This document shows positions 1 through 64,000 of a DNA stretch of 64,000 bases, piece after piece. The notes beneath the pieces were generated by a model. It was not told the DNA's origin. It searched no databases and saw nothing but the letters and a program-made list of their open reading frames with translations. Numbering within the stretch: the first letter of the stretch is position 1; each line of letters starts with the position of its first letter. The translations under genes were made by a program, and so were the position numbers. This DNA is from Anaerohalosphaeraceae bacterium (GTDB taxonomy: Bacteria > Planctomycetota > Phycisphaerae > Sedimentisphaerales > Anaerohalosphaeraceae): contig JBNRMN010000033.1 of NCBI GenBank assembly GCA_050309605.1, forward strand, positions 257,460 to 321,459, written 5' to 3'.

Positions 1-37
1 AGGGTGCGGACTTAACTGCGGGATGATCAATAACTGA

Positions 38-559
38 ATGTCACAACCACCGGAACATCAGGGACTGGCCGGTCAGGTGATGACTCGGCTGCATCAGCAG
101 CGTCGTCGTGGGCTGGGCTTGCGGATGACGCCGATGATCGATGTGATTTTTCTGCTGCTGACGTTTTTTGTGCTGACGGTGCAGTTTGAGCCGCCTGAAC
201 AGGCGCTGCCGCTGGTCTTCGGGGCCGAAGCGGCGCCGGTCGCTGCGTCGCCGAAGGCTTTGGAACTGGCGGTTGTCCGGCATCCGCAAGGGTGTGCTGT
301 TCAGACGGCCGAGCCGTTTGCGACAATTGTGATCCGGCAAACAGCGCCGACTGAGGGGCTTGCCGTGTTGGCTCAACACGTCAGCGCGTCGGTTTTGGCT
401 GAAGGCGAAAGGCCGATTCGATTGCGCTGCGATGAGGCGGTGTTGTGGGAATTCGTGACGAAAATCTACGATGTGCTGTACGGATTGGGGGCCAGGGACA
501 TCACTTTTGTTGTTGACGAGGTGAGCGGTTCTTCAGATCCGCCGGTTCCTCTTGATTGA
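38..559 (+). CDS. exbD: ExbD/TolR family biopolymer transport protein
   Basis: MTPMIDVIFLLLTFFVLT signature with TM Asp; C-terminal 'IRLRCDEAV...KIYDVLYGLG' periplasmic domain. Start uncertain. Confidence 0.85.
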   Translation: MSQPPEHQGLAGQVMTRLHQQRRRGLGLRMTPMIDVIFLLLTFFVLTVQFEPPEQALPLVFGAEAAPVAASPKALELAVVRHPQGCAVQTAEPFATIVIRQTAPTEGLAVLAQHVSASVLAEGERPIRLRCDEAVLWEFVTKIYDVLYGLGARDITFVVDEVSGSSDPPVPLD

Positions 560-567
560 ATTGTCAT

Positions 568-3477
568 TCAGAGCACGCGGAGCCATTCTTCGGCGAGGAT
601 CGCAAAGTCAGCCAAATCCACTTGTCCGTCGCAGTTCAAGTCTGCTGGGCCGGTCTGGGCTGTCTGCCACGTTTCGGCCAGTCGGATAAAGTCGTGAATG
701 TCCACAACACCATCCGGTTCGATGTCGGCGGTCAGGGCGTCAGCGGCATAAAGCGTCCCAATATGCGACGGAGTTAACGCGCGATCATAGATCCGCACTT
801 CATCCAGAAAGCCTTCATAATAGGTATTGACGCCTCCCGGATCGATCCGCGTTCCAATCAGCACCTCATCCTCATCGGCGGCGGTGGCAATGGGTCTGTT
901 GTTGTTTACGATGACCTGTGTTTCGAGCCGCCCGTCAATATAGAGTTGAATGTGATCGATGGCGGCGGCGGAATCCGGGATCACCAGCGCGACGTGATGC
1001 CATTGTCCGTCATTGATGGGACGCTCAGTAGTGATGCTGCCGCCCCATATGCCGACGCCGAATCGTCCGTTGACCGTTCCGAACATCCATTTTTGGCCGG
1101 GCTGGAGCCGGCCCCATGAGAGGACAAGATTTTCCTGTGTGGTCGTGGTTTTTACCCAGGCCGTGCAGGTCCGGCTTTGTCCGCCGCCGATGCCGGTAAA
1201 GCCCGGCACCCGCAGATAGGTATCAATGCCGTCGAGGTACAGACCGCCGCAGTGTTTGCCGGTCGTCCAGGTGTTGTCATCGGCGTTGATCAGATGGGCA
1301 TGGCGCTGGTTGCCGGAGGCGTCGGCGGCCAGGGCGCCGCTGCGTTCGTTAAACCGCCAGTGAGCCAGGGGGCGGGCAGAGCCTTCTACAATAAATGAAC
1401 TGATGCGGTCATTCCAGCCGTCGGCGACAAAGCAGACTTCGTCGGCGGTCTTGACCAGTGAAGGTCCCTGGAAATGGTCATTGTCATAAAAGGTGACGGT
1501 ATAGCCGGGGGCGATTTTGACCGATGAGGCGTCGTTGTTTCGCCCGCCGGCGGCGATCAGATCAGCCAGGGTATAGGCGCCGACGCCAAATGGTGCGGCC
1601 CAGCCGCGGTAATCGCAGTGCTGGTAGAGTGTTATCGCGGCCGGTACGGAGATCTCAACGGCTGCGCGGCTGACGGCGCCGTTGGGATGGGTGTAACTGA
1701 CAAAATAACGGCCCGCCCAATCCAACTGAAGGTTGTGGCGGGTTACTTCCTGAAGGCCGTTGGCGGTTGTTCCGTTCGGCGCGGTCCAGGTCCACGTTCC
1801 GCCGCCGTCCGGAGCATCTGTTTGGGCCTTCAGGGAAAGGGTATCGCCGATCTCGAGGACGGCCCGATTGGCTTGTATCCAGTCGCCGTCGTTGATTGAC
1901 AGATAGGTTTTTATCGGGGTCGGCACGGAATATCCGACAAACTGCCAGTGCTGGGACGGCTGTTGAAGATTGGTTTCCGTGAGAATGACCGCTGTATTGT
2001 TGGCGGCGGCGTTGTTAAGCGGCTGGAGGGATTTGCCGGTCAATCGATTCTGAATGTTGAAATAGCCGTTGCCCACATCAATCAATTGCCATTGTTGGGT
2101 ATAATGAAAGGCATCGGTCTGAGCAATGACCGCTGGGGTATTGTTTGTGCTCTGGTTGTTGATCGGCTGAACGGTCTTGTTGGCCGAGCGGCTGCGAAGT
2201 TGATAATACCCGTTACCCAGATCCACCCGTGCCCACATTTGTGACGTCCAGCTCGCGTATTCATCGTATAAGATCAGCGGGGTGTTGTCCGCGGTGGCAG
2301 ACGCTTGCAGCCGCAGACTGCGTCCGGCGGTTCGGCTTCGGATGAACCCGTATTTCGGCGTATCACCGCCGACGGTATCGGCCATCTTCCAGAAGGCACG
2401 GGCGACTGAGGCATTGTCAATCAGGGCGGCCGAAGGGGAGCCGCTTGTGTTGTTCCATCGTTCAGGATATCGGCCGGTCGCGGCGTCTTTGCCGTTCTCG
2501 TAGAGAAATTTCAGGTAGCCTGCCGCGATGTCGAGCCAGTACGGATTGCCGTCAACCTCATACAGGTCCACATAGGCATTGGTCATATCATGCCCGCCCC
2601 ACTTGCCGGTTTGTCCGAGTGCGAATGTGTTCATATTGATGAACTGACTTTCCATGGCCGCCGCCAGCCGCTGAGCCTCCGTCAGGTAGTCGGTATTGCC
2701 GGTAATGCGATAAAGCCGCACCGCCGACTGAATCATCACGGCGGTCAGATAGCCCAGCGGGCCTTGATTGATTTCGTGATAAATGCCCGAGCTGGTCCGC
2801 AGAAACGAGGCGGCAGTAAGCCAGTTGTATAATCGGAGACCATCGGTCAGGTATTGGTCAAGACCGGTGGCCTGATAAACCATCAGGTTGGCCAAAATCG
2901 TCGGCGCCGTCGAGCAAATCGAAACGCCTTCTGTATTCGATTCATGCCAGCGAATTCCTCCGGTGTAGGTATCGCCGGGGCCGTTTTCGCCGCTCATGCA
3001 GAAGACCAGGATTTCCCGTGCACGGTTCAGGTATTCGGCGCTGCCGGTCAATTCGTGCAGTTCCATATACACCATTGCGATCCAGGCATTGTCATCGTAA
3101 TAGCGATCGCCGCAATTGCCGGCACTGGCATTGTAGGCCCAATACCCTCTGGCATAACAGCGGTATCGGTTGTGAAAGGCGTCGGCCATTGCAGATACGG
3201 TTTCAAGGTGGGATGGATCAACTTTTGCCGCAGCGGTCAATGCGCCGAACATAATGCCCTGAGGCCAGGCATAGGCCGAAAAACGCTGTGTCAGCGATTC
3301 GGCGTAAAGATTCCGGTTGGTGCTTCCGTAGAGCCGAAAGTCCGTTTCAATTTGGTCCAGGGTCTCCTGTCCCCACTGCCGAAAGGTGTAACCGGTGGCA
3401 GCTTCCGCCCGGACGGTAATCAACACACAGAAAACACACAGGAATACCGACAACCCCTTTTTTACGGACACAATCAT
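568..3477 (-). CDS. Secreted multidomain glycoside hydrolase family 76-like protein (GH76, ricin-B lectin, beta/gamma-crystallin, LamG, dockerin-like)
   Basis: Signal peptide; YYDDNAW catalytic motif; QxW ricin repeats (SQMW, TQQW, SQHW); crystallin motif (LYQHCDYRG...SSVKI...WNDRISS); LamG (NDGQWHHVA, LDEVRIYDRAL); C-terminal DIEPDGVVDIHD and DLNCDGQVDLAD repeats. Confidence 0.85.
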   Translation of the reverse strand: MIVSVKKGLSVFLCVFCVLITVRAEAATGYTFRQWGQETLDQIETDFRLYGSTNRNLYAESLTQRFSAYAWPQGIMFGALTAAAKVDPSHLETVSAMADAFHNRYRCYARGYWAYNASAGNCGDRYYDDNAWIAMVYMELHELTGSAEYLNRAREILVFCMSGENGPGDTYTGGIRWHESNTEGVSICSTAPTILANLMVYQATGLDQYLTDGLRLYNWLTAASFLRTSSGIYHEINQGPLGYLTAVMIQSAVRLYRITGNTDYLTEAQRLAAAMESQFINMNTFALGQTGKWGGHDMTNAYVDLYEVDGNPYWLDIAAGYLKFLYENGKDAATGRYPERWNNTSGSPSAALIDNASVARAFWKMADTVGGDTPKYGFIRSRTAGRSLRLQASATADNTPLILYDEYASWTSQMWARVDLGNGYYQLRSRSANKTVQPINNQSTNNTPAVIAQTDAFHYTQQWQLIDVGNGYFNIQNRLTGKSLQPLNNAAANNTAVILTETNLQQPSQHWQFVGYSVPTPIKTYLSINDGDWIQANRAVLEIGDTLSLKAQTDAPDGGGTWTWTAPNGTTANGLQEVTRHNLQLDWAGRYFVSYTHPNGAVSRAAVEISVPAAITLYQHCDYRGWAAPFGVGAYTLADLIAAGGRNNDASSVKIAPGYTVTFYDNDHFQGPSLVKTADEVCFVADGWNDRISSFIVEGSARPLAHWRFNERSGALAADASGNQRHAHLINADDNTWTTGKHCGGLYLDGIDTYLRVPGFTGIGGGQSRTCTAWVKTTTTQENLVLSWGRLQPGQKWMFGTVNGRFGVGIWGGSITTERPINDGQWHHVALVIPDSAAAIDHIQLYIDGRLETQVIVNNNRPIATAADEDEVLIGTRIDPGGVNTYYEGFLDEVRIYDRALTPSHIGTLYAADALTADIEPDGVVDIHDFIRLAETWQTAQTGPADLNCDGQVDLADFAILAEEWLRVL

Positions 3478-3774
3478 ATCCCCCGCATTGAACTTTGGTA
3501 TAGTGTCAGGCGTAATATCGCCTTTATTTATAATAAAACGGCGATAGGGATGTACTTTTTAACCAAAAAAAATAGACAACTTTGCAAATGTGGAAAAAAT
3601 GTTCGCCTCTTGACCCATTTTTTCAGAAACGACAAGGCTGGCCGGACACGGAGGTTTTCGGTTCGAATCTCCCTTGCGAACGTGTGCCGGATGTGGTACG
3701 ATAAGGGTTAACGATAGAATCCCGCCCTGAATATTGTCAATGGGGCAATACGGATACTTGAATTGGAGATAAAG

Positions 3775-5040
3775 ATGGCTAAATCATCGAATTATAAACG
3801 TGAATCGTGCAGTTTTTGCGGTCGAGCCAAAAAGCAGGTGGATGCTTTTGTGGAAGGTCCGGGTGGGGTGTTTATCTGTCCGGAATGTGTGGAATTGTGT
3901 TATAACATCGTGCGTCAGGAGCGGCGTCGGCTGCAGGGCGGCCAAACGCTGTTTTCGGATGTGCCCAAGCCGCGCGAGATTAAGGAGTTTCTTGATCAGT
4001 ATGTTATTGGTCAGGAGCACGCCAAACGCAGTCTGGCGGTGGCGGTCCACAATCACTACAAGCGGCTGATGCATACGGAAATTGACGATCAGGATGTGGA
4101 ACTTGAAAAATCCAACGTCCTGCTGATCGGTCCGACCGGTTCGGGCAAGACGCTGCTGGCCAAGACGATGGCACGGATGCTGCATGTGCCGTTTGCCATC
4201 TGCGATGCGACGACGGTGACCGAGGCCGGTTATGTCGGCGAGGATGTGGAAAACTTTTTGCTTCGGCTGCTTCAGAACGCTGATTATGACATTGAGGCGG
4301 CTCAACGCGGTATTGTGTATGTTGACGAAATTGACAAGGTGGGCAAGACCAGCCAGAATGTGTCCATCACGCGCGATGTGTCCGGCGAAGGGGTCCAGCA
4401 GGCCCTGCTGAAAATGCTGGAGGGAACGATTTCGAACATCCCTCCGCAGGGCGGACGCAAACACCCCGAACAGCAGTATATCCAGATTGATACCAGCCAG
4501 ATTATGTTTATTTGCGGGGGAACCTTTGTCGGTCTTGAGAATATCATCAAAAAGCGTCTCGGCAAGCGAATGATCGGCTTTGACAGCGAGCAGTCCGGTC
4601 GCAGCGAGAAAAAACAGGATTACAGCGAAGTGATTTCGCAGGTGACGCCGGAAGATATTATCGAATTCGGGATGATTCCGGAACTGGTCGGTCGATTGCC
4701 GATTCTGACCACTTTGTCGGCGCTGGATGAGTCGGCTTTGATTCAGATTTTGACCGAGCCGAAGAACGCGCTGGTTCGCCAGTATCAGCGGCTCTTTGAG
4801 ATGGAAGAGGCCGAATTGAAGTTTACCGATGAGGCGTTGTCTTTGCTGGCGCAGCGGGCGATGAAGCGCGATACCGGCGCCCGTGCTTTGCGCGCGGTGA
4901 TGGAAGAGCTGATGGTCGATATGATGTATCGGCTGCCCGAAGAACCAAAGCCCGGTAAATATGTCATTACTCCCGAAATCATCGAAGGTCAGGCCGATTT
5001 GTTTGCTCAACAGCGAAGAGCCAAAAAAGAAGGTGCGTAA
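3775..5040 (+). CDS. clpX: ATP-dependent Clp protease ATP-binding subunit ClpX
   Basis: CSFCG...CPEC zinc finger, GPTGSGKT Walker [24 protein letters not shown] loop. ATG at 3775 after GGAG. Confidence 0.98.
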
Positions 5041-5257
5041 GCTCCGCAATCCGTTCAATGAAACACAAGCGAAACTGCCTGTACAATAAATGCATAGCGG
5101 GTGTGCGTAAAACGCAGAATGGTTTTTTCGGAGAGGGGGCCTGAGGCTGTTTTTTTTGATGGCGCAAGCGGCTGCGTTGGAGGCAAAGCGTTGCGCAATG
5201 CGGGAAAACGGGGGGATGGCGGGCGAGATGTTTTTTCTTTGAGAGATGATTCGCAGA

Positions 5258-5273
5258 TGGCACAAGAATTGTT
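5258..5273 (+). promoter_or_regulatory. Putative sigma54-type promoter (TGGCAC-N5-TTGT)
   Basis: TGGCACAAGAATTGTT upstream of the activase gene; matches the -24 box, -12 box is TTGT rather than TTGC. Confidence 0.35.
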
Positions 5274-5373
5274 AAATCTGATATATACGGCACGAAGATA
5301 TCTGATCTTGTGTCGAATCGGATTCAATCAGCTTGTGTGCGACGGGGAGTAAACAGAACGGAACAGTCGGGAG

Positions 5374-8300
5374 ATGCGCACTATGGAGATTATGAGAGGA
5401 CGCCGCGGCGAGGGTGTCCAGTCCAGTGAGGCGGTCAGGAAGCAGATACGGGTTTTGGGGATTGATATCGGCTCGGTCAGCAGTGATGTGATTGTGCTGG
5501 ACGAGCGGGGCCATGTGGTCTTCAAAGACTATCGTCGGACGCGGGGGCGGCCGGTTGAGACGCTGGCTGAGCAGCTTGAACAGCTGTTTGAGCGGCATTC
5601 GTCCTCGCAGTTTGAGCGGATGGCGATTACAGGCTCGTCCGGCAGGCTGGCCGCTGAGATCATCGGGGCGGCATGTATCAACGAGGTGCGGGCGCAGGCA
5701 GTGGGGGTTTCCCATCTCTATCCGGAATTTTCACAGGCCACCGTCATTGAAATGGGGGGGCAGGACAGCAAGCTGATCTTTCTTGAAAGCCGCAATGATG
5801 TGCTTGAATTGAAGGATTTTGCGCTGAATTCGGTGTGTGCGGCCGGGACGGGGTCGTTTTTGGACCAGCAGGCCGATCGGCTGGGGGTGTCGATTGAGGA
5901 TGAGTTTGGTCAGCTTGCGCTGCAAAGTACCGCGCCGCCTCAGATGGCCGGGCGGTGCTCGGTGTTTGCCAAAAGCGATATGATTCATTTGCAGCAGGTC
6001 GCCACGCCGGTGTGCGATATTGTGGCCGGTCTGTGTCTGGCGCTGGCGCGCAGTTTGAAGAATAATCTGGGCTGCGGCAGGGAGTTTGTCAGGCCGGTGA
6101 TTTTTACCGGCGGTGTGGCGGCCAATGCGGGGGTCGTGCGAGCCTTTGAGCAGGTATTGGGGCTGGAGGATGGGGAATTGATTGTCCCGGCGCTGCATTT
6201 TTATACCGGCGCGCTGGGTGCGGCGCTGGCGGCTGAGGAAGGCTCCGGCCGGGCGGTCAAAACAGCGCTGAAAAACCTTCAGGATTCTCTGCAAGCAGGA
6301 CGGGCGGGACATCAGCGAATCCCGCGTCGGGCGCCGCTGGCGGCGCCGGTTCTGCCGCCGCCGGAAAGCCGAGTCTATGCCGAACGGCTGGAAACACACC
6401 CTGACGGCGAGGCTTATTTGGGGGTGGATGTCGGGTCAATCAGTACGAATGTGGCGGTGGTGGACAGCGACAAGCGTGTGCTGGCCAAGGAATACTTGAT
6501 GACGGCCGGGCGGCCGCTGGAGGCAGTGCGGGAAGGGCTGCGCCGCGTGGGCCGACAGGTGGGCGGCAAGGTGCGGATCGCCGGCGCGGCGACCACCGGT
6601 TCGGGGCGTTATCTGACGGGCGACTTTATCGGGGCCGATGTGGTGATTAACGAGATTACCGCGCAGGCGGCCGGGGCGGTGGCGGTGTGTCCGGAGGTGG
6701 ATACGATTTTCGAAATCGGCGGGCAGGACAGCAAATACATTCGGCTGGAAAACGGCGTGGTGGTGGATTTTGAGATGAACCATGCGTGTGCGGCCGGAAC
6801 GGGATCGTTTCTGGAGGAGCAGGCCCAGCGGCTGGGGATTTCGATCAAGGATGAATTTGCGGCGCTGGCGGCCCGCAGCCAAACCCCCGTCCGGCTGGGC
6901 GAGCGGTGTACGGTGTTTATTGAGTCGGACTTGCTGGGCTATCAGCAGCGCGGCGCCAAGACCGAGGATCTGGTGGCCGGTCTGGCCTATTCGATTGTGG
7001 CCAATTATCTCAATCGGGTGGTCGGTCGGCGCAAGATCGGGCACACCATTTGCTTTCAGGGGGGTACGGCGTTTAACAAGGCGGTCTGGGCGGCGTTTGA
7101 GACGGTCACGGGCAAGCCGATTCGCGTGCCGGATCATCATGAGATGACCGGCGCCATCGGCGCGGCGCTGATCGCCGCCGAGCACGTACGCAAGATACGC
7201 CGCGGTAACGGCGACCGCTATCAGACGCAGTTTCGCGGGTTTGAGAATCTTACGCAGGTGCAGTACACCGTTGAGACGTTTACGTGTGAGCACTGTCCCA
7301 ATGCCTGCGAAATCAAGAAGGTGCAGATCGAAGGTGCCGAGCCGCTGTATTACGGTTCGCGGTGCGATCGGTATAATGTGCGAAAGGAAAAGGTCGGCGC
7401 GGCGGCGGAGGATATTCTGGCCTGGCGGACGAGCAAGCTGTTTGAACACGCGAATGTGCGCTGGTCAAATACGGGGACATCTGGGCCATCCTCAATTCAG
7501 AATTCAAAATTCGAAATTCAAAATTCCAAAACGGTGGCCATTCCGCGTGCGTTGATGACGTGGCAGCTTTTGCCGCTGTTTTCGCGTTTTTTCAAGGCGC
7601 TGGGTTTTGAGGTCGTCGTTTCGGGCAAAACCACTAAAAAGACGATTCGGATGGGGGTTGAGGCGGTGCCGGCCCAGCCGTGTTTTCCGATCAAGGCGGC
7701 CTTCGGACATGTGCGCGAGCTGCTGGAGACGCAGCCGGATTATCTGTTTATTCCGTTTCTTGCGAGTATGACGCCGGCAGCCGACGAACAGCCGTATCAT
7801 AAGCTGTGTCCGTATGTGCAGTCGTTCGCGTTTCAGGTGCGAAGCGCGTTTTCCGGGCGGTTTGGACGGACCCGACTGATCAGCGGGCCGCTGCGTCTGG
7901 GCGACGGCGAAAAAGAGATGGTCCAGTCGTTTCGCCGGTTGGCTGCTGAGCTTGGCGTCGGTGCTCAACAGGCGGACGCGGCACTGAAGGCGGCGCGGTC
8001 GGCTCAGGGGGCGTTCGAAAACGACATCCGACAGAAGGGGCGGCAGATACTGGATTCGCTCGGACCGAACGAGCGGTTGTTTGTGTTGATTTCGCGGCCG
8101 TATAACGGGCTGGACGAGGGGATGAATCTGCGGCTGTCGCAAAAGCTGGAGTCGATGGGGGTGCGCTGGATGCCGATGGAGATGCTGGATACGGCCTCGG
8201 CGCCGCTGTCGGACGCGGGGCTGCATCGGTCGGTGTATTGGAGTTACGGGCAGCGGATTTTGCGGGCGGCCGAGCTGATTCGACGCGATGACCGGTTGTT

Positions 8301-9774
8301 TGCGATTTACTTGAGTAATTTCAGTTGCGGGCCGGATTCGTTTTTGCAGCACTTTTTTACACATACGATGCGTCCCAAGCCGGCGCTGCTGCTTGAGCTG
8401 GATGAGCATTCGGCCGATGCGGGACTGGTGACGCGGCTGGAGGCGTTTTTTGAGAGTCTTAAGCACTATCATTGCGCCGAGCGGCGTGAGCAGGATGCCG
8501 AAAGGCCGTCCTGCGGCTCTCTGAGCTGTGCGATGACGCCTGAACATACGCTGTATATTCCGTATATGGGGGATGTGTCGTATGGGTTTGCGGCCTGTTT
8601 CAGGGGCTACGGCCAGTCGGCCCGGGTGATGCCGCCGGCCGATGAAGAGACGCTCAATCGCGGGCGGCAATATACAACCGGCAAGGAATGTCTGCCGTGC
8701 GCGATTACCATCGGCGAGATGCTTCGGACGACGGATGGCGACGGGCCGGGTCATAAATCAGCGTTTTTTATGCCCGGCGGCAGCGGGCCGTGTCGGTTCG
8801 GGATGTACAACTGTCTCCAGCGGCTGGTGCTTGGTCAGGTGGGGCGGTCGGACGCGATGATCCTGTCGCCCAATCAGGATAACAATTTTTACGCCGAGTT
8901 TGCGCGGAGCCTGAAGGGGGTTTCATCGACAGTTTTGCTCAAAGCATTCTGGAAGGCGGTCGTGGGGGTGGATTTGCTCAGCAAGGCCCTGCTGCGGGTT
9001 CGGCCTTATGCGAAGGACACTTCGGCGGCGGAATGTTTGTATCAGGAGCTGTTAAAGGGGTGGTGTCAGCGGATCGAGACCGGCTCGTCGCTTGCTGATC
9101 TGACGGCCTTCATGGAGCTGGCCGCCGACCGACTGGCGGCTGTGCCGTCAAATCGGTCGCAGTACAAGCCGCGCATCGGGGTCGTGGGCGAGATTTATGT
9201 TCGGCTGCATCCGTTTGCCAATAATGATTTGATTCGGCGGCTTGAAGCGCTGGGATCGGCGTGCGAATTGGCAAGTTTCTCTGAGTGGGTCTATTATGTG
9301 AACGCTACGAACATAATGAACGCGCGTCGGCAGGGCCGGTGGTCTATTGCGGTCGGGACGTGGGTGCAGAACGTTGTGCAGCGTCACATCGAAAAGCGGC
9401 TGGCGCGGCCGTTGGAACGGCGGTTCGGTCCGCTGGCTGAGGGGCCGATTTCGCATCTGCTTGAGTTGGCTCGACCGTATCTGGATCCGGCGTTTGAAGG
9501 CGAGGCGGTGCTCAGCGTCGGCAAGATGGTCGAACTGTATCAGCACGGTTTCGGCGGAGTGGTCAATGTGATGCCGTTTTCGTGTATGCCCTCGACGGTG
9601 GTCAGTACGCAGACGCCGCGGCTCAGCGCTGAATGTGACGGGATGCCGATTTTGAATCTGAGTTTTGACGGACAGGACGACGCTGCGATGACGACCCGAC
9701 TGGAGGCGTTTGTCGAGCAGGTCCGCCAGCGAAGCCCGGGCGCTGCGCGTCTGAAGGTTGAAGTCGGAAAATAG
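5374..9774 (+). CDS. CoA-substrate-specific enzyme activase fusion (two BadF/BadG/BcrA/BcrD ATPase domains plus DUF2229-like dehydratase-type domains)
   Basis: Two ASKHA modules (GIDIGSVS and GVDVGSIS; EMGGQDSK and EIGGQDSK; CAAGTGSFL twice); CEHCPNAC; CFPIK, FSCGPD and PFSCMP motifs. Confidence 0.88.
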   Translation: MRTMEIMRGRRGEGVQSSEAVRKQIRVLGIDIGSVSSDVIVLDERGHVVFKDYRRTRGRPVETLAEQLEQLFERHSSSQFERMAITGSSGRLAAEIIGAACINEVRAQAVGVSHLYPEFSQATVIEMGGQDSKLIFLESRNDVLELKDFALNSVCAAGTGSFLDQQADRLGVSIEDEFGQLALQSTAPPQMAGRCSVFAKSDMIHLQQVATPVCDIVAGLCLALARSLKNNLGCGREFVRPVIFTGGVAANAGVVRAFEQVLGLEDGELIVPALHFYTGALGAALAAEEGSGRAVKTALKNLQDSLQAGRAGHQRIPRRAPLAAPVLPPPESRVYAERLETHPDGEAYLGVDVGSISTNVAVVDSDKRVLAKEYLMTAGRPLEAVREGLRRVGRQVGGKVRIAGAATTGSGRYLTGDFIGADVVINEITAQAAGAVAVCPEVDTIFEIGGQDSKYIRLENGVVVDFEMNHACAAGTGSFLEEQAQRLGISIKDEFAALAARSQTPVRLGERCTVFIESDLLGYQQRGAKTEDLVAGLAYSIVANYLNRVVGRRKIGHTICFQGGTAFNKAVWAAFETVTGKPIRVPDHHEMTGAIGAALIAAEHVRKIRRGNGDRYQTQFRGFENLTQVQYTVETFTCEHCPNACEIKKVQIEGAEPLYYGSRCDRYNVRKEKVGAAAEDILAWRTSKLFEHANVRWSNTGTSGPSSIQNSKFEIQNSKTVAIPRALMTWQLLPLFSRFFKALGFEVVVSGKTTKKTIRMGVEAVPAQPCFPIKAAFGHVRELLETQPDYLFIPFLASMTPAADEQPYHKLCPYVQSFAFQVRSAFSGRFGRTRLISGPLRLGDGEKEMVQSFRRLAAELGVGAQQADAALKAARSAQGAFENDIRQKGRQILDSLGPNERLFVLISRPYNGLDEGMNLRLSQKLESMGVRWMPMEMLDTASAPLSDAGLHRSVYWSYGQRILRAAELIRRDDRLFAIYLSNFSCGPDSFLQHFFTHTMRPKPALLLELDEHSADAGLVTRLEAFFESLKHYHCAERREQDAERPSCGSLSCAMTPEHTLYIPYMGDVSYGFAACFRGYGQSARVMPPADEETLNRGRQYTTGKECLPCAITIGEMLRTTDGDGPGHKSAFFMPGGSGPCRFGMYNCLQRLVLGQVGRSDAMILSPNQDNNFYAEFARSLKGVSSTVLLKAFWKAVVGVDLLSKALLRVRPYAKDTSAAECLYQELLKGWCQRIETGSSLADLTAFMELAADRLAAVPSNRSQYKPRIGVVGEIYVRLHPFANNDLIRRLEALGSACELASFSEWVYYVNATNIMNARRQGRWSIAVGTWVQNVVQRHIEKRLARPLERRFGPLAEGPISHLLELARPYLDPAFEGEAVLSVGKMVELYQHGFGGVVNVMPFSCMPSTVVSTQTPRLSAECDGMPILNLSFDGQDDAAMTTRLEAFVEQVRQRSPGAARLKVEVGK
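7494..7528 (+). repeat. Heptamer tandem repeat (AATTCnn x5) inside a CDS
   Basis: aattcag aattcaa aattcga aattcaa aattcca, encoding SIQNSKFEIQNSK. Confidence 0.8.
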
Positions 9775-9903
9775 ATTTTGCATTGATTGACCAATAAATG
9801 CCAGGTCGGTGTGCATTTTATGTGCGCCGGCCTGTTTTTGTTAATTGGCTCAAATTTTTTGTAAGTCCTTTTATTAAAGATACATATCTGTATTCTTTCG
9901 AAA

Positions 9904-9919
9904 TGGCACGGCATTTGTT
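9904..9919 (+). promoter_or_regulatory. Putative sigma54-type promoter (TGGCAC-N5-TTGT)
   Basis: TGGCACGGCATTTGTT in an AT-rich intergenic region; same variant as at 5258. Confidence 0.4.
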
Positions 9920-9981
9920 GTTTACTTTATCGAGTAAGCGATGACGTGTGTAAGTGATAACCAAACAGAAAGGATACGGCG

Positions 9982-10059
9982 ATGTTGGCGGGCATACTGA
10001 TGATCGCGGGATTGACGGCGGGACTGGGTGTAATTGAGCTGCTGCGGGGTCACCTGTAA
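9982..10059 (+). CDS. Putative 25-aa hydrophobic small protein (MLAGILMIAGLTAGLGVIELLRGHL)
   Basis: GAAAGGA RBS upstream of ATG at 9982, TAA at 10057-10059, single TM-like helix; below the ORF-track cutoff. Confidence 0.45.
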   Translation: MLAGILMIAGLTAGLGVIELLRGHL

Positions 10060-10160
10060 TCGTGTTCGGGGATGAGCCGATGGATTTGTCCTGTTGTGTA
10101 TATGAGGCATTTATGATACAAAGAGTGCAAAACGCATCATTGATACGGGAACGCAGGTCT

Positions 10161-11099
10161 ATGGCGAAACCACTGGATATCGAACCGATTGACCGTGTCC
10201 ATAGCGAACACTATCCGGCGGCGGTGCAGGCGTATTTTGCTCATTATGGACTGGAGTTGAACGGTTCGGCTTGCGAGCATCTGTTCGGGTCCTTTGCGTC
10301 GGGAGATTTTACGCTGGTCGGGCATCTGTATCGACCGGCGGTGTATCGGGCAACGGTGGTCTTGCTGCACGGGTATCTGAATCACAGCGGGCAGTTCAAA
10401 AATCTGATCGGTCATCTGCTCAGGCACGAAATGGCCGTGGGTGTGTTTGATCTGCCCGGACACGGGCACAGCAGCGGCCAGCGGGCGGCGATTGATTCGT
10501 TTGATCAGTATGCCCGGGCGACGACGGATTTTATGGCGGTGGTGCGCAGACGGCTTGCCGGGCCGTATCACACGGTGGGGTTCAGCCTGGGCGGGGCGAT
10601 TGCGATGGACCTGCTGCGGGCCGGTTCGTCGCCGTTTGACAAGACCGTGCTGGCGGCACCGCTGGTGCACTGGACGCAATACGAGCAATCCAAAAAAACC
10701 TACACAATCTATAGCACCTTTACCGACCAGATCAAGCGGTTTCATCAACGCAACACCTCCGACCGCCAATACCTGGTGTTTAACCGCAGGCAGGATTATC
10801 TGCATTGCAGTTCGATTTCACTGAAATGGGTCAAGGCGTTGTTCGACTGGAACGAGCGGATCGCGGCGATGGGGTCGTGCGAGACGCCGCTGCGGGTGAT
10901 TCAGGGCGACAAAGACCGGACGGTGGACTGGCGGTACAATTTGAATCTGATTCGCGACAAATTCCCCCATGGGCACATCGACCTCATCGCCGGCGCGCGT
11001 CACGAGCTGTTTAACGAAGCCGATCCATTCCGCGCCGCCGCGTTGAACCATACAGTGGATTATTTAACGACTTCTATCCAACATTCGATGGAGGATTGA
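10161..11099 (+). CDS. Alpha/beta hydrolase (lysophospholipase/Hydrolase_4-like)
   Basis: LLHGYLNH, FDLPGHG, GFSLGG nucleophile elbow, QGDKDRTVD, ARHELFNE. Start uncertain (ORF is open from 10062). Confidence 0.88.
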   Translation: MAKPLDIEPIDRVHSEHYPAAVQAYFAHYGLELNGSACEHLFGSFASGDFTLVGHLYRPAVYRATVVLLHGYLNHSGQFKNLIGHLLRHEMAVGVFDLPGHGHSSGQRAAIDSFDQYARATTDFMAVVRRRLAGPYHTVGFSLGGAIAMDLLRAGSSPFDKTVLAAPLVHWTQYEQSKKTYTIYSTFTDQIKRFHQRNTSDRQYLVFNRRQDYLHCSSISLKWVKALFDWNERIAAMGSCETPLRVIQGDKDRTVDWRYNLNLIRDKFPHGHIDLIAGARHELFNEADPFRAAALNHTVDYLTTSIQHSMED

Positions 11100-11101
11100 T
11101 A

Positions 11102-12205
11102 ATGACGATTCGACATTCAGCAAAAGGCTCCTGGGGGGTTCGGTTTTTTATTGGACTGCTGGGGGTTATCCTTGGGGTGCTGTTGTTTTGGCTGCTCAGT
11201 TTTATCGAGAACGACATCGGGCGCATCAAGCAGCCGGATCGGTTTCAAGTCCGCCGGCAGTATGTCAGCGAGACGCTGGACGATGAATTGGCGGTGCTGA
11301 AAAAGCAGATCGATACGCTCAATCGCCGCATTCAGACGCTGACCGAACAGCAGCGGCTGCTCAGCGGCAGCACGAGCAGTCTTCAGAACACGATTTCACA
11401 GCTCTTGTCAATTCAAAAAGAAAGCCTGGCTCGAAATGTGGAGTTTTCCGAGAAGAGCAAGCAGACCCTGCAGGATAGTCAGGCCGCGTTTTTGGACAAT
11501 CAGGAAAAATTCCAGCAGCTCAATCGTGAGATTTCGGATTTAACAAGCGAGCTGCGCGGCAAGGAAGACGCGAGGGATTCGATTGCTGAACAGATTCGTC
11601 TGGCCGAGTCTGCCGCCAACGAAGCATTTCAAACACTGTATCGGCGATACCAGTTTCGGGTTGCGGCACTGAAGCTGGCGTTTTTGGTGCCGGTCTTTCT
11701 GGCGGCGTCTTTTCTGTTTCTCAAGTATCGCAGCGGTCCGTATTGGGCGCTGGTATGGGCGGCGATGCTGGCGTCGTTTATCAAGCTGGCGCTGGTGGCG
11801 CATCGGTATTTTCCCAGCGAGTACTTTAAGTACATTGCGCTGCTGGCGGTAATCGCTATCGTATTGCGGTTTCTGGTGGTTTTGGTTCGAATGATCATCG
11901 CTCCGAAGCCCGCCCTGCTGATTCGGCAGTATCAACAGCATTACGACAAGTGTTTGTGTCCGGTGTGCAGCAAGCCGATCCGCAGCGGGCCGCTGCGTTT
12001 TATCGGCGCGCTGGGTAAACGAACGCCGCTGTTAAGCGGGCAAGCCGATCCAGCGCTGTCGCAACAGCCGTATAGCTGTCCGTCATGCGGGACGCGGCTT
12101 TATGAGAAATGCCAAGAGTGCGGCCGGATACGTCATTCGCTGCTGCCGTACTGTGAACACTGCGGCGATAATAAAAACCCTGAGACGATACATTCAAACG
12201 AGTAG
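11102..12205 (+). CDS. Membrane protein with coiled coil and C-terminal multi-CxxC zinc ribbon
   Basis: N-terminal TM, long heptad region, 3 TMs, CPVC/CPSC/CQEC/CEHC. Confidence 0.7.
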   Translation: MTIRHSAKGSWGVRFFIGLLGVILGVLLFWLLSFIENDIGRIKQPDRFQVRRQYVSETLDDELAVLKKQIDTLNRRIQTLTEQQRLLSGSTSSLQNTISQLLSIQKESLARNVEFSEKSKQTLQDSQAAFLDNQEKFQQLNREISDLTSELRGKEDARDSIAEQIRLAESAANEAFQTLYRRYQFRVAALKLAFLVPVFLAASFLFLKYRSGPYWALVWAAMLASFIKLALVAHRYFPSEYFKYIALLAVIAIVLRFLVVLVRMIIAPKPALLIRQYQQHYDKCLCPVCSKPIRSGPLRFIGALGKRTPLLSGQADPALSQQPYSCPSCGTRLYEKCQECGRIRHSLLPYCEHCGDNKNPETIHSNE

Positions 12206-12210
12206 GTGTT

Positions 12211-15200
12211 ATGAGATTGAATCCTCGAACCAGTTCATCGTTTCGCTGGCACAACGCGACCCAGTTTTTGGGGGCGCTGAATGACAATATGTTTCGCTGG
12301 CTGACGGTATTTTTTCTGATCGGTCTGCTGGGCGAGAACCAGGCGTCAAAAATCACTTCGTGGACGGGGTTTGTGTTTGTGCTGCCGTTTTTGCTGTTTA
12401 CCGCGCCGGCCGGTGTGCTGGCGGACCGGTTCAGCAAACGTGATATTATTGTTCTGGCCAAGCTGGCCGAGCTGGCGGTGATGCTGCTGGCGCTGGCGGC
12501 GTTCTATTTCAACAGCATTGCCGGGGTCTATGCGGTGCTGTTTTTGATGTGTACGCAAAGTGCGTTTTTCGGGCCGTGCAAGTACGGGATTATTCCCGAA
12601 CTGGTGGCTTCGGACAAGGTCTCGCGTGCGAACAGTTTTCTAGAAGGACTGACGTATCTGTCGATTGTGGTTGGTACGGCGGTTACGCCGTGGCTGGTGG
12701 AACGGGTGCGTCCGGCGTTTGTGTTGGCGGGGCTGGTCTGTGTCGCGGCGGCCGTTGCGGGGGTGGCATCGAGTCTGAAGATCGGACGGACGCCGCCTCG
12801 CGAAACCGGCGAGCGGATGTCGCTGTTTTTTGTCAGGGATATTTGGCATGCGCTGCGGCAGGTCCGGCAGGACCGCTATTTGATTTTGGCGATTCTGGCG
12901 GCGGCCTATTTCCTGCTGGTGGGCGGGTTTGCCCAGATGAGCCTGATTCCCTACGGGATCCAGACGCTGGGCCTGACCGATACGCAAAGCGGGTATCTGT
13001 TCTTTATCGCGGCGGTGGGTATCGGCGTCGGGTCGTATCTGGCCGGTCGAATTTCCGGGCGGTCGGTTGAGGTCGGCATTATTCCCGTCGGGGCGCTGGG
13101 GATGGCGCTTATGTCCATCGGGCTGGGTCTGGCTCGGTTTGTGCTGTCCGCGACGCCGGGATGGGGGCTGATTCCGATTGTGGTGATGGTGGCGGTATTC
13201 GGGATTAGCTGCGGGCTGTTCATTGTGCCGGTCAATGCGTTTATTCAGCTTCGCTGTCCGGACGCCGTGCGCGGTCGGGTGATTGCGGCTTCGAAGCTGA
13301 TCGGCTGGGTCGGTGTGTTGGCGGCCTCCGGCGTGGTGATGCTGTTTTGCGGCGTGCTGGGCGTCTCGGCGGCGACGATGTTTGTGGTGATGGGGTTGGT
13401 GACGCTGGCGATGGCGGTGTACGCGATGCTGCGTCTGCCGGATTTTTTGATGCGGGCACTGCTGGTGATTTTGGCGCGGGTGCTGTACCGCATCCGGATG
13501 GTTGGTGTGGAGCATGTGCCGACTCAAGGCGGGGCGCTGATAGTATCCAATCATGTCTCATGGGTCGATCCGTTTGTGCTGCTGGCCACGCAGCAGCGGC
13601 GGATTCGATTCCTGATCGACCGCACATTGTACCATCAACTGTGGTGGGCCAAGTGGCTGTTTCGACTGGGGCAGTTGATTCCGGTCAGTGCGAAGGATTC
13701 GCCCAAGAAGATTGTCGCCTCGCTGCGCGATGCCCGGCAGGCGCTGGATGAGGGGTATTTGGTGTGCATTTTTGCAGAGGGGGCGGTTACGCGCAATGGG
13801 ATGATGGCGCGTTTTCGGGCCGGATTTGAGAAGGTCGCCCGCGGGACGGGCCATCCGATAATACCGGCGTATCTGGGCGGTCTGTGGGGCAGTGTGCTCA
13901 GTTATTACAGCGGCCGTCTGTTGGGGCGGTGTCCCTGGCCGCCGCGGCGAAAGGTGGGGGTGTATTTCGGCAAACCAATGGATTCGAACGCCTCGTCGGT
14001 CGCGATCCGTCGGGCGATTGAGGAACTCTCGGCGGCGTATTATACGGACATCAGGCCCGCCCATGAAACGCTGGGGCAGATGTTTGTGCGGTCGGCGCGG
14101 CGGCACTGGCTGCGGCCGTTCGCCTCGGATACGACGGGCAAGCGGGTTTCGTTCGGCAAGGCGCTGATCGGGACGACGGCGCTGGCCGACAAGCTCGAAC
14201 CGATGACACAAGGGCAGGATCGTATTGGGATATTCCTGCCGCCGACGGTCGGCGGGGCGCTGGCCAACACCGCTGCGGTGCTGCTGAACAAGACGGCGGT
14301 GAATCTGTCGTATGCCGTCTCGGCCGAGGATCGGCGGTATATGATCGAAGCGGCGGAATTGAAGACCGTGCTGAGCAGTCGGGCGTTTCTGGAGAAGCTG
14401 CAAATGACGCCCGATGCGCTGCCGGAGGCGGTGTTTTTGGAAGATATTATGCCGACGATCAGCGGGGCCGACAAACGGCGCGCCTTGATCAAGGCGCTGT
14501 TCTGTCCGGCACGGCAACTGGCGCGGGCGCAGCGGGCGTGCAGTGATGAGACGGCGGTGATTTTGTTTTCGTCGGGCAGTTCGGGACGGCCCAAAGGCGT
14601 CGAATTGACGCATTCCAACATGCTGTCCAATCTGGAGATGGTGCTGACGGGCTTTCGGGTGTATCGCAGCGACAAGCTGTGTGCCGTGCTGCCGCTGTTT
14701 CATTCATTCGGGCTGACCTGTACGGTCTGGCTGCCGATTTATGTGGGGGTGCCGGTCAGCTATGTGCCCAATCCGCTAGACGGCAAGCTGGTCGGCCAAG
14801 CGGTGCGCAATGAACGCTGCACGCTGCTGTTTGCCACACCGACGTTTTTGCTGAATTATCTGCGGCGCTGCGAGAAGGACGACTTTGCGACGCTGCGGTA
14901 TGTGGTGGCCGGGGCGGAAAAACTGAAGGTCGCACTGATTGACGCTTTTGAGCAGAAATTTGGTCTTCGCCCGTGCGAGGGATACGGCGCGACGGAATTG
15001 TCGCCGCTGGTGGCACTGAACGTGCCGGATGTGCAGCTCGGCGGGGTATATCAGATCGGTACCAAAGAAGGCACGGTCGGCCACGGGATTCCGGGCCTGG
15101 CACTGCGGGTGGCGGATCCGGAAACGGGCGAGCTGCTGGATTACAATGAGCCGGGCGTGCTGTGGGTCAAGGGGCCGAATGTGATGAAAGGCTACCTGAA

Positions 15201-15630
15201 CCAGCCTGACAAGACCGCTCAGGTGCTGCGTGTCGGGTGGTACAATACGGGCGATATTGTCACGGTCGATGAAGACGGCTTTATTGCGATTCGCGACCGG
15301 CTGAGTCGCTTCAGCAAGATCGGCGGCGAGATGGTGCCGCATATGACGATTGAAGAGGTGGCCCTGCAGGGACTGGGCACGCATGAACCGGTTGTGGCGG
15401 TGACCAGTGTGCCCGATGAGAAAAAAGGGGAACAGCTTGTGCTGCTGTATGAAGCCGACAAAGCGGATGCGGATATGCTGTACGCGGCGCTGGCCGAGAG
15501 CAGTCTGCCCAAACTGTACATTCCCAAACGTGAAAACATCATCGCCGTTGAGAGTATTCCGCATCTGGGTTCGGGCAAACTGGATATGATGCGGCTGCGG
15601 CAAATGGCAATAGAACGATTGGGTGAATAG
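12211..15630 (+). CDS. aas: MFS (LplT-like) / acyltransferase / acyl-ACP synthetase fusion
   Basis: N-terminal TQFLGALNDN MFS region, NHVSWVD PlsC motif, FSSGSSGRPKG AMP-binding loop, EGYGATE, RFSKIGGEM. Confidence 0.9.
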   Translation: MRLNPRTSSSFRWHNATQFLGALNDNMFRWLTVFFLIGLLGENQASKITSWTGFVFVLPFLLFTAPAGVLADRFSKRDIIVLAKLAELAVMLLALAAFYFNSIAGVYAVLFLMCTQSAFFGPCKYGIIPELVASDKVSRANSFLEGLTYLSIVVGTAVTPWLVERVRPAFVLAGLVCVAAAVAGVASSLKIGRTPPRETGERMSLFFVRDIWHALRQVRQDRYLILAILAAAYFLLVGGFAQMSLIPYGIQTLGLTDTQSGYLFFIAAVGIGVGSYLAGRISGRSVEVGIIPVGALGMALMSIGLGLARFVLSATPGWGLIPIVVMVAVFGISCGLFIVPVNAFIQLRCPDAVRGRVIAASKLIGWVGVLAASGVVMLFCGVLGVSAATMFVVMGLVTLAMAVYAMLRLPDFLMRALLVILARVLYRIRMVGVEHVPTQGGALIVSNHVSWVDPFVLLATQQRRIRFLIDRTLYHQLWWAKWLFRLGQLIPVSAKDSPKKIVASLRDARQALDEGYLVCIFAEGAVTRNGMMARFRAGFEKVARGTGHPIIPAYLGGLWGSVLSYYSGRLLGRCPWPPRRKVGVYFGKPMDSNASSVAIRRAIEELSAAYYTDIRPAHETLGQMFVRSARRHWLRPFASDTTGKRVSFGKALIGTTALADKLEPMTQGQDRIGIFLPPTVGGALANTAAVLLNKTAVNLSYAVSAEDRRYMIEAAELKTVLSSRAFLEKLQMTPDALPEAVFLEDIMPTISGADKRRALIKALFCPARQLARAQRACSDETAVILFSSGSSGRPKGVELTHSNMLSNLEMVLTGFRVYRSDKLCAVLPLFHSFGLTCTVWLPIYVGVPVSYVPNPLDGKLVGQAVRNERCTLLFATPTFLLNYLRRCEKDDFATLRYVVAGAEKLKVALIDAFEQKFGLRPCEGYGATELSPLVALNVPDVQLGGVYQIGTKEGTVGHGIPGLALRVADPETGELLDYNEPGVLWVKGPNVMKGYLNQPDKTAQVLRVGWYNTGDIVTVDEDGFIAIRDRLSRFSKIGGEMVPHMTIEEVALQGLGTHEPVVAVTSVPDEKKGEQLVLLYEADKADADMLYAALAESSLPKLYIPKRENIIAVESIPHLGSGKLDMMRLRQMAIERLGE

Positions 15631-15730
15631 TTTTTAGTTCGTAGTTCTTAGTTTTTGGTTTCGTGTTTTGATTTTTTGTTGAAATTGTGTTTGGTTTTTT
15701 CAACGTCGATCATATGGGAGGATAAAGACA

Positions 15731-18700
15731 ATGGAGTGGGTCGGATTGTTGATTATACTGGCGTTGGGGGTGCTGGTCTCGGGGCCGCTTGCGTTGGTGT
15801 TGGTGCTGACGCTTTATGGCCGGATTCAGAAGCTTGAGGACAAGCTGCGATGGCAGTCCCAGCCGGCTCGACTGCCTGGGCCGGTGCCGGAGCCAACGCC
15901 GGGGCCGCCGGCGCCTGAGTCGCCGCGGCCTGAGATGACGCCGACACCCCAGACACCCCAGACACCTCAGATGCCCAAGTCGCCGTCGGAGCCGGCCGCG
16001 TCGTATTGGCCGGTCAAAACCGATGCACCGTCTGCGCCGAGCCACACACCGCCGCGTCCGCCGGCCGCTTCGAAAATGCCCGCTGCGCCGGCGGCGCCCC
16101 GTGTTGGTGCGTCGGTCTTATCGCCACGCAAGACCAGGCCTGGTCAAGCCGTCCTGGAACAAAAACTCGGCACGACCGTCGCCCTGATCGCGGGGATCAT
16201 CACCGTGATTGTTGGGGTGGGGTTCTTTCTGAAGTATGTCTATGAGAACGCCTGGTTTGGGCCGGTCGCGCGGGTGTGTCTGGTCGCGGCGGGCGGATTG
16301 ATTGCGATGGTCGTCGGCGAAGTCACACGCCGACGGGGCTATGAGATCGTCGCCAAGGGCACGACGGCGCTGGGTTTTGCGCTGCTGTACGCGGCGGTAT
16401 TCAGCGCCAGTCGGGTGTATATGCTGATTGAAACCAACACGGCGTTTGTGCTGGCGATGGCCATTACCGCTGGCGCGATGGGTTATGCCGTCGTGCTCAA
16501 TGAGGTGGTCATTGCCTTTTTGTCGCTGCTGGGCGGCTATCTCAGTCCGTTTGTGATCTCCACGGGTCAAAATCTGGCCATTCCGCTGTTTTCCTATCTG
16601 CTGGCGCTGGGCATTGGTGCGATGGGCTGCGCGATGTTTCGCCGGTGGCGTGCGGTCAACTGGATGGCGACGGCCGGCACGTATGTGCTGTTTACCGGCT
16701 GGTTTGAAACCTTTTATACGCCGGCGCAGTTGGCGATGACGCTGTCGTGGCTGGGGGTGTTCGGCGGATTGTTTTTGCTGGCGCCGCTCATCTATGGCCT
16801 GGTGCGTCAGGTCGCCTTGCGGGCCGAGGATGTCGGGCTGGTCGCGGCCAACAGCGTGGCGGTGTTTTATTATTTGTGGCGGATGCTGCATGCCGAGCAC
16901 CCGCAGGCCCAGGCCATGGCCGCGGCGGTGGTCGGCGGGGTGCATCTGGCTTTGGCTGCGGCGGTGCATTTTCGCTGTCGGCAGGATCGGCGGCTGATTG
17001 CGGCGCTGGGTGTTTTGGGCACGGCGTTTTTAACTGCGGCGATTCCGCTGTATTTTGCCGCGCTGAATCCGACGCTTTTGAGCTGGGCGGTCGAGGCGGC
17101 GGCGCTGACCTTCATCGGCATTCGCTATCGCAGCCGCTGGACCAAGGTGATGGCGTTTATCGTCTCGGCGATTGCGACGGCGGGGCTGTTTTATCATTTG
17201 CCGCTGCATTCGGATCCGGCGTTTCGATTCGTCTTCAATGCATCGTTCGGCACGTGGATGTTTGTTGCCGCAGGCGTGCTGGTCTGTCATGTTCTGTGGC
17301 GGCTGATGGCCGAGGCGCAGGATGACGAAGGACGGTTTGCGTCGCAGGTGTATTACATCGCGGCCCTGCTGCTGGCGGCGGCGGGGTGCGCGCTGGAGTG
17401 GCTGGCGCATTGTGATTTTCACATTCAGGGCGCCGATCAGGGGCAATCGGCGTTTTTGCAGGGGATGATGGTTATCGCCGCCCTGCTGACGGCCGGTTTG
17501 CTGGCTCGTCCGTGCCGTCCGCGGGGTGATTTGGTGCGATGGGCCGGTGTGCTGGCGACGGTGGTCGGCTCGGTGTTCACGGCGCTGGCGATGATGGGCG
17601 TGTATCATGCGGCGTTTCGATTGTTCATCAACGGGCCGTTTGCGCTGGCGTGCGGCTATGCGGCGGTGGTGCTGGCCGGGGCGTGGCGGATGCGGACAAC
17701 CGATGCGCCGGGGGTGCAGCGGGAGCAGATGACCGCGGCGCTGGGGGTGTCCGGTATAGCGCTGGTCTTTGTGCTGCTGGGTGAGCAGGGCTATTGGTAC
17801 TGGTATTGCCGCAACGCTTACGTTCAGCCGCTGGCGACGTGGCAAGCCGCGGCGGCTCAGACCGCGGCGATGGGCTGGGCGGTCTATGGGCTGGTGCTGC
17901 TGGCGGTCGGGCTGCGTTTTGATAAAATGCTGTTAAAGGCTCCGGCCGTCATGGCCTCGGCGGCCTCGGCGGCGGCGCTGCTGTGGGCCTTGCCGCTGCA
18001 TACGAGCGGCGATTTTCGGCTGATGCTCAACCTACCGTTTACGGCGTGGGTTACGGTTGCGGCGGCGCTGCTGGTCGGGCAGGGTTTGTGGCGGATGATT
18101 CGCATTGCCGACGCGAAAGAAGGCCGTCTGATGGCGCAGGTGTATTACGCTGCGGCGATATTTTTGGCGGCGCTGGGCTGGGCGATGGAGTGGTTCGCGC
18201 ATTGCCGATGGCACATTGCCGAGCCTCGCGTAGGGGACGCGGCCTTTGCGCTGGGGATGCTGGTGCTGCTGGCGGGTGTGGTGCTGGTGCTGCTGGCGCG
18301 GCCGCCGGCGCCCAAGGGGGACTTGGTGCGGGCGTTGGGCGTGCTTGCGGCTATGGGCGGGGCGGTGTTTACGGCACTGGCGATGAAGGATGTGCATACA
18401 CAGGCGTTTGTGATGTTTTTCAATGTGCCGTTTGCGATTGTGGCTTTGTATGTTGCGGCGATGATGGCCGGGGCGTATCTGGTGCGCCAAACCGCCGGCG
18501 ACGATCCGGCGTGGCGGCAGGCGCCCGCGGTGCTGGTGCTGTCGGCGCTGGTGCTGGTCTGGATTGTATTGAGTCAGGAGGTGTATTATTATTGGTCCTG
18601 TCGCAATGCTTATGCCGGGCCGGTGGACAACTGGCGGTTTTCGGCGCAGATGGCGATCTCGGTAACGTGGGCGATTTATGCCGCGGTGCTGGTGGTTGGC

Positions 18701-18970
18701 GGGTTTGTGTTTCGTGCGCGCGGCGTGCGCTATTTGTCGCTGCTGATTTTCGCCGTGCTGCTGGGCAAGATTTTCCTCAAAGACACCGTTACGCTGCGGA
18801 TTGAATACCGCATCGCCGCGTTTTTGACGACGGGACTGATTCTGGTCGGCGTGTCGTTTGTGTATCAGTATCTCAAGAAGAAGGGATTTTTTGAGGAACT
18901 GGGGATTTCGGAATCCGAACACTCGGCGATTCAGGACCCCAGGGAACATCACGAGGAATCAAAGCCGTGA
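15731..18970 (+). CDS. DUF2339-like large integral membrane protein
   Basis: N-terminal TM, Pro-rich linker, LEQKLG...GVGFFLKY motif, many TMs, C-terminal KIFLKD...RIAAF motif; internal duplication. Confidence 0.8.
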   Translation: MEWVGLLIILALGVLVSGPLALVLVLTLYGRIQKLEDKLRWQSQPARLPGPVPEPTPGPPAPESPRPEMTPTPQTPQTPQMPKSPSEPAASYWPVKTDAPSAPSHTPPRPPAASKMPAAPAAPRVGASVLSPRKTRPGQAVLEQKLGTTVALIAGIITVIVGVGFFLKYVYENAWFGPVARVCLVAAGGLIAMVVGEVTRRRGYEIVAKGTTALGFALLYAAVFSASRVYMLIETNTAFVLAMAITAGAMGYAVVLNEVVIAFLSLLGGYLSPFVISTGQNLAIPLFSYLLALGIGAMGCAMFRRWRAVNWMATAGTYVLFTGWFETFYTPAQLAMTLSWLGVFGGLFLLAPLIYGLVRQVALRAEDVGLVAANSVAVFYYLWRMLHAEHPQAQAMAAAVVGGVHLALAAAVHFRCRQDRRLIAALGVLGTAFLTAAIPLYFAALNPTLLSWAVEAAALTFIGIRYRSRWTKVMAFIVSAIATAGLFYHLPLHSDPAFRFVFNASFGTWMFVAAGVLVCHVLWRLMAEAQDDEGRFASQVYYIAALLLAAAGCALEWLAHCDFHIQGADQGQSAFLQGMMVIAALLTAGLLARPCRPRGDLVRWAGVLATVVGSVFTALAMMGVYHAAFRLFINGPFALACGYAAVVLAGAWRMRTTDAPGVQREQMTAALGVSGIALVFVLLGEQGYWYWYCRNAYVQPLATWQAAAAQTAAMGWAVYGLVLLAVGLRFDKMLLKAPAVMASAASAAALLWALPLHTSGDFRLMLNLPFTAWVTVAAALLVGQGLWRMIRIADAKEGRLMAQVYYAAAIFLAALGWAMEWFAHCRWHIAEPRVGDAAFALGMLVLLAGVVLVLLARPPAPKGDLVRALGVLAAMGGAVFTALAMKDVHTQAFVMFFNVPFAIVALYVAAMMAGAYLVRQTAGDDPAWRQAPAVLVLSALVLVWIVLSQEVYYYWSCRNAYAGPVDNWRFSAQMAISVTWAIYAAVLVVGGFVFRARGVRYLSLLIFAVLLGKIFLKDTVTLRIEYRIAAFLTTGLILVGVSFVYQYLKKKGFFEELGISESEHSAIQDPREHHEESKP

Positions 18971-19971
18971 GACGATTATCGTTATTATTTTTGTTGGTCA
19001 TAAGCGGTCTCGGTGCGGCCGGCGATATCGACCTGCGCGAAGGGACGGTGCAGTGGATGGAGAGGGTCGGCCTGGAGCACCTGCTGCGGGCGCCGGTGCG
19101 GGTGCAGTGTGCCTCAGACCAGCCGACGGCGATTGTGGATGAGGGGGTGTTTTTTGTGCAGCACACGATTTTGACGCCGGCGGTCGGGGCCGAGCCGAAT
19201 GTGGTGGTGCAGGGGCTGGATTTGCTGAACCCCGGAGCCGATAAACTGGTCGTCGCGGTGCACGGCTGGCTGGACAAGGCCCAGGACGGCGGCTGGCCGG
19301 GGCGGATGGCGGCGGCGATTTACGAGCGGACCGACCCGAACGAGTGGGTGTGTGCGTCGTTTGACTGGCGCGGCGTGGCGCGGGTGGTCAGTTCCATACA
19401 GGCCGCCGAGTACGCCCGTGATGTGGCCGGGCCGCGGCTGGCGGCGGGTATTATGGCGATGGAAAAGACATTTTCGCATATTCATCTGATCGGGCACTCG
19501 GCCGGGGCGTGGGCGATTCATTCGGCCGCACGACGGCTGGCCGAGCGGTATCCGGACGCGGCGTTTCACCTGACGTTTCTGGATGCGTATGTGCCCAGCC
19601 TGTGGGAACCGGACGAGCTGGGGGTGATTTTTCTGCAGCGAGAGCGATTCCGAACGCATTACTGGGCCGAGCATTATTATGTACGCGATGTGACACGCAA
19701 GGTGACGGCGATTGATTTGGCCAAAGCGCACAATGTGGATATCACCGCCGCTGCGCCGTGGATTGCCGACCATGAATTTCCGTATCGGTGGTATCTGGCG
19801 ACGATTACCGGGGCGTATGGGCGATGGGATGAGCGGCGGGCAAAGGTCGCCTGTCAGATCGGCGATACGGTCTATGGCTTTGAACGCAGTCTTGAAGCCG
19901 GCCGGCCCCACTGGCACGCCAGCCGCACATTGGAAACAGGCGCCCCGGCGAGGGTGCTGAAGAAAAAGTGA
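18967..19971 (+). CDS. Secreted lipase-like alpha/beta hydrolase
   Basis: Signal peptide, VHGW, HLIGHSAG, LTFLDAY; start overlaps upstream stop (GTGA). Confidence 0.7.
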   Translation: MRRLSLLFLLVISGLGAAGDIDLREGTVQWMERVGLEHLLRAPVRVQCASDQPTAIVDEGVFFVQHTILTPAVGAEPNVVVQGLDLLNPGADKLVVAVHGWLDKAQDGGWPGRMAAAIYERTDPNEWVCASFDWRGVARVVSSIQAAEYARDVAGPRLAAGIMAMEKTFSHIHLIGHSAGAWAIHSAARRLAERYPDAAFHLTFLDAYVPSLWEPDELGVIFLQRERFRTHYWAEHYYVRDVTRKVTAIDLAKAHNVDITAAAPWIADHEFPYRWYLATITGAYGRWDERRAKVACQIGDTVYGFERSLEAGRPHWHASRTLETGAPARVLKKK

Positions 19972-20119
19972 CTCCTCAACAGAATTTGTGGGGAGATAAC
20001 AGATGAACGGTGTGTGTGTATTTTGTGCTGCAGCTTCTTCGATGCGGCGGCGGGTGGCATCTTCAAGCCTTTGGCTTGTGGGTGCCGGGCAGCGAAATCG
20101 ATTAACGGGAAGGGATGAT

Positions 20120-22030
20120 ATGAACGCAATCATTTTCAGGCTGTTTTGTGTGAGCGTTGCGGTGATAGTTGGCGGCGCTGTCGGCGGTGCCGATGTTGAT
20201 TCGCCGTATGGGGTGTGTGCGCACGTGTCACGTGAGTGGTGGGGCGATCATCAGACGGCCGAACAGCAGTTTGCGTTGATGCGTCAAGCGGGCATCGGCT
20301 GGGCGCGGACGGATTTTGACTGGTCGGGCGTGCAGCGTCAGCAAGGCGGGCCGTGGGATTTTTCGCTGCTGGAGCGGACGGTCCAGATGGCCGAGGACGG
20401 CGGGATAACGCTCTTGCCGATATTGGCCTATGATGTGCCCTGGGCCAGCCCGGCGTATCGGCACCTGGAGTTATGGCGGGAGTACGTGCGGCGGACGGTC
20501 GGTCATTTCAAAGGGCGGCTGCGGTATTGGGAGGTCTGGAATGAGCCGGATCTGGAGCCGTTCTGGAAGGACAGGCCCAACCCGGCAAACTACACGCGGC
20601 TGCTCAAGGCGGCGTACGAGGAAATCAAGGCGGTCGATCCGGAGGCGGTGGTGCTGCTGGGCGGGCTGTCGGGCATTCCGATGGAGTTTATCGAGGGCAT
20701 TTATCAGGCCGGCGGCGGGGCGTATTTTGATGTGATGAATGTGCATCCGTATCGATATCCGCAGATCCCCGAAGCGCCGTCGCTCAGTGCGGATTTGCGT
20801 CGGCTGCGTGAGCTGATGGCCGAGTACGGCGATGCAGACAAGCCCGTGTGGATCACGGAGATCGGTTGGCCGACCCATCACAATGATACGGAACTGCTGG
20901 CGGATATTGTGCGGGCCGGACTGAAGACGCTTCGGCCGAATCGGCCGGCCTGGACGTTGGCGGTGCTGGACGATCCGGGCTATGTGGTACGTGTGCCGAT
21001 TTCCGACGCGGCGCTGCAGGCGATGCTGCCGGGCCAGGGGCGGGTCGAACGGCTGACGCTGGCGCAGATAGAACGGCTGACGCCGACGCGGCATGATGCG
21101 CTGCTGCTGCCGCTGGATGAGGGGTTTCCAAGAGATGTATTCGATACAATTGAGGCCTATGTCCGCGACGGCGGGACGGTGATCTTCGGCCATGGCGTGC
21201 CGTTGTATTATACCCGCTATGTCGATTCGGACGGCCGCTGGCAGCGCGGCGATGCGGGCGGGGCGTATCGGCAGCGGCTGCGGATTGGCTGGGAGGCGTG
21301 GTGGACTCGAGAAGGCGTGCCGCAGTCGATTGATACGTTGACGATTCCCGCCGCTTATGCCGCCTCGATTCGGCCGGCTGAGCGCGTCCCGGCGGCGACG
21401 CGATTTGTGACCGATGCACTGCTGGGGCCGGAAGACAGGTTTATCCCGCTGGTGCAGGCGAGCAAGGATGACTATACCGGTACGGCCGCGGCGGTGTTGG
21501 ATTTGTCCGGCACGATGACCGGGTCGGTCCTGGTCTCGGCCCTGCAGGGCGAGTATCGCGGCATCCTTGAAGATCAGCAGGCGGTGATGCTGTCGCGTGC
21601 GTATGTCATCGCGCTGCACAGCGGCGTCGAACGGATGTTCTGGTACAACCTGCGAGCGCGTGAAAACGACCCGTACTACAATGAGGATCATTTTGGAATT
21701 GTGCATCGCGATCTATCGCCCAAGCCCGCCTATCGTGCGTTGCAGGCGCTCAACCGCGCCCGTCCGACCGGCTCAAAGCCGCTGGCAGGCGACTGGCAGG
21801 ACGGGCCGCTGTATTATCCCGGCTGGCGGCGTCCGGACGGTCAGACGGTCTGGGCGGTCTGGACAATCGGCCCGGCGGCCCGGCGAAAGGTGCGATGGGA
21901 CGGCAGGATCGATGAGGCGTTTGATCATCTCGGTCGTAAAGTCCAGACGCGCGAGATTACCGAAAACGGAACGCTGTCGGTCCGGAACAGCATCCTCTAT
22001 CTGGTCGGCCCGGAACGGGTTTATCCTTGA
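20120..22030 (+). CDS. Secreted clan GH-A glycoside hydrolase (GH39/GH5-like) with a large inserted domain
   Basis: Signal peptide; WEVWNEPD acid/base, NVHPY, WITEIGW nucleophile, MFWYNLR, FGIVHRDLSPKPAY. Confidence 0.8.
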   Translation: MNAIIFRLFCVSVAVIVGGAVGGADVDSPYGVCAHVSREWWGDHQTAEQQFALMRQAGIGWARTDFDWSGVQRQQGGPWDFSLLERTVQMAEDGGITLLPILAYDVPWASPAYRHLELWREYVRRTVGHFKGRLRYWEVWNEPDLEPFWKDRPNPANYTRLLKAAYEEIKAVDPEAVVLLGGLSGIPMEFIEGIYQAGGGAYFDVMNVHPYRYPQIPEAPSLSADLRRLRELMAEYGDADKPVWITEIGWPTHHNDTELLADIVRAGLKTLRPNRPAWTLAVLDDPGYVVRVPISDAALQAMLPGQGRVERLTLAQIERLTPTRHDALLLPLDEGFPRDVFDTIEAYVRDGGTVIFGHGVPLYYTRYVDSDGRWQRGDAGGAYRQRLRIGWEAWWTREGVPQSIDTLTIPAAYAASIRPAERVPAATRFVTDALLGPEDRFIPLVQASKDDYTGTAAAVLDLSGTMTGSVLVSALQGEYRGILEDQQAVMLSRAYVIALHSGVERMFWYNLRARENDPYYNEDHFGIVHRDLSPKPAYRALQALNRARPTGSKPLAGDWQDGPLYYPGWRRPDGQTVWAVWTIGPAARRKVRWDGRIDEAFDHLGRKVQTREITENGTLSVRNSILYLVGPERVYP

Positions 22031-22168
22031 AGTGTCTGTCAAAAAGCGATATAATCCGCTGTGAATGATTGAAAGGGGAACCTGAGGGCTGCGCAGTGCG
22101 TAGAGGCTATACGCCCTGAAGGACAAAAAGCGAATCGGAAGTTGACGGCTTTTTTAGGAGAAAACAAA

Positions 22169-22804
22169 ATGAGAGCGAAACGGATGAGCTTATGGACCGT
22201 GTTGTGTATTGCAATGATGATGGGGGTTGGCTGCCGGCGACAAGCCGAACCGGCAGCGCAGGATGAGAAAGAACTGGCCGGGCGCCGGGTGGCGGTCTTG
22301 CTGACCGAAGGGTTTCAGGATCAGGAAGCGCTGCATCCGATGGATTATCTGGGCGAACGCGGCGCTGCGGTTACGGTGATCGGTCCGTCCATCGAAACGG
22401 TCAAGGCGTACAACAGCGATGTGGAAATTACGATTGAACAGACCGTGGCCGATGTCTCGGTGGGTGATTTTGATGCGCTGGTCATTCCCGGCGGACAGTC
22501 TCCGGCCCGGTTGCGGGAAAATGAAACGGTCGTGGACTTTGTGCGTGAATTTGTCCAGTCGGGCAAACCCGTTGCGGCGATTTGTCATGGGCCGCAGGTG
22601 CTGGTGACCGCCGGCGTGATGGACGGCAAGCGGGCGACCTGTTATGCGGGGATGTCGGAGGAATTGATCGAGGCCGGAAGCGACTATGAAGATACCGAAC
22701 TGGTGCGCGACGGCAATCTCATCACCTCGCGGCTGCCGCAGGACTTGCCGGTGTTCTCGCACGCGATTGCGCAGGCCCTGTTGGAGAAAGCGGGCGGCGT
22801 ATGA
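22169..22804 (+). CDS. DJ-1/PfpI family protein with lipoprotein-like signal
   Basis: EGFQDQE, LVIPGG, AAICHGPQ, DGNLITSR; N-terminal MMMGVGC lipobox; AGGAG RBS. Confidence 0.9.
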   Translation: MRAKRMSLWTVLCIAMMMGVGCRRQAEPAAQDEKELAGRRVAVLLTEGFQDQEALHPMDYLGERGAAVTVIGPSIETVKAYNSDVEITIEQTVADVSVGDFDALVIPGGQSPARLRENETVVDFVREFVQSGKPVAAICHGPQVLVTAGVMDGKRATCYAGMSEELIEAGSDYEDTELVRDGNLITSRLPQDLPVFSHAIAQALLEKAGGV

Positions 22805-23763
22805 AAGCTATTTGTGTGGATCGGTACGGGCCGCCGGATGTAATGCAGATCAGGGAAAGGCCAGACCTTTTGGCCGGCGAGGGACAGATTCTGATTTCCG
22901 TCAAGGCCGTCGGCGTCAATCCTGTGGACACCTATATTCGCGAAGGGTGGTATCCGATTAAAAAGCCGCCTGGCTATACGCCGGGCTTTGACGCGGCCGG
23001 ACTGGTCGAGCAAGTCGGCCGGGGCGTTGAGTCGTTTCGTCCCGGTGATCGGGTGTTTGTCTGCGGGTCGTTGACGGGTACGTATGCCGAGCAGACGCTG
23101 TGTTCGCCGAAGCAGGTGTTTGCGCTGCCGGAGAAGGTGAGTTTTTCGCACGGTGCGGCGCTGGGCACGCCGTACGGCACGGCCTGTCAGGCCCTGTTCG
23201 GACGCGCCGATGCTCAGGCCGGTCAGACGGTGCTGGTGCACGGCGCCAGCGGCGGGGTCGGCATCGCGGCGGTGCAGTTGGCCGCGTCGGCGGGGTTGAC
23301 CGTTATCGCGACCGCCGGAACCGACAAAGGGCGGCAACTGGTTACCGAGCAGGGCGCGCGACACGCGCTGGATCATCATGACGCGGGTCATTTTGAGGCG
23401 GTCAAAGAGCTGACCGACGGACGCGGCGTCGATCTCGTGCTGGAGATGCTGGCCAATGTGAATCTGGATCGTGATCTGGACATCCTCGCGCCGGGCGGTA
23501 CTGTGGTTGTAATCGGCAGCCGCGGACGGATTGAAATCGACCCGCGAAAAACGATGGCACGCGACCTGAACATTTTGGGGATGAGCCTGATGAATGCCTC
23601 AACCGAGCAAAGGGCGGCGATTTATGCTCGCATTCAGGCCGGTCTGGAAGCGGGGCCATTGTCTCCGGTGATCGGGCAGGAACTGCCGCTTGAGAAGGCC
23701 CCCGCGGCCCATCGGCTCGTGATGGAGTCGGCCCATTACGGCAAGATTGTGCTGATCCCCTGA
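22801..23763 (+). CDS. qor: NADPH:quinone oxidoreductase (MDR/zeta-crystallin family)
   Basis: GVNPVD, PGFDAAG, VHGASGGVG, GKIVL. Confidence 0.9.
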   Translation: MKAICVDRYGPPDVMQIRERPDLLAGEGQILISVKAVGVNPVDTYIREGWYPIKKPPGYTPGFDAAGLVEQVGRGVESFRPGDRVFVCGSLTGTYAEQTLCSPKQVFALPEKVSFSHGAALGTPYGTACQALFGRADAQAGQTVLVHGASGGVGIAAVQLAASAGLTVIATAGTDKGRQLVTEQGARHALDHHDAGHFEAVKELTDGRGVDLVLEMLANVNLDRDLDILAPGGTVVVIGSRGRIEIDPRKTMARDLNILGMSLMNASTEQRAAIYARIQAGLEAGPLSPVIGQELPLEKAPAAHRLVMESAHYGKIVLIP

Positions 23764-23778
23764 GGGTGAAGTAAACAA

Positions 23779-23849
23779 TGGAGCTGGCGGGAATCGAACC
23801 CGCATCTCCGCGATGCGACCGCGGCGCACTCCCATTATGCGACAGCCCC
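23779..23849 (-). tRNA. tRNA-Ala(CGC)
   Basis: GGGGCTG/CAGCTCC acceptor stem with G3-U70, discriminator A, anticodon arm CCGCG-GTCGCAT-CGCGG, T arm GCGGG-TTCGATT-CCCGC; CCA not encoded. Confidence 0.93.
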
Positions 23850-23919
23850 ATTCAAGGGTGCAGTATAGTCAAAATTGATGTTTTTTCAAGCGTTTTTTCA
23901 GAGAACCGTGTGTTTTTCT

Positions 23920-24432
23920 TCAAAACGTCCAGCGATCGCGGCAGGCGATGCGGTCGGTGGGCAGTCGGTCGGTGGCTTGGCCGGCTTGTGCGGGCCAGCC
24001 GAGTGCCAGCAGGTCCACGATCTCGATATGAGAGGGAATACCCAGTACCTGCCGGACTTTGTGCGGTTTGAAGGCGCCGAGCCAGCAGGTGCCCAGTCCT
24101 TTGGCGACCGCGGCCAGGACGATATGTTCCATCGCAATTGCCACATCAATCGGGCCGATCCGTTGGCCGCACCGCATCACATAGGGATTGCTGCTGCATG
24201 CGACTATGATGACCGGTGCCTGGCGGACAAAGTCCTGACGCAGTGCCTGGCGACAGAGATTTTCGCGTACTTTCGGTTCGGTAACCACCACAAACCGCCA
24301 GTCCTGAAGATTCCGCGCCGACGGGGCCAGCCGGGCCGCTTCGAGCAGTTCATCCAGTACGTCCGCCGGTACCTCGCTGGATTCATAACTCCTGCACGAA
24401 TAACGTTTTCGAATCGCGTCCATCACATTCAT
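23920..24432 (-). CDS. Nitroreductase family protein
   Basis: RYSCRSY, ARLAPSARNLQDW, GLGTCWLG. Confidence 0.92.
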   Translation of the reverse strand: MNVMDAIRKRYSCRSYESSEVPADVLDELLEAARLAPSARNLQDWRFVVVTEPKVRENLCRQALRQDFVRQAPVIIVACSSNPYVMRCGQRIGPIDVAIAMEHIVLAAVAKGLGTCWLGAFKPHKVRQVLGIPSHIEIVDLLALGWPAQAGQATDRLPTDRIACRDRWTF

Positions 24433-24595
24433 TAGGTATCACTCCATTGTCTTGTTGCAGCGTCTTATCGCGATCTACTGTACTCCGAACGCGGGAGAAA
24501 TCAAGCCGTATCTTGCCAAATCGTCCGCCGGCGGTTATACTGACCCGTTTGGACAACAAGTTCGGCAACAGAGACGTTAATCAACCTCACACGAT

Positions 24596-25696
24596 ATGTT
24601 TATTGATCGAGCCATCATAACGGTCAAGGCCGGCAACGGCGGGCCGGGGTGCGTCAGTTTTCGGCGCGAAAAGTTCGAGGCCAAAGGCGGCCCGGACGGC
24701 GGCGACGGCGGGCACGGCGGCAGCGTCTATTTTGTCGTCGATCCGTCGATTGATACACTGCTGGATTTTTCCGGCCGGCACAACTGGGACGCGGGCAACG
24801 GCCTGCCCGGCGAGGGAGCCAACCGCCATGGCGCCGACGGAGAGGATCTGGTGATTCCCGTGCCGCCGGGGACACTGATTTATGATAACGAGTACGACCT
24901 GCTGCTCAAGGATATGAACGAGCCGGGGATGAAAGTGTGCCTCTGTCGCGGCGGCATCGGGGGCAAGGGCAACAAGGCGTTCGCCACGCCGACGCGGCAG
25001 ACACCGCGTTTTGCCACCCGCGGCAAAGAAGGCCAGCAGCGCCAGCTTCGGCTCGAACTGCGGCTGATTGCCGATATCGGCCTGGTGGGGATGCCCAATG
25101 CCGGCAAGAGCACGCTGATTTCACGGTGCACCTCAGCGCGGCCGAAGATTGCCGACTATCCGTTCACGACGCTGTCGCCGGTGCTGGGGATTGTGGAGTT
25201 GAGCGATTATCGGCGGTTTGTGATGGCCGATATTCCCGGACTGATTGAAGGGGCCCATGACGGATCGGGCCTGGGGCATGATTTTCTCAAGCATATTGAG
25301 CGAACGCGGATTCTGGTGCATGTGCTGGATATCCTGCCGTCGGATGATTCCGATCCGGTGGACAATTATCACACAATCCGTCGGGAGCTGGAGCTGCACA
25401 GTGCGACGCTGGTTCAAAAGCCGGAGCTGGTTGTGCTGAACAAGGCCGACCTGGATGCCGACGGCGTGTTCTGCGAGGATATTCAAACTCGCCTGGGCGT
25501 TCCAGAGACGATGGTTATTTCCGCGGTTTCCGGGCAAGGGGTTAAGGCCCTGCTGGAGCGGCTCTGGACGCTGGTTCGCACACCGCCGTCTCGGCCGGAT
25601 GCTTCGACGCCGCTGTTTACCTCGCCGCATCAGCAGACGCGTGACGAGACCCATGACAATACGGAACCTATGGACTCACAAGAGGACGCTGTATGA
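24596..25696 (+). CDS. obgE: GTPase Obg
   Basis: Gly-rich Obg fold (GGPDGGDGG), GMPNAGKS, YPFTT, DIPG, NKAD. Confidence 0.97.
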   Translation: MFIDRAIITVKAGNGGPGCVSFRREKFEAKGGPDGGDGGHGGSVYFVVDPSIDTLLDFSGRHNWDAGNGLPGEGANRHGADGEDLVIPVPPGTLIYDNEYDLLLKDMNEPGMKVCLCRGGIGGKGNKAFATPTRQTPRFATRGKEGQQRQLRLELRLIADIGLVGMPNAGKSTLISRCTSARPKIADYPFTTLSPVLGIVELSDYRRFVMADIPGLIEGAHDGSGLGHDFLKHIERTRILVHVLDILPSDDSDPVDNYHTIRRELELHSATLVQKPELVVLNKADLDADGVFCEDIQTRLGVPETMVISAVSGQGVKALLERLWTLVRTPPSRPDASTPLFTSPHQQTRDETHDNTEPMDSQEDAV

Positions 25697-26529
25697 ATTT
25701 ATTAGCGATTGATATCGGCAATACCGTGATGAAAGCGGCTTTTTATTTGAACGACAAGGAACAGCAGTTGGTCAGTCTGCCGCTGAATGACGCGGCGTTT
25801 GAAGCGCGTTTTGCCCGACTGCTGACGGAATGCTGGGATCAGGCCCCGTTGGTGGAATCGGCCGCAGAGCCGACCAAAGATGCGGTGATCGTGGTCAGTT
25901 CGGTCAATCCGGATGCGTCGGACCGTGTGCGTGCGCTCTGTCAGGAAGTGCTGGGTGAGCCGGTCAAGGTGATCGGTCAGGATGTGCCGCTGCCGATTGA
26001 GACCAGCGTCGAGCGGCCGTTTGATGTTGGGACGGATCGGCTGGTAACCGCCGCGGCGGCGTATGCGGTGGTCGAGGACGCGGTGGTGGTGGCCGATTTC
26101 GGCACGGCGGTGACGATTGATTTGGTCGATGAGTCGGGTGTGTTTGTCGGCGGGACGATCAGTCCGGGCTTTGAGATGGCGCTGGAGGCAATGCACGCGC
26201 ACACGGCCAAGCTGCCGCAGGTCGGGATGCAAAAGCCCGCCTCGGTGTATGGCGTTAACACCGCCGAGGCGATGCGGGCCGGTGTGTATTGGGCGGCGGT
26301 CGGGCTGCTGGAGACGATCTGCCGCAAATACGCCGAGCAGTTGGGACGCTGGCCGCATGTGATTTTGACCGGCGGCCGGGCGGCGGTGTTCAAAGACGAT
26401 TGCGAGTTTGTTGATTCGTATGTGCCGGATCTGGCCGTGCGCGGCATTATGATTGCCTATAAGAAAGCACTTTTCGAAGCCGAAGACATCGACCGGCTTG
26501 ATCAAGACAACACAGCCGACACGCGCTGA
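25693..26529 (+). CDS. coaX: Type III pantothenate kinase
   Basis: IDIGNT, GTDR, DFGTAVTID, GGTISPG, LTGG. Confidence 0.93.
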   Translation: MNLLAIDIGNTVMKAAFYLNDKEQQLVSLPLNDAAFEARFARLLTECWDQAPLVESAAEPTKDAVIVVSSVNPDASDRVRALCQEVLGEPVKVIGQDVPLPIETSVERPFDVGTDRLVTAAAAYAVVEDAVVVADFGTAVTIDLVDESGVFVGGTISPGFEMALEAMHAHTAKLPQVGMQKPASVYGVNTAEAMRAGVYWAAVGLLETICRKYAEQLGRWPHVILTGGRAAVFKDDCEFVDSYVPDLAVRGIMIAYKKALFEAEDIDRLDQDNTADTR

Positions 26530-26568
26530 GCTGCATCACGGCGGTCGGCCAATCCGAGACAAACACTG

Positions 26569-27705
26569 CTATCGTGTCAGCAGCCCGTCCAGTTCCGGTT
26601 CGACCGGTTCGGGCAGAGCGATTTCGATGTCCACTGTCAGCGCCGTTTCCGGCGCCGTGAGCATATTGGCGACCGCATAAGATAAGATGTGGGGGTGCTC
26701 GATTTCGGCAAGGGCGATCCTGACGTCGATGCGCGAGCGGGCCGGAATCCTGATGTGTTCCGGGCCGTGCCGTCCGATGCGATTAAGCTCAATATCCAGA
26801 AACGATCGATTGATGATTTCAAAATATCCCGTATCACCCCGACTGTAATACATCGGCAGGACCGTCACGCAGGCTTGATACATCGCCTCAAGCAGGGGGC
26901 GCCGTCCGATCAGCCGATTGTCATGCCAGACCAGTGTGCGGCCTGCAAACAGCGCCTCGCCAATCGCCTCGGTGGTTCGTTCTTTGGCCAGAACCAGCGT
27001 CAGCGTGCGATGTTTTTGGGGGGTATAGACCGAATCGATCGACGGCCCGTGAATATCCGACGTGCCGATCATCGTTAAGTTTTTGTCCAGACACCACTGA
27101 TGCGCCAGGGGGTAATAGGTGCGTCCGTTGGCCACCTCCATACCATGCAGCCATTTGTTTTGGTACATGGTGGTCTGAACGTCCTGCCACTGTCCCCGCT
27201 CGAGTCCCTTCCACGTGTGATGGTTCCAGAACACAAACGCTTTTTGTTCGGCGGCTGCCTTGACCGCATCCAGCACATCCGGCTGATCCAGCGGGGCGAT
27301 TGTGTCCAGCAAAATGGCGTTGTAATGGCCGGGCGGGGTGTCTTTGGTGATTTCGGCCCCTTTAATCAGCAGGACGTTCAACTGACGGGCCTTGGGCGCG
27401 GCAATCTCATAGGGGCGTTCCTGGTTGACCGGAATGTCTTTACTGTGGGGCTGATGCTCAATATGGTCGCTCAGGGCGATGGCATCCAATCCTTCGCGAT
27501 TGGCCTCCTCAATCCGCTCGGTCGGCCATACCGTGCCGTCGGAAAAGACCGTATGTGTATGAAGATCGCAGACCAGCGTCTTGTAGCCGGGAAGGTCGGG
27601 GAAATACGGTTTTGGTTTTGCCGAACACCAGCTCGGCAGGACCAACAGCACACTACACACCCACACACACATCGTCAATCGGCAGGATCGCTTCATTGTC
27701 TTCAT
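26569..27705 (-). CDS. Secreted PHP-domain phosphoesterase
   Basis: CDLHTHTVFSDG, SDHIE, GAEIT, GHYNA, TSDIH. Start placed at MKTMKR (ORF is open from 27903). Confidence 0.85.
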   Translation of the reverse strand: MKTMKRSCRLTMCVWVCSVLLVLPSWCSAKPKPYFPDLPGYKTLVCDLHTHTVFSDGTVWPTERIEEANREGLDAIALSDHIEHQPHSKDIPVNQERPYEIAAPKARQLNVLLIKGAEITKDTPPGHYNAILLDTIAPLDQPDVLDAVKAAAEQKAFVFWNHHTWKGLERGQWQDVQTTMYQNKWLHGMEVANGRTYYPLAHQWCLDKNLTMIGTSDIHGPSIDSVYTPQKHRTLTLVLAKERTTEAIGEALFAGRTLVWHDNRLIGRRPLLEAMYQACVTVLPMYYSRGDTGYFEIINRSFLDIELNRIGRHGPEHIRIPARSRIDVRIALAEIEHPHILSYAVANMLTAPETALTVDIEIALPEPVEPELDGLLTR

Positions 27706-27869
27706 CTCCGAATCAGAACGGTCACTGGTTTTTTCATCTTGCAGGGGTGAACCTGGAAACCGGATTATAAACCGCCTGCGTGTCAAAAGCCACATCTTTC
27801 GTTGAACCATTTGCTCGCGGCCGGGCGGCTGATAGAATCTGTTTCCATTCAGGGCGGTCAGTGCCGAAA

Positions 27870-27910
27870 AAATAAACGGACTGTGGGTATGCTGTGCCGC
27901 CACAGTCCGT
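27870..27910 (-). terminator. Rho-independent terminator downstream of the PEP-CTERM gene
   Basis: ACGGACTGTGG...CCACAGTCCGT 11-bp stem followed by TTATTTTT on the minus strand. Confidence 0.75.
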
Positions 27911-27948
27911 AAATATGTTAATTGACAGTCGGTACGTCAGACGCGATG

Positions 27949-28647
27949 TTATTTGCGTTTGCGCCGCAAGGCCAGGCTGCCCAGGCCCAGCAGGGCCATC
28001 GTCATTGGTTCGGGCACGGCGGTAATTTTAACCGCCGCGATGGCACCGCGTACCGAGTCGTCCCGCGCACCGGCTGCGACCAGCAGCGAATCGGCCGAGA
28101 GCACACCGGAATCGACATAGCCGCGAAGCCCGCCGTCGGTGTCCCAGGTCAGCGCGGCTTGCACCGTGGCCAGCAGGCTGTCGTCATCGGCATCGTAAAG
28201 GGATGTCGGAGTAAAGCCGCTGGCGTTGTCGCTGCTGTGATAGATGCGCACGGTATAACCCGGCGCCCCAATCGCAGCCAGCCAGTCGCCCAGGCCGTCG
28301 AATGTGATGCGGGGTCCGTCGCCGCCGTCATCCAGATAGACGCGATAAAGCTGCTGTTCGCTGGTGTCTTCCAGGCCGCCGGCCCAGGTGTTGGACGCGG
28401 CCCAACTGACCGTGACCAGATCGTTGCTGCCGTGCAGCACCAGATCGGAACCGGACGACGCATCACCCCAGTCCTCAAGCGGCCAGGAATCCGTCCAGTT
28501 GTCAAACCCGTCGGCTGTTTTGCCTTCCAACTGCGGTTTGTCCCAGCCGTCGCAGAAATTCACGCCGATCACGGTTCCGGCGGTGGCCGAGGCGGTCAGG
28601 ACAAGGGCCAGTGCCACGGCAAGAAATGCAGTTAAACCTCTTTTCAT
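27949..28647 (-). CDS. PEP-CTERM sorting domain protein
   Basis: Signal peptide MKRGLTAFL...; C-terminal VPEPMTMALLGLGSLALRRKRK. Confidence 0.92.
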   Translation of the reverse strand: MKRGLTAFLAVALALVLTASATAGTVIGVNFCDGWDKPQLEGKTADGFDNWTDSWPLEDWGDASSGSDLVLHGSNDLVTVSWAASNTWAGGLEDTSEQQLYRVYLDDGGDGPRITFDGLGDWLAAIGAPGYTVRIYHSSDNASGFTPTSLYDADDDSLLATVQAALTWDTDGGLRGYVDSGVLSADSLLVAAGARDDSVRGAIAAVKITAVPEPMTMALLGLGSLALRRKRK

Positions 28648-28681
28648 CGTTCCTACTCCAAATAAACAATCATCTGATTGA

Positions 28682-28843
28682 GCGTAAACAAGAACGCCTT
28701 GTTTACGTGCGTTGGGCCTGGTCTGATTAATAGGCAAAGCAGGTCCGTAAATACTACATATATGGTAAAGTGGCGAGGGGACAAAAGGAGCATTTGGTTC
28801 GTATTTGACGAACCGTCTTTTTGTACACCTTCATCCTCGTCAC
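28682..28843 (+). ncRNA. Candidate structured RNA (four consecutive hairpins)
   Basis: Stems at 28682-28708, 28714-28746, 28752-28767 and 28770-28843; their wobble pairs are G-U on the + strand. Confidence 0.3.
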
Positions 28844-28971
28844 GTTATTTTCTCCGCCGTTGACCGGTCTGAACAGAATAAAAAACAATTATAAACAGAG
28901 ATCAGGAAAAAGTCAACCTTAAAATGCTATTTTGGGCAGATATTTCGAATTCAGCCTCCCGTTGGCGAAAG

Positions 28972-29356
28972 CACACCAACCGAGTGGTGCGGGTGAGCCG
29001 GATTGCAACACGTAACACCAGCCGAGCCGCGCGAGTGAGCCGGATTATGTGGCGTCTTGGAAAACGTCCCATCTATCCGCATCCCCGTATCGGGCGGCTT
29101 GCGCCGCCGCGCTATTGCGCGGGATGTTGCGTTGCGTCATCGTACAATAGCCGAGCCGCGCGAGCGGCCGGATTATGTGGCGTCTTGGAAAACGTCCCAT
29201 CTATCCGTATCCCGTATCGGGCGGCTTGCGCCGCCGCGCTATTGCGCGGGATGTTGCGTTGCGTCATCGTACACCAGCCGAGCCGCGCAAGCGGCCGGAT
29301 GACGACACCCACGGCGTTACGTCCCCCATCGGGCGGCTTGCGCCGCCGCGCTATTG
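28972..29356. repeat. BIME-like tandem array of inverted REP pairs (~128-bp period)
   Basis: AGCCGAGCCGCG at 29020, 29149 and 29276, each followed by ATCGGGCGGCTTGCGCCGCCGCGCT; the first two units are near identical. Confidence 0.9.
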
Positions 29357-29639
29357 TCCGCGCTGTTGTGTCGCTGTTGTTTGCAACCGTATTGGGTGTC
29401 CTTGCGCCGTCGCGGTATCGAGGTATTTTGTGGCTCAATATCCGGTTCGCATCGATTCGTGTTGCCCTATTTTGCTGGAGGTCGATTTCGGAGTTTTTTT
29501 TAAGTTTTTTGGCGGGCGGAGCTTGTGCGCGGAGCGAGGGCAGAGCGGTCGGGTGTTTTCACCGCATCGGCGGCCATTCGGGGCTGGTGCGGGGCAGAAC
29601 GGCAAAACAGATGATAAGGTTTGATAAAAGGATGAAACG

Positions 29640-31088
29640 ATGAGCTTTGAACTGACCATTTTCGAAGACGCCGAACTTCAGGCCGAGTACCTCGACTGGC
29701 TGACCGAGCAGCAGTGGCCGGACAATCAGGCGCATTTCGGGCGGCTGTGGGATTACTACCAAAACCCGTCTGCGTCGTCGTATGGCGGCGGCAATGAGGA
29801 AACGGGCAACGGACGGATTCAGGCCCAGGAAACAGGGCTGCCGCCGCGGATTACCGGTCGGACTTACACCTCGACGCAGGAGGCGGGTCTCGGCAGAAAA
29901 GTCAGTGACATTCAGCGCAAAGAAGTGGTGATTGAAAACGACATTGCCTGGCGCATCGGCGCGATGGTGGATTTTCTATTCGGCAAAGGCGTGTCGTTTG
30001 TCAGCCGCGTCGCCGAGGCGACTCGACGCCAAGAGATTGAACGGATTGTTAAAGCGGTGTTCGAGGCCAACGGCGGCGCGGGCTTTTTCCAGGAGTTGGC
30101 GGTGCTCGGGAGCGTGTATGGATTTGCGGACTGCCTTGTGCGTCCGGGCGAGCGGCTTGTTTCACGTTTGTGCCGTCCTTGGCGGCAGGACGTTCGCAGA
30201 ACACTTCCAGACGCATCTTCATTTCAAACCATCCTTGACCACGCGGAAACCATCGCCCTTGAGCTGATCGAAGCGCCTCGGGCACTGCCGATCCTGGACG
30301 AGTCGGACTACCGCAGACTGCGGTACTATGTGCAGCATTTTCAGCAGCCGTGCAACGCGATTGAGCACAGCGGCCCGTCGATTGTCAGCCGGATGGCCGG
30401 TCGCGCCGGCCAGCGGCAGCGCAAGATCATCACCGTAACCGAAATCCTGGGTCCCTCGGCCTGGCAGCGGTACGAAAACGGCGAGCTGGTTCGGCAGGGC
30501 GCCAATCCGCTGGGGTTTGTGCCGGTGGTGCATATTCAGAATCTGGCCCAGCCGTATGCGTATGAGGGCATCAGCGACGTGGAGCAGTTGGTGCCGCTGC
30601 AGGATGAGCTGAACACGCGGCTCAGCGACCGGGCCAGCCGGATCACGATGCAGGCGTTCAAGATGTATCTGGCCAAAGGGCTGGACGGATTTTCCGACAA
30701 GACGATTTCTCCGGGGCGGCTGTGGTTTACGGACAATCCCGAAGCGACGATTGAGGCGTTCGGCGGCGATACGGCCAGCCCCAGCGAGAACCTGCACATT
30801 GCCGAGGTGCGCGAGGCGATGGACAAAATCAGCGGAGTCACGCCGGTGGTTGCGGGGGTACTGAAGAACAAGCTGGGCAATCTGACCAGCGGCGTGGCGC
30901 TGAAGATGACGTTTATGGGGATGCTGAGTAAAACGGCGCGCAAGCAGTTGACCTACGGACAAGGTCTGCGATCCATCGCGAAGATGGTGCTGACGATGCT
31001 GGACCGGGCCGGCGTCTATCCGACCACTCCGGAAGAGCGAAACGTTGAGGTGCAGTTTGCCGATCCGCTGGACGAGCAGGAAAAGTAA
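29640..31088 (+). CDS. Phage portal protein (SPP1 gp6-like)
   Basis: RLWDYY...VVIENDIAWRIGAMVDFLFGKGV, NPLGFVPVVHIQN, GISDVEQLVPLQDELN, SGVALK, VEVQFADPL pattern; first gene of a head module. Confidence 0.82.
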   Translation: MSFELTIFEDAELQAEYLDWLTEQQWPDNQAHFGRLWDYYQNPSASSYGGGNEETGNGRIQAQETGLPPRITGRTYTSTQEAGLGRKVSDIQRKEVVIENDIAWRIGAMVDFLFGKGVSFVSRVAEATRRQEIERIVKAVFEANGGAGFFQELAVLGSVYGFADCLVRPGERLVSRLCRPWRQDVRRTLPDASSFQTILDHAETIALELIEAPRALPILDESDYRRLRYYVQHFQQPCNAIEHSGPSIVSRMAGRAGQRQRKIITVTEILGPSAWQRYENGELVRQGANPLGFVPVVHIQNLAQPYAYEGISDVEQLVPLQDELNTRLSDRASRITMQAFKMYLAKGLDGFSDKTISPGRLWFTDNPEATIEAFGGDTASPSENLHIAEVREAMDKISGVTPVVAGVLKNKLGNLTSGVALKMTFMGMLSKTARKQLTYGQGLRSIAKMVLTMLDRAGVYPTTPEERNVEVQFADPLDEQEK

Positions 31089-31173
31089 AAGGGTAAAGGT
31101 AAAAAGGTAAAGGTGTACTCTGTGGTTGTTATGTGAGTTTGAAATTTGTGATTTGAGAAAGGGGAAAGTGAGT

Positions 31174-31683
31174 ATGAGTCAGAATGATGTAGAACATCAC
31201 GATCTGTCAGAAGACAACGGAAACGCGGAAAAGACGGTGCCGGTATCGGAAGCGATTCGGTATCGCAAACGTGCCCAGCAGGCCGAGCAGCACCTGGCCG
31301 AGGTACAGGACCAATTGTCGCAGCAGCGACAGCAGACCGAGCAGTTGAACCAGCAGCTTTCGGCCTTGCATCAGCAACAGGCGCTTCGCGAGGCGCTGCA
31401 CGAGGCCGGGACGACCGATCCGGAAACGACGCTGCTGCTGGCCCAGGCACGGCTGGCGGCTGACGAAACGGAAGACGCCGCATCGGTGGTTCAGCAGCTT
31501 CGCCGCGACAAGCCGCACTTGTTTGCCGCGTCGGTCAACACCGCCGCGCCGGACAAGACCGCCGGCCTTCGTCATCGCCGGGACGGCAACGAGGCGCTCA
31601 CCAGCGCCGCAGCGCGAGCGGCTCAAAGCGGAAACCGGGCGGATTTGCAGCAGTATCTGCGAATGCGACGGCGGCATGTGTGA
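31174..31683 (+). CDS. Putative capsid scaffolding protein
   Basis: Coiled coil, 'LRRDKPHLF' motif typical of phage scaffolds, basic C-terminus; lies between portal and capsid. Confidence 0.7.
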   Translation: MSQNDVEHHDLSEDNGNAEKTVPVSEAIRYRKRAQQAEQHLAEVQDQLSQQRQQTEQLNQQLSALHQQQALREALHEAGTTDPETTLLLAQARLAADETEDAASVVQQLRRDKPHLFAASVNTAAPDKTAGLRHRRDGNEALTSAAARAAQSGNRADLQQYLRMRRRHV

Positions 31684-31693
31684 CGCCAGACAG

Positions 31694-31763
31694 CCTCATC
31701 CCCGCGGAGGCGGGGAATCGGGGGTTACGCGGCGATTGGATTCCCGCCTTCGCGGGAATGGCA
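31694..31763. repeat. REP-like palindrome (TCATCCCCGCGGAGGCGGGGAATC...GATTCCCGCCTTCGCGGGAATG)
   Basis: Imperfect inverted repeat resembling the widespread GTCATTCCCGCGAAGGCGGGAATC REP family; lies between scaffold and capsid genes. Confidence 0.75.
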
Positions 31764-31854
31764 GTACAGAAGGGGGATGACAGTACAGACAGAAATGGAA
31801 GTATCGAACGAGAACGATCGTATTAACAAGAACGAATGGAAAGGGGTAAACAAA

Positions 31855-33009
31855 ATGGCTTTTACAGGAAAAGCAACCTACAGTGCCGGCCCGACGCTGC
31901 CGGAAATCGCCGAAGATGTGTCGGATTTGATTTCGATTGTTTCGCCGTATGAAACGCCGCTGCTGGATGTGCTGGGCGATTCGCTGCGAGCGGCGACCAG
32001 CACGCATCATGAATGGCTTGAAGACGAATTGCTGCCGAACAAGGACATCGTCGATGATGGAATGATCGGCGATCCGCTTGATTCGGAGCAGTTCGGTGTG
32101 GCCCATCCCTCGCGTTTTCGCATCGGCGACCAGATTCTGATTGAAGGCTCCAAAGAGCTGATGCTGGTGACCAACATCTTGGAAAACAGGATAGTGGTGG
32201 TGCGCGGCTATGCAGGGACGACACCAGAAGAGATTCTGGATGGCCAGACGATTAACATTCTCGGCAATGCGGCGCTGGAAGGCGATGACCGGCCGGCGGC
32301 GCGGTTTACCCAGCGCGTTCGCAAAAGCAACTGGACGCAGATCTTCACCGCCGCGGTCGAGGTCAGCGGGTCGGATATGGCGGTCAATCAACTGGGGCTG
32401 GACGACGAGATGGACTATCAGAAGCAGGAGCGGCTGCGCGAATTGCTGCGCGACCTGGAAAACACCGTCATCAACGGCGGTATGCCCACGGTCAATCCGC
32501 AGGGCAGCGGCTCGGTACGGCGGACGATGCGCGGCATTATCACGCATCTGACGACGAACGTGTTTACGCCGGGACAGGCGGGGTTTCCCGACAGCAGCGG
32601 CCTTGACGAAAATCAGATCAACACCGCCCTGCGCCGTATTTGGGAAAACAGCAGCGGCAGCGTCGATCTGATCGTCGTTGGCGGCTATCAGAAACGACAG
32701 ATCAATGATTTTTTGTCGGCGATTCGCGGCTACGGCGCTAACGACACGACCTATCGCGATCGGGTCAGCCTGTACGAAAGCGATTTCGGCGTCTGCCGCA
32801 TCGTCACCACGCGCTGGATGCCGCAGGATACGGTGCTGCTGCTGGATTCGTCGCGGATCAGCGTGATGCCGCTGGCCGGACGCAGCTTCCACTTCAAGCC
32901 CCTGGCCAGCAGCGGCGACTATGAGTGCGGCGAGTTGATCGGCGAATACACGCTGGAGCTGCGAAACGAAGCGGCGCACGGTGTTATCCGCGGATTGGCG
33001 ACGATGTGA
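31855..33009 (+). CDS. Major capsid protein (DUF5309/SU10-like, HK97 fold)
   Basis: EDVSDLI...PYETPLL, HEWLEDEL, NWTQIF, RDLE, RTMRG, YESDFG, GEYTLELRNEAAHG pattern; AAGGGG RBS before ATG 31855. Confidence 0.82.
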   Translation: MAFTGKATYSAGPTLPEIAEDVSDLISIVSPYETPLLDVLGDSLRAATSTHHEWLEDELLPNKDIVDDGMIGDPLDSEQFGVAHPSRFRIGDQILIEGSKELMLVTNILENRIVVVRGYAGTTPEEILDGQTINILGNAALEGDDRPAARFTQRVRKSNWTQIFTAAVEVSGSDMAVNQLGLDDEMDYQKQERLRELLRDLENTVINGGMPTVNPQGSGSVRRTMRGIITHLTTNVFTPGQAGFPDSSGLDENQINTALRRIWENSSGSVDLIVVGGYQKRQINDFLSAIRGYGANDTTYRDRVSLYESDFGVCRIVTTRWMPQDTVLLLDSSRISVMPLAGRSFHFKPLASSGDYECGELIGEYTLELRNEAAHGVIRGLATM

Positions 33010-33040
33010 GGTTTAGAGTTTTGAGTTCTGCACATTCATC

Positions 33041-33083
33041 GGGTCGGGGTCGAAACAGGGCAACAAGGGGCAGGCCCCGGCCC
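33041..33083 (+). terminator. Hairpin downstream of the capsid gene
   Basis: GGGTCGGGGTC...GGCCCCGGCCC stem; no clear U-tract. Confidence 0.35.
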
Positions 33084-33142
33084 GGATAGAATATTGAGAA
33101 TTGAGAATTGGGAATTGGGAATTTCAAGTGAAGGAGATTGTT

Positions 33143-33781
33143 ATGCTGACCTGTGATGTGGATTTGCTGATTTTGGAGCCGGCGTTGTTTAAGCTCTGGC
33201 GGATTGATCATCAGCAGCGGTGTCGCGGCGGCAATGGGACGCTCGACGGAACGAGCTTCAGTGCGTCGGGAATGGATTTTATCGCGTCGGGCGTTCAAGT
33301 TGGTGATGTGCTGTACCTGGCCAGTATCGACAGCGTGATCGACGGCTGCTATGAGATCATCGAAGTGGCCTCGACGACGCAGTTGACGGTTTCCATGGTG
33401 CGCGGCGATGAGACCGATCCGCCAATCGCCGTCGGATCCGGCAATAATCTGATCTGGCACATCAGCACATTCGCGCCGCAGCGGGCCAGGGCCGAGCGGT
33501 CGCTGTCAGATCGGCTGAGATTGACGCCGGAGGCCATTGCTATGCTCGGCGCAGAAAGTCGGCGACAGTTTCGTGCAGCGGTGACTGCGGCGGCACTGGT
33601 GCTGGTTTTTGAAGCACTGATTCAGCAGGACGACGATGATGTGTTCGAACGCAAAAAAGACGTCTATCAGCAGGCGACCGAGGCGGCGGTGTGTCGGCTG
33701 CGGCTGGAGCTGGATACAACCGGCGATGAGCGAACCGATACAGTGCGTCGCGGCGATGAGCTGCACTTAAAACGCGGGTAA
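33143..33781 (+). CDS. Hypothetical protein, possible head-completion/connector
   Basis: AAGGAG RBS; directly after the capsid; beta-rich middle and helical C-terminus. Function inferred from position only. Confidence 0.55.
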   Translation: MLTCDVDLLILEPALFKLWRIDHQQRCRGGNGTLDGTSFSASGMDFIASGVQVGDVLYLASIDSVIDGCYEIIEVASTTQLTVSMVRGDETDPPIAVGSGNNLIWHISTFAPQRARAERSLSDRLRLTPEAIAMLGAESRRQFRAAVTAAALVLVFEALIQQDDDDVFERKKDVYQQATEAAVCRLRLELDTTGDERTDTVRRGDELHLKRG

Positions 33782-33801
33782 GGATCAGCGGGAGTGAGAG
33801 G

Positions 33802-34047
33802 ATGCAGACACAACAGGACAAGTGGCGGCTGGAACGGCGGGTCAGCGTCTCGGCGCTGGTGCAGGTGGTGATGCTGGCCGGATTGATAATCGGCAGTTGG
33901 GTCAACTTGCAGCGTCAGTTGGATTTGCTCCAGCGGGATGTACGGCTGCTGCTGGCGTCGCAGGAAAAATTCTGCACCCGGCTTGAGCGTTTGCAGGAAA
34001 CAACGCTCTCGCAGGAGTATCGCCTGCGACACTTGGAAAACCAATAA
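33802..34047 (+). CDS. Small single-TM coiled-coil protein (holin-like?)
   Basis: GAGG RBS; TM (VSALVQVVMLAGLIIGSWV) followed by a heptad region. Confidence 0.6.
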   Translation: MQTQQDKWRLERRVSVSALVQVVMLAGLIIGSWVNLQRQLDLLQRDVRLLLASQEKFCTRLERLQETTLSQEYRLRHLENQ

Positions 34048-34060
34048 CGCAAACACAAAA

Positions 34061-34135
34061 GCGCGGCAGCGTAAGCGGCCCGATAGGGCGAAACGACGTG
34101 GGTGTCGCTGTCCGGCCGCTCGCGCGGCTCGGCTG
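34061..34135 (-). repeat. Inverted copy of the REP pair at 29276-29352
   Basis: Reverse complement reads CAGCCGAGCCGCGCGAGCGGCCGGACAGCGACACCCACGTCGTTTCGCCCTATCGGGCCGCTTACGCTGCCGCGC, colinear with 29275-29351. Confidence 0.85.
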
Positions 34136-34170
34136 TTGTGAAAACAACGCTTGTCAAACTGAAGGAGACT

Positions 34171-34746
34171 ATGATGAAAAAGGCATTGATGATTGTCGTA
34201 TTGACCGTATGGGGCTGCGGGTGCGGGATGGTTCGGCCGGCGGCTACGGAAGCGCAGAAACAGAACGCCTGGGCGCATTGGCGGACGTGCGATCTGACCG
34301 GGCAGACGGCGCGTCAGGAAGCCGCTTCGGACACGCTTCAGGCGCTGACGGCCCTGACGGCGCAGCAGAGTGAGGCGTTTGTACTGGATTACGGGTTGCC
34401 CAGCGAGCCGCCGACGATGGAGACGGTCGAGGCGGTGTTGGCCGAGGCGCCGGCTCTTGCGCAGCAGGCGACCGTCGATGCGCAGCGAAAACCCGATGCG
34501 TGGGCGATGGCCGACGGGGCGCTGGAGCTGGGCATCGGGCTTGCCGGGCTTTTGGGCGGTGTGTACGGCCTTCGGCTTACGACGTTTCTTAAGCAGGCAA
34601 AGCAAAAAAGTGACGCGCTGAGGGAGATCGTCGAAGGCAATGAGCTGTTCAAGCAGCTTTGCCCAACGGCAACCGATCAATTCAAGCAAGCCCACGCCAA
34701 CCAGTCGGCTGCGACGAAGCGACTGGTCACGGAAACCAAAGGATAA
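34171..34746 (+). CDS. Putative lipoprotein with second hydrophobic segment (spanin-like?)
   Basis: AAGGAG RBS; signal peptide ending VWGCGC; LELGIGLAGLLGGVYGL segment. Confidence 0.65.
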   Translation: MMKKALMIVVLTVWGCGCGMVRPAATEAQKQNAWAHWRTCDLTGQTARQEAASDTLQALTALTAQQSEAFVLDYGLPSEPPTMETVEAVLAEAPALAQQATVDAQRKPDAWAMADGALELGIGLAGLLGGVYGLRLTTFLKQAKQKSDALREIVEGNELFKQLCPTATDQFKQAHANQSAATKRLVTETKG

Positions 34747-34816
34747 CAGCGAAATGTCAGTCTCAAAGGGGCTAACTGACTGAACACCCCTCCGGGGTGA
34801 TGGTCTCGGATACATT

Positions 34817-35566
34817 ATGAGCGCGTGCAGAATCACATCACAACTTGAACTGGTCAAGGCCGACATCACGGCCTATCGGGCATTGGAGCGGTATCATTAT
34901 CGCGACGGGGCGTTGGGGCCGTATTGTGCGATTTACGCCTTGGCCGAGCGGTGCCTGCGGCGGCAGAAGACCGGGGCGACGGCGGGGGTGATTGTCTATG
35001 CTCCCGCGCCGCTGAACTGTGCGATGCGCGACGTGGCCACCGGCGGATACTTTGCCGGACGCTGCAAGGCCGAGAAGCTGGCGCTGCTCAATGCGCACGT
35101 GAGGCGGATCAGCCGCGTGATCATTGAGCCGCGGTATCGCGGGCTGGGCCTGGCAACGCGGCTGGTGCGCGATACCCTGCCGCAGGTCGGGTCGGCGCTG
35201 GTTGAGGCCTCGGCGGCGATGGGGCATTTGCACCCGTTTTTTGAGCGGGCCGGGATGCGGCCCTTTGCACCGGGTGCCGATCCGGTGCGTGAGCGTCTGG
35301 AACAGGCGTTGATTGAGGCCGGGATTGATTCATCACGGTGGATCGAGCCGGCGGCGGTCCAGGCGCGATTGGAGTCGTTGAGCAAAATGCAACGCGAGTC
35401 GGTGGAAAAAGAGATACAGTTATTCCTGAATCGATTTGGTCGAAGACGCACCATGACGCCGGGATCGGAGCGGACAGCGTATGTCCTGAATCGGCTGGCC
35501 GCAGCACCGATGTATTACGCCTGGCTCAACCCTGACAGACCGGCAGCGGGGTTGTGGCTTGCATAA
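34817..35566 (+). CDS. GNAT-fold acetyltransferase-like protein
   Basis: RISRVIIEPRYRGLGLA acetyl-CoA-binding motif A; FFERAGM. Confidence 0.75.
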   Translation: MSACRITSQLELVKADITAYRALERYHYRDGALGPYCAIYALAERCLRRQKTGATAGVIVYAPAPLNCAMRDVATGGYFAGRCKAEKLALLNAHVRRISRVIIEPRYRGLGLATRLVRDTLPQVGSALVEASAAMGHLHPFFERAGMRPFAPGADPVRERLEQALIEAGIDSSRWIEPAAVQARLESLSKMQRESVEKEIQLFLNRFGRRRTMTPGSERTAYVLNRLAAAPMYYAWLNPDRPAAGLWLA

Positions 35567-35588
35567 GGAAGAAAATTCAAGATGTGCT

Positions 35589-35615
35589 TGTGTTTTTTCG
35601 ATCTTTTGCTATACT
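35589..35615 (+). promoter_or_regulatory. Putative sigma70 promoter of ssrA
   Basis: TGcTATACT extended -10 about 27 nt upstream of the mature tmRNA 5' end. Confidence 0.45.
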
Positions 35616-35641
35616 GTAGGCGTATAGGAACAGGTACAGAA

Positions 35642-35993
35642 GGGGGCGAAAGGCTTCGACCGGATAGGATGACGGTCAGGCGGCGTGTCCAGGATGACGG
35701 TTGGCCTGGTAAATCATCCGTCACGAACAATAACTGGCAACTACCAGTATGCAATGGCTGCGTAAATAACCAGCCCGTCCCGGCAGACCTTGTTCGCGGG
35801 TTTGCCCCGGACGTCGGAAAGCGAACTGGCCTGCGGGTGTGTTTGCGGCCCAACGGCGAGACTTTAGCAGACTAGTGAGCACCGAAGCCTGTCGTTCGGC
35901 GTTGGTGCGAGCGAACCTTCAATAGAGCGACTATGCACGTAGAAGTCTGGCCTGAAATATCACGGGACGGGGGTTCGACTCCCCCCGCCTCCA
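35642..35993 (+). ncRNA. ssrA: tmRNA
   Basis: 5' GGGGGCG...TTCGAC pairs with 3' GGGGGTTCGACTCCCCCCGCCTCCA (G3-U70); tag frame at 35736-35765 encodes (A)GNYQYAMAA-stop; 352 nt. Confidence 0.95.
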
Positions 35994-36069
35994 TATTTTT
36001 ATATACACGCAGGTGCGGTGTATCAACGTCGAATTCCTTGATTGCCAACTGTTGTTGAAAGCGTATGTT

Positions 36070-37329
36070 ATGCGAAAACTCAACGCCGTGGTGATGACGC
36101 TGGCGGGGGGGTTGCTGATTGCGGCGGCCGTTCTTAAGGTTCATGAAGTACTGACCGTCTATTTCCCCTCGTGGCGTGAGCACGGCGTGTGGGAGTCGTG
36201 GGAGTTTTTCCTTGTCCAAATTCCGGTGGAGTTTGCACTGGGGGTGTGGATGGTCAGCGGCTTGTTTCGCAAAGCGGCCTGGCTGGCCGGGACCATTGCC
36301 TATTTCGGGTTTATCGGCGTTACTCTGTACAAGGCCCTGATCGGGGCCGAGTCCTGCGGATGTTTCGGACGGGTGGAAGTGGACCCGTGGATCACCCTGT
36401 TTGCGGTGGATGTGCCGTTTGCCCTGCTGTTGGTGATTTTCCGTCCCAAAGGACTGAAACTGCTTCCGCCGCCGTGGCCGCGTATCGGCCATGCCATTGC
36501 CACGGCGATTCCGATTTTTGCGGCACTGATCTTTACGGCGCCGATGCTGGTGGCCTTTCGACCTGAGTTTACCAAACCTGAAGACTGGACGGCGCAGGGG
36601 ACGCCCCCGCCGCGACCGATTGTCAAACCCAAGCCGGTCGATGTGTCCGATCCGGCAGACGTCCGGACGGACCCTGCACCGCCTGCCGATCCGACACCCA
36701 TAGCGGAGACGGACCCGGAACCTGAACCGGAGCGGACTGACGACCCGACGGTTCATACAGCCCCGTCGCAAACCGATGCCAAACCCGATCAGCCGGCTGC
36801 TGCGGAAACCGAAGCACAACCTGACCAGACGCCGGAACCGGAACCGATTCGTGATCCGGAACCTGAAATTGAGCCGGAACCGGAGACAGAGCCGAAGACA
36901 GAACCTGAGATTGCGGCGGAACCGGAATCCGAGCCGGAACCTGAGATTGCGGCGCCGCCGTTGTGGCCGTGGCTGGAGTATATTGACATTGCCGACCAGC
37001 TCAAAGAGGGCATCGTCGTTGCCTATATGTACCATCACGATTGCTCGATTTGTGCCGACAGTGTGCCCACATACGAGGCCTATCACAAAGAAATGGAGCA
37101 AATGGGGGTTGAGGAGTTCACGATTGCCTACCTTGCCATTCCGCCGTACGGCCAGGGGCCTGTGCCGGCCGATACAACCTGTCTGCACGGCAAGTTGACC
37201 GACAAACGCAGTTGGGCGATTACCAGTCCGTTCGTGGTCGCCTTGATTGACGGCAGCGTGGTCAAGCAGTGGCCGCAGGGACAGGCGCCCGAACCGGATG
37301 CGATTTTGGATGAAATCTTCGGTCCCTGA
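36070..37329 (+). CDS. MauE/DoxX-like membrane protein with Pro/Glu-rich linker and CxxC thioredoxin-like C-terminal domain
   Basis: TMs with ESCGCFG motif, PE-rich repeats, YHHDCSIC, ITSP. Confidence 0.75.
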   Translation: MRKLNAVVMTLAGGLLIAAAVLKVHEVLTVYFPSWREHGVWESWEFFLVQIPVEFALGVWMVSGLFRKAAWLAGTIAYFGFIGVTLYKALIGAESCGCFGRVEVDPWITLFAVDVPFALLLVIFRPKGLKLLPPPWPRIGHAIATAIPIFAALIFTAPMLVAFRPEFTKPEDWTAQGTPPPRPIVKPKPVDVSDPADVRTDPAPPADPTPIAETDPEPEPERTDDPTVHTAPSQTDAKPDQPAAAETEAQPDQTPEPEPIRDPEPEIEPEPETEPKTEPEIAAEPESEPEPEIAAPPLWPWLEYIDIADQLKEGIVVAYMYHHDCSICADSVPTYEAYHKEMEQMGVEEFTIAYLAIPPYGQGPVPADTTCLHGKLTDKRSWAITSPFVVALIDGSVVKQWPQGQAPEPDAILDEIFGP

Positions 37330-37356
37330 CCGGGATGGGATCGGCCTCAGGCCGGA

Positions 37357-38448
37357 TTACGCTTTCAATCGTTCCAAAATCACATCGGTATTCACATATT
37401 GACTGACTAATTCGTGCAGACGGGCGACTTTGTCGGTGTCGTAAGAACGAATCTTAAAGCCCAGATCCTTCATTCGCGAGCTGACGGTGAACGTGTCGTC
37501 ATTGCTCAGCAAAATCGGAATGTGGCTGGACTTCATCAGCGGTTCAATCATCGGATGCGGGTCAAACCCGCCTGTTAAAATCAGCCCGCCGCCGGGGTTG
37601 TCCTGGCGAGACAGCACAAGTATGGAAACAAGAATATTATCGATACGGTCACCGGGGATGATGATGAGCGTGTTTTCGCGGATGTGGCGAATGACGTTTT
37701 GCGGTTCCATCGCTGCGACGACGGTGTGGTCGGCGCGATTGCTGAGGTGGTCGTGTCCGCACAGGATCGTGTAATTAAATTCCTCGGCCAACTGTCCCAT
37801 GGTAAACGTCGTCAGTTGCGGCACGTAGGGAATCGCCCCGAGCAGCTCGGTCCCCAGCAGACGCAGTCCCTTGGCGACGGTGTCTTTGACTTTGTCGTAT
37901 TTTTCGGTAAGGACTTTATTCAGGACGACGCCGAGCACCTCCACGTTATGCTCACGAAACACAGCCAGACTCATCGCAATTTCGTCAAGCGGTCGTCCGA
38001 TGCCGCCGGCGGTAACGATGACCACCTTGGCTTCCAGCAGCTCGGCCACGCGGGCGTTGGACAGCCCAAAGCAGCTTCCGACGCCTGCATGTCCGGTTCC
38101 CTCGACGATGATCATCGAATGCACTTGTTTGAGGGTTTGATGACAGCGAATGATTTCGCGTTCGAGCGGCTCAACGTTGGGATTGTCGATGAATTTTCGG
38201 GTAAAGCCCGGCTCAATCGCAATGGGACTGAGGTAATAGGGTTCATCGCGCAGGTTAAAGACCTGATGCACGAGCACGCCGTCCTCGTCGATGTTCTTGT
38301 CCTGATAGCGCACGTAGTGCTGGCCGACCGGTTTGCAGTAGCCCGGGTCGATGCCCTGATCCCGCAAGACCTGAATCATCCCCAAACTGACCGAGGTCTT
38401 GCCGCAGTCGCGAAGGGTCGCACCGATATAAAGCGGTTTAATGTCCAT
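37357..38448 (-). CDS. BioD-like / phosphotransacetylase N-terminal (AAA_26 + DRTGG) protein
   Basis: DCGKTSV, KPVG, VEGTGH, LNKV, IPGDRID, LTGG. Confidence 0.85.
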   Translation of the reverse strand: MDIKPLYIGATLRDCGKTSVSLGMIQVLRDQGIDPGYCKPVGQHYVRYQDKNIDEDGVLVHQVFNLRDEPYYLSPIAIEPGFTRKFIDNPNVEPLEREIIRCHQTLKQVHSMIIVEGTGHAGVGSCFGLSNARVAELLEAKVVIVTAGGIGRPLDEIAMSLAVFREHNVEVLGVVLNKVLTEKYDKVKDTVAKGLRLLGTELLGAIPYVPQLTTFTMGQLAEEFNYTILCGHDHLSNRADHTVVAAMEPQNVIRHIRENTLIIIPGDRIDNILVSILVLSRQDNPGGGLILTGGFDPHPMIEPLMKSSHIPILLSNDDTFTVSSRMKDLGFKIRSYDTDKVARLHELVSQYVNTDVILERLKA

Positions 38449-38630
38449 TTGTGTCCTCAATGATTCCGTACACGTCCTATTGTCCGCATTTGGCCGACAA
38501 AATCAAGATTTTCTCGAAAAGCCCAAAGAAAAACAGCGATTCCCGTTGATTTTCAAGGTGGGTTTTTATATTTTCTGAGGTTAAAGCTGTTTATATAATG
38601 TCCTCTTTCAGACGACAAGGATTCTCTATA

Positions 38631-39860
38631 ATGTCAAATTTTGTAATTGAACCTGCCGACCGCATCAAGCGGCTGCCGCCGTACCTGTTCGGCAAGCTCA
38701 ACGCCCTTAAGCTCGAAAAGCGCCGTCAGGATATTGATATTATCGATTTGGGGATGGGCAATCCGATGGACGGTGCCCCGAAAATTGTCATCGATAAGCT
38801 GTGCGAGGCGGCACAAGACCCGCGCAACCACCGCTACAGCGCCTCGAAGGGGATTTACAATCTCCGCCGGGATATGGCGCAGAAATACGAGCGCAAATGG
38901 GGCGTGTCGCTGGATCCGGAGACCGAGGTACTGGCCTGTATCGGCTCCAAAGAGGGGTTCAGTCATCTGTGCCTGGCGATGCTCGGTCCGGGCGATACGG
39001 CGATTGTGGCCGATCCGGCGTTTCCGATTCATATTTACGGCGTCGCGCTGGCCGGCGGCAATGTCATTACCGTGCCGTTGGGCTGCGATCAGAAGTTTCT
39101 GGATACGATTGCGTATGTCTGCGAGCATCTGTATCCGCGACCGAAGCTGCTGATCCTGAACTATCCGCACAATCCGACGTCGATGACGGTCGAGCCGGGC
39201 TTTTTTGAGACGGTGGTGGACGTGGCCAGGCGGTTCAGGATTGCAGTCATTCACGACTTTGCCTATGGCGAGACGGCGTTTGACGGGTACAAGCCGCCCA
39301 GTTTTCTCTCGGCCAAAGGCGCCAAGGAGGTCGGCGTGGAGTTTACCACGCTGAGCAAACCCTATGGGATGGCCGGCTTTCGTATCGGATTTTGCGCGGG
39401 CAACAAAGAGATGATCAACGCGCTGGCGACGATCAAGGGCTATTACGATTATGGCATCTTTCAGCCGGTGCAGATTGCCAGCATCATTGCGATGCGGCAC
39501 TGCGAGAAAGAAATTGCGGCTCAGAACGCCAAATATCAGGCGCGTCGGGATGTGGTCTGCGACGGGTTGAAGCGTCTGGGCTGGCAGGTCGAGCCGCCGC
39601 GGGCGTCGATGTTTGTCTGGACGAAGTTTCCCGTCGAGCAATCCAACGGCAAGGGCAGCATTGATTTCGCGATGGAGCTGCTCGAACATGCGTATGTGGC
39701 GATGGCGCCGGGACGGGCGTTCGGCGAGAACGGCGAGTACTATATGCGAATCGCATTGGTGGAGAACGAGCACCGCCTGCGTCAGGCGATCCGCAATATC
39801 AGCCGCTACATCCAGGGCAAAGAGGTTCCCGGCAAACGCCGAAAATACACCCGAAAATAA
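38631..39860 (+). CDS. Class I/II PLP aminotransferase (AlaC/LL-DAP-AT-like)
   Basis: [38 protein letters not shown]. Confidence 0.9.
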
Positions 39861-40207
39861 AACCACCGGGCCGGGGAGGCTCACACGTTCCCATAATATC
39901 GGCTTTATTAGGTTTCATGGGGTAATTGTCCTCTATTGTCAGCCCAGATTCTCCTGTTCTGATAAAAAAAGACAGTACTTTCTCAAAAATCTGCTTGACT
40001 TTTTGGGGACTATTTGCTTAAATACGTTGTGTATCAGTATTGAAAATGAGTCCCACTCCTTCGCTTGCCGATCGCTGTACCCGGCAAGAGGGGTGGAATC
40101 GAGTGTTGTATTTCTGTGTGGATTGCAGGGTGTAATTGACGCAGGGATAGAGGGTGTTTCAGGGTGGTCAGACGACTGCGCATAAACTTTGTTATTACGG
40201 GAGAACG

Positions 40208-40741
40208 ATGATGAAGAAGAACTTAGTGGGTGTTTTGGCAGTGTTGCTGGCGGTCGGGCCGGCAATGGCTTCGATTTCAATTCAGGATGTTTTTACCGAC
40301 GGGACGTATGAGGTGACCGTTGAAAGTGTGGTTGCCCCGTACGAGGGACAGTACAAATACAGTTATACCATTCTTCCTTCCACAACCGCCAATATCCAAT
40401 GGTTTTCCGTGTCGCTGACAGCCGGCGCGGTGATTAGCGATATGGGGGTGGAAGCCGGAACCGGTGAGCCGGTCATTTGGACGCTGGTCAGCGGGCCGGA
40501 CAGTTCCAGCACTGATGCGGTCTTTACCGCCACCGTACCGGCCGGCAGCACCTCTGCGACGGTATGGTTTACCAGTCCTCAGAATTTTACCGTTACCCCG
40601 GGCGCCGCGGCGGGTCTGAATGACGGGCAGTATGTGGCCACCACCGGCCAGGTGCTTTCGCCGATTCCGGAGCCGGCCACGATGACGCTGCTCGGACTCG
40701 GTGCGGTACTGGTCACTTCGCTGCGAAAAAAACGCGGCTAA
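40208..40741 (+). CDS. PEP-CTERM protein
   Basis: Signal peptide; IPEPATMTLLGLGAVLVTSLRKKRG. Confidence 0.9.
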   Translation: MMKKNLVGVLAVLLAVGPAMASISIQDVFTDGTYEVTVESVVAPYEGQYKYSYTILPSTTANIQWFSVSLTAGAVISDMGVEAGTGEPVIWTLVSGPDSSSTDAVFTATVPAGSTSATVWFTSPQNFTVTPGAAAGLNDGQYVATTGQVLSPIPEPATMTLLGLGAVLVTSLRKKRG

Positions 40742-40798
40742 AAAACGTGTTCGGTTTTCAGGTTTTATTAACCTACATTAGAGAAAGAGCGGTCGATC

Positions 40799-41440
40799 AT
40801 GATGAAACGGGCGATCTATGTGAGTTTGACGGCGGCACTGCTGATGGCTGTGCCGGCGGGGGCGGCGCTGTCGATGGCGCTGACCGAGCTTCCGGACGGC
40901 TACGAATCCCAATGGGCCGGAAAGTCCTCTTTTGCGGTGAATCTCGGCGGCGGGAAATATACATATGGCCGGTTGGAGTTTGCCGTCTATGATACCCTGA
41001 CCGCAAGCGATCTGGGGATGGCTGTTCCGGGCGACCGCCGGTATCTGTATGCTTATCAACTGTTCAATACGGATGGGAACGCGGCGATGACCTATTTCGC
41101 TCTGACCGGCATTCATTCGGGGGCGATTGAATCGAATGACCAGATCGGCACAGCGTCCGGTCCTGATGGCGGCATCGACGCGGAATCCTACTTTGATGCG
41201 AGCAAAACCAAGGCGATTTTCACGTTTGAAGACGGCTTGCTGGTCGTCGGCGAGAAATCGACCTTTTTGCTCCTCGGCAGCGACGCAAAACCCAAAGTCG
41301 GCGGCTATGAAATCGTGCCCTCGTCCGATGACAACGTGTGGGTGCCGGGCGACAATACCCAGGAATCGAGTATTCCCGAACCGGCGACTGTGGCGCTGTT
41401 GCTGACCGGCGCGGCGCTGAGCCTGCGTAAACGACAATGA
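40799..41440 (+). CDS. PEP-CTERM protein
   Basis: Signal peptide; IPEPATVALLLTGAALSLRKRQ. Confidence 0.9.
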   Translation: MMKRAIYVSLTAALLMAVPAGAALSMALTELPDGYESQWAGKSSFAVNLGGGKYTYGRLEFAVYDTLTASDLGMAVPGDRRYLYAYQLFNTDGNAAMTYFALTGIHSGAIESNDQIGTASGPDGGIDAESYFDASKTKAIFTFEDGLLVVGEKSTFLLLGSDAKPKVGGYEIVPSSDDNVWVPGDNTQESSIPEPATVALLLTGAALSLRKRQ

Positions 41441-41493
41441 AAACCGACCTGCGGCGTTTTCCGCAGGGTTCCAATGAATTGGGGGGAACCATT

Positions 41494-42102
41494 ATGAAAG
41501 CAGTGGATATGCGAAAATTGTCGGTGTTGTTGGTAATTTCGGTATTGACGTGTGCGATTCCGGTGTTTGCTCAGCAGGCCGACCCGCAGGGTTATACCCT
41601 GCTGATTCAGCAAACGCCCGCCGGCGCCGGCACGGTGACTCCCGGCGATGGCGTACACAAATTTGGCATTGGCCAGACGGTGACGCTCTCGGCGGTTCCG
41701 CAAGAGGGGTTTCGTTTTCTTTACTGGCTGGGCGATGTCAGCACGGTAATGGAGCCGACGACGTCGGTCAGTCTGGATTCGCCGAAGATGGTGATCGCGG
41801 TTTTTGAACGAGCGACCTTTAACGAAGAAGATGAACCGCTTCCCGCTTTCGGCGTCGGTCGAAGCCCTGCCGGTTCGGCTGGTCTGATGGCCAGCCCCAA
41901 TCCGATCACCAGCCCCGGCTCGGTCAGCCCGGCCTCATATACCGGCGGCCGGACGATTGTGTCCTCGGGTCCGGAAGTGGTGTGGCCTGACCCGCCGTCT
42001 GATGATGACGATATTCTGGTGCCGGGGGATCCGATTCCGGAACCGGCTACCCTGCTCCTGTTAGGCGTCGGCTCGGCTGCTCTGTTTCGAAGACGCAGAT
42101 AA
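41494..42102 (+). CDS. PEP-CTERM protein with InlB B-repeat-like domain
   Basis: Signal peptide; GTVTP...VTLSAVPQEGFRFLYWLGD; IPEPATLLLLGVGSAALFRRRR. Confidence 0.88.
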   Translation: MKAVDMRKLSVLLVISVLTCAIPVFAQQADPQGYTLLIQQTPAGAGTVTPGDGVHKFGIGQTVTLSAVPQEGFRFLYWLGDVSTVMEPTTSVSLDSPKMVIAVFERATFNEEDEPLPAFGVGRSPAGSAGLMASPNPITSPGSVSPASYTGGRTIVSSGPEVVWPDPPSDDDDILVPGDPIPEPATLLLLGVGSAALFRRRR

Positions 42103-42198
42103 CGTGTTTGCCGCGGCGGGGATGTCGCCGGCGTTTTGAAACGATACGGTGCATCGGCAGGAAAGCAACGCATTGCAGCGGAGGAGAGATCTGCTGGG

Positions 42199-42234
42199 TA
42201 CAGCCGAGCGCAAAAAACGCTCGGCTGTATTTTT
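42199..42234 (+). terminator. Rho-independent terminator
   Basis: TACAGCCGAGCG-CAAAAAA-CGCTCGGCTGTA followed by TTTTT. Confidence 0.8.
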
Positions 42235-42427
42235 GAGGCCATCGCAACGACCGATAATCATTCCCTGTTTCAACCTTTATTTTTTCCGAAAGTCCCCCGC
42301 TCCAAGCGACGATATACCTGTGGATCGGCAAGAGACCCGATACGGAACGTAAAACAGACAAAAACAGACCGGAGTTCCAATGATGCAAAACAACGCATCA
42401 GCCAATCGATAGAAGAAAGGGATGATC

Positions 42428-42796
42428 ATGAGCGGTAAAATCCTTGTTGCAGAAGACAATCCGTCCAATCAGAAATTGATCAGTATTCTTCTCCAGAAGA
42501 TGGGACATCAGGTCACGCTTGCTGAGGACGGCGAATCAGCGGTCAACAAGGCCACGGCCGAAACGTTTGATCTGATTTTGATGGATATGCAGATGCCCAA
42601 TGTCAACGGCTACGACGCCGCACGGCAATTGCGCGAAAAAGGCTGCAAGACGCCGATTATTGCGCTGACGGCCAATGCGATGCTCGGCGACGAGGAAAAG
42701 TGTCTTCAGGCCGGCTGCGACGGCTATCTGGCCAAACCCATCGATCGTGCCCAGTTGAATGAGATGATCTCGCAGTATATTTCAGTTCAGGTCTGA
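42428..42796 (+). CDS. Stand-alone response regulator receiver domain
   Basis: ILVAEDN, ILMDMQMP, ALTA, YLAKP. Confidence 0.93.
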   Translation: MSGKILVAEDNPSNQKLISILLQKMGHQVTLAEDGESAVNKATAETFDLILMDMQMPNVNGYDAARQLREKGCKTPIIALTANAMLGDEEKCLQAGCDGYLAKPIDRAQLNEMISQYISVQV

Positions 42797-42820
42797 ATCG
42801 CCTTACCGACGCGCTGGGTG

Positions 42821-45349
42821 TTATTGGTTTGCCTTTTGGTCGTCTTCTCCGGCCTCGGCGGCGTCCATGTCCTGGTCGTCGTCTTCTTCAATCTCCTCCT
42901 GCTCTGGGTCGTCTTCGGCACGTTCGCCGGTCAGATCGGCGTAGCCGGCGACCTCATCGGCAATCATATTCTTGCGCAAATCCTCATACTCGTCCAGCGT
43001 CATCAGCACTTCGCGCGCCTGGCTGCCTTTGTATTCGCCGAGAACGCCGGCTGCGGCCATCATTTCGATAATGCGGCTGGCGCGGGCATAACCGATGCTG
43101 AGTCGTCGCTGCAAAAGCGAGACGCTGCCGCGGCGACTTTCCAGCACGACCCGCACGGCGTCGTCAAACAATTCGTCCCTTTGCGCGCCGCCCAGATCAA
43201 CGGTGTTCAGCTGCATCAATTCCGGATGGAACTGCGGCTGGGCGATATCCTTGAGGAATTTGACGATGTCGCGGATTTCGTCATCGTCCAGAAACGCGCC
43301 CTGCGACCGCACCAGCTCGCTGGTGCCGGGCTTGAGAAACAGCATATCGCCCTGACCGAGCAGCGTCTCGGCGCCGTTCTGGTCGAGAATGATGCGGCTG
43401 TCCATTCGTGCGGCCACACGAAACGCGATACGCGAGGGCATATTCGATTTGATTAGTCCCGTAACGACGGTCGCCTGCGGACGCTGCGTGGCCAGCACCA
43501 GATGGATGCCGACGGCGCGGCTCTTCTGAGCGATGCGCACGATGTACGCCTCGATTTCCTTGGCGCTGGTCATCATCAAATCCGCCAGCTCGTCGATGAC
43601 GATGACGATATGCGGCAGCTTCTTGGGAATCTTGGCCTCTTCTTCGGGGGTGGTCGGATTGAACCGTTCGATTAGCTCGTCTTCGGTCAGCAGGTTGTAC
43701 GAGGCGATGTTGCGCACCTTGGCCTCGGCCAGCAGCTCATAGCGCTCGTCCATTTTTTCCGTGGCCCATTGCAAAATCTGCTCGGCGCGGTTCATCTCCG
43801 TGACCGTCGGGCACATCAGGTGCGGGATGGACTCGAAGGCCGCCATTTCCACCATTTTCGGGTCGATCAGGATCAATTTGACCTCGTCGGGACGGCGTGT
43901 CAGCAGGATGCTTATGATGATGCTGTTGATGCAGACGCTCTTACCCGAACCGGTGGTGCCGGCGATGAGCAAATGCGGCATCGCCGCCAGATCGGACACG
44001 AGCACTTCGCCAGATGAGCTTTTGCCCAGGAACAGAGGGATTTGCATCTTGCCGGCGCCCGCACCGCGGACAATCAATTCCTTGAGCCGCACTGTTTCGC
44101 GCTGGCTGTTGGGCACTTCGATGCCGATGGTGTGTTTGCCCGCCAGCGGGGCGACGACGCGCACCGAGCCGGAACTGGAACTCAGCGCCCGCGCCATATC
44201 GTTGGCCAGTGTGGAGATCTGACTGACCTTCACGCCCGGGGCCAGCTCCAGCTCGTACATCGTAATCGCCGGCCCGGCCTCGGCGTTGACCACCTGCGCA
44301 TTGACGCCGAACTCCTCCAGCAGCGATTCCAGGATGCGGGCCTTTTCTTCGACCATTTGCTCCTGAATTTCCGAAAAGCCGGTTTCCGGGTCTTTGAGCA
44401 GATCCAGCGGCGGAAGCTGATAGTCCTCGTAGCTTTTCTGGACGGCCGGCGGCTGTTTGCTTTTGGCCGATGCGGCGGCTTTGGCGACCGGTTTTGCTTT
44501 GCGAATGGGGGGATCTTTGGGTTCGTCTGTCTTGGGTGTCGTCGGCTCGGCCTCGTTCGGCTGAGGTTTGGCAACGGCTGCGGCGGTGACGGCGGCCGGC
44601 GCGGCGGTTTCACTTTGTCCTATTTTTTCGCGGTATTGACGAACCACCTCCGAGAACGATTGGGGCTGCTGTTTTTGTTTTTGACTGAGCCGCGTCCAAA
44701 TCTCACCGAGGGCCTGGGATTGCTCCTTGGCCGCCGACAGCGCCGGCCCGGCCAGCCCGAAGAACTTCAGCACGCCCAGTCCGAACCACCGCGCCAGCGT
44801 CAGCACGACCGTATCAGCCGCAACAATCGCCCCCACAATCAAGCTGCATAACAGGACCGTCCATGTCCCCAACTGGGACAAGTAAATCGGCAAAAACGTC
44901 CCGGCCGCGACGCCGAGGATACCCCCGTTGCCCCAAGGGAAATCGCCGGCGGCATAAATACGTCCCATCACCGTTCGATAGAGCAGTCCGCCGTTATCGC
45001 TGTCCGGCCACGTCAGATACCACGCCGTCGAGATCGCCGCGGTCACCAGAATCAGCCCGATTGCCCGCAGCACGGGGTGGCTTAGCGGCTTGCCCGACAG
45101 ATGTGAAAAGAGCATCACCACCAGCCCCAAAAGTCCGAAAATAACCCCCGGCCCGAAGTAATAGAGCAAATAATAGGCCGAAAATGCACCCACCTGCCCG
45201 CACCAGTTTCGCGGCGGCTCATTGTGCGGCCAGATGTAATCGCTGGGGGCGTCGCCCATATCAAAGCTAAGCAAGCTGAACAGCCCCAGCACACATACGC
45301 ATAGCAGCAGCCCTTCGATGGCAATCTTATATAAATGTCCGTGTTTCAC
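42821..45349 (-). CDS. ftsK: DNA translocase FtsK
   Basis: N-terminal TM region, HLLIAGTTGSGKS, DELADLMM, ATQRP, gamma domain SLLQRRLSIGYARA. Confidence 0.97.
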   Translation of the reverse strand: MKHGHLYKIAIEGLLLCVCVLGLFSLLSFDMGDAPSDYIWPHNEPPRNWCGQVGAFSAYYLLYYFGPGVIFGLLGLVVMLFSHLSGKPLSHPVLRAIGLILVTAAISTAWYLTWPDSDNGGLLYRTVMGRIYAAGDFPWGNGGILGVAAGTFLPIYLSQLGTWTVLLCSLIVGAIVAADTVVLTLARWFGLGVLKFFGLAGPALSAAKEQSQALGEIWTRLSQKQKQQPQSFSEVVRQYREKIGQSETAAPAAVTAAAVAKPQPNEAEPTTPKTDEPKDPPIRKAKPVAKAAASAKSKQPPAVQKSYEDYQLPPLDLLKDPETGFSEIQEQMVEEKARILESLLEEFGVNAQVVNAEAGPAITMYELELAPGVKVSQISTLANDMARALSSSSGSVRVVAPLAGKHTIGIEVPNSQRETVRLKELIVRGAGAGKMQIPLFLGKSSSGEVLVSDLAAMPHLLIAGTTGSGKSVCINSIIISILLTRRPDEVKLILIDPKMVEMAAFESIPHLMCPTVTEMNRAEQILQWATEKMDERYELLAEAKVRNIASYNLLTEDELIERFNPTTPEEEAKIPKKLPHIVIVIDELADLMMTSAKEIEAYIVRIAQKSRAVGIHLVLATQRPQATVVTGLIKSNMPSRIAFRVAARMDSRIILDQNGAETLLGQGDMLFLKPGTSELVRSQGAFLDDDEIRDIVKFLKDIAQPQFHPELMQLNTVDLGGAQRDELFDDAVRVVLESRRGSVSLLQRRLSIGYARASRIIEMMAAAGVLGEYKGSQAREVLMTLDEYEDLRKNMIADEVAGYADLTGERAEDDPEQEEIEEDDDQDMDAAEAGEDDQKANQ

Positions 45350-45663
45350 TTTTTCTTCCAGTCATAAGTCAACGCGACACGGACTTGCCGTCCGTGAACC
45401 ATAAACACACCCAAGAGGCCGTACCACCCTATAGGTATCGGCAAGACGCCCCTGTCTTCTGAAATCATGCCCGAATTACCCGATTTCACAAAGCCATCAT
45501 ACCCCTGAAACCCCGTTTACACAAGACGTAACCGAGAGAAGATAGGCGGTTTGCAACATCTTGTTTTTATTGGTTTGAAAAGTTCTTTTGCAAGCCTTGA
45601 AAAAGCGATTATAATGGATGTTTAGGCAACTTAAAAAAGATGCGTTAAGTCAGGATATTCGAA

Positions 45664-46740
45664 ATGAAAAGGGTCAGATGGTGTGGCGTGTTCATCGCGG
45701 GCTTGGTCTGGACGGTCGGGCCGGTGATCGCGCAGACGTGGGTGCTTGATCCGCAGGCCGGTTGGCAGGATGTCGCCGATTTGCCGCAAGGTGAGTATCT
45801 GACGGCAATTTCACAGATCAAGCAGCAGCTTGCTTCCGGCAAGAGCGGCGATGTGGTCGCGGCATTGGAACAGCTTAAGGCGGACTTTCCGGAACTGGCC
45901 GGCGGCGATCTGGAGGTCTTTATCGAAGCGGAAACAATCTATGCCAAACGCAATCTGGGCAAAGCCGGCAAACTGTACAAAGAATTTCTTGATACCTGGC
46001 CGGACAGCCCTTTGCAGCCGGCGGCCATGGAGCGGTATTTTTCTATCGGCGCCGCTTTTTTGCAGGGCCAAAAGCGTACCTTTTTGTGGGTGCTGCGATT
46101 GCCGGCCTTTGATGACGGCGTCACCATTATGCGAACCATCGCCGATAAAGCGGGCAATTCGCCGATTGCGTTGCGGGCACTGCAGGTAACGGCCGAGAAT
46201 CAGGAACGCCGCAAGCGTTTCATCGAAGCGTATCATACCTGGGCCGAGATCGCCGCTCGATGGCCGACCGGCGCCGAGGGACGCGACGCACTGCTTCGGA
46301 TGGCTCGAGCGCTGCATGCGTCGTATGACGGGCCGGATTATGATGAGTCGGTGCTGCGCGGTGCACAGAGTTATTTTGAGGACTATATGCAGCGTTATCC
46401 GCAGATCGCTGAAGAACTGAAGCTCTCGGAGACGCTCCGATTGATTACCGAGCAGTTGGCTTACAAGCAGTATGAAGTGGGCCGCTATTATGAGCGCATC
46501 GGCAATCAGGACGCCGCCCATAGGCATTATCGTCAGGTCATCGAGCAATGGCCCGATACCGGCGTGGCTCAAATGGCGGCCGAGCGGTTGGGGCCGGATG
46601 CCGAACCGGCGGTCAAACCGACTTTTCGCCGCACATTGTTTAATACGGCCGGCGGTTTTTTGGATAATTGGTTTGGTTTGAAGCTGCTGTTCGGATCATC
46701 CGAAGCCCAATCGAGCGGCACAAACGCAACGCTTAAATGA
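45664..46740 (+). CDS. BamD-like TPR outer membrane assembly protein
   Basis: Signal peptide, TPR helices, 'LAYKQYEVGRYYER...YRQVIEQWPDT'; adjacent to lptE. Confidence 0.7.
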   Translation: MKRVRWCGVFIAGLVWTVGPVIAQTWVLDPQAGWQDVADLPQGEYLTAISQIKQQLASGKSGDVVAALEQLKADFPELAGGDLEVFIEAETIYAKRNLGKAGKLYKEFLDTWPDSPLQPAAMERYFSIGAAFLQGQKRTFLWVLRLPAFDDGVTIMRTIADKAGNSPIALRALQVTAENQERRKRFIEAYHTWAEIAARWPTGAEGRDALLRMARALHASYDGPDYDESVLRGAQSYFEDYMQRYPQIAEELKLSETLRLITEQLAYKQYEVGRYYERIGNQDAAHRHYRQVIEQWPDTGVAQMAAERLGPDAEPAVKPTFRRTLFNTAGGFLDNWFGLKLLFGSSEAQSSGTNATLK

Positions 46741-46755
46741 GTAAGGATTCAGTCT

Positions 46756-47316
46756 GTGAAACGACAACTTATCTGTATGGTACTGACGGTTTCAGCCGCG
46801 GCGTGGCTGACCGGCTGCGGGACAGGCGGCCTGGCAGGCTACCAACATACGTGGCTGCATCCGGACGATGTATCGAGTGTGTATGTCGAGATGTTTGACT
46901 CGTCCGGTTTTCGGCGAGGGTATGAGTTCAAGCTGACCGAGGCGGTGTGCAAACGCATCGAATCCCAAACGCCGTACAAGATTGTCTCGGACAGGAACCT
47001 GGCCGACTCGGTGCTCAGCGGAACCGTCGGCACCGGGTCGGGGGTGGTTGCCGGCGACCGTTATACCGGACGCGCATTGGAGCGCGAGGCATTGGTGCAG
47101 GTTCGCGTTACGTGGAAGAATCTCCAGACCGGACGGCTGATGCTGGATAACGAAGTCGTTTATGCGGCCGTCAGTTATTCCGACCTGCTCGGCCAGACGT
47201 TTGATTATTCAGCCGGTGCAGCAGTGAACAAAGCCGCTCAGAAAGTAGTAGAACTGATGGAACAGCCGTGGCAGCCGGCTCTCGTACAGCATGAGCCTGA
47301 CGCAGGACAGAAATGA
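46756..47316 (+). CDS. lptE: LptE family lipoprotein
   Basis: LTGC lipobox; SVYVEMFD...LTEAV...ADSVLSGTV pattern. Confidence 0.7.
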   Translation: MKRQLICMVLTVSAAAWLTGCGTGGLAGYQHTWLHPDDVSSVYVEMFDSSGFRRGYEFKLTEAVCKRIESQTPYKIVSDRNLADSVLSGTVGTGSGVVAGDRYTGRALEREALVQVRVTWKNLQTGRLMLDNEVVYAAVSYSDLLGQTFDYSAGAAVNKAAQKVVELMEQPWQPALVQHEPDAGQK

Positions 47317-47465
47317 CACCTTAAAACACACTTCAACACGGCTTTTTGATGTCAACCCCCGGACGGTTTGGATATGTCGATGTGAGATGCCAATATCGGT
47401 TTGGGATTCGGTTTTTTGAAAATGAATCAACGTGTCGCAATAAAACAAAATAAAAACGAGTTACC

Positions 47466-49529
47466 ATGACAAAACAAATTCCTTCCAGACGAAAACAGAC
47501 TCCGCCGCCTTCGGGGAAATTGCCCCCTCGCTATAATCGCGGTCCGTTTACCTGGCTGTTGATCGCGCTGGTGATTATGGCTGTTTTTATGTCGCTCAGT
47601 CAGCTTCACCGCACGGACAAACTGTCGCTTTCCGAGTATATCGACTATGTCAATCAAGGTTATATCGAGGAGGTGACATTCAAAGAAACCAATCGCGAGA
47701 TTACCGGAAAGTTTAACGAAGTGGGCATTGCCAACCGTCCGGACGGCGCGCCGACGATGTTTCAGGTGCATTATACGCCGGAACTGCTGCCGGAGGGGCA
47801 TTTTGACCGGCTGGAACAAAACGGCGTGGAGGTCAAGGTCGAACGAGACGGGCTTTGGATTCAGTTTTTAATGAGTCTGGTGCCGTTTCTCCTGATCATC
47901 GGGTTGATTTACTTTTTCTTTCTGCGCAATCTCAGGGGCGGCGGCGGAATGCTGATGAATTTCGGCCGCAGCCGTCATCGCCTGCGCGGCAAGGAAAAGA
48001 AAGTTACATTTGACGATGTTGCCGGCATTGAAGAGGCCAAAGACGAAGTGGCCGAGATCATTGAATTTCTCAAGAATCCCAAAAAGTTTCGGAAAATCGG
48101 CGGACGCATACCGCGCGGGGTGCTGCTGTCCGGCCCGCCCGGCTGCGGCAAGACGCTGTTGGCCAAGGCCATCGCCGGTGAGGCGGACGTGCCGTTTTTC
48201 AGCATCGCCGGAAGCGACTTTGTGGAGATGTTTGTCGGCGTCGGGGCCAGTCGTGTGCGCGATTTGTTCAAGCAGGCCAAGGAAAATTCGCCGTGCATTA
48301 TCTTTCTGGACGAGATCGACGCCATCGGCAAAAAACGCGGCCCGGGTTTTGTCAGCGGTGGTCACGACGAACGAGAACAGACGCTCAACGCCATTCTGGT
48401 CGAGATGGACGGCTTTGAGACCAACGACCAGGTGATAGTCATTGCCGCCACCAACCGCGGCGACATCCTGGACCCGGCTTTGACCCGACCGGGGCGGTTC
48501 GACCGGCAGGTCGTGGTGCCGCTGCCGGATTTGCAGGGACGTACCAAGATTCTGCAAATCCACGCCAAAAAGATCAAGTACGATCCGGCGGTGGATTTTG
48601 AACGGCTGGCCCGCGGCACGCCGATGTTCACCGGCGCTGAATTGGAGGCCCTGATCAACGAGGCCGCCATCGGGGCGACGATGCAGGGCAAAGATTACGT
48701 GGAGATGAGCGACTTTGAAGAAGCCCGCGACAAGGTCCGCTGGGGTCGGGCCAAACGCAGTCGGGTGGTGGACGAGGCCGACAAGCGGCTGACCGCTTTT
48801 CACGAGGCCGGGCACGCCCTCGTGCAGGCTATGATCAAAGACGCCGATCCGCTGCACAAAGTCAGCATCATTCCGCGCGGGCCGATGGGCGGGGCCACCT
48901 TTGCGCTGCCGGAAAAAGATCGGCTGTTTTATTCCAAGAAATACTGTCTGGCTCAACTGCAAATCTGTTTCGGCGGTCGGGTGGCCGAGGAGCTGTTCTG
49001 TGACGACATTACCAGCGGCGCCCAGTCGGATATCAAACAGGCGACGATGCTGGCGCGCGGGATGATTATGGAATGGGGGATGGGCGAAGAAGTCGGCCCG
49101 ATCAATTACGCCACCGACGGCAGCAGCGACGGGTATTTTGCCCATCTCGTGCCGGAATACTCGCAGCGAACCGCCGAGCTGATTGACCGGGAAGTCAAGA
49201 AGCTGATCGACTCGGCCTATGTCAAGGTTAAAGATCTCATTGAGGCCAATCGCGATAAACTCGATGCGTTGGCCCAGGCGCTGATCAAATATGAAACGCT
49301 CGACGCCGAAGAGGTGCAGACCATTATCGAAGGCGGGCAGTTTGACAAACCGACGGTCTCCGATCTGCTGGCGGCTGAACAGAAAAAAAACGTCAGCAAA
49401 CCGAAAAAGAAAAACACGGCGGATGACTGGCTGTCGAATGATGATGACGATGACGACTTCTGGGACGATGACGAGGACAACGGCTCGACGTCGTCGGACG
49501 ACGCAGATTACGATCCGCGCAAAGGCTGA
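47466..49529 (+). CDS. ftsH: ATP-dependent zinc metalloprotease FtsH
   Basis: 2 TMs, [16 protein letters not shown] (RPGRFDR), HEAGH. Confidence 0.98.
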
Positions 49530-49660
49530 TACGGCGTCCCGACGTGCCGGGGCTTCATAAGAAGTTATTGGGCTGCTAATTCACCGCGAAGAACGTGGCG
49601 CGGCCGAGCCGCGTTCTTAGTTCGTCGTTTGTAGTTTAACTCAAAACTATTTTTCGTGGT

Positions 49661-50980
49661 TCAGATGACTTCAACCGATTGCGGGCCAAGCCGCTCGAGC
49701 CGCGACAGATGATTGCGTCCGAGCGTCGCTTCGATTCTCACGGTGTTGTCTTCGTAATGTTCTTTCAGATTGTCGCCGACGGTATGCAAAAAATGGCTCA
49801 GCTTGCCGTTGCCGGCGCCGGCGATGATGCGAACATGGACTCGGCCGCCGCGAATCTTCTCGGCAATGGCCCCGGCCAGTTGATCCAGTTGATAGCCGGT
49901 CTTGGCCGAGACACTCACGGCGCCGGGATAGACCGTCTGCACCGCATCAAACAGCGTGCGGTCGGCGATTCGGTCGGACTTGTTGAGTACGACGAGCATT
50001 TCTTTTTGGCCGCAGCCGATATCGTTGAGAACCGTCTCGACGCTTTTGATTTGTTCAAACACCTCCCGGCTGGAGGCGTCCACCACATGCACCAGCAGAT
50101 CGGCGTTGACGGCCTCTTCGAGTGTGGCTTTGAATGAGGCGACCAGGTGATGCGGCAGCTTGCTGACGAATCCGACGGTATCGCTGAGCAGGGCCTCGAC
50201 GCCGCCTTCAACGGCCCACTTGCGCGTTCGCGTATCCAGCGTCGCAAAGAGTTGGTCTTCGACATAGACCTCGGCCGCGGTCAATGCGTTCATCAGTGTG
50301 CTTTTTCCGGCGTTGGTGTAGCCGACCAGACAGATTTTATAAAAGCCCCGCCGCCCGTCGATTTCGCGGAGTTTGCGCCGGTCGATGCTGTCGATTTCGC
50401 GTTTGAGATCGGTAATGCGTTTTTTGACAAGCCGCCGGTCGATTTCGAGCTGTTTTTCACCCGTGCCGCGAGTACCGATACCGCCGACCGCCCCGGCTGC
50501 GGTGCCGCCGCCGGCGCCGGCGACCGTATCCAAATGTCCCCACATCCGTGTCAGTCGCGGATAGGTGTATTCAAGCTGGGCCAGTTCCACTTGCAGTTTG
50601 GCTTGTTTGGTCCGGGCGCGTGTGGCGAAAATATCCAGAATCAACTCGCTGCGATCCAGCACCTTGCACTTGACGATTTTCTCCAGTTCGCGGATCTGTG
50701 CCGGGGACAGATCGTTGTCAAAGATCACCACATCCGCCCGATATTCAGCGACCTTCTCGGCAAGTTGTCGGGCCTTGCCCGAACCGATATACGTTGCAGC
50801 GTGAACATCGCGAAGTTTTTGAATAAATCGATCTACGACGTTTGCCCCTGCGCTTTCGGCCAGTGCCTGCAACTCCTGCAACTCATCCTGCTGTGCCGCT
50901 CGACGTTCCTGCGGCAGGAACGCGCCGACCAGAATTGCCCGTTCTCGCTGAACGGTTGTCTGCTGACGTATGGTATCCAA
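49661..50980 (-). CDS. hflX: GTPase HflX
   Basis: LILDIFATRA, GYTNAGKS, FATLD, DTVG, NKSD; TTG start. Confidence 0.96.
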   Translation of the reverse strand: MDTIRQQTTVQRERAILVGAFLPQERRAAQQDELQELQALAESAGANVVDRFIQKLRDVHAATYIGSGKARQLAEKVAEYRADVVIFDNDLSPAQIRELEKIVKCKVLDRSELILDIFATRARTKQAKLQVELAQLEYTYPRLTRMWGHLDTVAGAGGGTAAGAVGGIGTRGTGEKQLEIDRRLVKKRITDLKREIDSIDRRKLREIDGRRGFYKICLVGYTNAGKSTLMNALTAAEVYVEDQLFATLDTRTRKWAVEGGVEALLSDTVGFVSKLPHHLVASFKATLEEAVNADLLVHVVDASSREVFEQIKSVETVLNDIGCGQKEMLVVLNKSDRIADRTLFDAVQTVYPGAVSVSAKTGYQLDQLAGAIAEKIRGGRVHVRIIAGAGNGKLSHFLHTVGDNLKEHYEDNTVRIEATLGRNHLSRLERLGPQSVEVI

Positions 50981-51180
50981 CGGCGATAATACCCTTTCAA
51001 AACAAATACGGTTGCTGTGAATACATGAATCATTGTACCGGAAAGGGAAACAAAAATCAAGGCCCCTAAACAGGCCTTAGTGGGTCTTAAACAGATAAAA
51101 TTCCATCAAGATCGGCTCATCGGGATGTGCCGTTACCGATAGGGATGCTCCGCCAATAGGGCGAACCGGCCAAGGGTGTT

Positions 51181-52113
51181 TTATTGTATAAAAGCCTGAT
51201 AAAATGTATCCGGTTTTGGGCCGAGTGTGTTGCTCAGGGTGCCGATATTCGCAATCGTACAGTCGATCACGTCGCCGGGTCGGAGAAAGCGATTCTCCGC
51301 CAGTCCCACGCCGTGCGGCGTGCCGGTACAGATGACGTCACCCGGCTCAAGTGTCATTAAATGGCTTAAAAAGGACACAATCTGATAGACATCAAAGGTC
51401 ATTTGGCCGGTGTTGGCCTGCTGGCGTACCTGGCCGTTGACGGCCAGGGTTAGATCAAGATTGTGCGGGTCGGGTATTTCGTCCGCGGTTACCAGCCACG
51501 GCCCCAGCGGCAAAAATGCGTCGGCCCACTTGCCCATCAGCCAGTCAAAAAACGCATCACGCGGACGGTCGGAGCGTCCCTGTCGAAACGACACCGACCG
51601 GGCCGACAGATCATTGGCGATGGTGTAGCCGGCAATACAGGCGGGAGCCTGTTGCGGCGAGACGGCATAGGCCGGTTTGCCGATCACCACGGCCAGCTCA
51701 ATTTCATGGTCAATTTCATCGCTGTAGCAGGGCCAGGGAATGGTCGCTCCGCAGCCGGCGGCCGCGGTGGACGGCATCAAAAACGGCCACGGATTGGTGC
51801 ATTGGGCCTGCCGGTCAAGGGACTTATCCTGCCAGCGGGTTTCTTCAAGGTGTTTGGCGTAGTTTCCTGCCAGGGCCAGCAGTTTGCCGGGCCGGGGAAT
51901 CGGGGCGCATAATCGAACCTGATCGAAGTCCAGCCGAGGAACATCAGAATCCGGCAGCGATTTGAGCCTCTCAAAGGCCGGTTTGCCCTTGATGAGGATT
52001 TCTTTGACGCTGTGAAGAGCGTAGTCTGTCGCCGTGGGGATGTTGATGATCCCGTCGTCGGTGACGATGCCGCAGGACGTGGTGTGCTGATAGAGATACG
52101 TTGCCAGTTTCAT
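51181..52113 (-). CDS. Fumarylacetoacetate hydrolase family protein
   Basis: GNYAKH, DHEIELAVVIG, NDLSAR, GDVICTGTPHGVG; start placed at MKLAT. Confidence 0.92.
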   Translation of the reverse strand: MKLATYLYQHTTSCGIVTDDGIINIPTATDYALHSVKEILIKGKPAFERLKSLPDSDVPRLDFDQVRLCAPIPRPGKLLALAGNYAKHLEETRWQDKSLDRQAQCTNPWPFLMPSTAAAGCGATIPWPCYSDEIDHEIELAVVIGKPAYAVSPQQAPACIAGYTIANDLSARSVSFRQGRSDRPRDAFFDWLMGKWADAFLPLGPWLVTADEIPDPHNLDLTLAVNGQVRQQANTGQMTFDVYQIVSFLSHLMTLEPGDVICTGTPHGVGLAENRFLRPGDVIDCTIANIGTLSNTLGPKPDTFYQAFIQ

Positions 52114-52292
52114 GGGTAGTCCGCCAAATAAAACATCGTCCTGTTCAATCCGCCGCTTAAGAGGCCGCACGATCAAGTGTGCCCCGAATAATATAAAAAG
52201 AAAAGGGTTGAATGCCAAGAACCAAATCGGTTTAATAGGTGTACCGGAGACGCAAAACCCTTGTACATAAAAATGTGGTTTAAGATGGGCGG

Positions 52293-53033
52293 ATGACAAT
52301 GAAATGTTTTTTCTCGAAATGGTTTGGCCGCGGCCGCAAATCGTCGAATGACAGCGTTCTAATCAAAGATTATTCCTCAAAATCCCATGAACAGCCGTCC
52401 TCACAGGTGGTTGCTTTGCATGGCTCCAAAGAGAACGCCGAGCAATCGGTCGCACGAAAAAAAGACCCGGCCGAGCGTTTCACCGAGTCGGTGGACAGAC
52501 TGGTGGAGAGGCTGGAAGGGATAAACGACAATTTGGGTCGCCAAACAAAGCAAAACGAGCGGCTCGTGGAGAAACTGGAAGAATTGCCCCGTCTGCTTTC
52601 ACCGGTTCCCGATGCGGTCCATCAGCAGCGCGATGCGCTGATGGAGATGGTCGAGCAGCTTCGCCGCAAGGCCGAGCACGACCAGGCGCTGGCCCAGGCG
52701 CTGTCTCGGCTGCCGGAACAGGCCGGACGACAGACCGAATCGCTCGAGGCGATTGAAGACCGACTTTCAACCGCTGCCGATGCCGATGAGAAACTGGCCG
52801 AGACGTTCAGACAGGTCTCCGAAAGTCTCGGCAAGCTTGACGCCGATGTGAACGGCGAGATCGAGTGGCTTCAAAAAATGAGCCGTTCGCTTTCAGAAAA
52901 TGAAACCTTCCTCAAAGAAACACTGACCGCCCAGCAGCGAAAATTTTTCCGCGTGTTTGCCATTGCCGTGGGGATTTCGCTCGCGGCGATCACCGCACTG
53001 GTCGTTGTCCTGTTGATGGTGCTGTACCGGTAA
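52293..53033 (+). CDS. Hypothetical coiled-coil protein with C-terminal TM anchor
   Basis: Heptad-rich body, terminal hydrophobic helix, N-terminal FFSKWF. Confidence 0.7.
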   Translation: MTMKCFFSKWFGRGRKSSNDSVLIKDYSSKSHEQPSSQVVALHGSKENAEQSVARKKDPAERFTESVDRLVERLEGINDNLGRQTKQNERLVEKLEELPRLLSPVPDAVHQQRDALMEMVEQLRRKAEHDQALAQALSRLPEQAGRQTESLEAIEDRLSTAADADEKLAETFRQVSESLGKLDADVNGEIEWLQKMSRSLSENETFLKETLTAQQRKFFRVFAIAVGISLAAITALVVVLLMVLYR

Positions 53034-53070
53034 AGAATTGAGAATTGAGAATTGGGAATTAAGAATTGAG
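53033..53070. repeat. Heptamer tandem repeat (RRGAATT x5)
   Basis: aagaatt gagaatt gagaatt gggaatt aagaatt between convergent genes; the same unit occurs at ~33096-33123. Confidence 0.8.
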
Positions 53071-53697
53071 GTATGTCAGCAGATCATAGAGGCGCGGTTT
53101 GAGCAGGGCGATGGCGCGGCCGCGATGGGAGATGCAGTTTTTGGTTTGACTGTCCAGTTCGGCGGCGGTTTTGCCCAGTGAGGGGATGTAAAAGACCGGG
53201 TCGTAGCCAAATCCGTTCTCGCCTTTCGGCTCACGTCCGATGACGCCGTCAATACAACCGGTGGTTTCCAGCAGAATGTTTCCCGGCTGGGCCAGCGCCA
53301 CATGACACACAAACCGTGCGGTGCGTCGGGCATCGGGCACGGCGTCCATCAGACGCAATACTTTTTCATAATTGGCCCGGTCAATTACCTTGCGGTCGGT
53401 CGAAGCGGTTTCGTCGGCGGCAAAGCGGGCGCTGCGGACGCCGGGCGCTCCGTCCAGCGCATCGATGACCAGCCCTGAATCATCGGCCAGCGTCCAGAGG
53501 CCGGTCTGCTCGGCATAGCCCAGGGCTTTTTTGCAGGCGTTCCGGGCAAATGTCGCGCCGTCTTCGACGACCTCCGCCACCTCCGGAAAATCGCTCAGAC
53601 TGACCCATTGGATGCGCTCAGCCGCGTCGGCCAGCATCTCGGCCAGTTCTTTGACCTTGCCCGGATTGGTCGTTGCTACAAGAATCGTTTGCTTCAT
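53059..53697 (-). CDS. rdgB: Non-canonical purine NTP pyrophosphatase
   Basis: ATTNPGK, ADDSGL, PGVRSAR, GFGYDP, SHRG. Confidence 0.95.
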   Translation of the reverse strand: MKQTILVATTNPGKVKELAEMLADAAERIQWVSLSDFPEVAEVVEDGATFARNACKKALGYAEQTGLWTLADDSGLVIDALDGAPGVRSARFAADETASTDRKVIDRANYEKVLRLMDAVPDARRTARFVCHVALAQPGNILLETTGCIDGVIGREPKGENGFGYDPVFYIPSLGKTAAELDSQTKNCISHRGRAIALLKPRLYDLLTYLNS

Positions 53698-55049
53698 ATC
53701 AAGTCGTTCATATCGTTTTCGAGGGTCTCTTCGATAATCTCCAGCAAGCGTTTGAGCGTCGGTACGTCCATCGCCGGCGGCGGCATCAGGACAACGACAT
53801 CGCCCAGCGGCCGCAGCATCGCCCCTTTGGGCCGCATCGCCGCGCAGACTCTGGCGCCGACTTGACGGCGATAGTCAAACGGCTGTCGGGTTGTTTTGTC
53901 CTTCACCAGTTCAATGCCGCACATCAGGCCGCACTGCCGCGCATCGCCGACATACGGCAACCCGGCCAGCCGCTCAAAGGCCGCGGCGATTAGCCCGATC
54001 TTTTCCGGCAGCGATTCAAGAATCCGATTCTGCTCGAACAAATCCAGACTGGCAATGGCCGCGGCGCAGCCCAGTGCATTGCCGGTGTAGGTGTGGCCGT
54101 GGTAAAAGGTTTTATAGATATCGCCTGGATCGAGAAAGGCGTCATACACCGTCTGCGTCGTCAGCGTCGCCGCCAGCGGCAGATACCCGCCGGTGATGCC
54201 CTTGGCCAGACACATCAGATCGGGCCGGACCGCCTCCTGTTCGCAGGCAAACATCGTACCCGTGCGGCCAAACCCTGTGGCGACCTCATCGACAATGAGC
54301 AACACCTCATATCGTCGGGCCAACTGCTCGATGCCTTTTAAGAACCCTTTGGGGTGCACCAGAATACCGGCGGCGCCCTGCACCAGCGGTTCAAGAACAA
54401 TCGCGGCGATCTGACCCGCATGGGCCTTCAGCAGCGATTCGGCCATTTCGAGGCTGTATGCGGCGCACTGTTCGGGTGTGCCGTCAAAACGATACGGATG
54501 CGGGCTGGGCACAAAGTGCGTCTCAAACAGCAGCGACTTAAAGATGCCGTGAAACAAGTCCATCCCGCCGACGCTGACCGAGCCGACCGTGTCGCCGTGA
54601 TAGGCCTGGCGCACGGCGATAAACCGAGTGCGTCCTTTTTGCCCGATGTTCTGCCAGTATTGATAGGCGATTTTGAGCGCGATTTCGACACTGGTCGCGC
54701 CGCTGTCGGAATAAAAGACCTTCTCCAGTCCCGCCGGGGCGATCTGTACGAGCCGTTCAGCCAGTTCGGCCGCGCGCGTCTGGGCCAGTCCCAGCAGGGT
54801 GCTATGGGCGATTTTGTCCAGTTGTGCGCGAATGGCCGCATCAATCGTCGCTACCTTATGGCCGTGCACATTGCACCACAGGCTGCTGACCCCGTCGATA
54901 TAACGGCGGCCTTCGGTGTCGATTAAATAAAACCCTTCGCCGCGATCTATCACGACCGGCTCGGTGTTCAGCCAGTCGGCCATTTGCGTAAACGGATGCC
55001 AAAGATACTGCTTGTCCAGTTCGATCCAATGTTGTGTTGTGTTGTTCAT
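53694..55049 (-). CDS. bioA: Adenosylmethionine-8-amino-7-oxononanoate aminotransferase
   Basis: [46 protein letters not shown]. Confidence 0.95.
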
Positions 55050-55069
55050 CTTACCAGTATAATTAAAGA

Positions 55070-55486
55070 TCAATGGTCATTTATGATCGAGGTGAGCGTC
55101 AGCTTGCCCAGTTTGACCCCTTTAAGACTGGCCATTTTGTCGGCCAAATTGCGGATTTCCTGCACCGGTCCTTTGAGAATAATCACTTCAAGGCAATGAT
55201 GATGATCCAGATGCACGTGGACCGAGGCAATGACCTGAAGCAAATGGGTGTGCTGAAGCTGTATCAACTGCTCGGCCAGCTTCGAGGCGTGATGGTCATA
55301 TACCAGAAACACCCCGCCGAAGCCGTGCGCCTGCGGCGATTCAAGGGCCGCTTCGCTCAGGGCCATCCGAATTAAGTCCCGAATCGCTTCGGAGCGGTTC
55401 GCATAGCCTTTGGAGCCGATCAACCGGTCAAACTCTGCCAGTAACGTCTTGTCCAGCGAGACGCCCACGCGTTCCAAATTACTCAT
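55070..55486 (-). CDS. nikR: Nickel-responsive regulator NikR
   Basis: RVGVSL ribbon, NRSEAIRDLIR, YDHH, HVHLDHHHCLE. Confidence 0.95.
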   Translation of the reverse strand: MSNLERVGVSLDKTLLAEFDRLIGSKGYANRSEAIRDLIRMALSEAALESPQAHGFGGVFLVYDHHASKLAEQLIQLQHTHLLQVIASVHVHLDHHHCLEVIILKGPVQEIRNLADKMASLKGVKLGKLTLTSIINDH

Positions 55487-55634
55487 AACATCCTGTCCAA
55501 TAATCGGTTATGCGATCCTGTCCACAGTCCATCCGCGGCGCTGCGGCTCAGGGTTTCGGGTGTATTATGCGGCGTGTTTGTCCGGATGTAAACCGATTTT
55601 CGGCGGAGAATTTTTGAAAAACAACAAAACCGGC

Positions 55635-55677
55635 TTGACATCGTAGCATAAAAAGTTTATTGTCGGGTTTCGTAGCA
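55635..55677 (+). promoter_or_regulatory. TTGACA -35 box with repeated TCGTAGCA motifs (possible NikR half-sites)
   Basis: TTGACA at 55635-55640; TCGTAGCA at 55641 and 55670 in the nikR/operon divergent region. Confidence 0.35.
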
Positions 55678-55739
55678 AAAATAGAAAAAACGTATGCGCA
55701 AAGACGCTGTATTGCTGACTCAAGAAAGGCGGGTGGTGT

Positions 55740-56774
55740 ATGAAACGACTGATGGCGATTTTAGGTTTGATGTTGACCGTTTTTTGTGCTTCAGCCGCGG
55801 CCGAGCCGACCGTTGCCGAGGTCACCCATTGGCAGCTTCAGGCGGTTGATGAAAACGGCATCGGTACTTATACGGCCGCGGATAAGGTTGTCATAAGGGG
55901 CATTATTCTCAATAACCCTGAAGAGATGCTCGATCCCACGCCGTCCGATGCGGGGATGGGCGGCCAGTGGCAAATCTTCATTCAGGGCGAAACCGATCCC
56001 AACGGTCGGCCCGACCACGCCGGCACCGCCGTTTGGTTCGGTCAAAATTACAGCAACGTCTCCAGTTCCGACGACTATTCCGATGCGGAATTGCTTGAAG
56101 AACTGTATCGTATCAACCGCGATCCGAACAGCGGGTATGTCTTTCAGGCCGGCGACCGCGTGAAAGTCACGGGATATTATAAATTTTTCAAGGGCAAGAT
56201 TAACATCAACGAACAGCATGAGAAAGATCCGCAGTTTAACTTCACGATGGAGCTGCTCCAGCCGGCCGTCGGACTGCCGGCCCCCGAAGTCATCACGCTG
56301 GATGAACTGAAAGATGAGTTTGACAACTTTATTTTTGATCCGAACCGATTGACCGGTCCGGAGTATTATCAGGCGCGGCGGGTCCGGCTGAATAATGTGA
56401 CAATCATTGACCCGGAAAACTGGAAGCCCAACGGCGAAATCACTGTGATGGATGAAAACGGCCTGACGTTTCCGGTCAAGCTGGGCATCGGTCGGGGTTT
56501 TTGGCGCTACGCCTGTCCGGACGGGCCGATGGATGTAATTGGAATAATGAATCAGGAAAGCACCCAGTTTTTTCCCTGCATTGACGGCTATCATCTCTGG
56601 GTGGTCAACTACGACGGCAACGGGCGGGTGCTGACCGACCGCGGACGGCCGCGCGGCAATCTGTCCGGCGATGTCAACGGCGACTATCGTGTGGATTTGC
56701 TCGACGTGGCCGAATTGGCCTCTGACTGGCTGGTCGAGCGGGCCGGTCTGACGCTGCCGCCGATAGCGGAGTGA
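55740..56774 (+). CDS. Secreted protein with OB-fold-like segments and C-terminal dockerin-like motif
   Basis: Signal peptide; GDRVKVTG; C-terminal GDVNGDYRVDLLD. Confidence 0.65.
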   Translation: MKRLMAILGLMLTVFCASAAAEPTVAEVTHWQLQAVDENGIGTYTAADKVVIRGIILNNPEEMLDPTPSDAGMGGQWQIFIQGETDPNGRPDHAGTAVWFGQNYSNVSSSDDYSDAELLEELYRINRDPNSGYVFQAGDRVKVTGYYKFFKGKININEQHEKDPQFNFTMELLQPAVGLPAPEVITLDELKDEFDNFIFDPNRLTGPEYYQARRVRLNNVTIIDPENWKPNGEITVMDENGLTFPVKLGIGRGFWRYACPDGPMDVIGIMNQESTQFFPCIDGYHLWVVNYDGNGRVLTDRGRPRGNLSGDVNGDYRVDLLDVAELASDWLVERAGLTLPPIAE

Positions 56775-56775
56775 T

Positions 56776-57459
56776 ATGAAAGCGAACCTTAAAAAAGCGT
56801 TCACGCTGATTGAACTGCTGGTCGTGATTGCGATTGTCGCGGCGCTGCTGGCGATTGTGACCCCGGCCCTGCGCCGAGCGCAGCAGCAGGCGACGATTGT
56901 CGCCGTCAATGCGGATCTGCGCCAGATTGCCCTGGCGCTGAACGCCTATCATCTGGAGCACAACCTCTATCCGCCCACCCGCGAGGACTGCCATACCGGT
57001 TCACTGGAATATCATCTGTTTCAGCTTCCGGATGAACTGGCTGGCGGACACTATTTGCCGGGTACAAGCCCGACCGAACCGATGTCCACGCTGATGGAAG
57101 ATCGCTTTCATCCGGGTCGGACGTATAAATATCGCGCCGTCGGCCAATGTATTCGCGACCGCGGCAGGATTCATCCGACCATCCGCTCGCGTCTGTGGGT
57201 GCCCGATGGATTCCCGGCCCAAAGTCATATCGACCAAGACAAGGGCCAATGGTTCAGCGAGCCGGACCAGTCGCCGGTTCAGTGGACGCTGTTCAGCGTC
57301 GGGCCGCGGTTTGATCCGCAGGGGGTGCGTCAGACATTAACCAATCGCTATCCCGTGCCGCGGCAAAGCTGGTTCAATCCGGATCAAAAACAAGGCTTTA
57401 TCGTGCGCATCCGGCTGAAAAACGGAAACGAAATCGGGTCTTTTGAGGGGCATCAATGA
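56776..57459 (+). CDS. Prepilin-type N-terminal cleavage/methylation domain protein
   Basis: KKAFTLIELLVVIAIVAALLAI. Confidence 0.88.
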   Translation: MKANLKKAFTLIELLVVIAIVAALLAIVTPALRRAQQQATIVAVNADLRQIALALNAYHLEHNLYPPTREDCHTGSLEYHLFQLPDELAGGHYLPGTSPTEPMSTLMEDRFHPGRTYKYRAVGQCIRDRGRIHPTIRSRLWVPDGFPAQSHIDQDKGQWFSEPDQSPVQWTLFSVGPRFDPQGVRQTLTNRYPVPRQSWFNPDQKQGFIVRIRLKNGNEIGSFEGHQ

Positions 57460-58298
57460 CCGCGATGCTGCGATTTTTGTGTGTCTGTGCCGGATTGCCG
57501 GCGCTGGGGCTGCTGCTGACGGGCTGCGGCAAATCGCCCCATACGCCGCCGGCGGAGATTGCCGTGACCAATTCGTATCTGCATGCGATTGTGCGGGATT
57601 TGTGCGGACAAGAGATGGCCGTCTTCAGCGTCGTGCCGCCGGGGATGTGTCCGGGGCATTTTGACGTCAAACCGGCTGACGTGCGGCGGCTGCATCAATG
57701 TCGGCTGCTGCTGGCGTTTGATTTTCAGGCGAGTATCGCCCGGATTTTGCCCGACAACGGCCGCGGTCCGCGATTTGCTTCTATCGGTGTACCGCTCGGG
57801 ATGTGCAAGCCGGACAGTTATCTAACAATGGCTCGCGATACCGCTGAGATTCTCATTGCCGAATACCCGTTGCGCGAGGCGACTTTTCGCAAACGCCTTA
57901 CACAGATTGCCGAGCGAATGAAATCCCTTGAGGCCGAATGTGCCGCTGCGATGGAAACGCTGAAGCTGCGCAATGCGCCCGTGCTGACCAGCCGTCATCA
58001 GTCGGTGTTTGCCGAGTGGCTGGGACTTGAACCGGTTGCCTTGTTTTCCGGCGGCGAGGCCGAAACCGCTGCCAACATCAACGCCGCCCTTGGCGCCTCT
58101 CAGGGTCGCGCTCTTCGCTGCATCATCGCCAATCGTCAGGAAGGCACACAGCTTGCCGAGGCGCTGGCCGAGCGTCTCGATGTGCCGGTAGCAGTGTTCA
58201 GTAATTTTCCGGATACCCCGGACAGGGCCGCCTCAGTGCCCGCGTTCGATGCGCTTGTCCGCGACAACCTGCACCGACTGGCCGAGGCGACGCCATGA
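57456..58298 (+). CDS. Metal ABC transporter substrate-binding lipoprotein (ZnuA/TroA-like)
   Basis: LTGC lipobox; VPPGMCPGHFD; SRHQ; upstream of ATPase and permease. Confidence 0.8.
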   Translation: MTAMLRFLCVCAGLPALGLLLTGCGKSPHTPPAEIAVTNSYLHAIVRDLCGQEMAVFSVVPPGMCPGHFDVKPADVRRLHQCRLLLAFDFQASIARILPDNGRGPRFASIGVPLGMCKPDSYLTMARDTAEILIAEYPLREATFRKRLTQIAERMKSLEAECAAAMETLKLRNAPVLTSRHQSVFAEWLGLEPVALFSGGEAETAANINAALGASQGRALRCIIANRQEGTQLAEALAERLDVPVAVFSNFPDTPDRAASVPAFDALVRDNLHRLAEATP

Positions 58299-59155
58299 CC
58301 GCCGGCGCGTCGATCAGTCTATCGGACGTGGCGATCACACGCTCTCGGCGGCGGATCCTTGACATCGACCGGCTGGAGATCGACGCCGGACAATTGATCA
58401 ATCTCATCGGCCCCAACGGCGCCGGCAAAACCACACTATTGAACGTCTGCTGCGGGCTGATGCGGCCGGATACGGGCGTTGTCCGCTTAGACGGCGCTGC
58501 GCTGAACACCCTCAGCGCCTGGAGCAAAAGCCGTCTTCGCAAGCGCATCGGCTATATTCCCCAGCGCGCCGACTACAACGCCGACTTGCCGTTTACGGTG
58601 CGCGAAGTCGCCGTGATGGGACGAACCGCCCGCAAGCCATTGGGTATGCCGCTCAATCGCCACGATTTTGCCGTAACCGACCACTGGCTCGAGACGCTGG
58701 GCATCGCCGACCGCCGCGGCCAGACCTTTCGAAGTCTGTCCGGCGGCCAGCAGCAAAAGGTCCTCATCGCCCGCGCGATGGCACAGGAGCCGCATTTGCT
58801 GATTCTCGACGAGCCGGTCGCCAGTTTGGATGTGAGCTGGAAATTCCAGATCATCGACCTGATCACGCGGCTGCACCGTCAACTGAGGCTGACTGTGATT
58901 TTAGTTTCGCATGAAATCCAGTCGCTGCCGCCGCACGCCGACCGGACGATTCTGCTGGACGCCGGGCGAATCGTTGCCGACGGCCCGACGCGAGATACCC
59001 TGACCTCGCCTGCGCTGGCCAGGGTCTATCAAACCCGCGTCCGTTTTGTCGAAACCGATGCGCAGCCGTATATCTATTGTCAGCCGTTGACAGAGGACAG
59101 AGGATCGATGACAGAGGACAGAACGACGAACGACGAACGACGAACGACGAACTAA
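58295..59155 (+). CDS. Metal ABC transporter ATP-binding protein
   Basis: GPNGAGKT, LSGGQQQK, LDEP, VSH. Confidence 0.93.
   Translation: MTAGASISLSDVAITRSRRRILDIDRLEIDAGQLINLIGPNGAGKTTLLNVCCGLMRPDTGVVRLDGAALNTLSAWSKSRLRKRIGYIPQRADYNADLPFTVREVAVMGRTARKPLGMPLNRHDFAVTDHWLETLGIADRRGQTFRSLSGGQQQKVLIARAMAQEPHLLILDEPVASLDVSWKFQIIDLITRLHRQLRLTVILVSHEIQSLPPHADRTILLDAGRIVADGPTRDTLTSPALARVYQTRVRFVETDAQPYIYCQPLTEDRGSMTEDRTTNDERRTTN
59089..59152 (+). repeat. Heptamer tandem repeats (GACAGAG / CGACGAA) at the ATPase 3' end
   Basis: gacagag gacagag gatcgat gacagag gacagaa cgacgaa x4. Confidence 0.85.
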
Positions 59156-59158
59156 AAA

Positions 59159-59962
59159 ATGGACGCATTTTTCTATCCTGTGTTGCTGGCCGGGGCGGTC
59201 TCCGGTGCGGCGGCGGCGTTTCTGGGCGTGTATATCGTCGGGATGCGGATGCCGTTTATCGGTACGTGCATCGCACACGCGGCGATGGCCGGAACGATCC
59301 TGGCCGTGCTGCTGGGTGTGAACCCCGCCGTCGGGGCGGTGGCGCTGTCGATGTTGACGGCGCTGTCGCTGGCGGCCATCGGCCCGCACAAGGCGCGTCT
59401 CGATACCAATGTCGGGCTGGCGATTGTCTTTTCGCTGATGCTCGGATTGACGTTTCTGGGGATGGGGCTGCTCGAAGAAGGGCGCGGCCAAATGCTGGCG
59501 ATGCTTTGGGGCAGTATTCTGTTCGTGCGCAAAAGTACCGTCGTTGTTATGACCGCGCTGGCGCTGCTGCTGGCGATCTTCGGTCTGGTGTTTAACAAGG
59601 AACTCAAGGCGCTGCTGTTCAGCCGTTCCATTGCCGCGACGACCGGCATCCATGAACGGTTTGTCTATGCGTGTTTTCTCGTCTTGTGCGGCCTGACACT
59701 GGCGCTGAATCTGGAGATGATCGGCGGTCTGATGATTTTTTCGCTCATCACCAATCCCGCCGCCGCGGCCTATCAGCTCTGCAAAGGTCACAGCACCGTC
59801 GTGGCGGTTTCCGTGCTGCTGGGGATGGTCAGCGCGGTGGGGGGGTTTTTGCTGTCGTTTTATACCAATCTACCTACCGGCGCGTGCATTGTGCTGGTCA
59901 GCACGCTGCTGTTCGCCGCCGCGGCCCTGAGCCGCCGCATTCTGCCCGGTCGGGAAGAATGA
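59159..59962 (+). CDS. Metal ABC transporter permease (ZnuB/ABC-3)
   Basis: IAHAAMAG, LWGSIL, IGGLMIFSLITNPAAAA, LPTGACIV. Confidence 0.92.
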   Translation: MDAFFYPVLLAGAVSGAAAAFLGVYIVGMRMPFIGTCIAHAAMAGTILAVLLGVNPAVGAVALSMLTALSLAAIGPHKARLDTNVGLAIVFSLMLGLTFLGMGLLEEGRGQMLAMLWGSILFVRKSTVVVMTALALLLAIFGLVFNKELKALLFSRSIAATTGIHERFVYACFLVLCGLTLALNLEMIGGLMIFSLITNPAAAAYQLCKGHSTVVAVSVLLGMVSAVGGFLLSFYTNLPTGACIVLVSTLLFAAAALSRRILPGREE

Positions 59963-59969
59963 CCGCAAA

Positions 59970-62816
59970 TCAACCGACGACGTTGGCGCAGCGAGCGCAC
60001 AAATCCGGAGAATCCGCCTGTTGTCCGACCGTCGGCCAAAAGTTCCAGCACCGGGCACATTTGGCGTGGCGGCTTTTGTCGGCCTGAACGGTCAGCGCGT
60101 CGCCGTGTTCAATCGTCACCTCACTGACAATGCACAGCGCAGCGAACGTCTCTGCGCCGATGCGTTGAACCGCCTCAAACGTCGCCTCATCGGGCGTCGT
60201 GATCTGCACGGCCGCTTCCTGATTCGAACGGATGGTCTGATCTTTGCGCAGTGCTTCGAGCACCTTGAGCACCTCGTCGCGCAGCGCCATTATTCGCTGC
60301 CACATGGCCGCATCGGCAGCCGGATTAATCGCGGCGTCCGGCTCCGGCATCGCGGCCAGATGCACCGTCTCGACCGATTCGCCCTTGACCGGCAGCGCCG
60401 CCCAGGCTTCCTCAGCCGTATGCGCCAGCACCGGCGCCAGCAGCCGAATCAGTGCATCAAGAATGTGAGCCATCGCCGTCTGGCCGCTGCGGCGAGCGGG
60501 ACTGTCGGCGGCCTCACAGTACATCCGGTCTTTGAGCACATCCATATAGATGCTGCTCATCTCCACCGTACAGAAGTTATACAGCAGCGAAAACACGCGA
60601 TGAAACAGAAAATTGTCATACGCCTCGCGCACGCGGGCGATCAGTTCCTGCAATCGGTCCATTGCCCAGCGGTCGATGATGTGCATCCGCTCATACGGCA
60701 CAGCCATCTCAGACGGAACATAATCGTTGATGTTGCTCATCAGATACCGCAGTGTGTTGCGGATCTTGCGATAGGCATCCTGCAGGCGGCCGATCAACTC
60801 GTCGCTGCACCGCATATCCTCCTGATAATTGACCGACGCGACCCACAGACGCAGAATATCGGCGCCGTATTTGTTGATTTCCTCCAGGGCGCTGACGTAA
60901 TTGCCGGCGGATTTGGACTGCTTCATTCCCTTCTCATCCACCGTAAAGCCATGCGTCAGCACCGTCTTGAACGGGGCCTGGCCGACAGACCCCAGCGCCG
61001 GCAGCAGCGAGAGCTGAAACCACCCGCGATGCTGGTCAGAGCCTTCCAGATACAAATCGACCGGCACGGGCTGACCGGCTTTGGCAATGACACTGTGCCA
61101 ACTGCAGCCGGACTCAAACCACACGTCGAAGATATTTTCTTCCTTGTGCAGATCGTCCCACGTGAACCCTTCCGGCAAAACAAAATCCTCGCCGAGGATC
61201 TCTTGAGGCGAATCGGTAAACCAACTGTCCGAGCCTTTTTGGCCGATGTGCCGGGCCGCAGCCAGCACCGACGCCTGGGTCAGCAGCGTTTCGCCCCGAC
61301 TGTTGACAAACGCCGGAATCGGCAGTCCCCACGATCGCTGTCGGCTGATGCACCAGTCCGGACGTGATTCAAGCATGCCTTGAATCCGCTTTTGGCCCCA
61401 GGCCGGAATCCATCGCACGTGCTGAATCTGCTCCAGCGCCAGGTTGCGCAGACTTTTGCCGAATCGTTCGACCGGACGATCCACACTGACAAACCACTGC
61501 TCGGTGGCGCGAAAGATCACCGGCATCTTGCTCCGCCAGCAATGCGGATAACTGTGCAGAATCTGTTCCTCATGCACCAGCAGGCCGATTTTTTTCAGGT
61601 GGGCGTTGACCTCCGGATCGACCTTCAGCACGCTCTTGCCGCCAAGCCAAGCGGGCACAGTGTCATCGTATGTGCCGTCGTCGTTGACCGGCGAATAGAT
61701 CGCCAGATCGTATTTGATCCCCGCCTGATAGTCCTCCACGCCGTGGCCGGGGGCAATGTGGACGATGCCGGTTCCGTCTTCGGTTGTAACATACTCGGCG
61801 TTGATGGCAAACCAGGCGTCCTTGTCGGTCGGATTGGTTTGGACAAACGGATGGAGATAGCGCAGACGCTCCAATTCCGCTCCGCGTTGAGGTTCGCTGA
61901 CGGTGTATTGACCGTCCTGCAGGCCGGCGGCTTTGACGACGGCTTCAAGCCGGTCCTTGGCAATGATGGAGGTGAACTTGCGGCCGCCGGTTTCATACGT
62001 CAGGCCGACATACTCCAGCGCCGGATGCAGCGCCACGGCCAGATTGGCCGCCAGCGTCCAGGGTGTCGTCGTCCAGATCATAAAGCACGCTTGCGCATCA
62101 TCGGGCGCCAGAGCCATTTGCCGCACCGCGGCCGCCGAAGCCTCGTCCAGCGGAAAATTCACATAAATACTGGCTGAGGAAATGTCTTTGTATTCCAGTT
62201 CCGCATCGGCCAGCGCCGTCTCGCAGCCAACCGACCAGTGAATGGGCTTGAGCTGCTTGTACACCAGCCCGTTACCGACCAGCTCGGCAAAGATTTCAAG
62301 AATGCCCTGCTCGTATTGCGGTTTGAGCGTCAGATACGGATGGTCGAAATCCCCGAACACGCCCAGCGACTGAAACTGTTTGGTTTGCAGCTTGACATAT
62401 TTGGAGGCGTACTTCTGGCAGGCCTTGCGGATGTCGGGTTTGCTCATTGTCTTGGCCTTTTCGCCCAACTCGGCCATCACCTTGACCTCAATCGGCAGGC
62501 CGTGGCAGTCCCAGCCCGGTACATACGGCGCACAAAACCCGCTCATCGTCTTGTACTTGACGACAAAATCCTTGAGCACCTTGTTAATCACGTGCCCCAT
62601 ATGAATGTCGCCGTTGGCATACGGCGGCCCGTCGTGCAGGACATACAGCGGCCGGCCCGCACAGGCGGCCTGAATCGTGTCGTAAATCGTCGCTTTTTCC
62701 CAGGCTTTACGCTGCTGCGGCTCGCGCTGCGTCAGATTCGCCTTCATCGCAAAACTCGTCTTCGGCAGATTCAGCGTCTCCCGATAATTCTTCACGTCTT
62801 TGTTCGTATCAGACAT
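59970..62816 (-). CDS. ileS: Isoleucine--tRNA ligase (type 1)
   Basis: LHDGPPYANG, HMGH, GWDCHGLP, WCISRQR, EGSDQHRGWF, KQSKS, C-terminal CARC..CARC zinc finger; start placed at MSDTNK. Confidence 0.97.
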   Translation of the reverse strand: MSDTNKDVKNYRETLNLPKTSFAMKANLTQREPQQRKAWEKATIYDTIQAACAGRPLYVLHDGPPYANGDIHMGHVINKVLKDFVVKYKTMSGFCAPYVPGWDCHGLPIEVKVMAELGEKAKTMSKPDIRKACQKYASKYVKLQTKQFQSLGVFGDFDHPYLTLKPQYEQGILEIFAELVGNGLVYKQLKPIHWSVGCETALADAELEYKDISSASIYVNFPLDEASAAAVRQMALAPDDAQACFMIWTTTPWTLAANLAVALHPALEYVGLTYETGGRKFTSIIAKDRLEAVVKAAGLQDGQYTVSEPQRGAELERLRYLHPFVQTNPTDKDAWFAINAEYVTTEDGTGIVHIAPGHGVEDYQAGIKYDLAIYSPVNDDGTYDDTVPAWLGGKSVLKVDPEVNAHLKKIGLLVHEEQILHSYPHCWRSKMPVIFRATEQWFVSVDRPVERFGKSLRNLALEQIQHVRWIPAWGQKRIQGMLESRPDWCISRQRSWGLPIPAFVNSRGETLLTQASVLAAARHIGQKGSDSWFTDSPQEILGEDFVLPEGFTWDDLHKEENIFDVWFESGCSWHSVIAKAGQPVPVDLYLEGSDQHRGWFQLSLLPALGSVGQAPFKTVLTHGFTVDEKGMKQSKSAGNYVSALEEINKYGADILRLWVASVNYQEDMRCSDELIGRLQDAYRKIRNTLRYLMSNINDYVPSEMAVPYERMHIIDRWAMDRLQELIARVREAYDNFLFHRVFSLLYNFCTVEMSSIYMDVLKDRMYCEAADSPARRSGQTAMAHILDALIRLLAPVLAHTAEEAWAALPVKGESVETVHLAAMPEPDAAINPAADAAMWQRIMALRDEVLKVLEALRKDQTIRSNQEAAVQITTPDEATFEAVQRIGAETFAALCIVSEVTIEHGDALTVQADKSRHAKCARCWNFWPTVGQQADSPDLCARCANVVG

Positions 62817-63013
62817 AATGTATCCCTTATTGGAAAACCAGAAATCAATATCGTAGTTTCTCTGTCCGTTTGTGTCAACCCTGCGTTCAAAAATGCGCAG
62901 TGGTAAATGTTGCAATCGACAGCCTCTGCTGAGCGTGTACAATCAGGGGCTGATGTCTGTCGGGATTCGGCAGCGGTGAACAATAGACGATGACTTTATT
63001 TAGGAGACAAACT

Positions 63014-63670
63014 ATGGCTCGAATTTTAACAATTAGTGTGCTCTGCGTATTGATTCTTGTGGGGGGGTGCCAAACCGGCAACACAAGGTCCGGAAAAGCC
63101 GACGGCTGGATCAGTCTGTTTGACGGCCAAACGCTCACTGGCTGGCGTGCCAGTGAAAACAAAGACACCTTCAGCGTTCGGGACGGTATGATTGTCGTTG
63201 ATGGGCCGCGAAGCCACCTGTTTTATACCGGTCCGGTGATGGGGGCCGATTTCAAAAATTTTGAATTCAAGGCCGATGTCCTGACCAAGCCGAAGGCCAA
63301 CTCCGGGATTTACTTCCATACCGAATACCAGGAAACCGGCTGGCCGGACAAGGGCTACGAAGTCCAGGTCAACAACAGCCATTCCGACTGGCGCCGCACG
63401 GCGGGACTGTACGCCGTTGATGACGTCCGCCAAGCCCCGGCCCGGGATGACCAGTGGTTCACGATGCATATCATCGTGCGCGGCCAGCGCATCGTCGTGA
63501 AAGTGGACGATCAGGTCATCGTCGATTATACCGAGCCGGACGGCGTCAGCGAAACGGGCTATCCCAATATGCCGGGACGCAAACTGTCCAGCGGCACGTT
63601 TGCCCTGCAGGGACACGATCCGGACAGCGTCATTTTTTACAAAAACATCAAAGTCAAACCCCTGCCGTAA
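63014..63670 (+). CDS. DUF1080 (3-keto-disaccharide hydrolase-like) lipoprotein
   Basis: VGGC lipobox, WISLFDG, ANSGIYF, GYEVQV, ALQGHD, YKNIKVK. Confidence 0.9.
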   Translation: MARILTISVLCVLILVGGCQTGNTRSGKADGWISLFDGQTLTGWRASENKDTFSVRDGMIVVDGPRSHLFYTGPVMGADFKNFEFKADVLTKPKANSGIYFHTEYQETGWPDKGYEVQVNNSHSDWRRTAGLYAVDDVRQAPARDDQWFTMHIIVRGQRIVVKVDDQVIVDYTEPDGVSETGYPNMPGRKLSSGTFALQGHDPDSVIFYKNIKVKPLP

Positions 63671-63752
63671 CAAACAAGATGGGTTGCGATAACGCCTGAT
63701 TCGCACGGATTGTCAGTTCGACTTGTCGTGCGATTATCGGTCGTCAAACAGC

Positions 63753-63795
63753 AAACGCCGAACACCCGGCCTATGAATCCGGTGGTCGGCGTTTT
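63753..63795 (+). terminator. Terminator-like hairpin abutting the IS end
   Basis: AAACGCCGA...TCGGCGTTTT. Confidence 0.55.
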
Positions 63796-64000
63796 GTAAC
63801 CGTTCACAGAATTTTTTCATAAAAATCTGAAAATGTTAAAATAGGCAACTTGTGCATTTTCACGCCCTGTGTTATAAAGAGGTGCATGGACGAAAAAGAT
63901 AAAATTATTGCTGAATTGAGACAGCAGATTGCAACGCTTCTCAAACGCATTGCGCAGTTGGAAGACGAGGTGGCTCGGCTCAAGAAGGATTCGCATAATT
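63796..64000 (+). mobile_element. Left end of an IS66-family insertion sequence (truncated by window edge)
   Basis: GTAACCGTTCAC terminal repeat-like start, abrupt AT-rich shift, downstream transposase-like ORF. Confidence 0.7.
63886..64000 (+). CDS. IS66-family transposase N-terminus (partial)
   Basis: GAGG RBS; MDEKDKIIAELRQQIATLLKRIAQLEDEVARLKKDSHN, a coiled coil leading into the N/DSxNSS motif region. Confidence 0.7.
   Translation, partial: MDEKDKIIAELRQQIATLLKRIAQLEDEVARLKKDSHN

Follow-up and report, generated by a model that had tools for sequence, protein, structure and literature searches.

What is a set of phage head genes doing among the housekeeping genes of a bacterium? The question is raised by a 64,000-nt stretch of DNA (the window, from genome G000), in which seven intact ORFs, all on the plus strand, run from 29640 to 35566 in the order portal, scaffold, SU10-type major capsid protein (MCP), adaptor, transmembrane (TM)/coiled-coil protein, lipoprotein and GNAT-like protein (Table 1). 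On balance, and with modest confidence, we read them as part of a domesticated, vertically inherited, phage-derived 'viriform' of the Phycisphaerae that resembles gene transfer agents (GTAs) and has its genes in at least three loci of the genome.

The head-gene module and its surroundings

An earlier note on this DNA had described a co-oriented, intact seven-gene head module of host-like base composition, bounded by a PEP-CTERM gene and ssrA. Our analysis bears this out: both bounding genes were located, the GC content of the module (0.57-0.61) is similar to that of its flanks, and Pfam and PHROG profiles identify the portal, the scaffold and the DUF5309-type capsid. As had also been claimed, the vicinity of the module is free of terminase, integrase and tail genes; contigs C33, C1 and C43 carry no integrase, and no endolysin or holin was identified. 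The flanking ORFs are housekeeping genes (Obg, CoaX, PHP, MauE-like, aminotransferase). The locus is about 30 kb from both ends of the window, inside a 321-kb contig, which argues against an assembly break having removed the rest of a prophage.

Table 1. Features of the module, its neighbours and the unlinked packaging loci.
Feature	Position	Strand	Evidence or remark
PEP-CTERM gene (module boundary)	27949-28737	minus
Tandem repeats, non-coding, ~127-nt unit, ~3 copies	28973-29412		Repeat search; between PEP-CTERM gene and portal
Portal protein (SPP1 gp6-like), 482 aa	29640-31088	+	PF05133 4.8e-14, phrog_64 1.9e-22
Scaffolding protein, start uncertain	31126-31683	+	PF06810 5.4e-6 (below Pfam cut-off), phrog_194 9e-4
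MCP, SU10/DUF5309 type, HK97 fold family	31855-33009 (ORF opens 31777)	+	PF17236 SU10_MCP 6.4e-89, phrog_1328 1.4e-83
Candidate head-to-tail adaptor, 226 aa	33101-33781 (likely start 33143)	+	AF2 fold comparison
Membrane protein tm81, 81 aa	33802-34047	+	Read from sequence
Lipoprotein	34171-34746 (ORF opens 34102)	+	Alignment A6
GNAT-like protein, 249 aa	34817-35566	+	Weak Pfam GNAT matches, phrog_886 4.7e-7
tmRNA (ssrA)	35642-35993	+	ARAGORN; neighbour only, outside the system
Locus B: HTH regulator, ABC-like ATPase, short TerS-like gene	contig C43
Locus C: orphan TerL	G000:C1:8231-9721		PF17289 1.9e-7, phrog_2 2e-18

Besides this portal the genome has no SPP1_portal match. The protein has 46-85% identity across the order, and in the window's genus it lacks about 35 C-terminal residues that are present in relatives outside the genus (alignment A7). 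The scaffold, the most divergent of the gene set, lies between portal and MCP in 89 of 101 related loci. The MCP is single-copy in this genome and most likely starts at the ATG listed in Table 1 rather than at the ORF opening, since relatives align from residue 25-27 and GGAAAGGGG precedes that ATG; the check for ribosome-binding sites covered the DNA ahead of two start codons only. The starts given for the adaptor and, approximately, for the lipoprotein are probable ones.

The 226-aa protein after the capsid, to which the earlier note had assigned no function, is now read as a probable head-to-tail adaptor. A sequence-level family search gave no match. Its AF2 model (pLDDT 87.5), with an inserted beta-barrel domain at residues ~37-125, was compared with PDB representatives using VIA-align and matched the Mu neck subunit (Z 8.3 and 8.1), the P74-26 neck (8.0), phage GP4 portal-tail (7.9), KHP30 (7.7), the SU10 tail 7z47_A (7.6) and HK97 gp6 (6.7), all of these values being close to the program's stated noise band. 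The protein is encoded directly 3' of the MCP in 92 of 101 loci. In tm81 one N-terminal hydrophobic helix is followed by ~45 heptad-like residues; its sole family match is a weak one to phrog_3899 (0.004), and homologs stand at the cluster end in 48 of 101 loci. The lipoprotein, present in 38 of 101 loci (many of these are cut), has an invariant G-C lipobox behind a signal-like segment, a second, internal TM helix with a conserved ELGIGxAGLLGGVYG, and a conserved C-terminal tail of ~45 aa. The GNAT-like protein carries a conserved R-G-L-G-L-A motif and, in alignment A2, an invariant P-R-x-R-x-L-G-L. It is an accessory gene of the system, and in other genera GNAT lies within a divergent HTH-ATPase-GNAT-ParB-TerS operon upstream of the portal (L065, L066, L069, L077).

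Genes for tmRNA are common phage attachment sites, and the position of the module next to ssrA would fit an ordinary recent prophage fragment left there by integration and deletion. We find this scarcely credible. This adjacency is confined to G000 and its closest relative G002 (2 of 16 loci scanned; L033 and L042 in that scan are one and the same G002 stretch) and is therefore incidental. No repeat copy of the ssrA end, and hence nothing att-like, occurs within 26000-38000, in agreement with the earlier reading; the contig has no integrase, the composition is host-like, and class-wide orthologs exist whose identity is graded by taxonomy, with the best phage match at 32%. The distribution and tree results below refute a recent prophage, unless the genomes concerned are misbinned.

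An ORF at 28924-29643 was rejected as a gene. It has no match in Pfam or PHROG and is an artefact of the 127-nt tandem repeats upstream of the portal, the 16-nt core of which is found at 28 sites spread over 12 contigs of the genome.

Distribution, descent and selection

Across the order the MCP is present in 33 of 41 genomes (24 of the 28 of high quality), mostly as a single copy; 32 of the 40 other genomes have it at 58-83% identity, and the only match in G012 is at 30%. At the level of the class it occurs in 143 of 251 genomes, and its presence is clade-structured rather than patchy: families f10 (18/18), f19 (12/12) and f14 (33/38) are positive, and f11 (0/10), f20 (0/15), f23 (0/11) and f26 (0/7) are negative. 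Outside the class, 12 genomes have a match, the best at 48-50%, in a phylum sample of 301 genomes, 275 of them outside the class.

The MCP tree follows the host families, the family labels requiring 14 changes (at least 12 are needed; 200 shuffles gave a mean of 30.8 and none had as few), and on the TerL tree they require the minimum of 12; the window's order is a starred clade of this analysis. Patristic distances correlate with those of Obg, with an r of 0.68 (MCP) and 0.77 (TerL) and a Mantel p of 0.001; the identities of MCP and TerL to G000 likewise follow that of Obg (r 0.83 and 0.93, n=26). Within the genus, MCP identity is 80-83% compared with 79-84% for Obg, so that the capsid protein is conserved on a par with a housekeeping GTPase. 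The module is thus vertically inherited across the Phycisphaerae and is not a prophage remnant. Loss of the system is tolerated, as several high-quality genomes of the family (G017, G213) keep TerL and have no MCP match.

SU10-like phages share the capsid family (PF17236), the portal-scaffold-capsid-adaptor order and the 7z47_A adaptor fold match. However, cultured phages yield nothing closer than 31.6% identity for the MCP and, across half of the protein, 28% for the portal; this places the nearest homologs outside intact phages, and the module is not embedded in a phage genome. In the nearest annotated phage (Sporosarcina phage Lietuvens) the terminase belongs to phrog_38, whereas the TerL described below matches phrog_2.

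Selection on the module is purifying, with no sign of relaxation or pseudogenisation. Within the genus, NG86 dN/dS is 0.10-0.52 over all module genes, from a crude estimator at partly saturated dS (0.5-1.4): 0.17-0.25 for the portal, 0.13-0.24 for the MCP, 0.13-0.20 for tm81, 0.10-0.16 for the lipoprotein, 0.17-0.26 for GNAT, 0.23-0.41 for the adaptor and 0.22-0.52 for the scaffold, with Obg (0.09-0.20) and the aminotransferase (0.06) as controls. Distribution, distance from phages, selection and contig position together support the earlier proposal of a long-resident, host-maintained capsid system.

Packaging genes at other loci

The same proposal had envisaged genes split across loci. A genome-wide search bore this out, finding one conserved TerL on a second contig and TerS-like, ATPase and HTH genes on a third (Table 1). 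Of 41 relatives in the order, 38 have TerL, at 50-95% identity, and it lies megabases from the MCP in the complete genomes G031, G037 and G038; in G116, from another order, it is immediately upstream of the portal. All 41 of the 41 sequences compared retain the Walker A K/T, the Walker B D/E and the four nuclease Asp residues unchanged. Over the 251 genomes of the class, 139 have both MCP and TerL, 4 MCP only, 31 TerL only and 77 neither. Homologs of locus B were found in relatives, in which the TerS-like protein has 160-170 aa compared with 97 aa here.

An HK97-fold capsid, a scaffold and a portal suffice for a shell, and with no tail in this genome they could form a portal-bearing nanocompartment that packages no DNA, an encapsulin-like storage or enzyme shell. 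Encapsulins too are HK97-fold shell proteins maintained as host genes; however, they lack portal, scaffold, adaptor and terminase, all four of which are present here. The co-inheritance of a TerL with invariant catalytic residues, its presence in 139 of 143 MCP-bearing genomes, the existence of a TerS-like gene and the lack of any cargo-type gene fused or adjacent to the MCP make such a shell very unlikely. Since the capsid set is host-inherited and a packaging motor is encoded elsewhere, the system is probably a new GTA-like particle.

Tail-like genes and the proposed particle

Among 101 related loci, 95 contain the portal, 57 carry extra genes and 21 are short like that of the window. Most relatives have four to seven extra tail-like genes after the adaptor. 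Of the 41 genomes searched in the order, 27 lack them, among them G000; X263 occurs in 14 of the 41 and in none of the six of the window's genus. In G000, tblastn with the seven extra genes of relatives and searches for tape-measure or sheath families gave no match, and no tail gene was recognised. The fold of X616 matches 6tba (GTA virion) at Z 5.8, from a poor model (pLDDT 47); since at least this one looks like a tail hub, a short tail is the probable product of the extra genes of relatives. They have been lost from the window's genus and from several other lineages. We know of no way in which a tail-less head delivers DNA, and the local version may be functionally reduced, given the short portal C-terminus and TerS-like protein.

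The loss of these genes, the two shortened proteins, a fast-evolving scaffold (41-67% identity within the genus) and, in G001, an insertion of 3.2 kb that separates scaffold from portal could also indicate a decaying remnant in the window's genus, with head genes that no longer form particles and persist by inertia or moonlighting. This seems to us distinctly unlikely, as the three well-assembled relatives in the genus (G002, G003 and G001) have intact copies of most of the seven, and the genes on short contigs of G004 and G005 are intact too; for the lipoprotein, tblastn gave two separate pieces in G003, along with a 141-aa ORF, and G001 has no complete ORF. Moreover, dN/dS for the portal, MCP, tm81, lipoprotein and GNAT falls in the Obg range for the same genome pairs, MCP identity equals that of Obg, and the short layout recurs in other families with genes likewise intact.

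The persistence of head genes and TerL where tail genes are dispensable (MCP in 33 of 41 genomes, X263 in 14) fits a tail-borrowing system. A domesticated, immobile satellite-like or defence module might interfere with infecting phages rather than transfer genes, either through capsids that capture phage tails or packaging signals or through an abortive response via ATPase, GNAT and ParB. The capsid-forming PICIs (cf-PICIs) have portal, capsid, scaffold or protease, adaptor and terminase genes of their own but none for a tail, so that their tail-less heads depend on foreign tails, a gene content close to that found here. The accessory operon, with its ParB-like nuclease-domain protein, ABC-like ATPase and GNAT, points the same way, and the ATPase matches PADLOC mad3 (1e-12 to 1.6e-15). 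However, this match covers the generic ABC ATPase part only, the other 13 scanned proteins are not above noise, and ParB-like proteins beside TerS are ordinary in phage packaging modules. Satellites are mobile and patchily distributed, with integrase and replication or helper-sensing genes; this system has none of these genes, occupies at least three unlinked loci and follows the host tree. Defence islands usually turn over fast, and class-wide vertical inheritance at housekeeping-like conservation would be unusual for one. We therefore consider either variant rather unlikely.

Under the GTA-like reading, the assembly of particles, the packaging of DNA and its identity, release and transfer are predictions. 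Portal, scaffold, capsid and adaptor from locus A (the module) would form a procapsid that has a portal vertex; locus B would supply the HTH regulator, the ABC-like ATPase and the short TerS-like protein; and TerL from locus C would drive DNA into the procapsid and cleave it, after which the adaptor would close the portal. Since the window's genus has lost the extra genes, the product here would be a tail-less, DNA-filled head. Locus A would also supply the GNAT-like accessory protein and two envelope proteins, the TM/coiled-coil protein and the double-anchored lipoprotein, which may serve release or anchoring at the cell envelope.

Tailocins and PBSX are likewise phage structural genes kept for the host's own use. 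However, tailocins keep tails, PBSX is a contiguous whole prophage and both are confined to narrow taxa, whereas the present system has kept heads, has its genes split across loci and extends over a class. Among the closest parallels is RcGTA, a viriform of the Alphaproteobacteria. What defines a GTA is that it packages random host DNA, has a small capacity and carries out transfer; the present system would be expected to share these traits if it acts as one. The two have no detectable sequence relationship: here the MCP is of the SU10/DUF5309 type and the portal SPP1-like, a scaffold gene takes the place of the RcGTA prohead protease, TerL lies apart from the structural genes in the window's order, and the window's genus has no recognisable tail. 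In both, phage-derived head and packaging genes are inherited vertically over a whole class under purifying selection, with neither integrase nor replication genes, and lie scattered over several loci, the regulators being separate from the structural cluster. In relatives with the long layout, the number of genes that follow the capsid gene is also about that of the RcGTA head-tail cluster.

Composition and setting of the head module

The seven co-oriented, intact open reading frames (ORFs) described in the earlier note are present between a PEP-CTERM gene and the tmRNA gene ssrA. The genes flanking the module are housekeeping genes, and its base composition is the same as that of the flanks, in agreement with the host-like composition noted at first reading. 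Because the window falls within a 321-kb contig, in a genome that is 99.7% complete in 97 contigs, no assembly break took away the rest of a prophage, a possibility that the earlier note had raised.

Features of the head module, its surroundings and the two unlinked loci of the same genome
Feature	Sequence	Position	Strand	Match or remark
PEP-CTERM gene	window	27949-28737	minus	upstream bound of module
Rejected ORF	window	28924-29643
Tandem array	window	28973-29412		127-nt unit
Portal	window	29640-31088	plus	PF05133 4.8e-14; phrog_64 1.9e-22
Scaffold	window	31126-31683	plus	PF06810 5.4e-6, weak, under the Pfam cut-off
Palindrome	window	31690-31760		between scaffold and major capsid genes; related to the 16-nt core of the 127-nt unit
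Major capsid protein (MCP), SU10/DUF5309 type	window	ORF 31777-33009	plus	PF17236 6.4e-89
tm81	window		plus	81 aa; one hydrophobic helix and a heptad-rich tail
GNAT-like protein	window		plus	249 aa
tmRNA (ssrA)	window	35642-35993		downstream bound of module
MauE-like ORF	window	36013-37329		3' of tmRNA
Degenerate 18/42-nt repeats	window	36700-36940		encode a Pro-Glu-rich linker in the MauE-like ORF
Large terminase (TerL)	contig C1	8231-9721		496 aa
HTH, ATPase and TerS-like locus	contig C43	3449-6174
Secreted protein (on locus L153)	contig C43	3977-4987		336 aa; no PHROG match

The portal match is to the SPP1 gp6-like family (52.6 bits against a curated cut-off of 25.5) and covers profile positions 113-365 of 416 only; against NCBIfam TIGR01538 the protein scores far under the cut-off. 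In a portal alignment (A7), the proteins of the window's genus (window 31050-31088) end about 35 residues before those of other genera, which have a conserved C-terminal helix-like segment in common. In one congener (G001, locus L032) an insertion of about 3.2 kb, at approximately 11300-14450, separates the scaffold gene from the portal gene. The MCP matches the SU10_MCP/DUF5309 family at 298.8 bits (cut-off 24.1) over profile positions 11-292 of 292. Its most likely start is 31855, since relatives align from residue 25-27 and GGAAAGGGG stands directly 5' of that ATG.

The 226-aa protein is probably, but not certainly, a head-to-tail adaptor, as judged from its predicted structure. Its sequence has no match in Pfam or PHROGs, and a PDB profile search gave nothing meaningful. 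The AlphaFold2 model, built from 25 orthologs, is confident (pLDDT 87.5); Foldseek found no PDB match to it at E 0.001 or better, and the BFVD hits were all partial, namely the beta domain of tail fibres plus one head-to-tail adaptor. Exhaustive alignment of the model to 48,161 PDB representatives ranked neck and adaptor proteins of phages highest, namely the Mu neck subunit (Z 8.3 and 8.1) and the P74-26 neck (8.0), followed by the phage GP4 portal-tail (7.9), KHP30 (7.7), SU10 tail chain A (7.6), T4 gp13/14 (7.3), the Bxb1 connector (7.3) and HK97 gp6 (6.7), with matches spanning residues 14-226 and scores (6.7-8.3) near the tool's stated noise band. We favor the adaptor reading because these matches agree in function and because the gene lies immediately 3' of the MCP gene in 92 of 101 related loci. 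An inserted beta-barrel (residues ~37-125) is like domains of tailspikes and tail tips. A complex prediction for portal and adaptor (alignments A7 and A1) scored 0.00, which speaks neither for nor against this reading.

The 900-bp gap 5' of the portal gene is occupied by the tandem array of the 127-nt unit; the ORF called there is a spurious product of these repeats and was rejected as a gene. The palindromic, GC-rich 16-nt core of this unit has 28 occurrences, which are spread over 12 of the genome's contigs, and looks like a REP-type family.

Packaging genes outside the module

The earlier note suggested that the system might be split between loci and that orphan terminase genes be sought across the genome. 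This search returned one conserved TerL, unlinked to the head module. The genome has no match to the terminase families PF03237, PF03354, PF04466 or PF20441; the ORF was found only through PF17289 (Terminase_6C; 31.6 bits, cut-off 22.6), also matches phrog_2 (large terminase, 2e-18), and has no match to N-terminal ATPase Pfam families. Beside it are a gene of the YbaK editing type and, in addition, DNA polymerase and tRNA-synthetase-like genes. Lys/Thr of Walker A, Asp/Glu of Walker B and four acidic positions in the nuclease half do not vary in 41/41 sequences, as expected of the ATPase and RNaseH-like nuclease of a large terminase.

TerL also lies far from the MCP gene in complete genomes of relatives (2.16 vs 3.14 Mb in G031, 2.08 vs 2.77 Mb in G037 and 0.14 vs 4.40 Mb in G038). 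Genomes from other orders of the class have it within 2-4 kb of the MCP gene, on the same strand (G116:C1:870008-874640, G048:C13, G228:C151, G058:C268). In G116 it stands directly upstream of the portal's expected place, which suggests a contiguous ancestor; we presume that TerL joined to the head cluster is the ancestral layout.

There is also a third locus. The GNAT homolog of many relatives does not close the head cluster; it belongs to a divergent operon upstream of the portal gene, in the order HTH regulator, ABC-like ATPase, GNAT, ParB-N-domain protein, sometimes a DUF1376 protein, and a TerS-like protein (phrog_2538, 7e-9); in one locus (L065) TerL is also within this operon. The window's genome carries homologs of the HTH regulator (27% identity, E 1e-12), the ATPase (40% identity; phrog_293, 1.9e-25) and the TerS-like protein (40% identity, matching in its C-terminal half) together on C43, and has no ParB-like homolog at E 1e-8 or better. 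With the head genes on the window's contig (C33), TerL on C1 and these genes on C43, the system extends over at least three contigs, which bears out the split-locus idea. The secreted protein encoded between the HTH regulator and the ATPase is not at that place in the relatives examined; our guess is an outer-membrane protein. A PDB profile search with the GNAT alignment (A2) returned acetyltransferase fragments only (E 0.05-0.3).

Distribution, descent and mobility

The MCP is mostly single-copy and is found in 33 of the 41 genomes of the order (24/28 of high quality) at 58-83% identity; a further match in the order, at 30%, was rejected as a different capsid. Across the class, 143/251 genomes carry it at 52% identity or more. 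Presence goes by family (f10 18/18, f19 12/12, f14 33/38, f21 5/5), as does absence (f11 0/10, f20 0/15, f23 0/11, f26 0/7); the patchiness in close relatives that the earlier note would have held against a resident system was not found. TerL occurs in 38 of 41 relatives in the order (27/28 of high quality; 50-95% identity) and in 170/251 genomes of the class, and is absent from the same families that lack the MCP. Both genes are present in 139 of the class genomes, the MCP only in 4, TerL only in 31 and neither in 77; several of the TerL-only matches are weak and are probably other terminases. One member of the window's family (G017, 95% complete) has the conserved TerL and no MCP match. Elsewhere in the phylum, with 301 genomes sampled (275 outside the class), the MCP was found in 12, at best 48-50%. 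Homologs at 48-50% occur in a few lineages, for example six genomes of f68, in that family and three more from another class; either the system predates the class or a single transfer took place.

Nor were the nearest homologs found in intact phages: the best identities to cultured phages are 31.6% for the MCP and 28%, across half its length, for the portal. IMG/VR holds two near MCP matches (66% and 71%). The two contigs, filed as viral, carry the module (L123 and L124, 62 and 39 kb). L124 has the same module as the bacterial contigs, in the complete long form; its appearance is that of a bacterial contig taken for a virus because of its module genes. In practice, module loci will probably be mistaken for prophages or viral contigs.

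The earlier note had proposed a comparison of capsid and host trees and dN/dS estimates; trees set against host families and Obg, and dN/dS, point to vertical descent under constraint. Single-gene trees were computed for 41 genomes of 13 GTDB families (quick IQ-TREE, LG+G4). The MCP tree, in which the window's order is a starred clade, requires 14 family-label changes (minimum 12; shuffled mean 30.8; 0/200 shuffles as low), and the TerL tree (12) and a control tree of the housekeeping GTPase Obg (27 genomes; 10) require the minimum. Patristic distances correlate with those of Obg for MCP (r 0.68) and TerL (r 0.77) and between MCP and TerL (r 0.54; Mantel p 0.001 each), and percent identity to the window's genome follows Obg (r 0.83 for MCP, 0.93 for TerL, n=26), all in related genomes that are not independent. 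Within the genus, identity is 80-83% for MCP vs 79-84% for Obg. Nei-Gojobori dN/dS from two to five congeners per gene, at a partly saturated dS of 0.5-1.4, is 0.17-0.25 for portal, 0.22-0.52 for scaffold, 0.13-0.24 for MCP, 0.23-0.41 for adaptor, 0.13-0.20 for tm81, 0.10-0.16 for the lipoprotein and 0.17-0.26 for GNAT, with 0.09-0.20 for Obg and 0.06 for one aminotransferase as controls. Phage-derived structural genes are thus inherited vertically under purifying selection, as is characteristic of gene transfer agents (GTAs).

The tmRNA gene lies beside the module only in the window's genome and its closest relative, G002 (2/16 loci scanned), and no duplicated ssrA end was found, as the earlier note had observed; ssrA was therefore rejected as an integration site, and the adjacency is incidental. 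No att-like repeat was found at the module, and none of the genome's 10 matches to the tyrosine recombinase family PF00589 is on C33, C1 or C43. The lack of an integrase on these contigs and of an att-like repeat, and the dispersal of the genes, are again in keeping with a GTA. Without an integrase on the three contigs or an att-like repeat, and with a distribution that is not patchy, we rejected an integrated prophage, and the chance that the module is a recent one is close to negligible. A capsid-forming PICI or other phage satellite was set aside on the lack of an integrase on the three contigs, the unlinked genes and vertical descent.

Tail-like genes, the envelope pair and the nature of the system

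Across the 101 related loci, additional genes separate adaptor from tm81 in 57, in the order X121, X255, X263, a variable X383/X146/X225 stretch and X616; 21, including all from the window's genus, pass directly from adaptor to tm81 and the lipoprotein; and the remainder end at contig ends, with some loci duplicating one genome. Conservation of the extra genes is high, with a mean column identity of 83% for X263, 70% for X616 and 66% for X255. The seven extra genes of one locus (L030) have no match in Pfam or PHROGs, NCBIfam gave nothing above cut-off for 15 proteins, and PDB profile searches with X263, X255 and X616 (A3, A4, A5) gave nothing meaningful; the 120 X616 relatives listed of 402 are all named 'hypothetical protein', none with a Pfam domain. 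The N-terminal domain of the X616 model is similar to folds of tail tubes and baseplate hubs (HFTV1 tail 8.8, PVC spike 8.1, phi812 hub 8.0, Mu gp44 6.5); as the model is poor (pLDDT 47), this is no more than a lead. A tail in these relatives is plausible but weakly supported by such models.

In the window's genome, tblastn found no match to the seven extra genes, and the tape-measure and sheath families (PF10145, PF04984) have no match either; X263 is present in 14/41 genomes of the order and 0/6 of the window's genus. The local version therefore appears to be tail-less. No lysin was identified in this genome, so that neither the tail functions by which a GTA is delivered nor the lysis functions by which it is released were found here. 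The pattern across lineages suggests that tails were lost repeatedly while head and TerL stayed. That the local module is simply decaying after such a loss is improbable in our estimate. A PADLOC scan returned a generic ABC-ATPase match only, and a role in defence or in borrowing tails has a small chance.

Tm81 and the lipoprotein end the cluster in both layouts. In the lipoprotein alignment a signal-like segment is followed by an invariant Gly-Cys; a glycine-rich transmembrane helix and a cytoplasm-side tail of ~45 residues are conserved as well. We infer an envelope role for the pair, which may be release, anchoring or spanin-like fusion.

The presence of portal, adaptor, TerL and a TerS-like gene led us to reject an encapsulin nanocompartment, and a DNA-free compartment is very improbable. 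The distribution, the trees, dN/dS and the separate TerL uphold the earlier interpretation of a long-resident, host-maintained capsid system rather than a recent prophage. Known from its genes alone, this system is, with a little better than an even chance, a domesticated, multi-locus, GTA-like DNA-packaging particle of the Phycisphaerae, tail-less here. Some explanation that we have not listed carries a weight just short of that given to defence or tail borrowing. Independent domestication of phage particles is known from no more than a handful of systems, and in what full-text literature searches covered we found no description of one in Planctomycetota. Conservation across the class at the level of a housekeeping gene, in abundant anaerobic sediment and digester bacteria, implies a strong benefit.

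A bolder proposal, which we hold speculatively and with low expectation, is an ancient class-wide viriform unrelated to described GTAs, many lineages of which, this one included, would have shed their tails, leaving DNA-filled, portal-capped heads handled at the envelope by tm81 and the lipid-anchored, membrane-spanning lipoprotein. If true, this would let DNA be released, exchanged or stored without a tail, and would amount to a new kind of phage-derived organelle that is not a GTA in the usual sense. The relatives form a natural series from contiguous cluster through detached terminase to tail loss, from which one might learn how a virus turns into a part of the cell and what use a tail-less packaged head has. 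X263 may also have a life apart from the capsid, as G017, which lacks the MCP, carries at least three full-length copies (51-60% identity) and fragments on contigs C30, C12, C60 and others.
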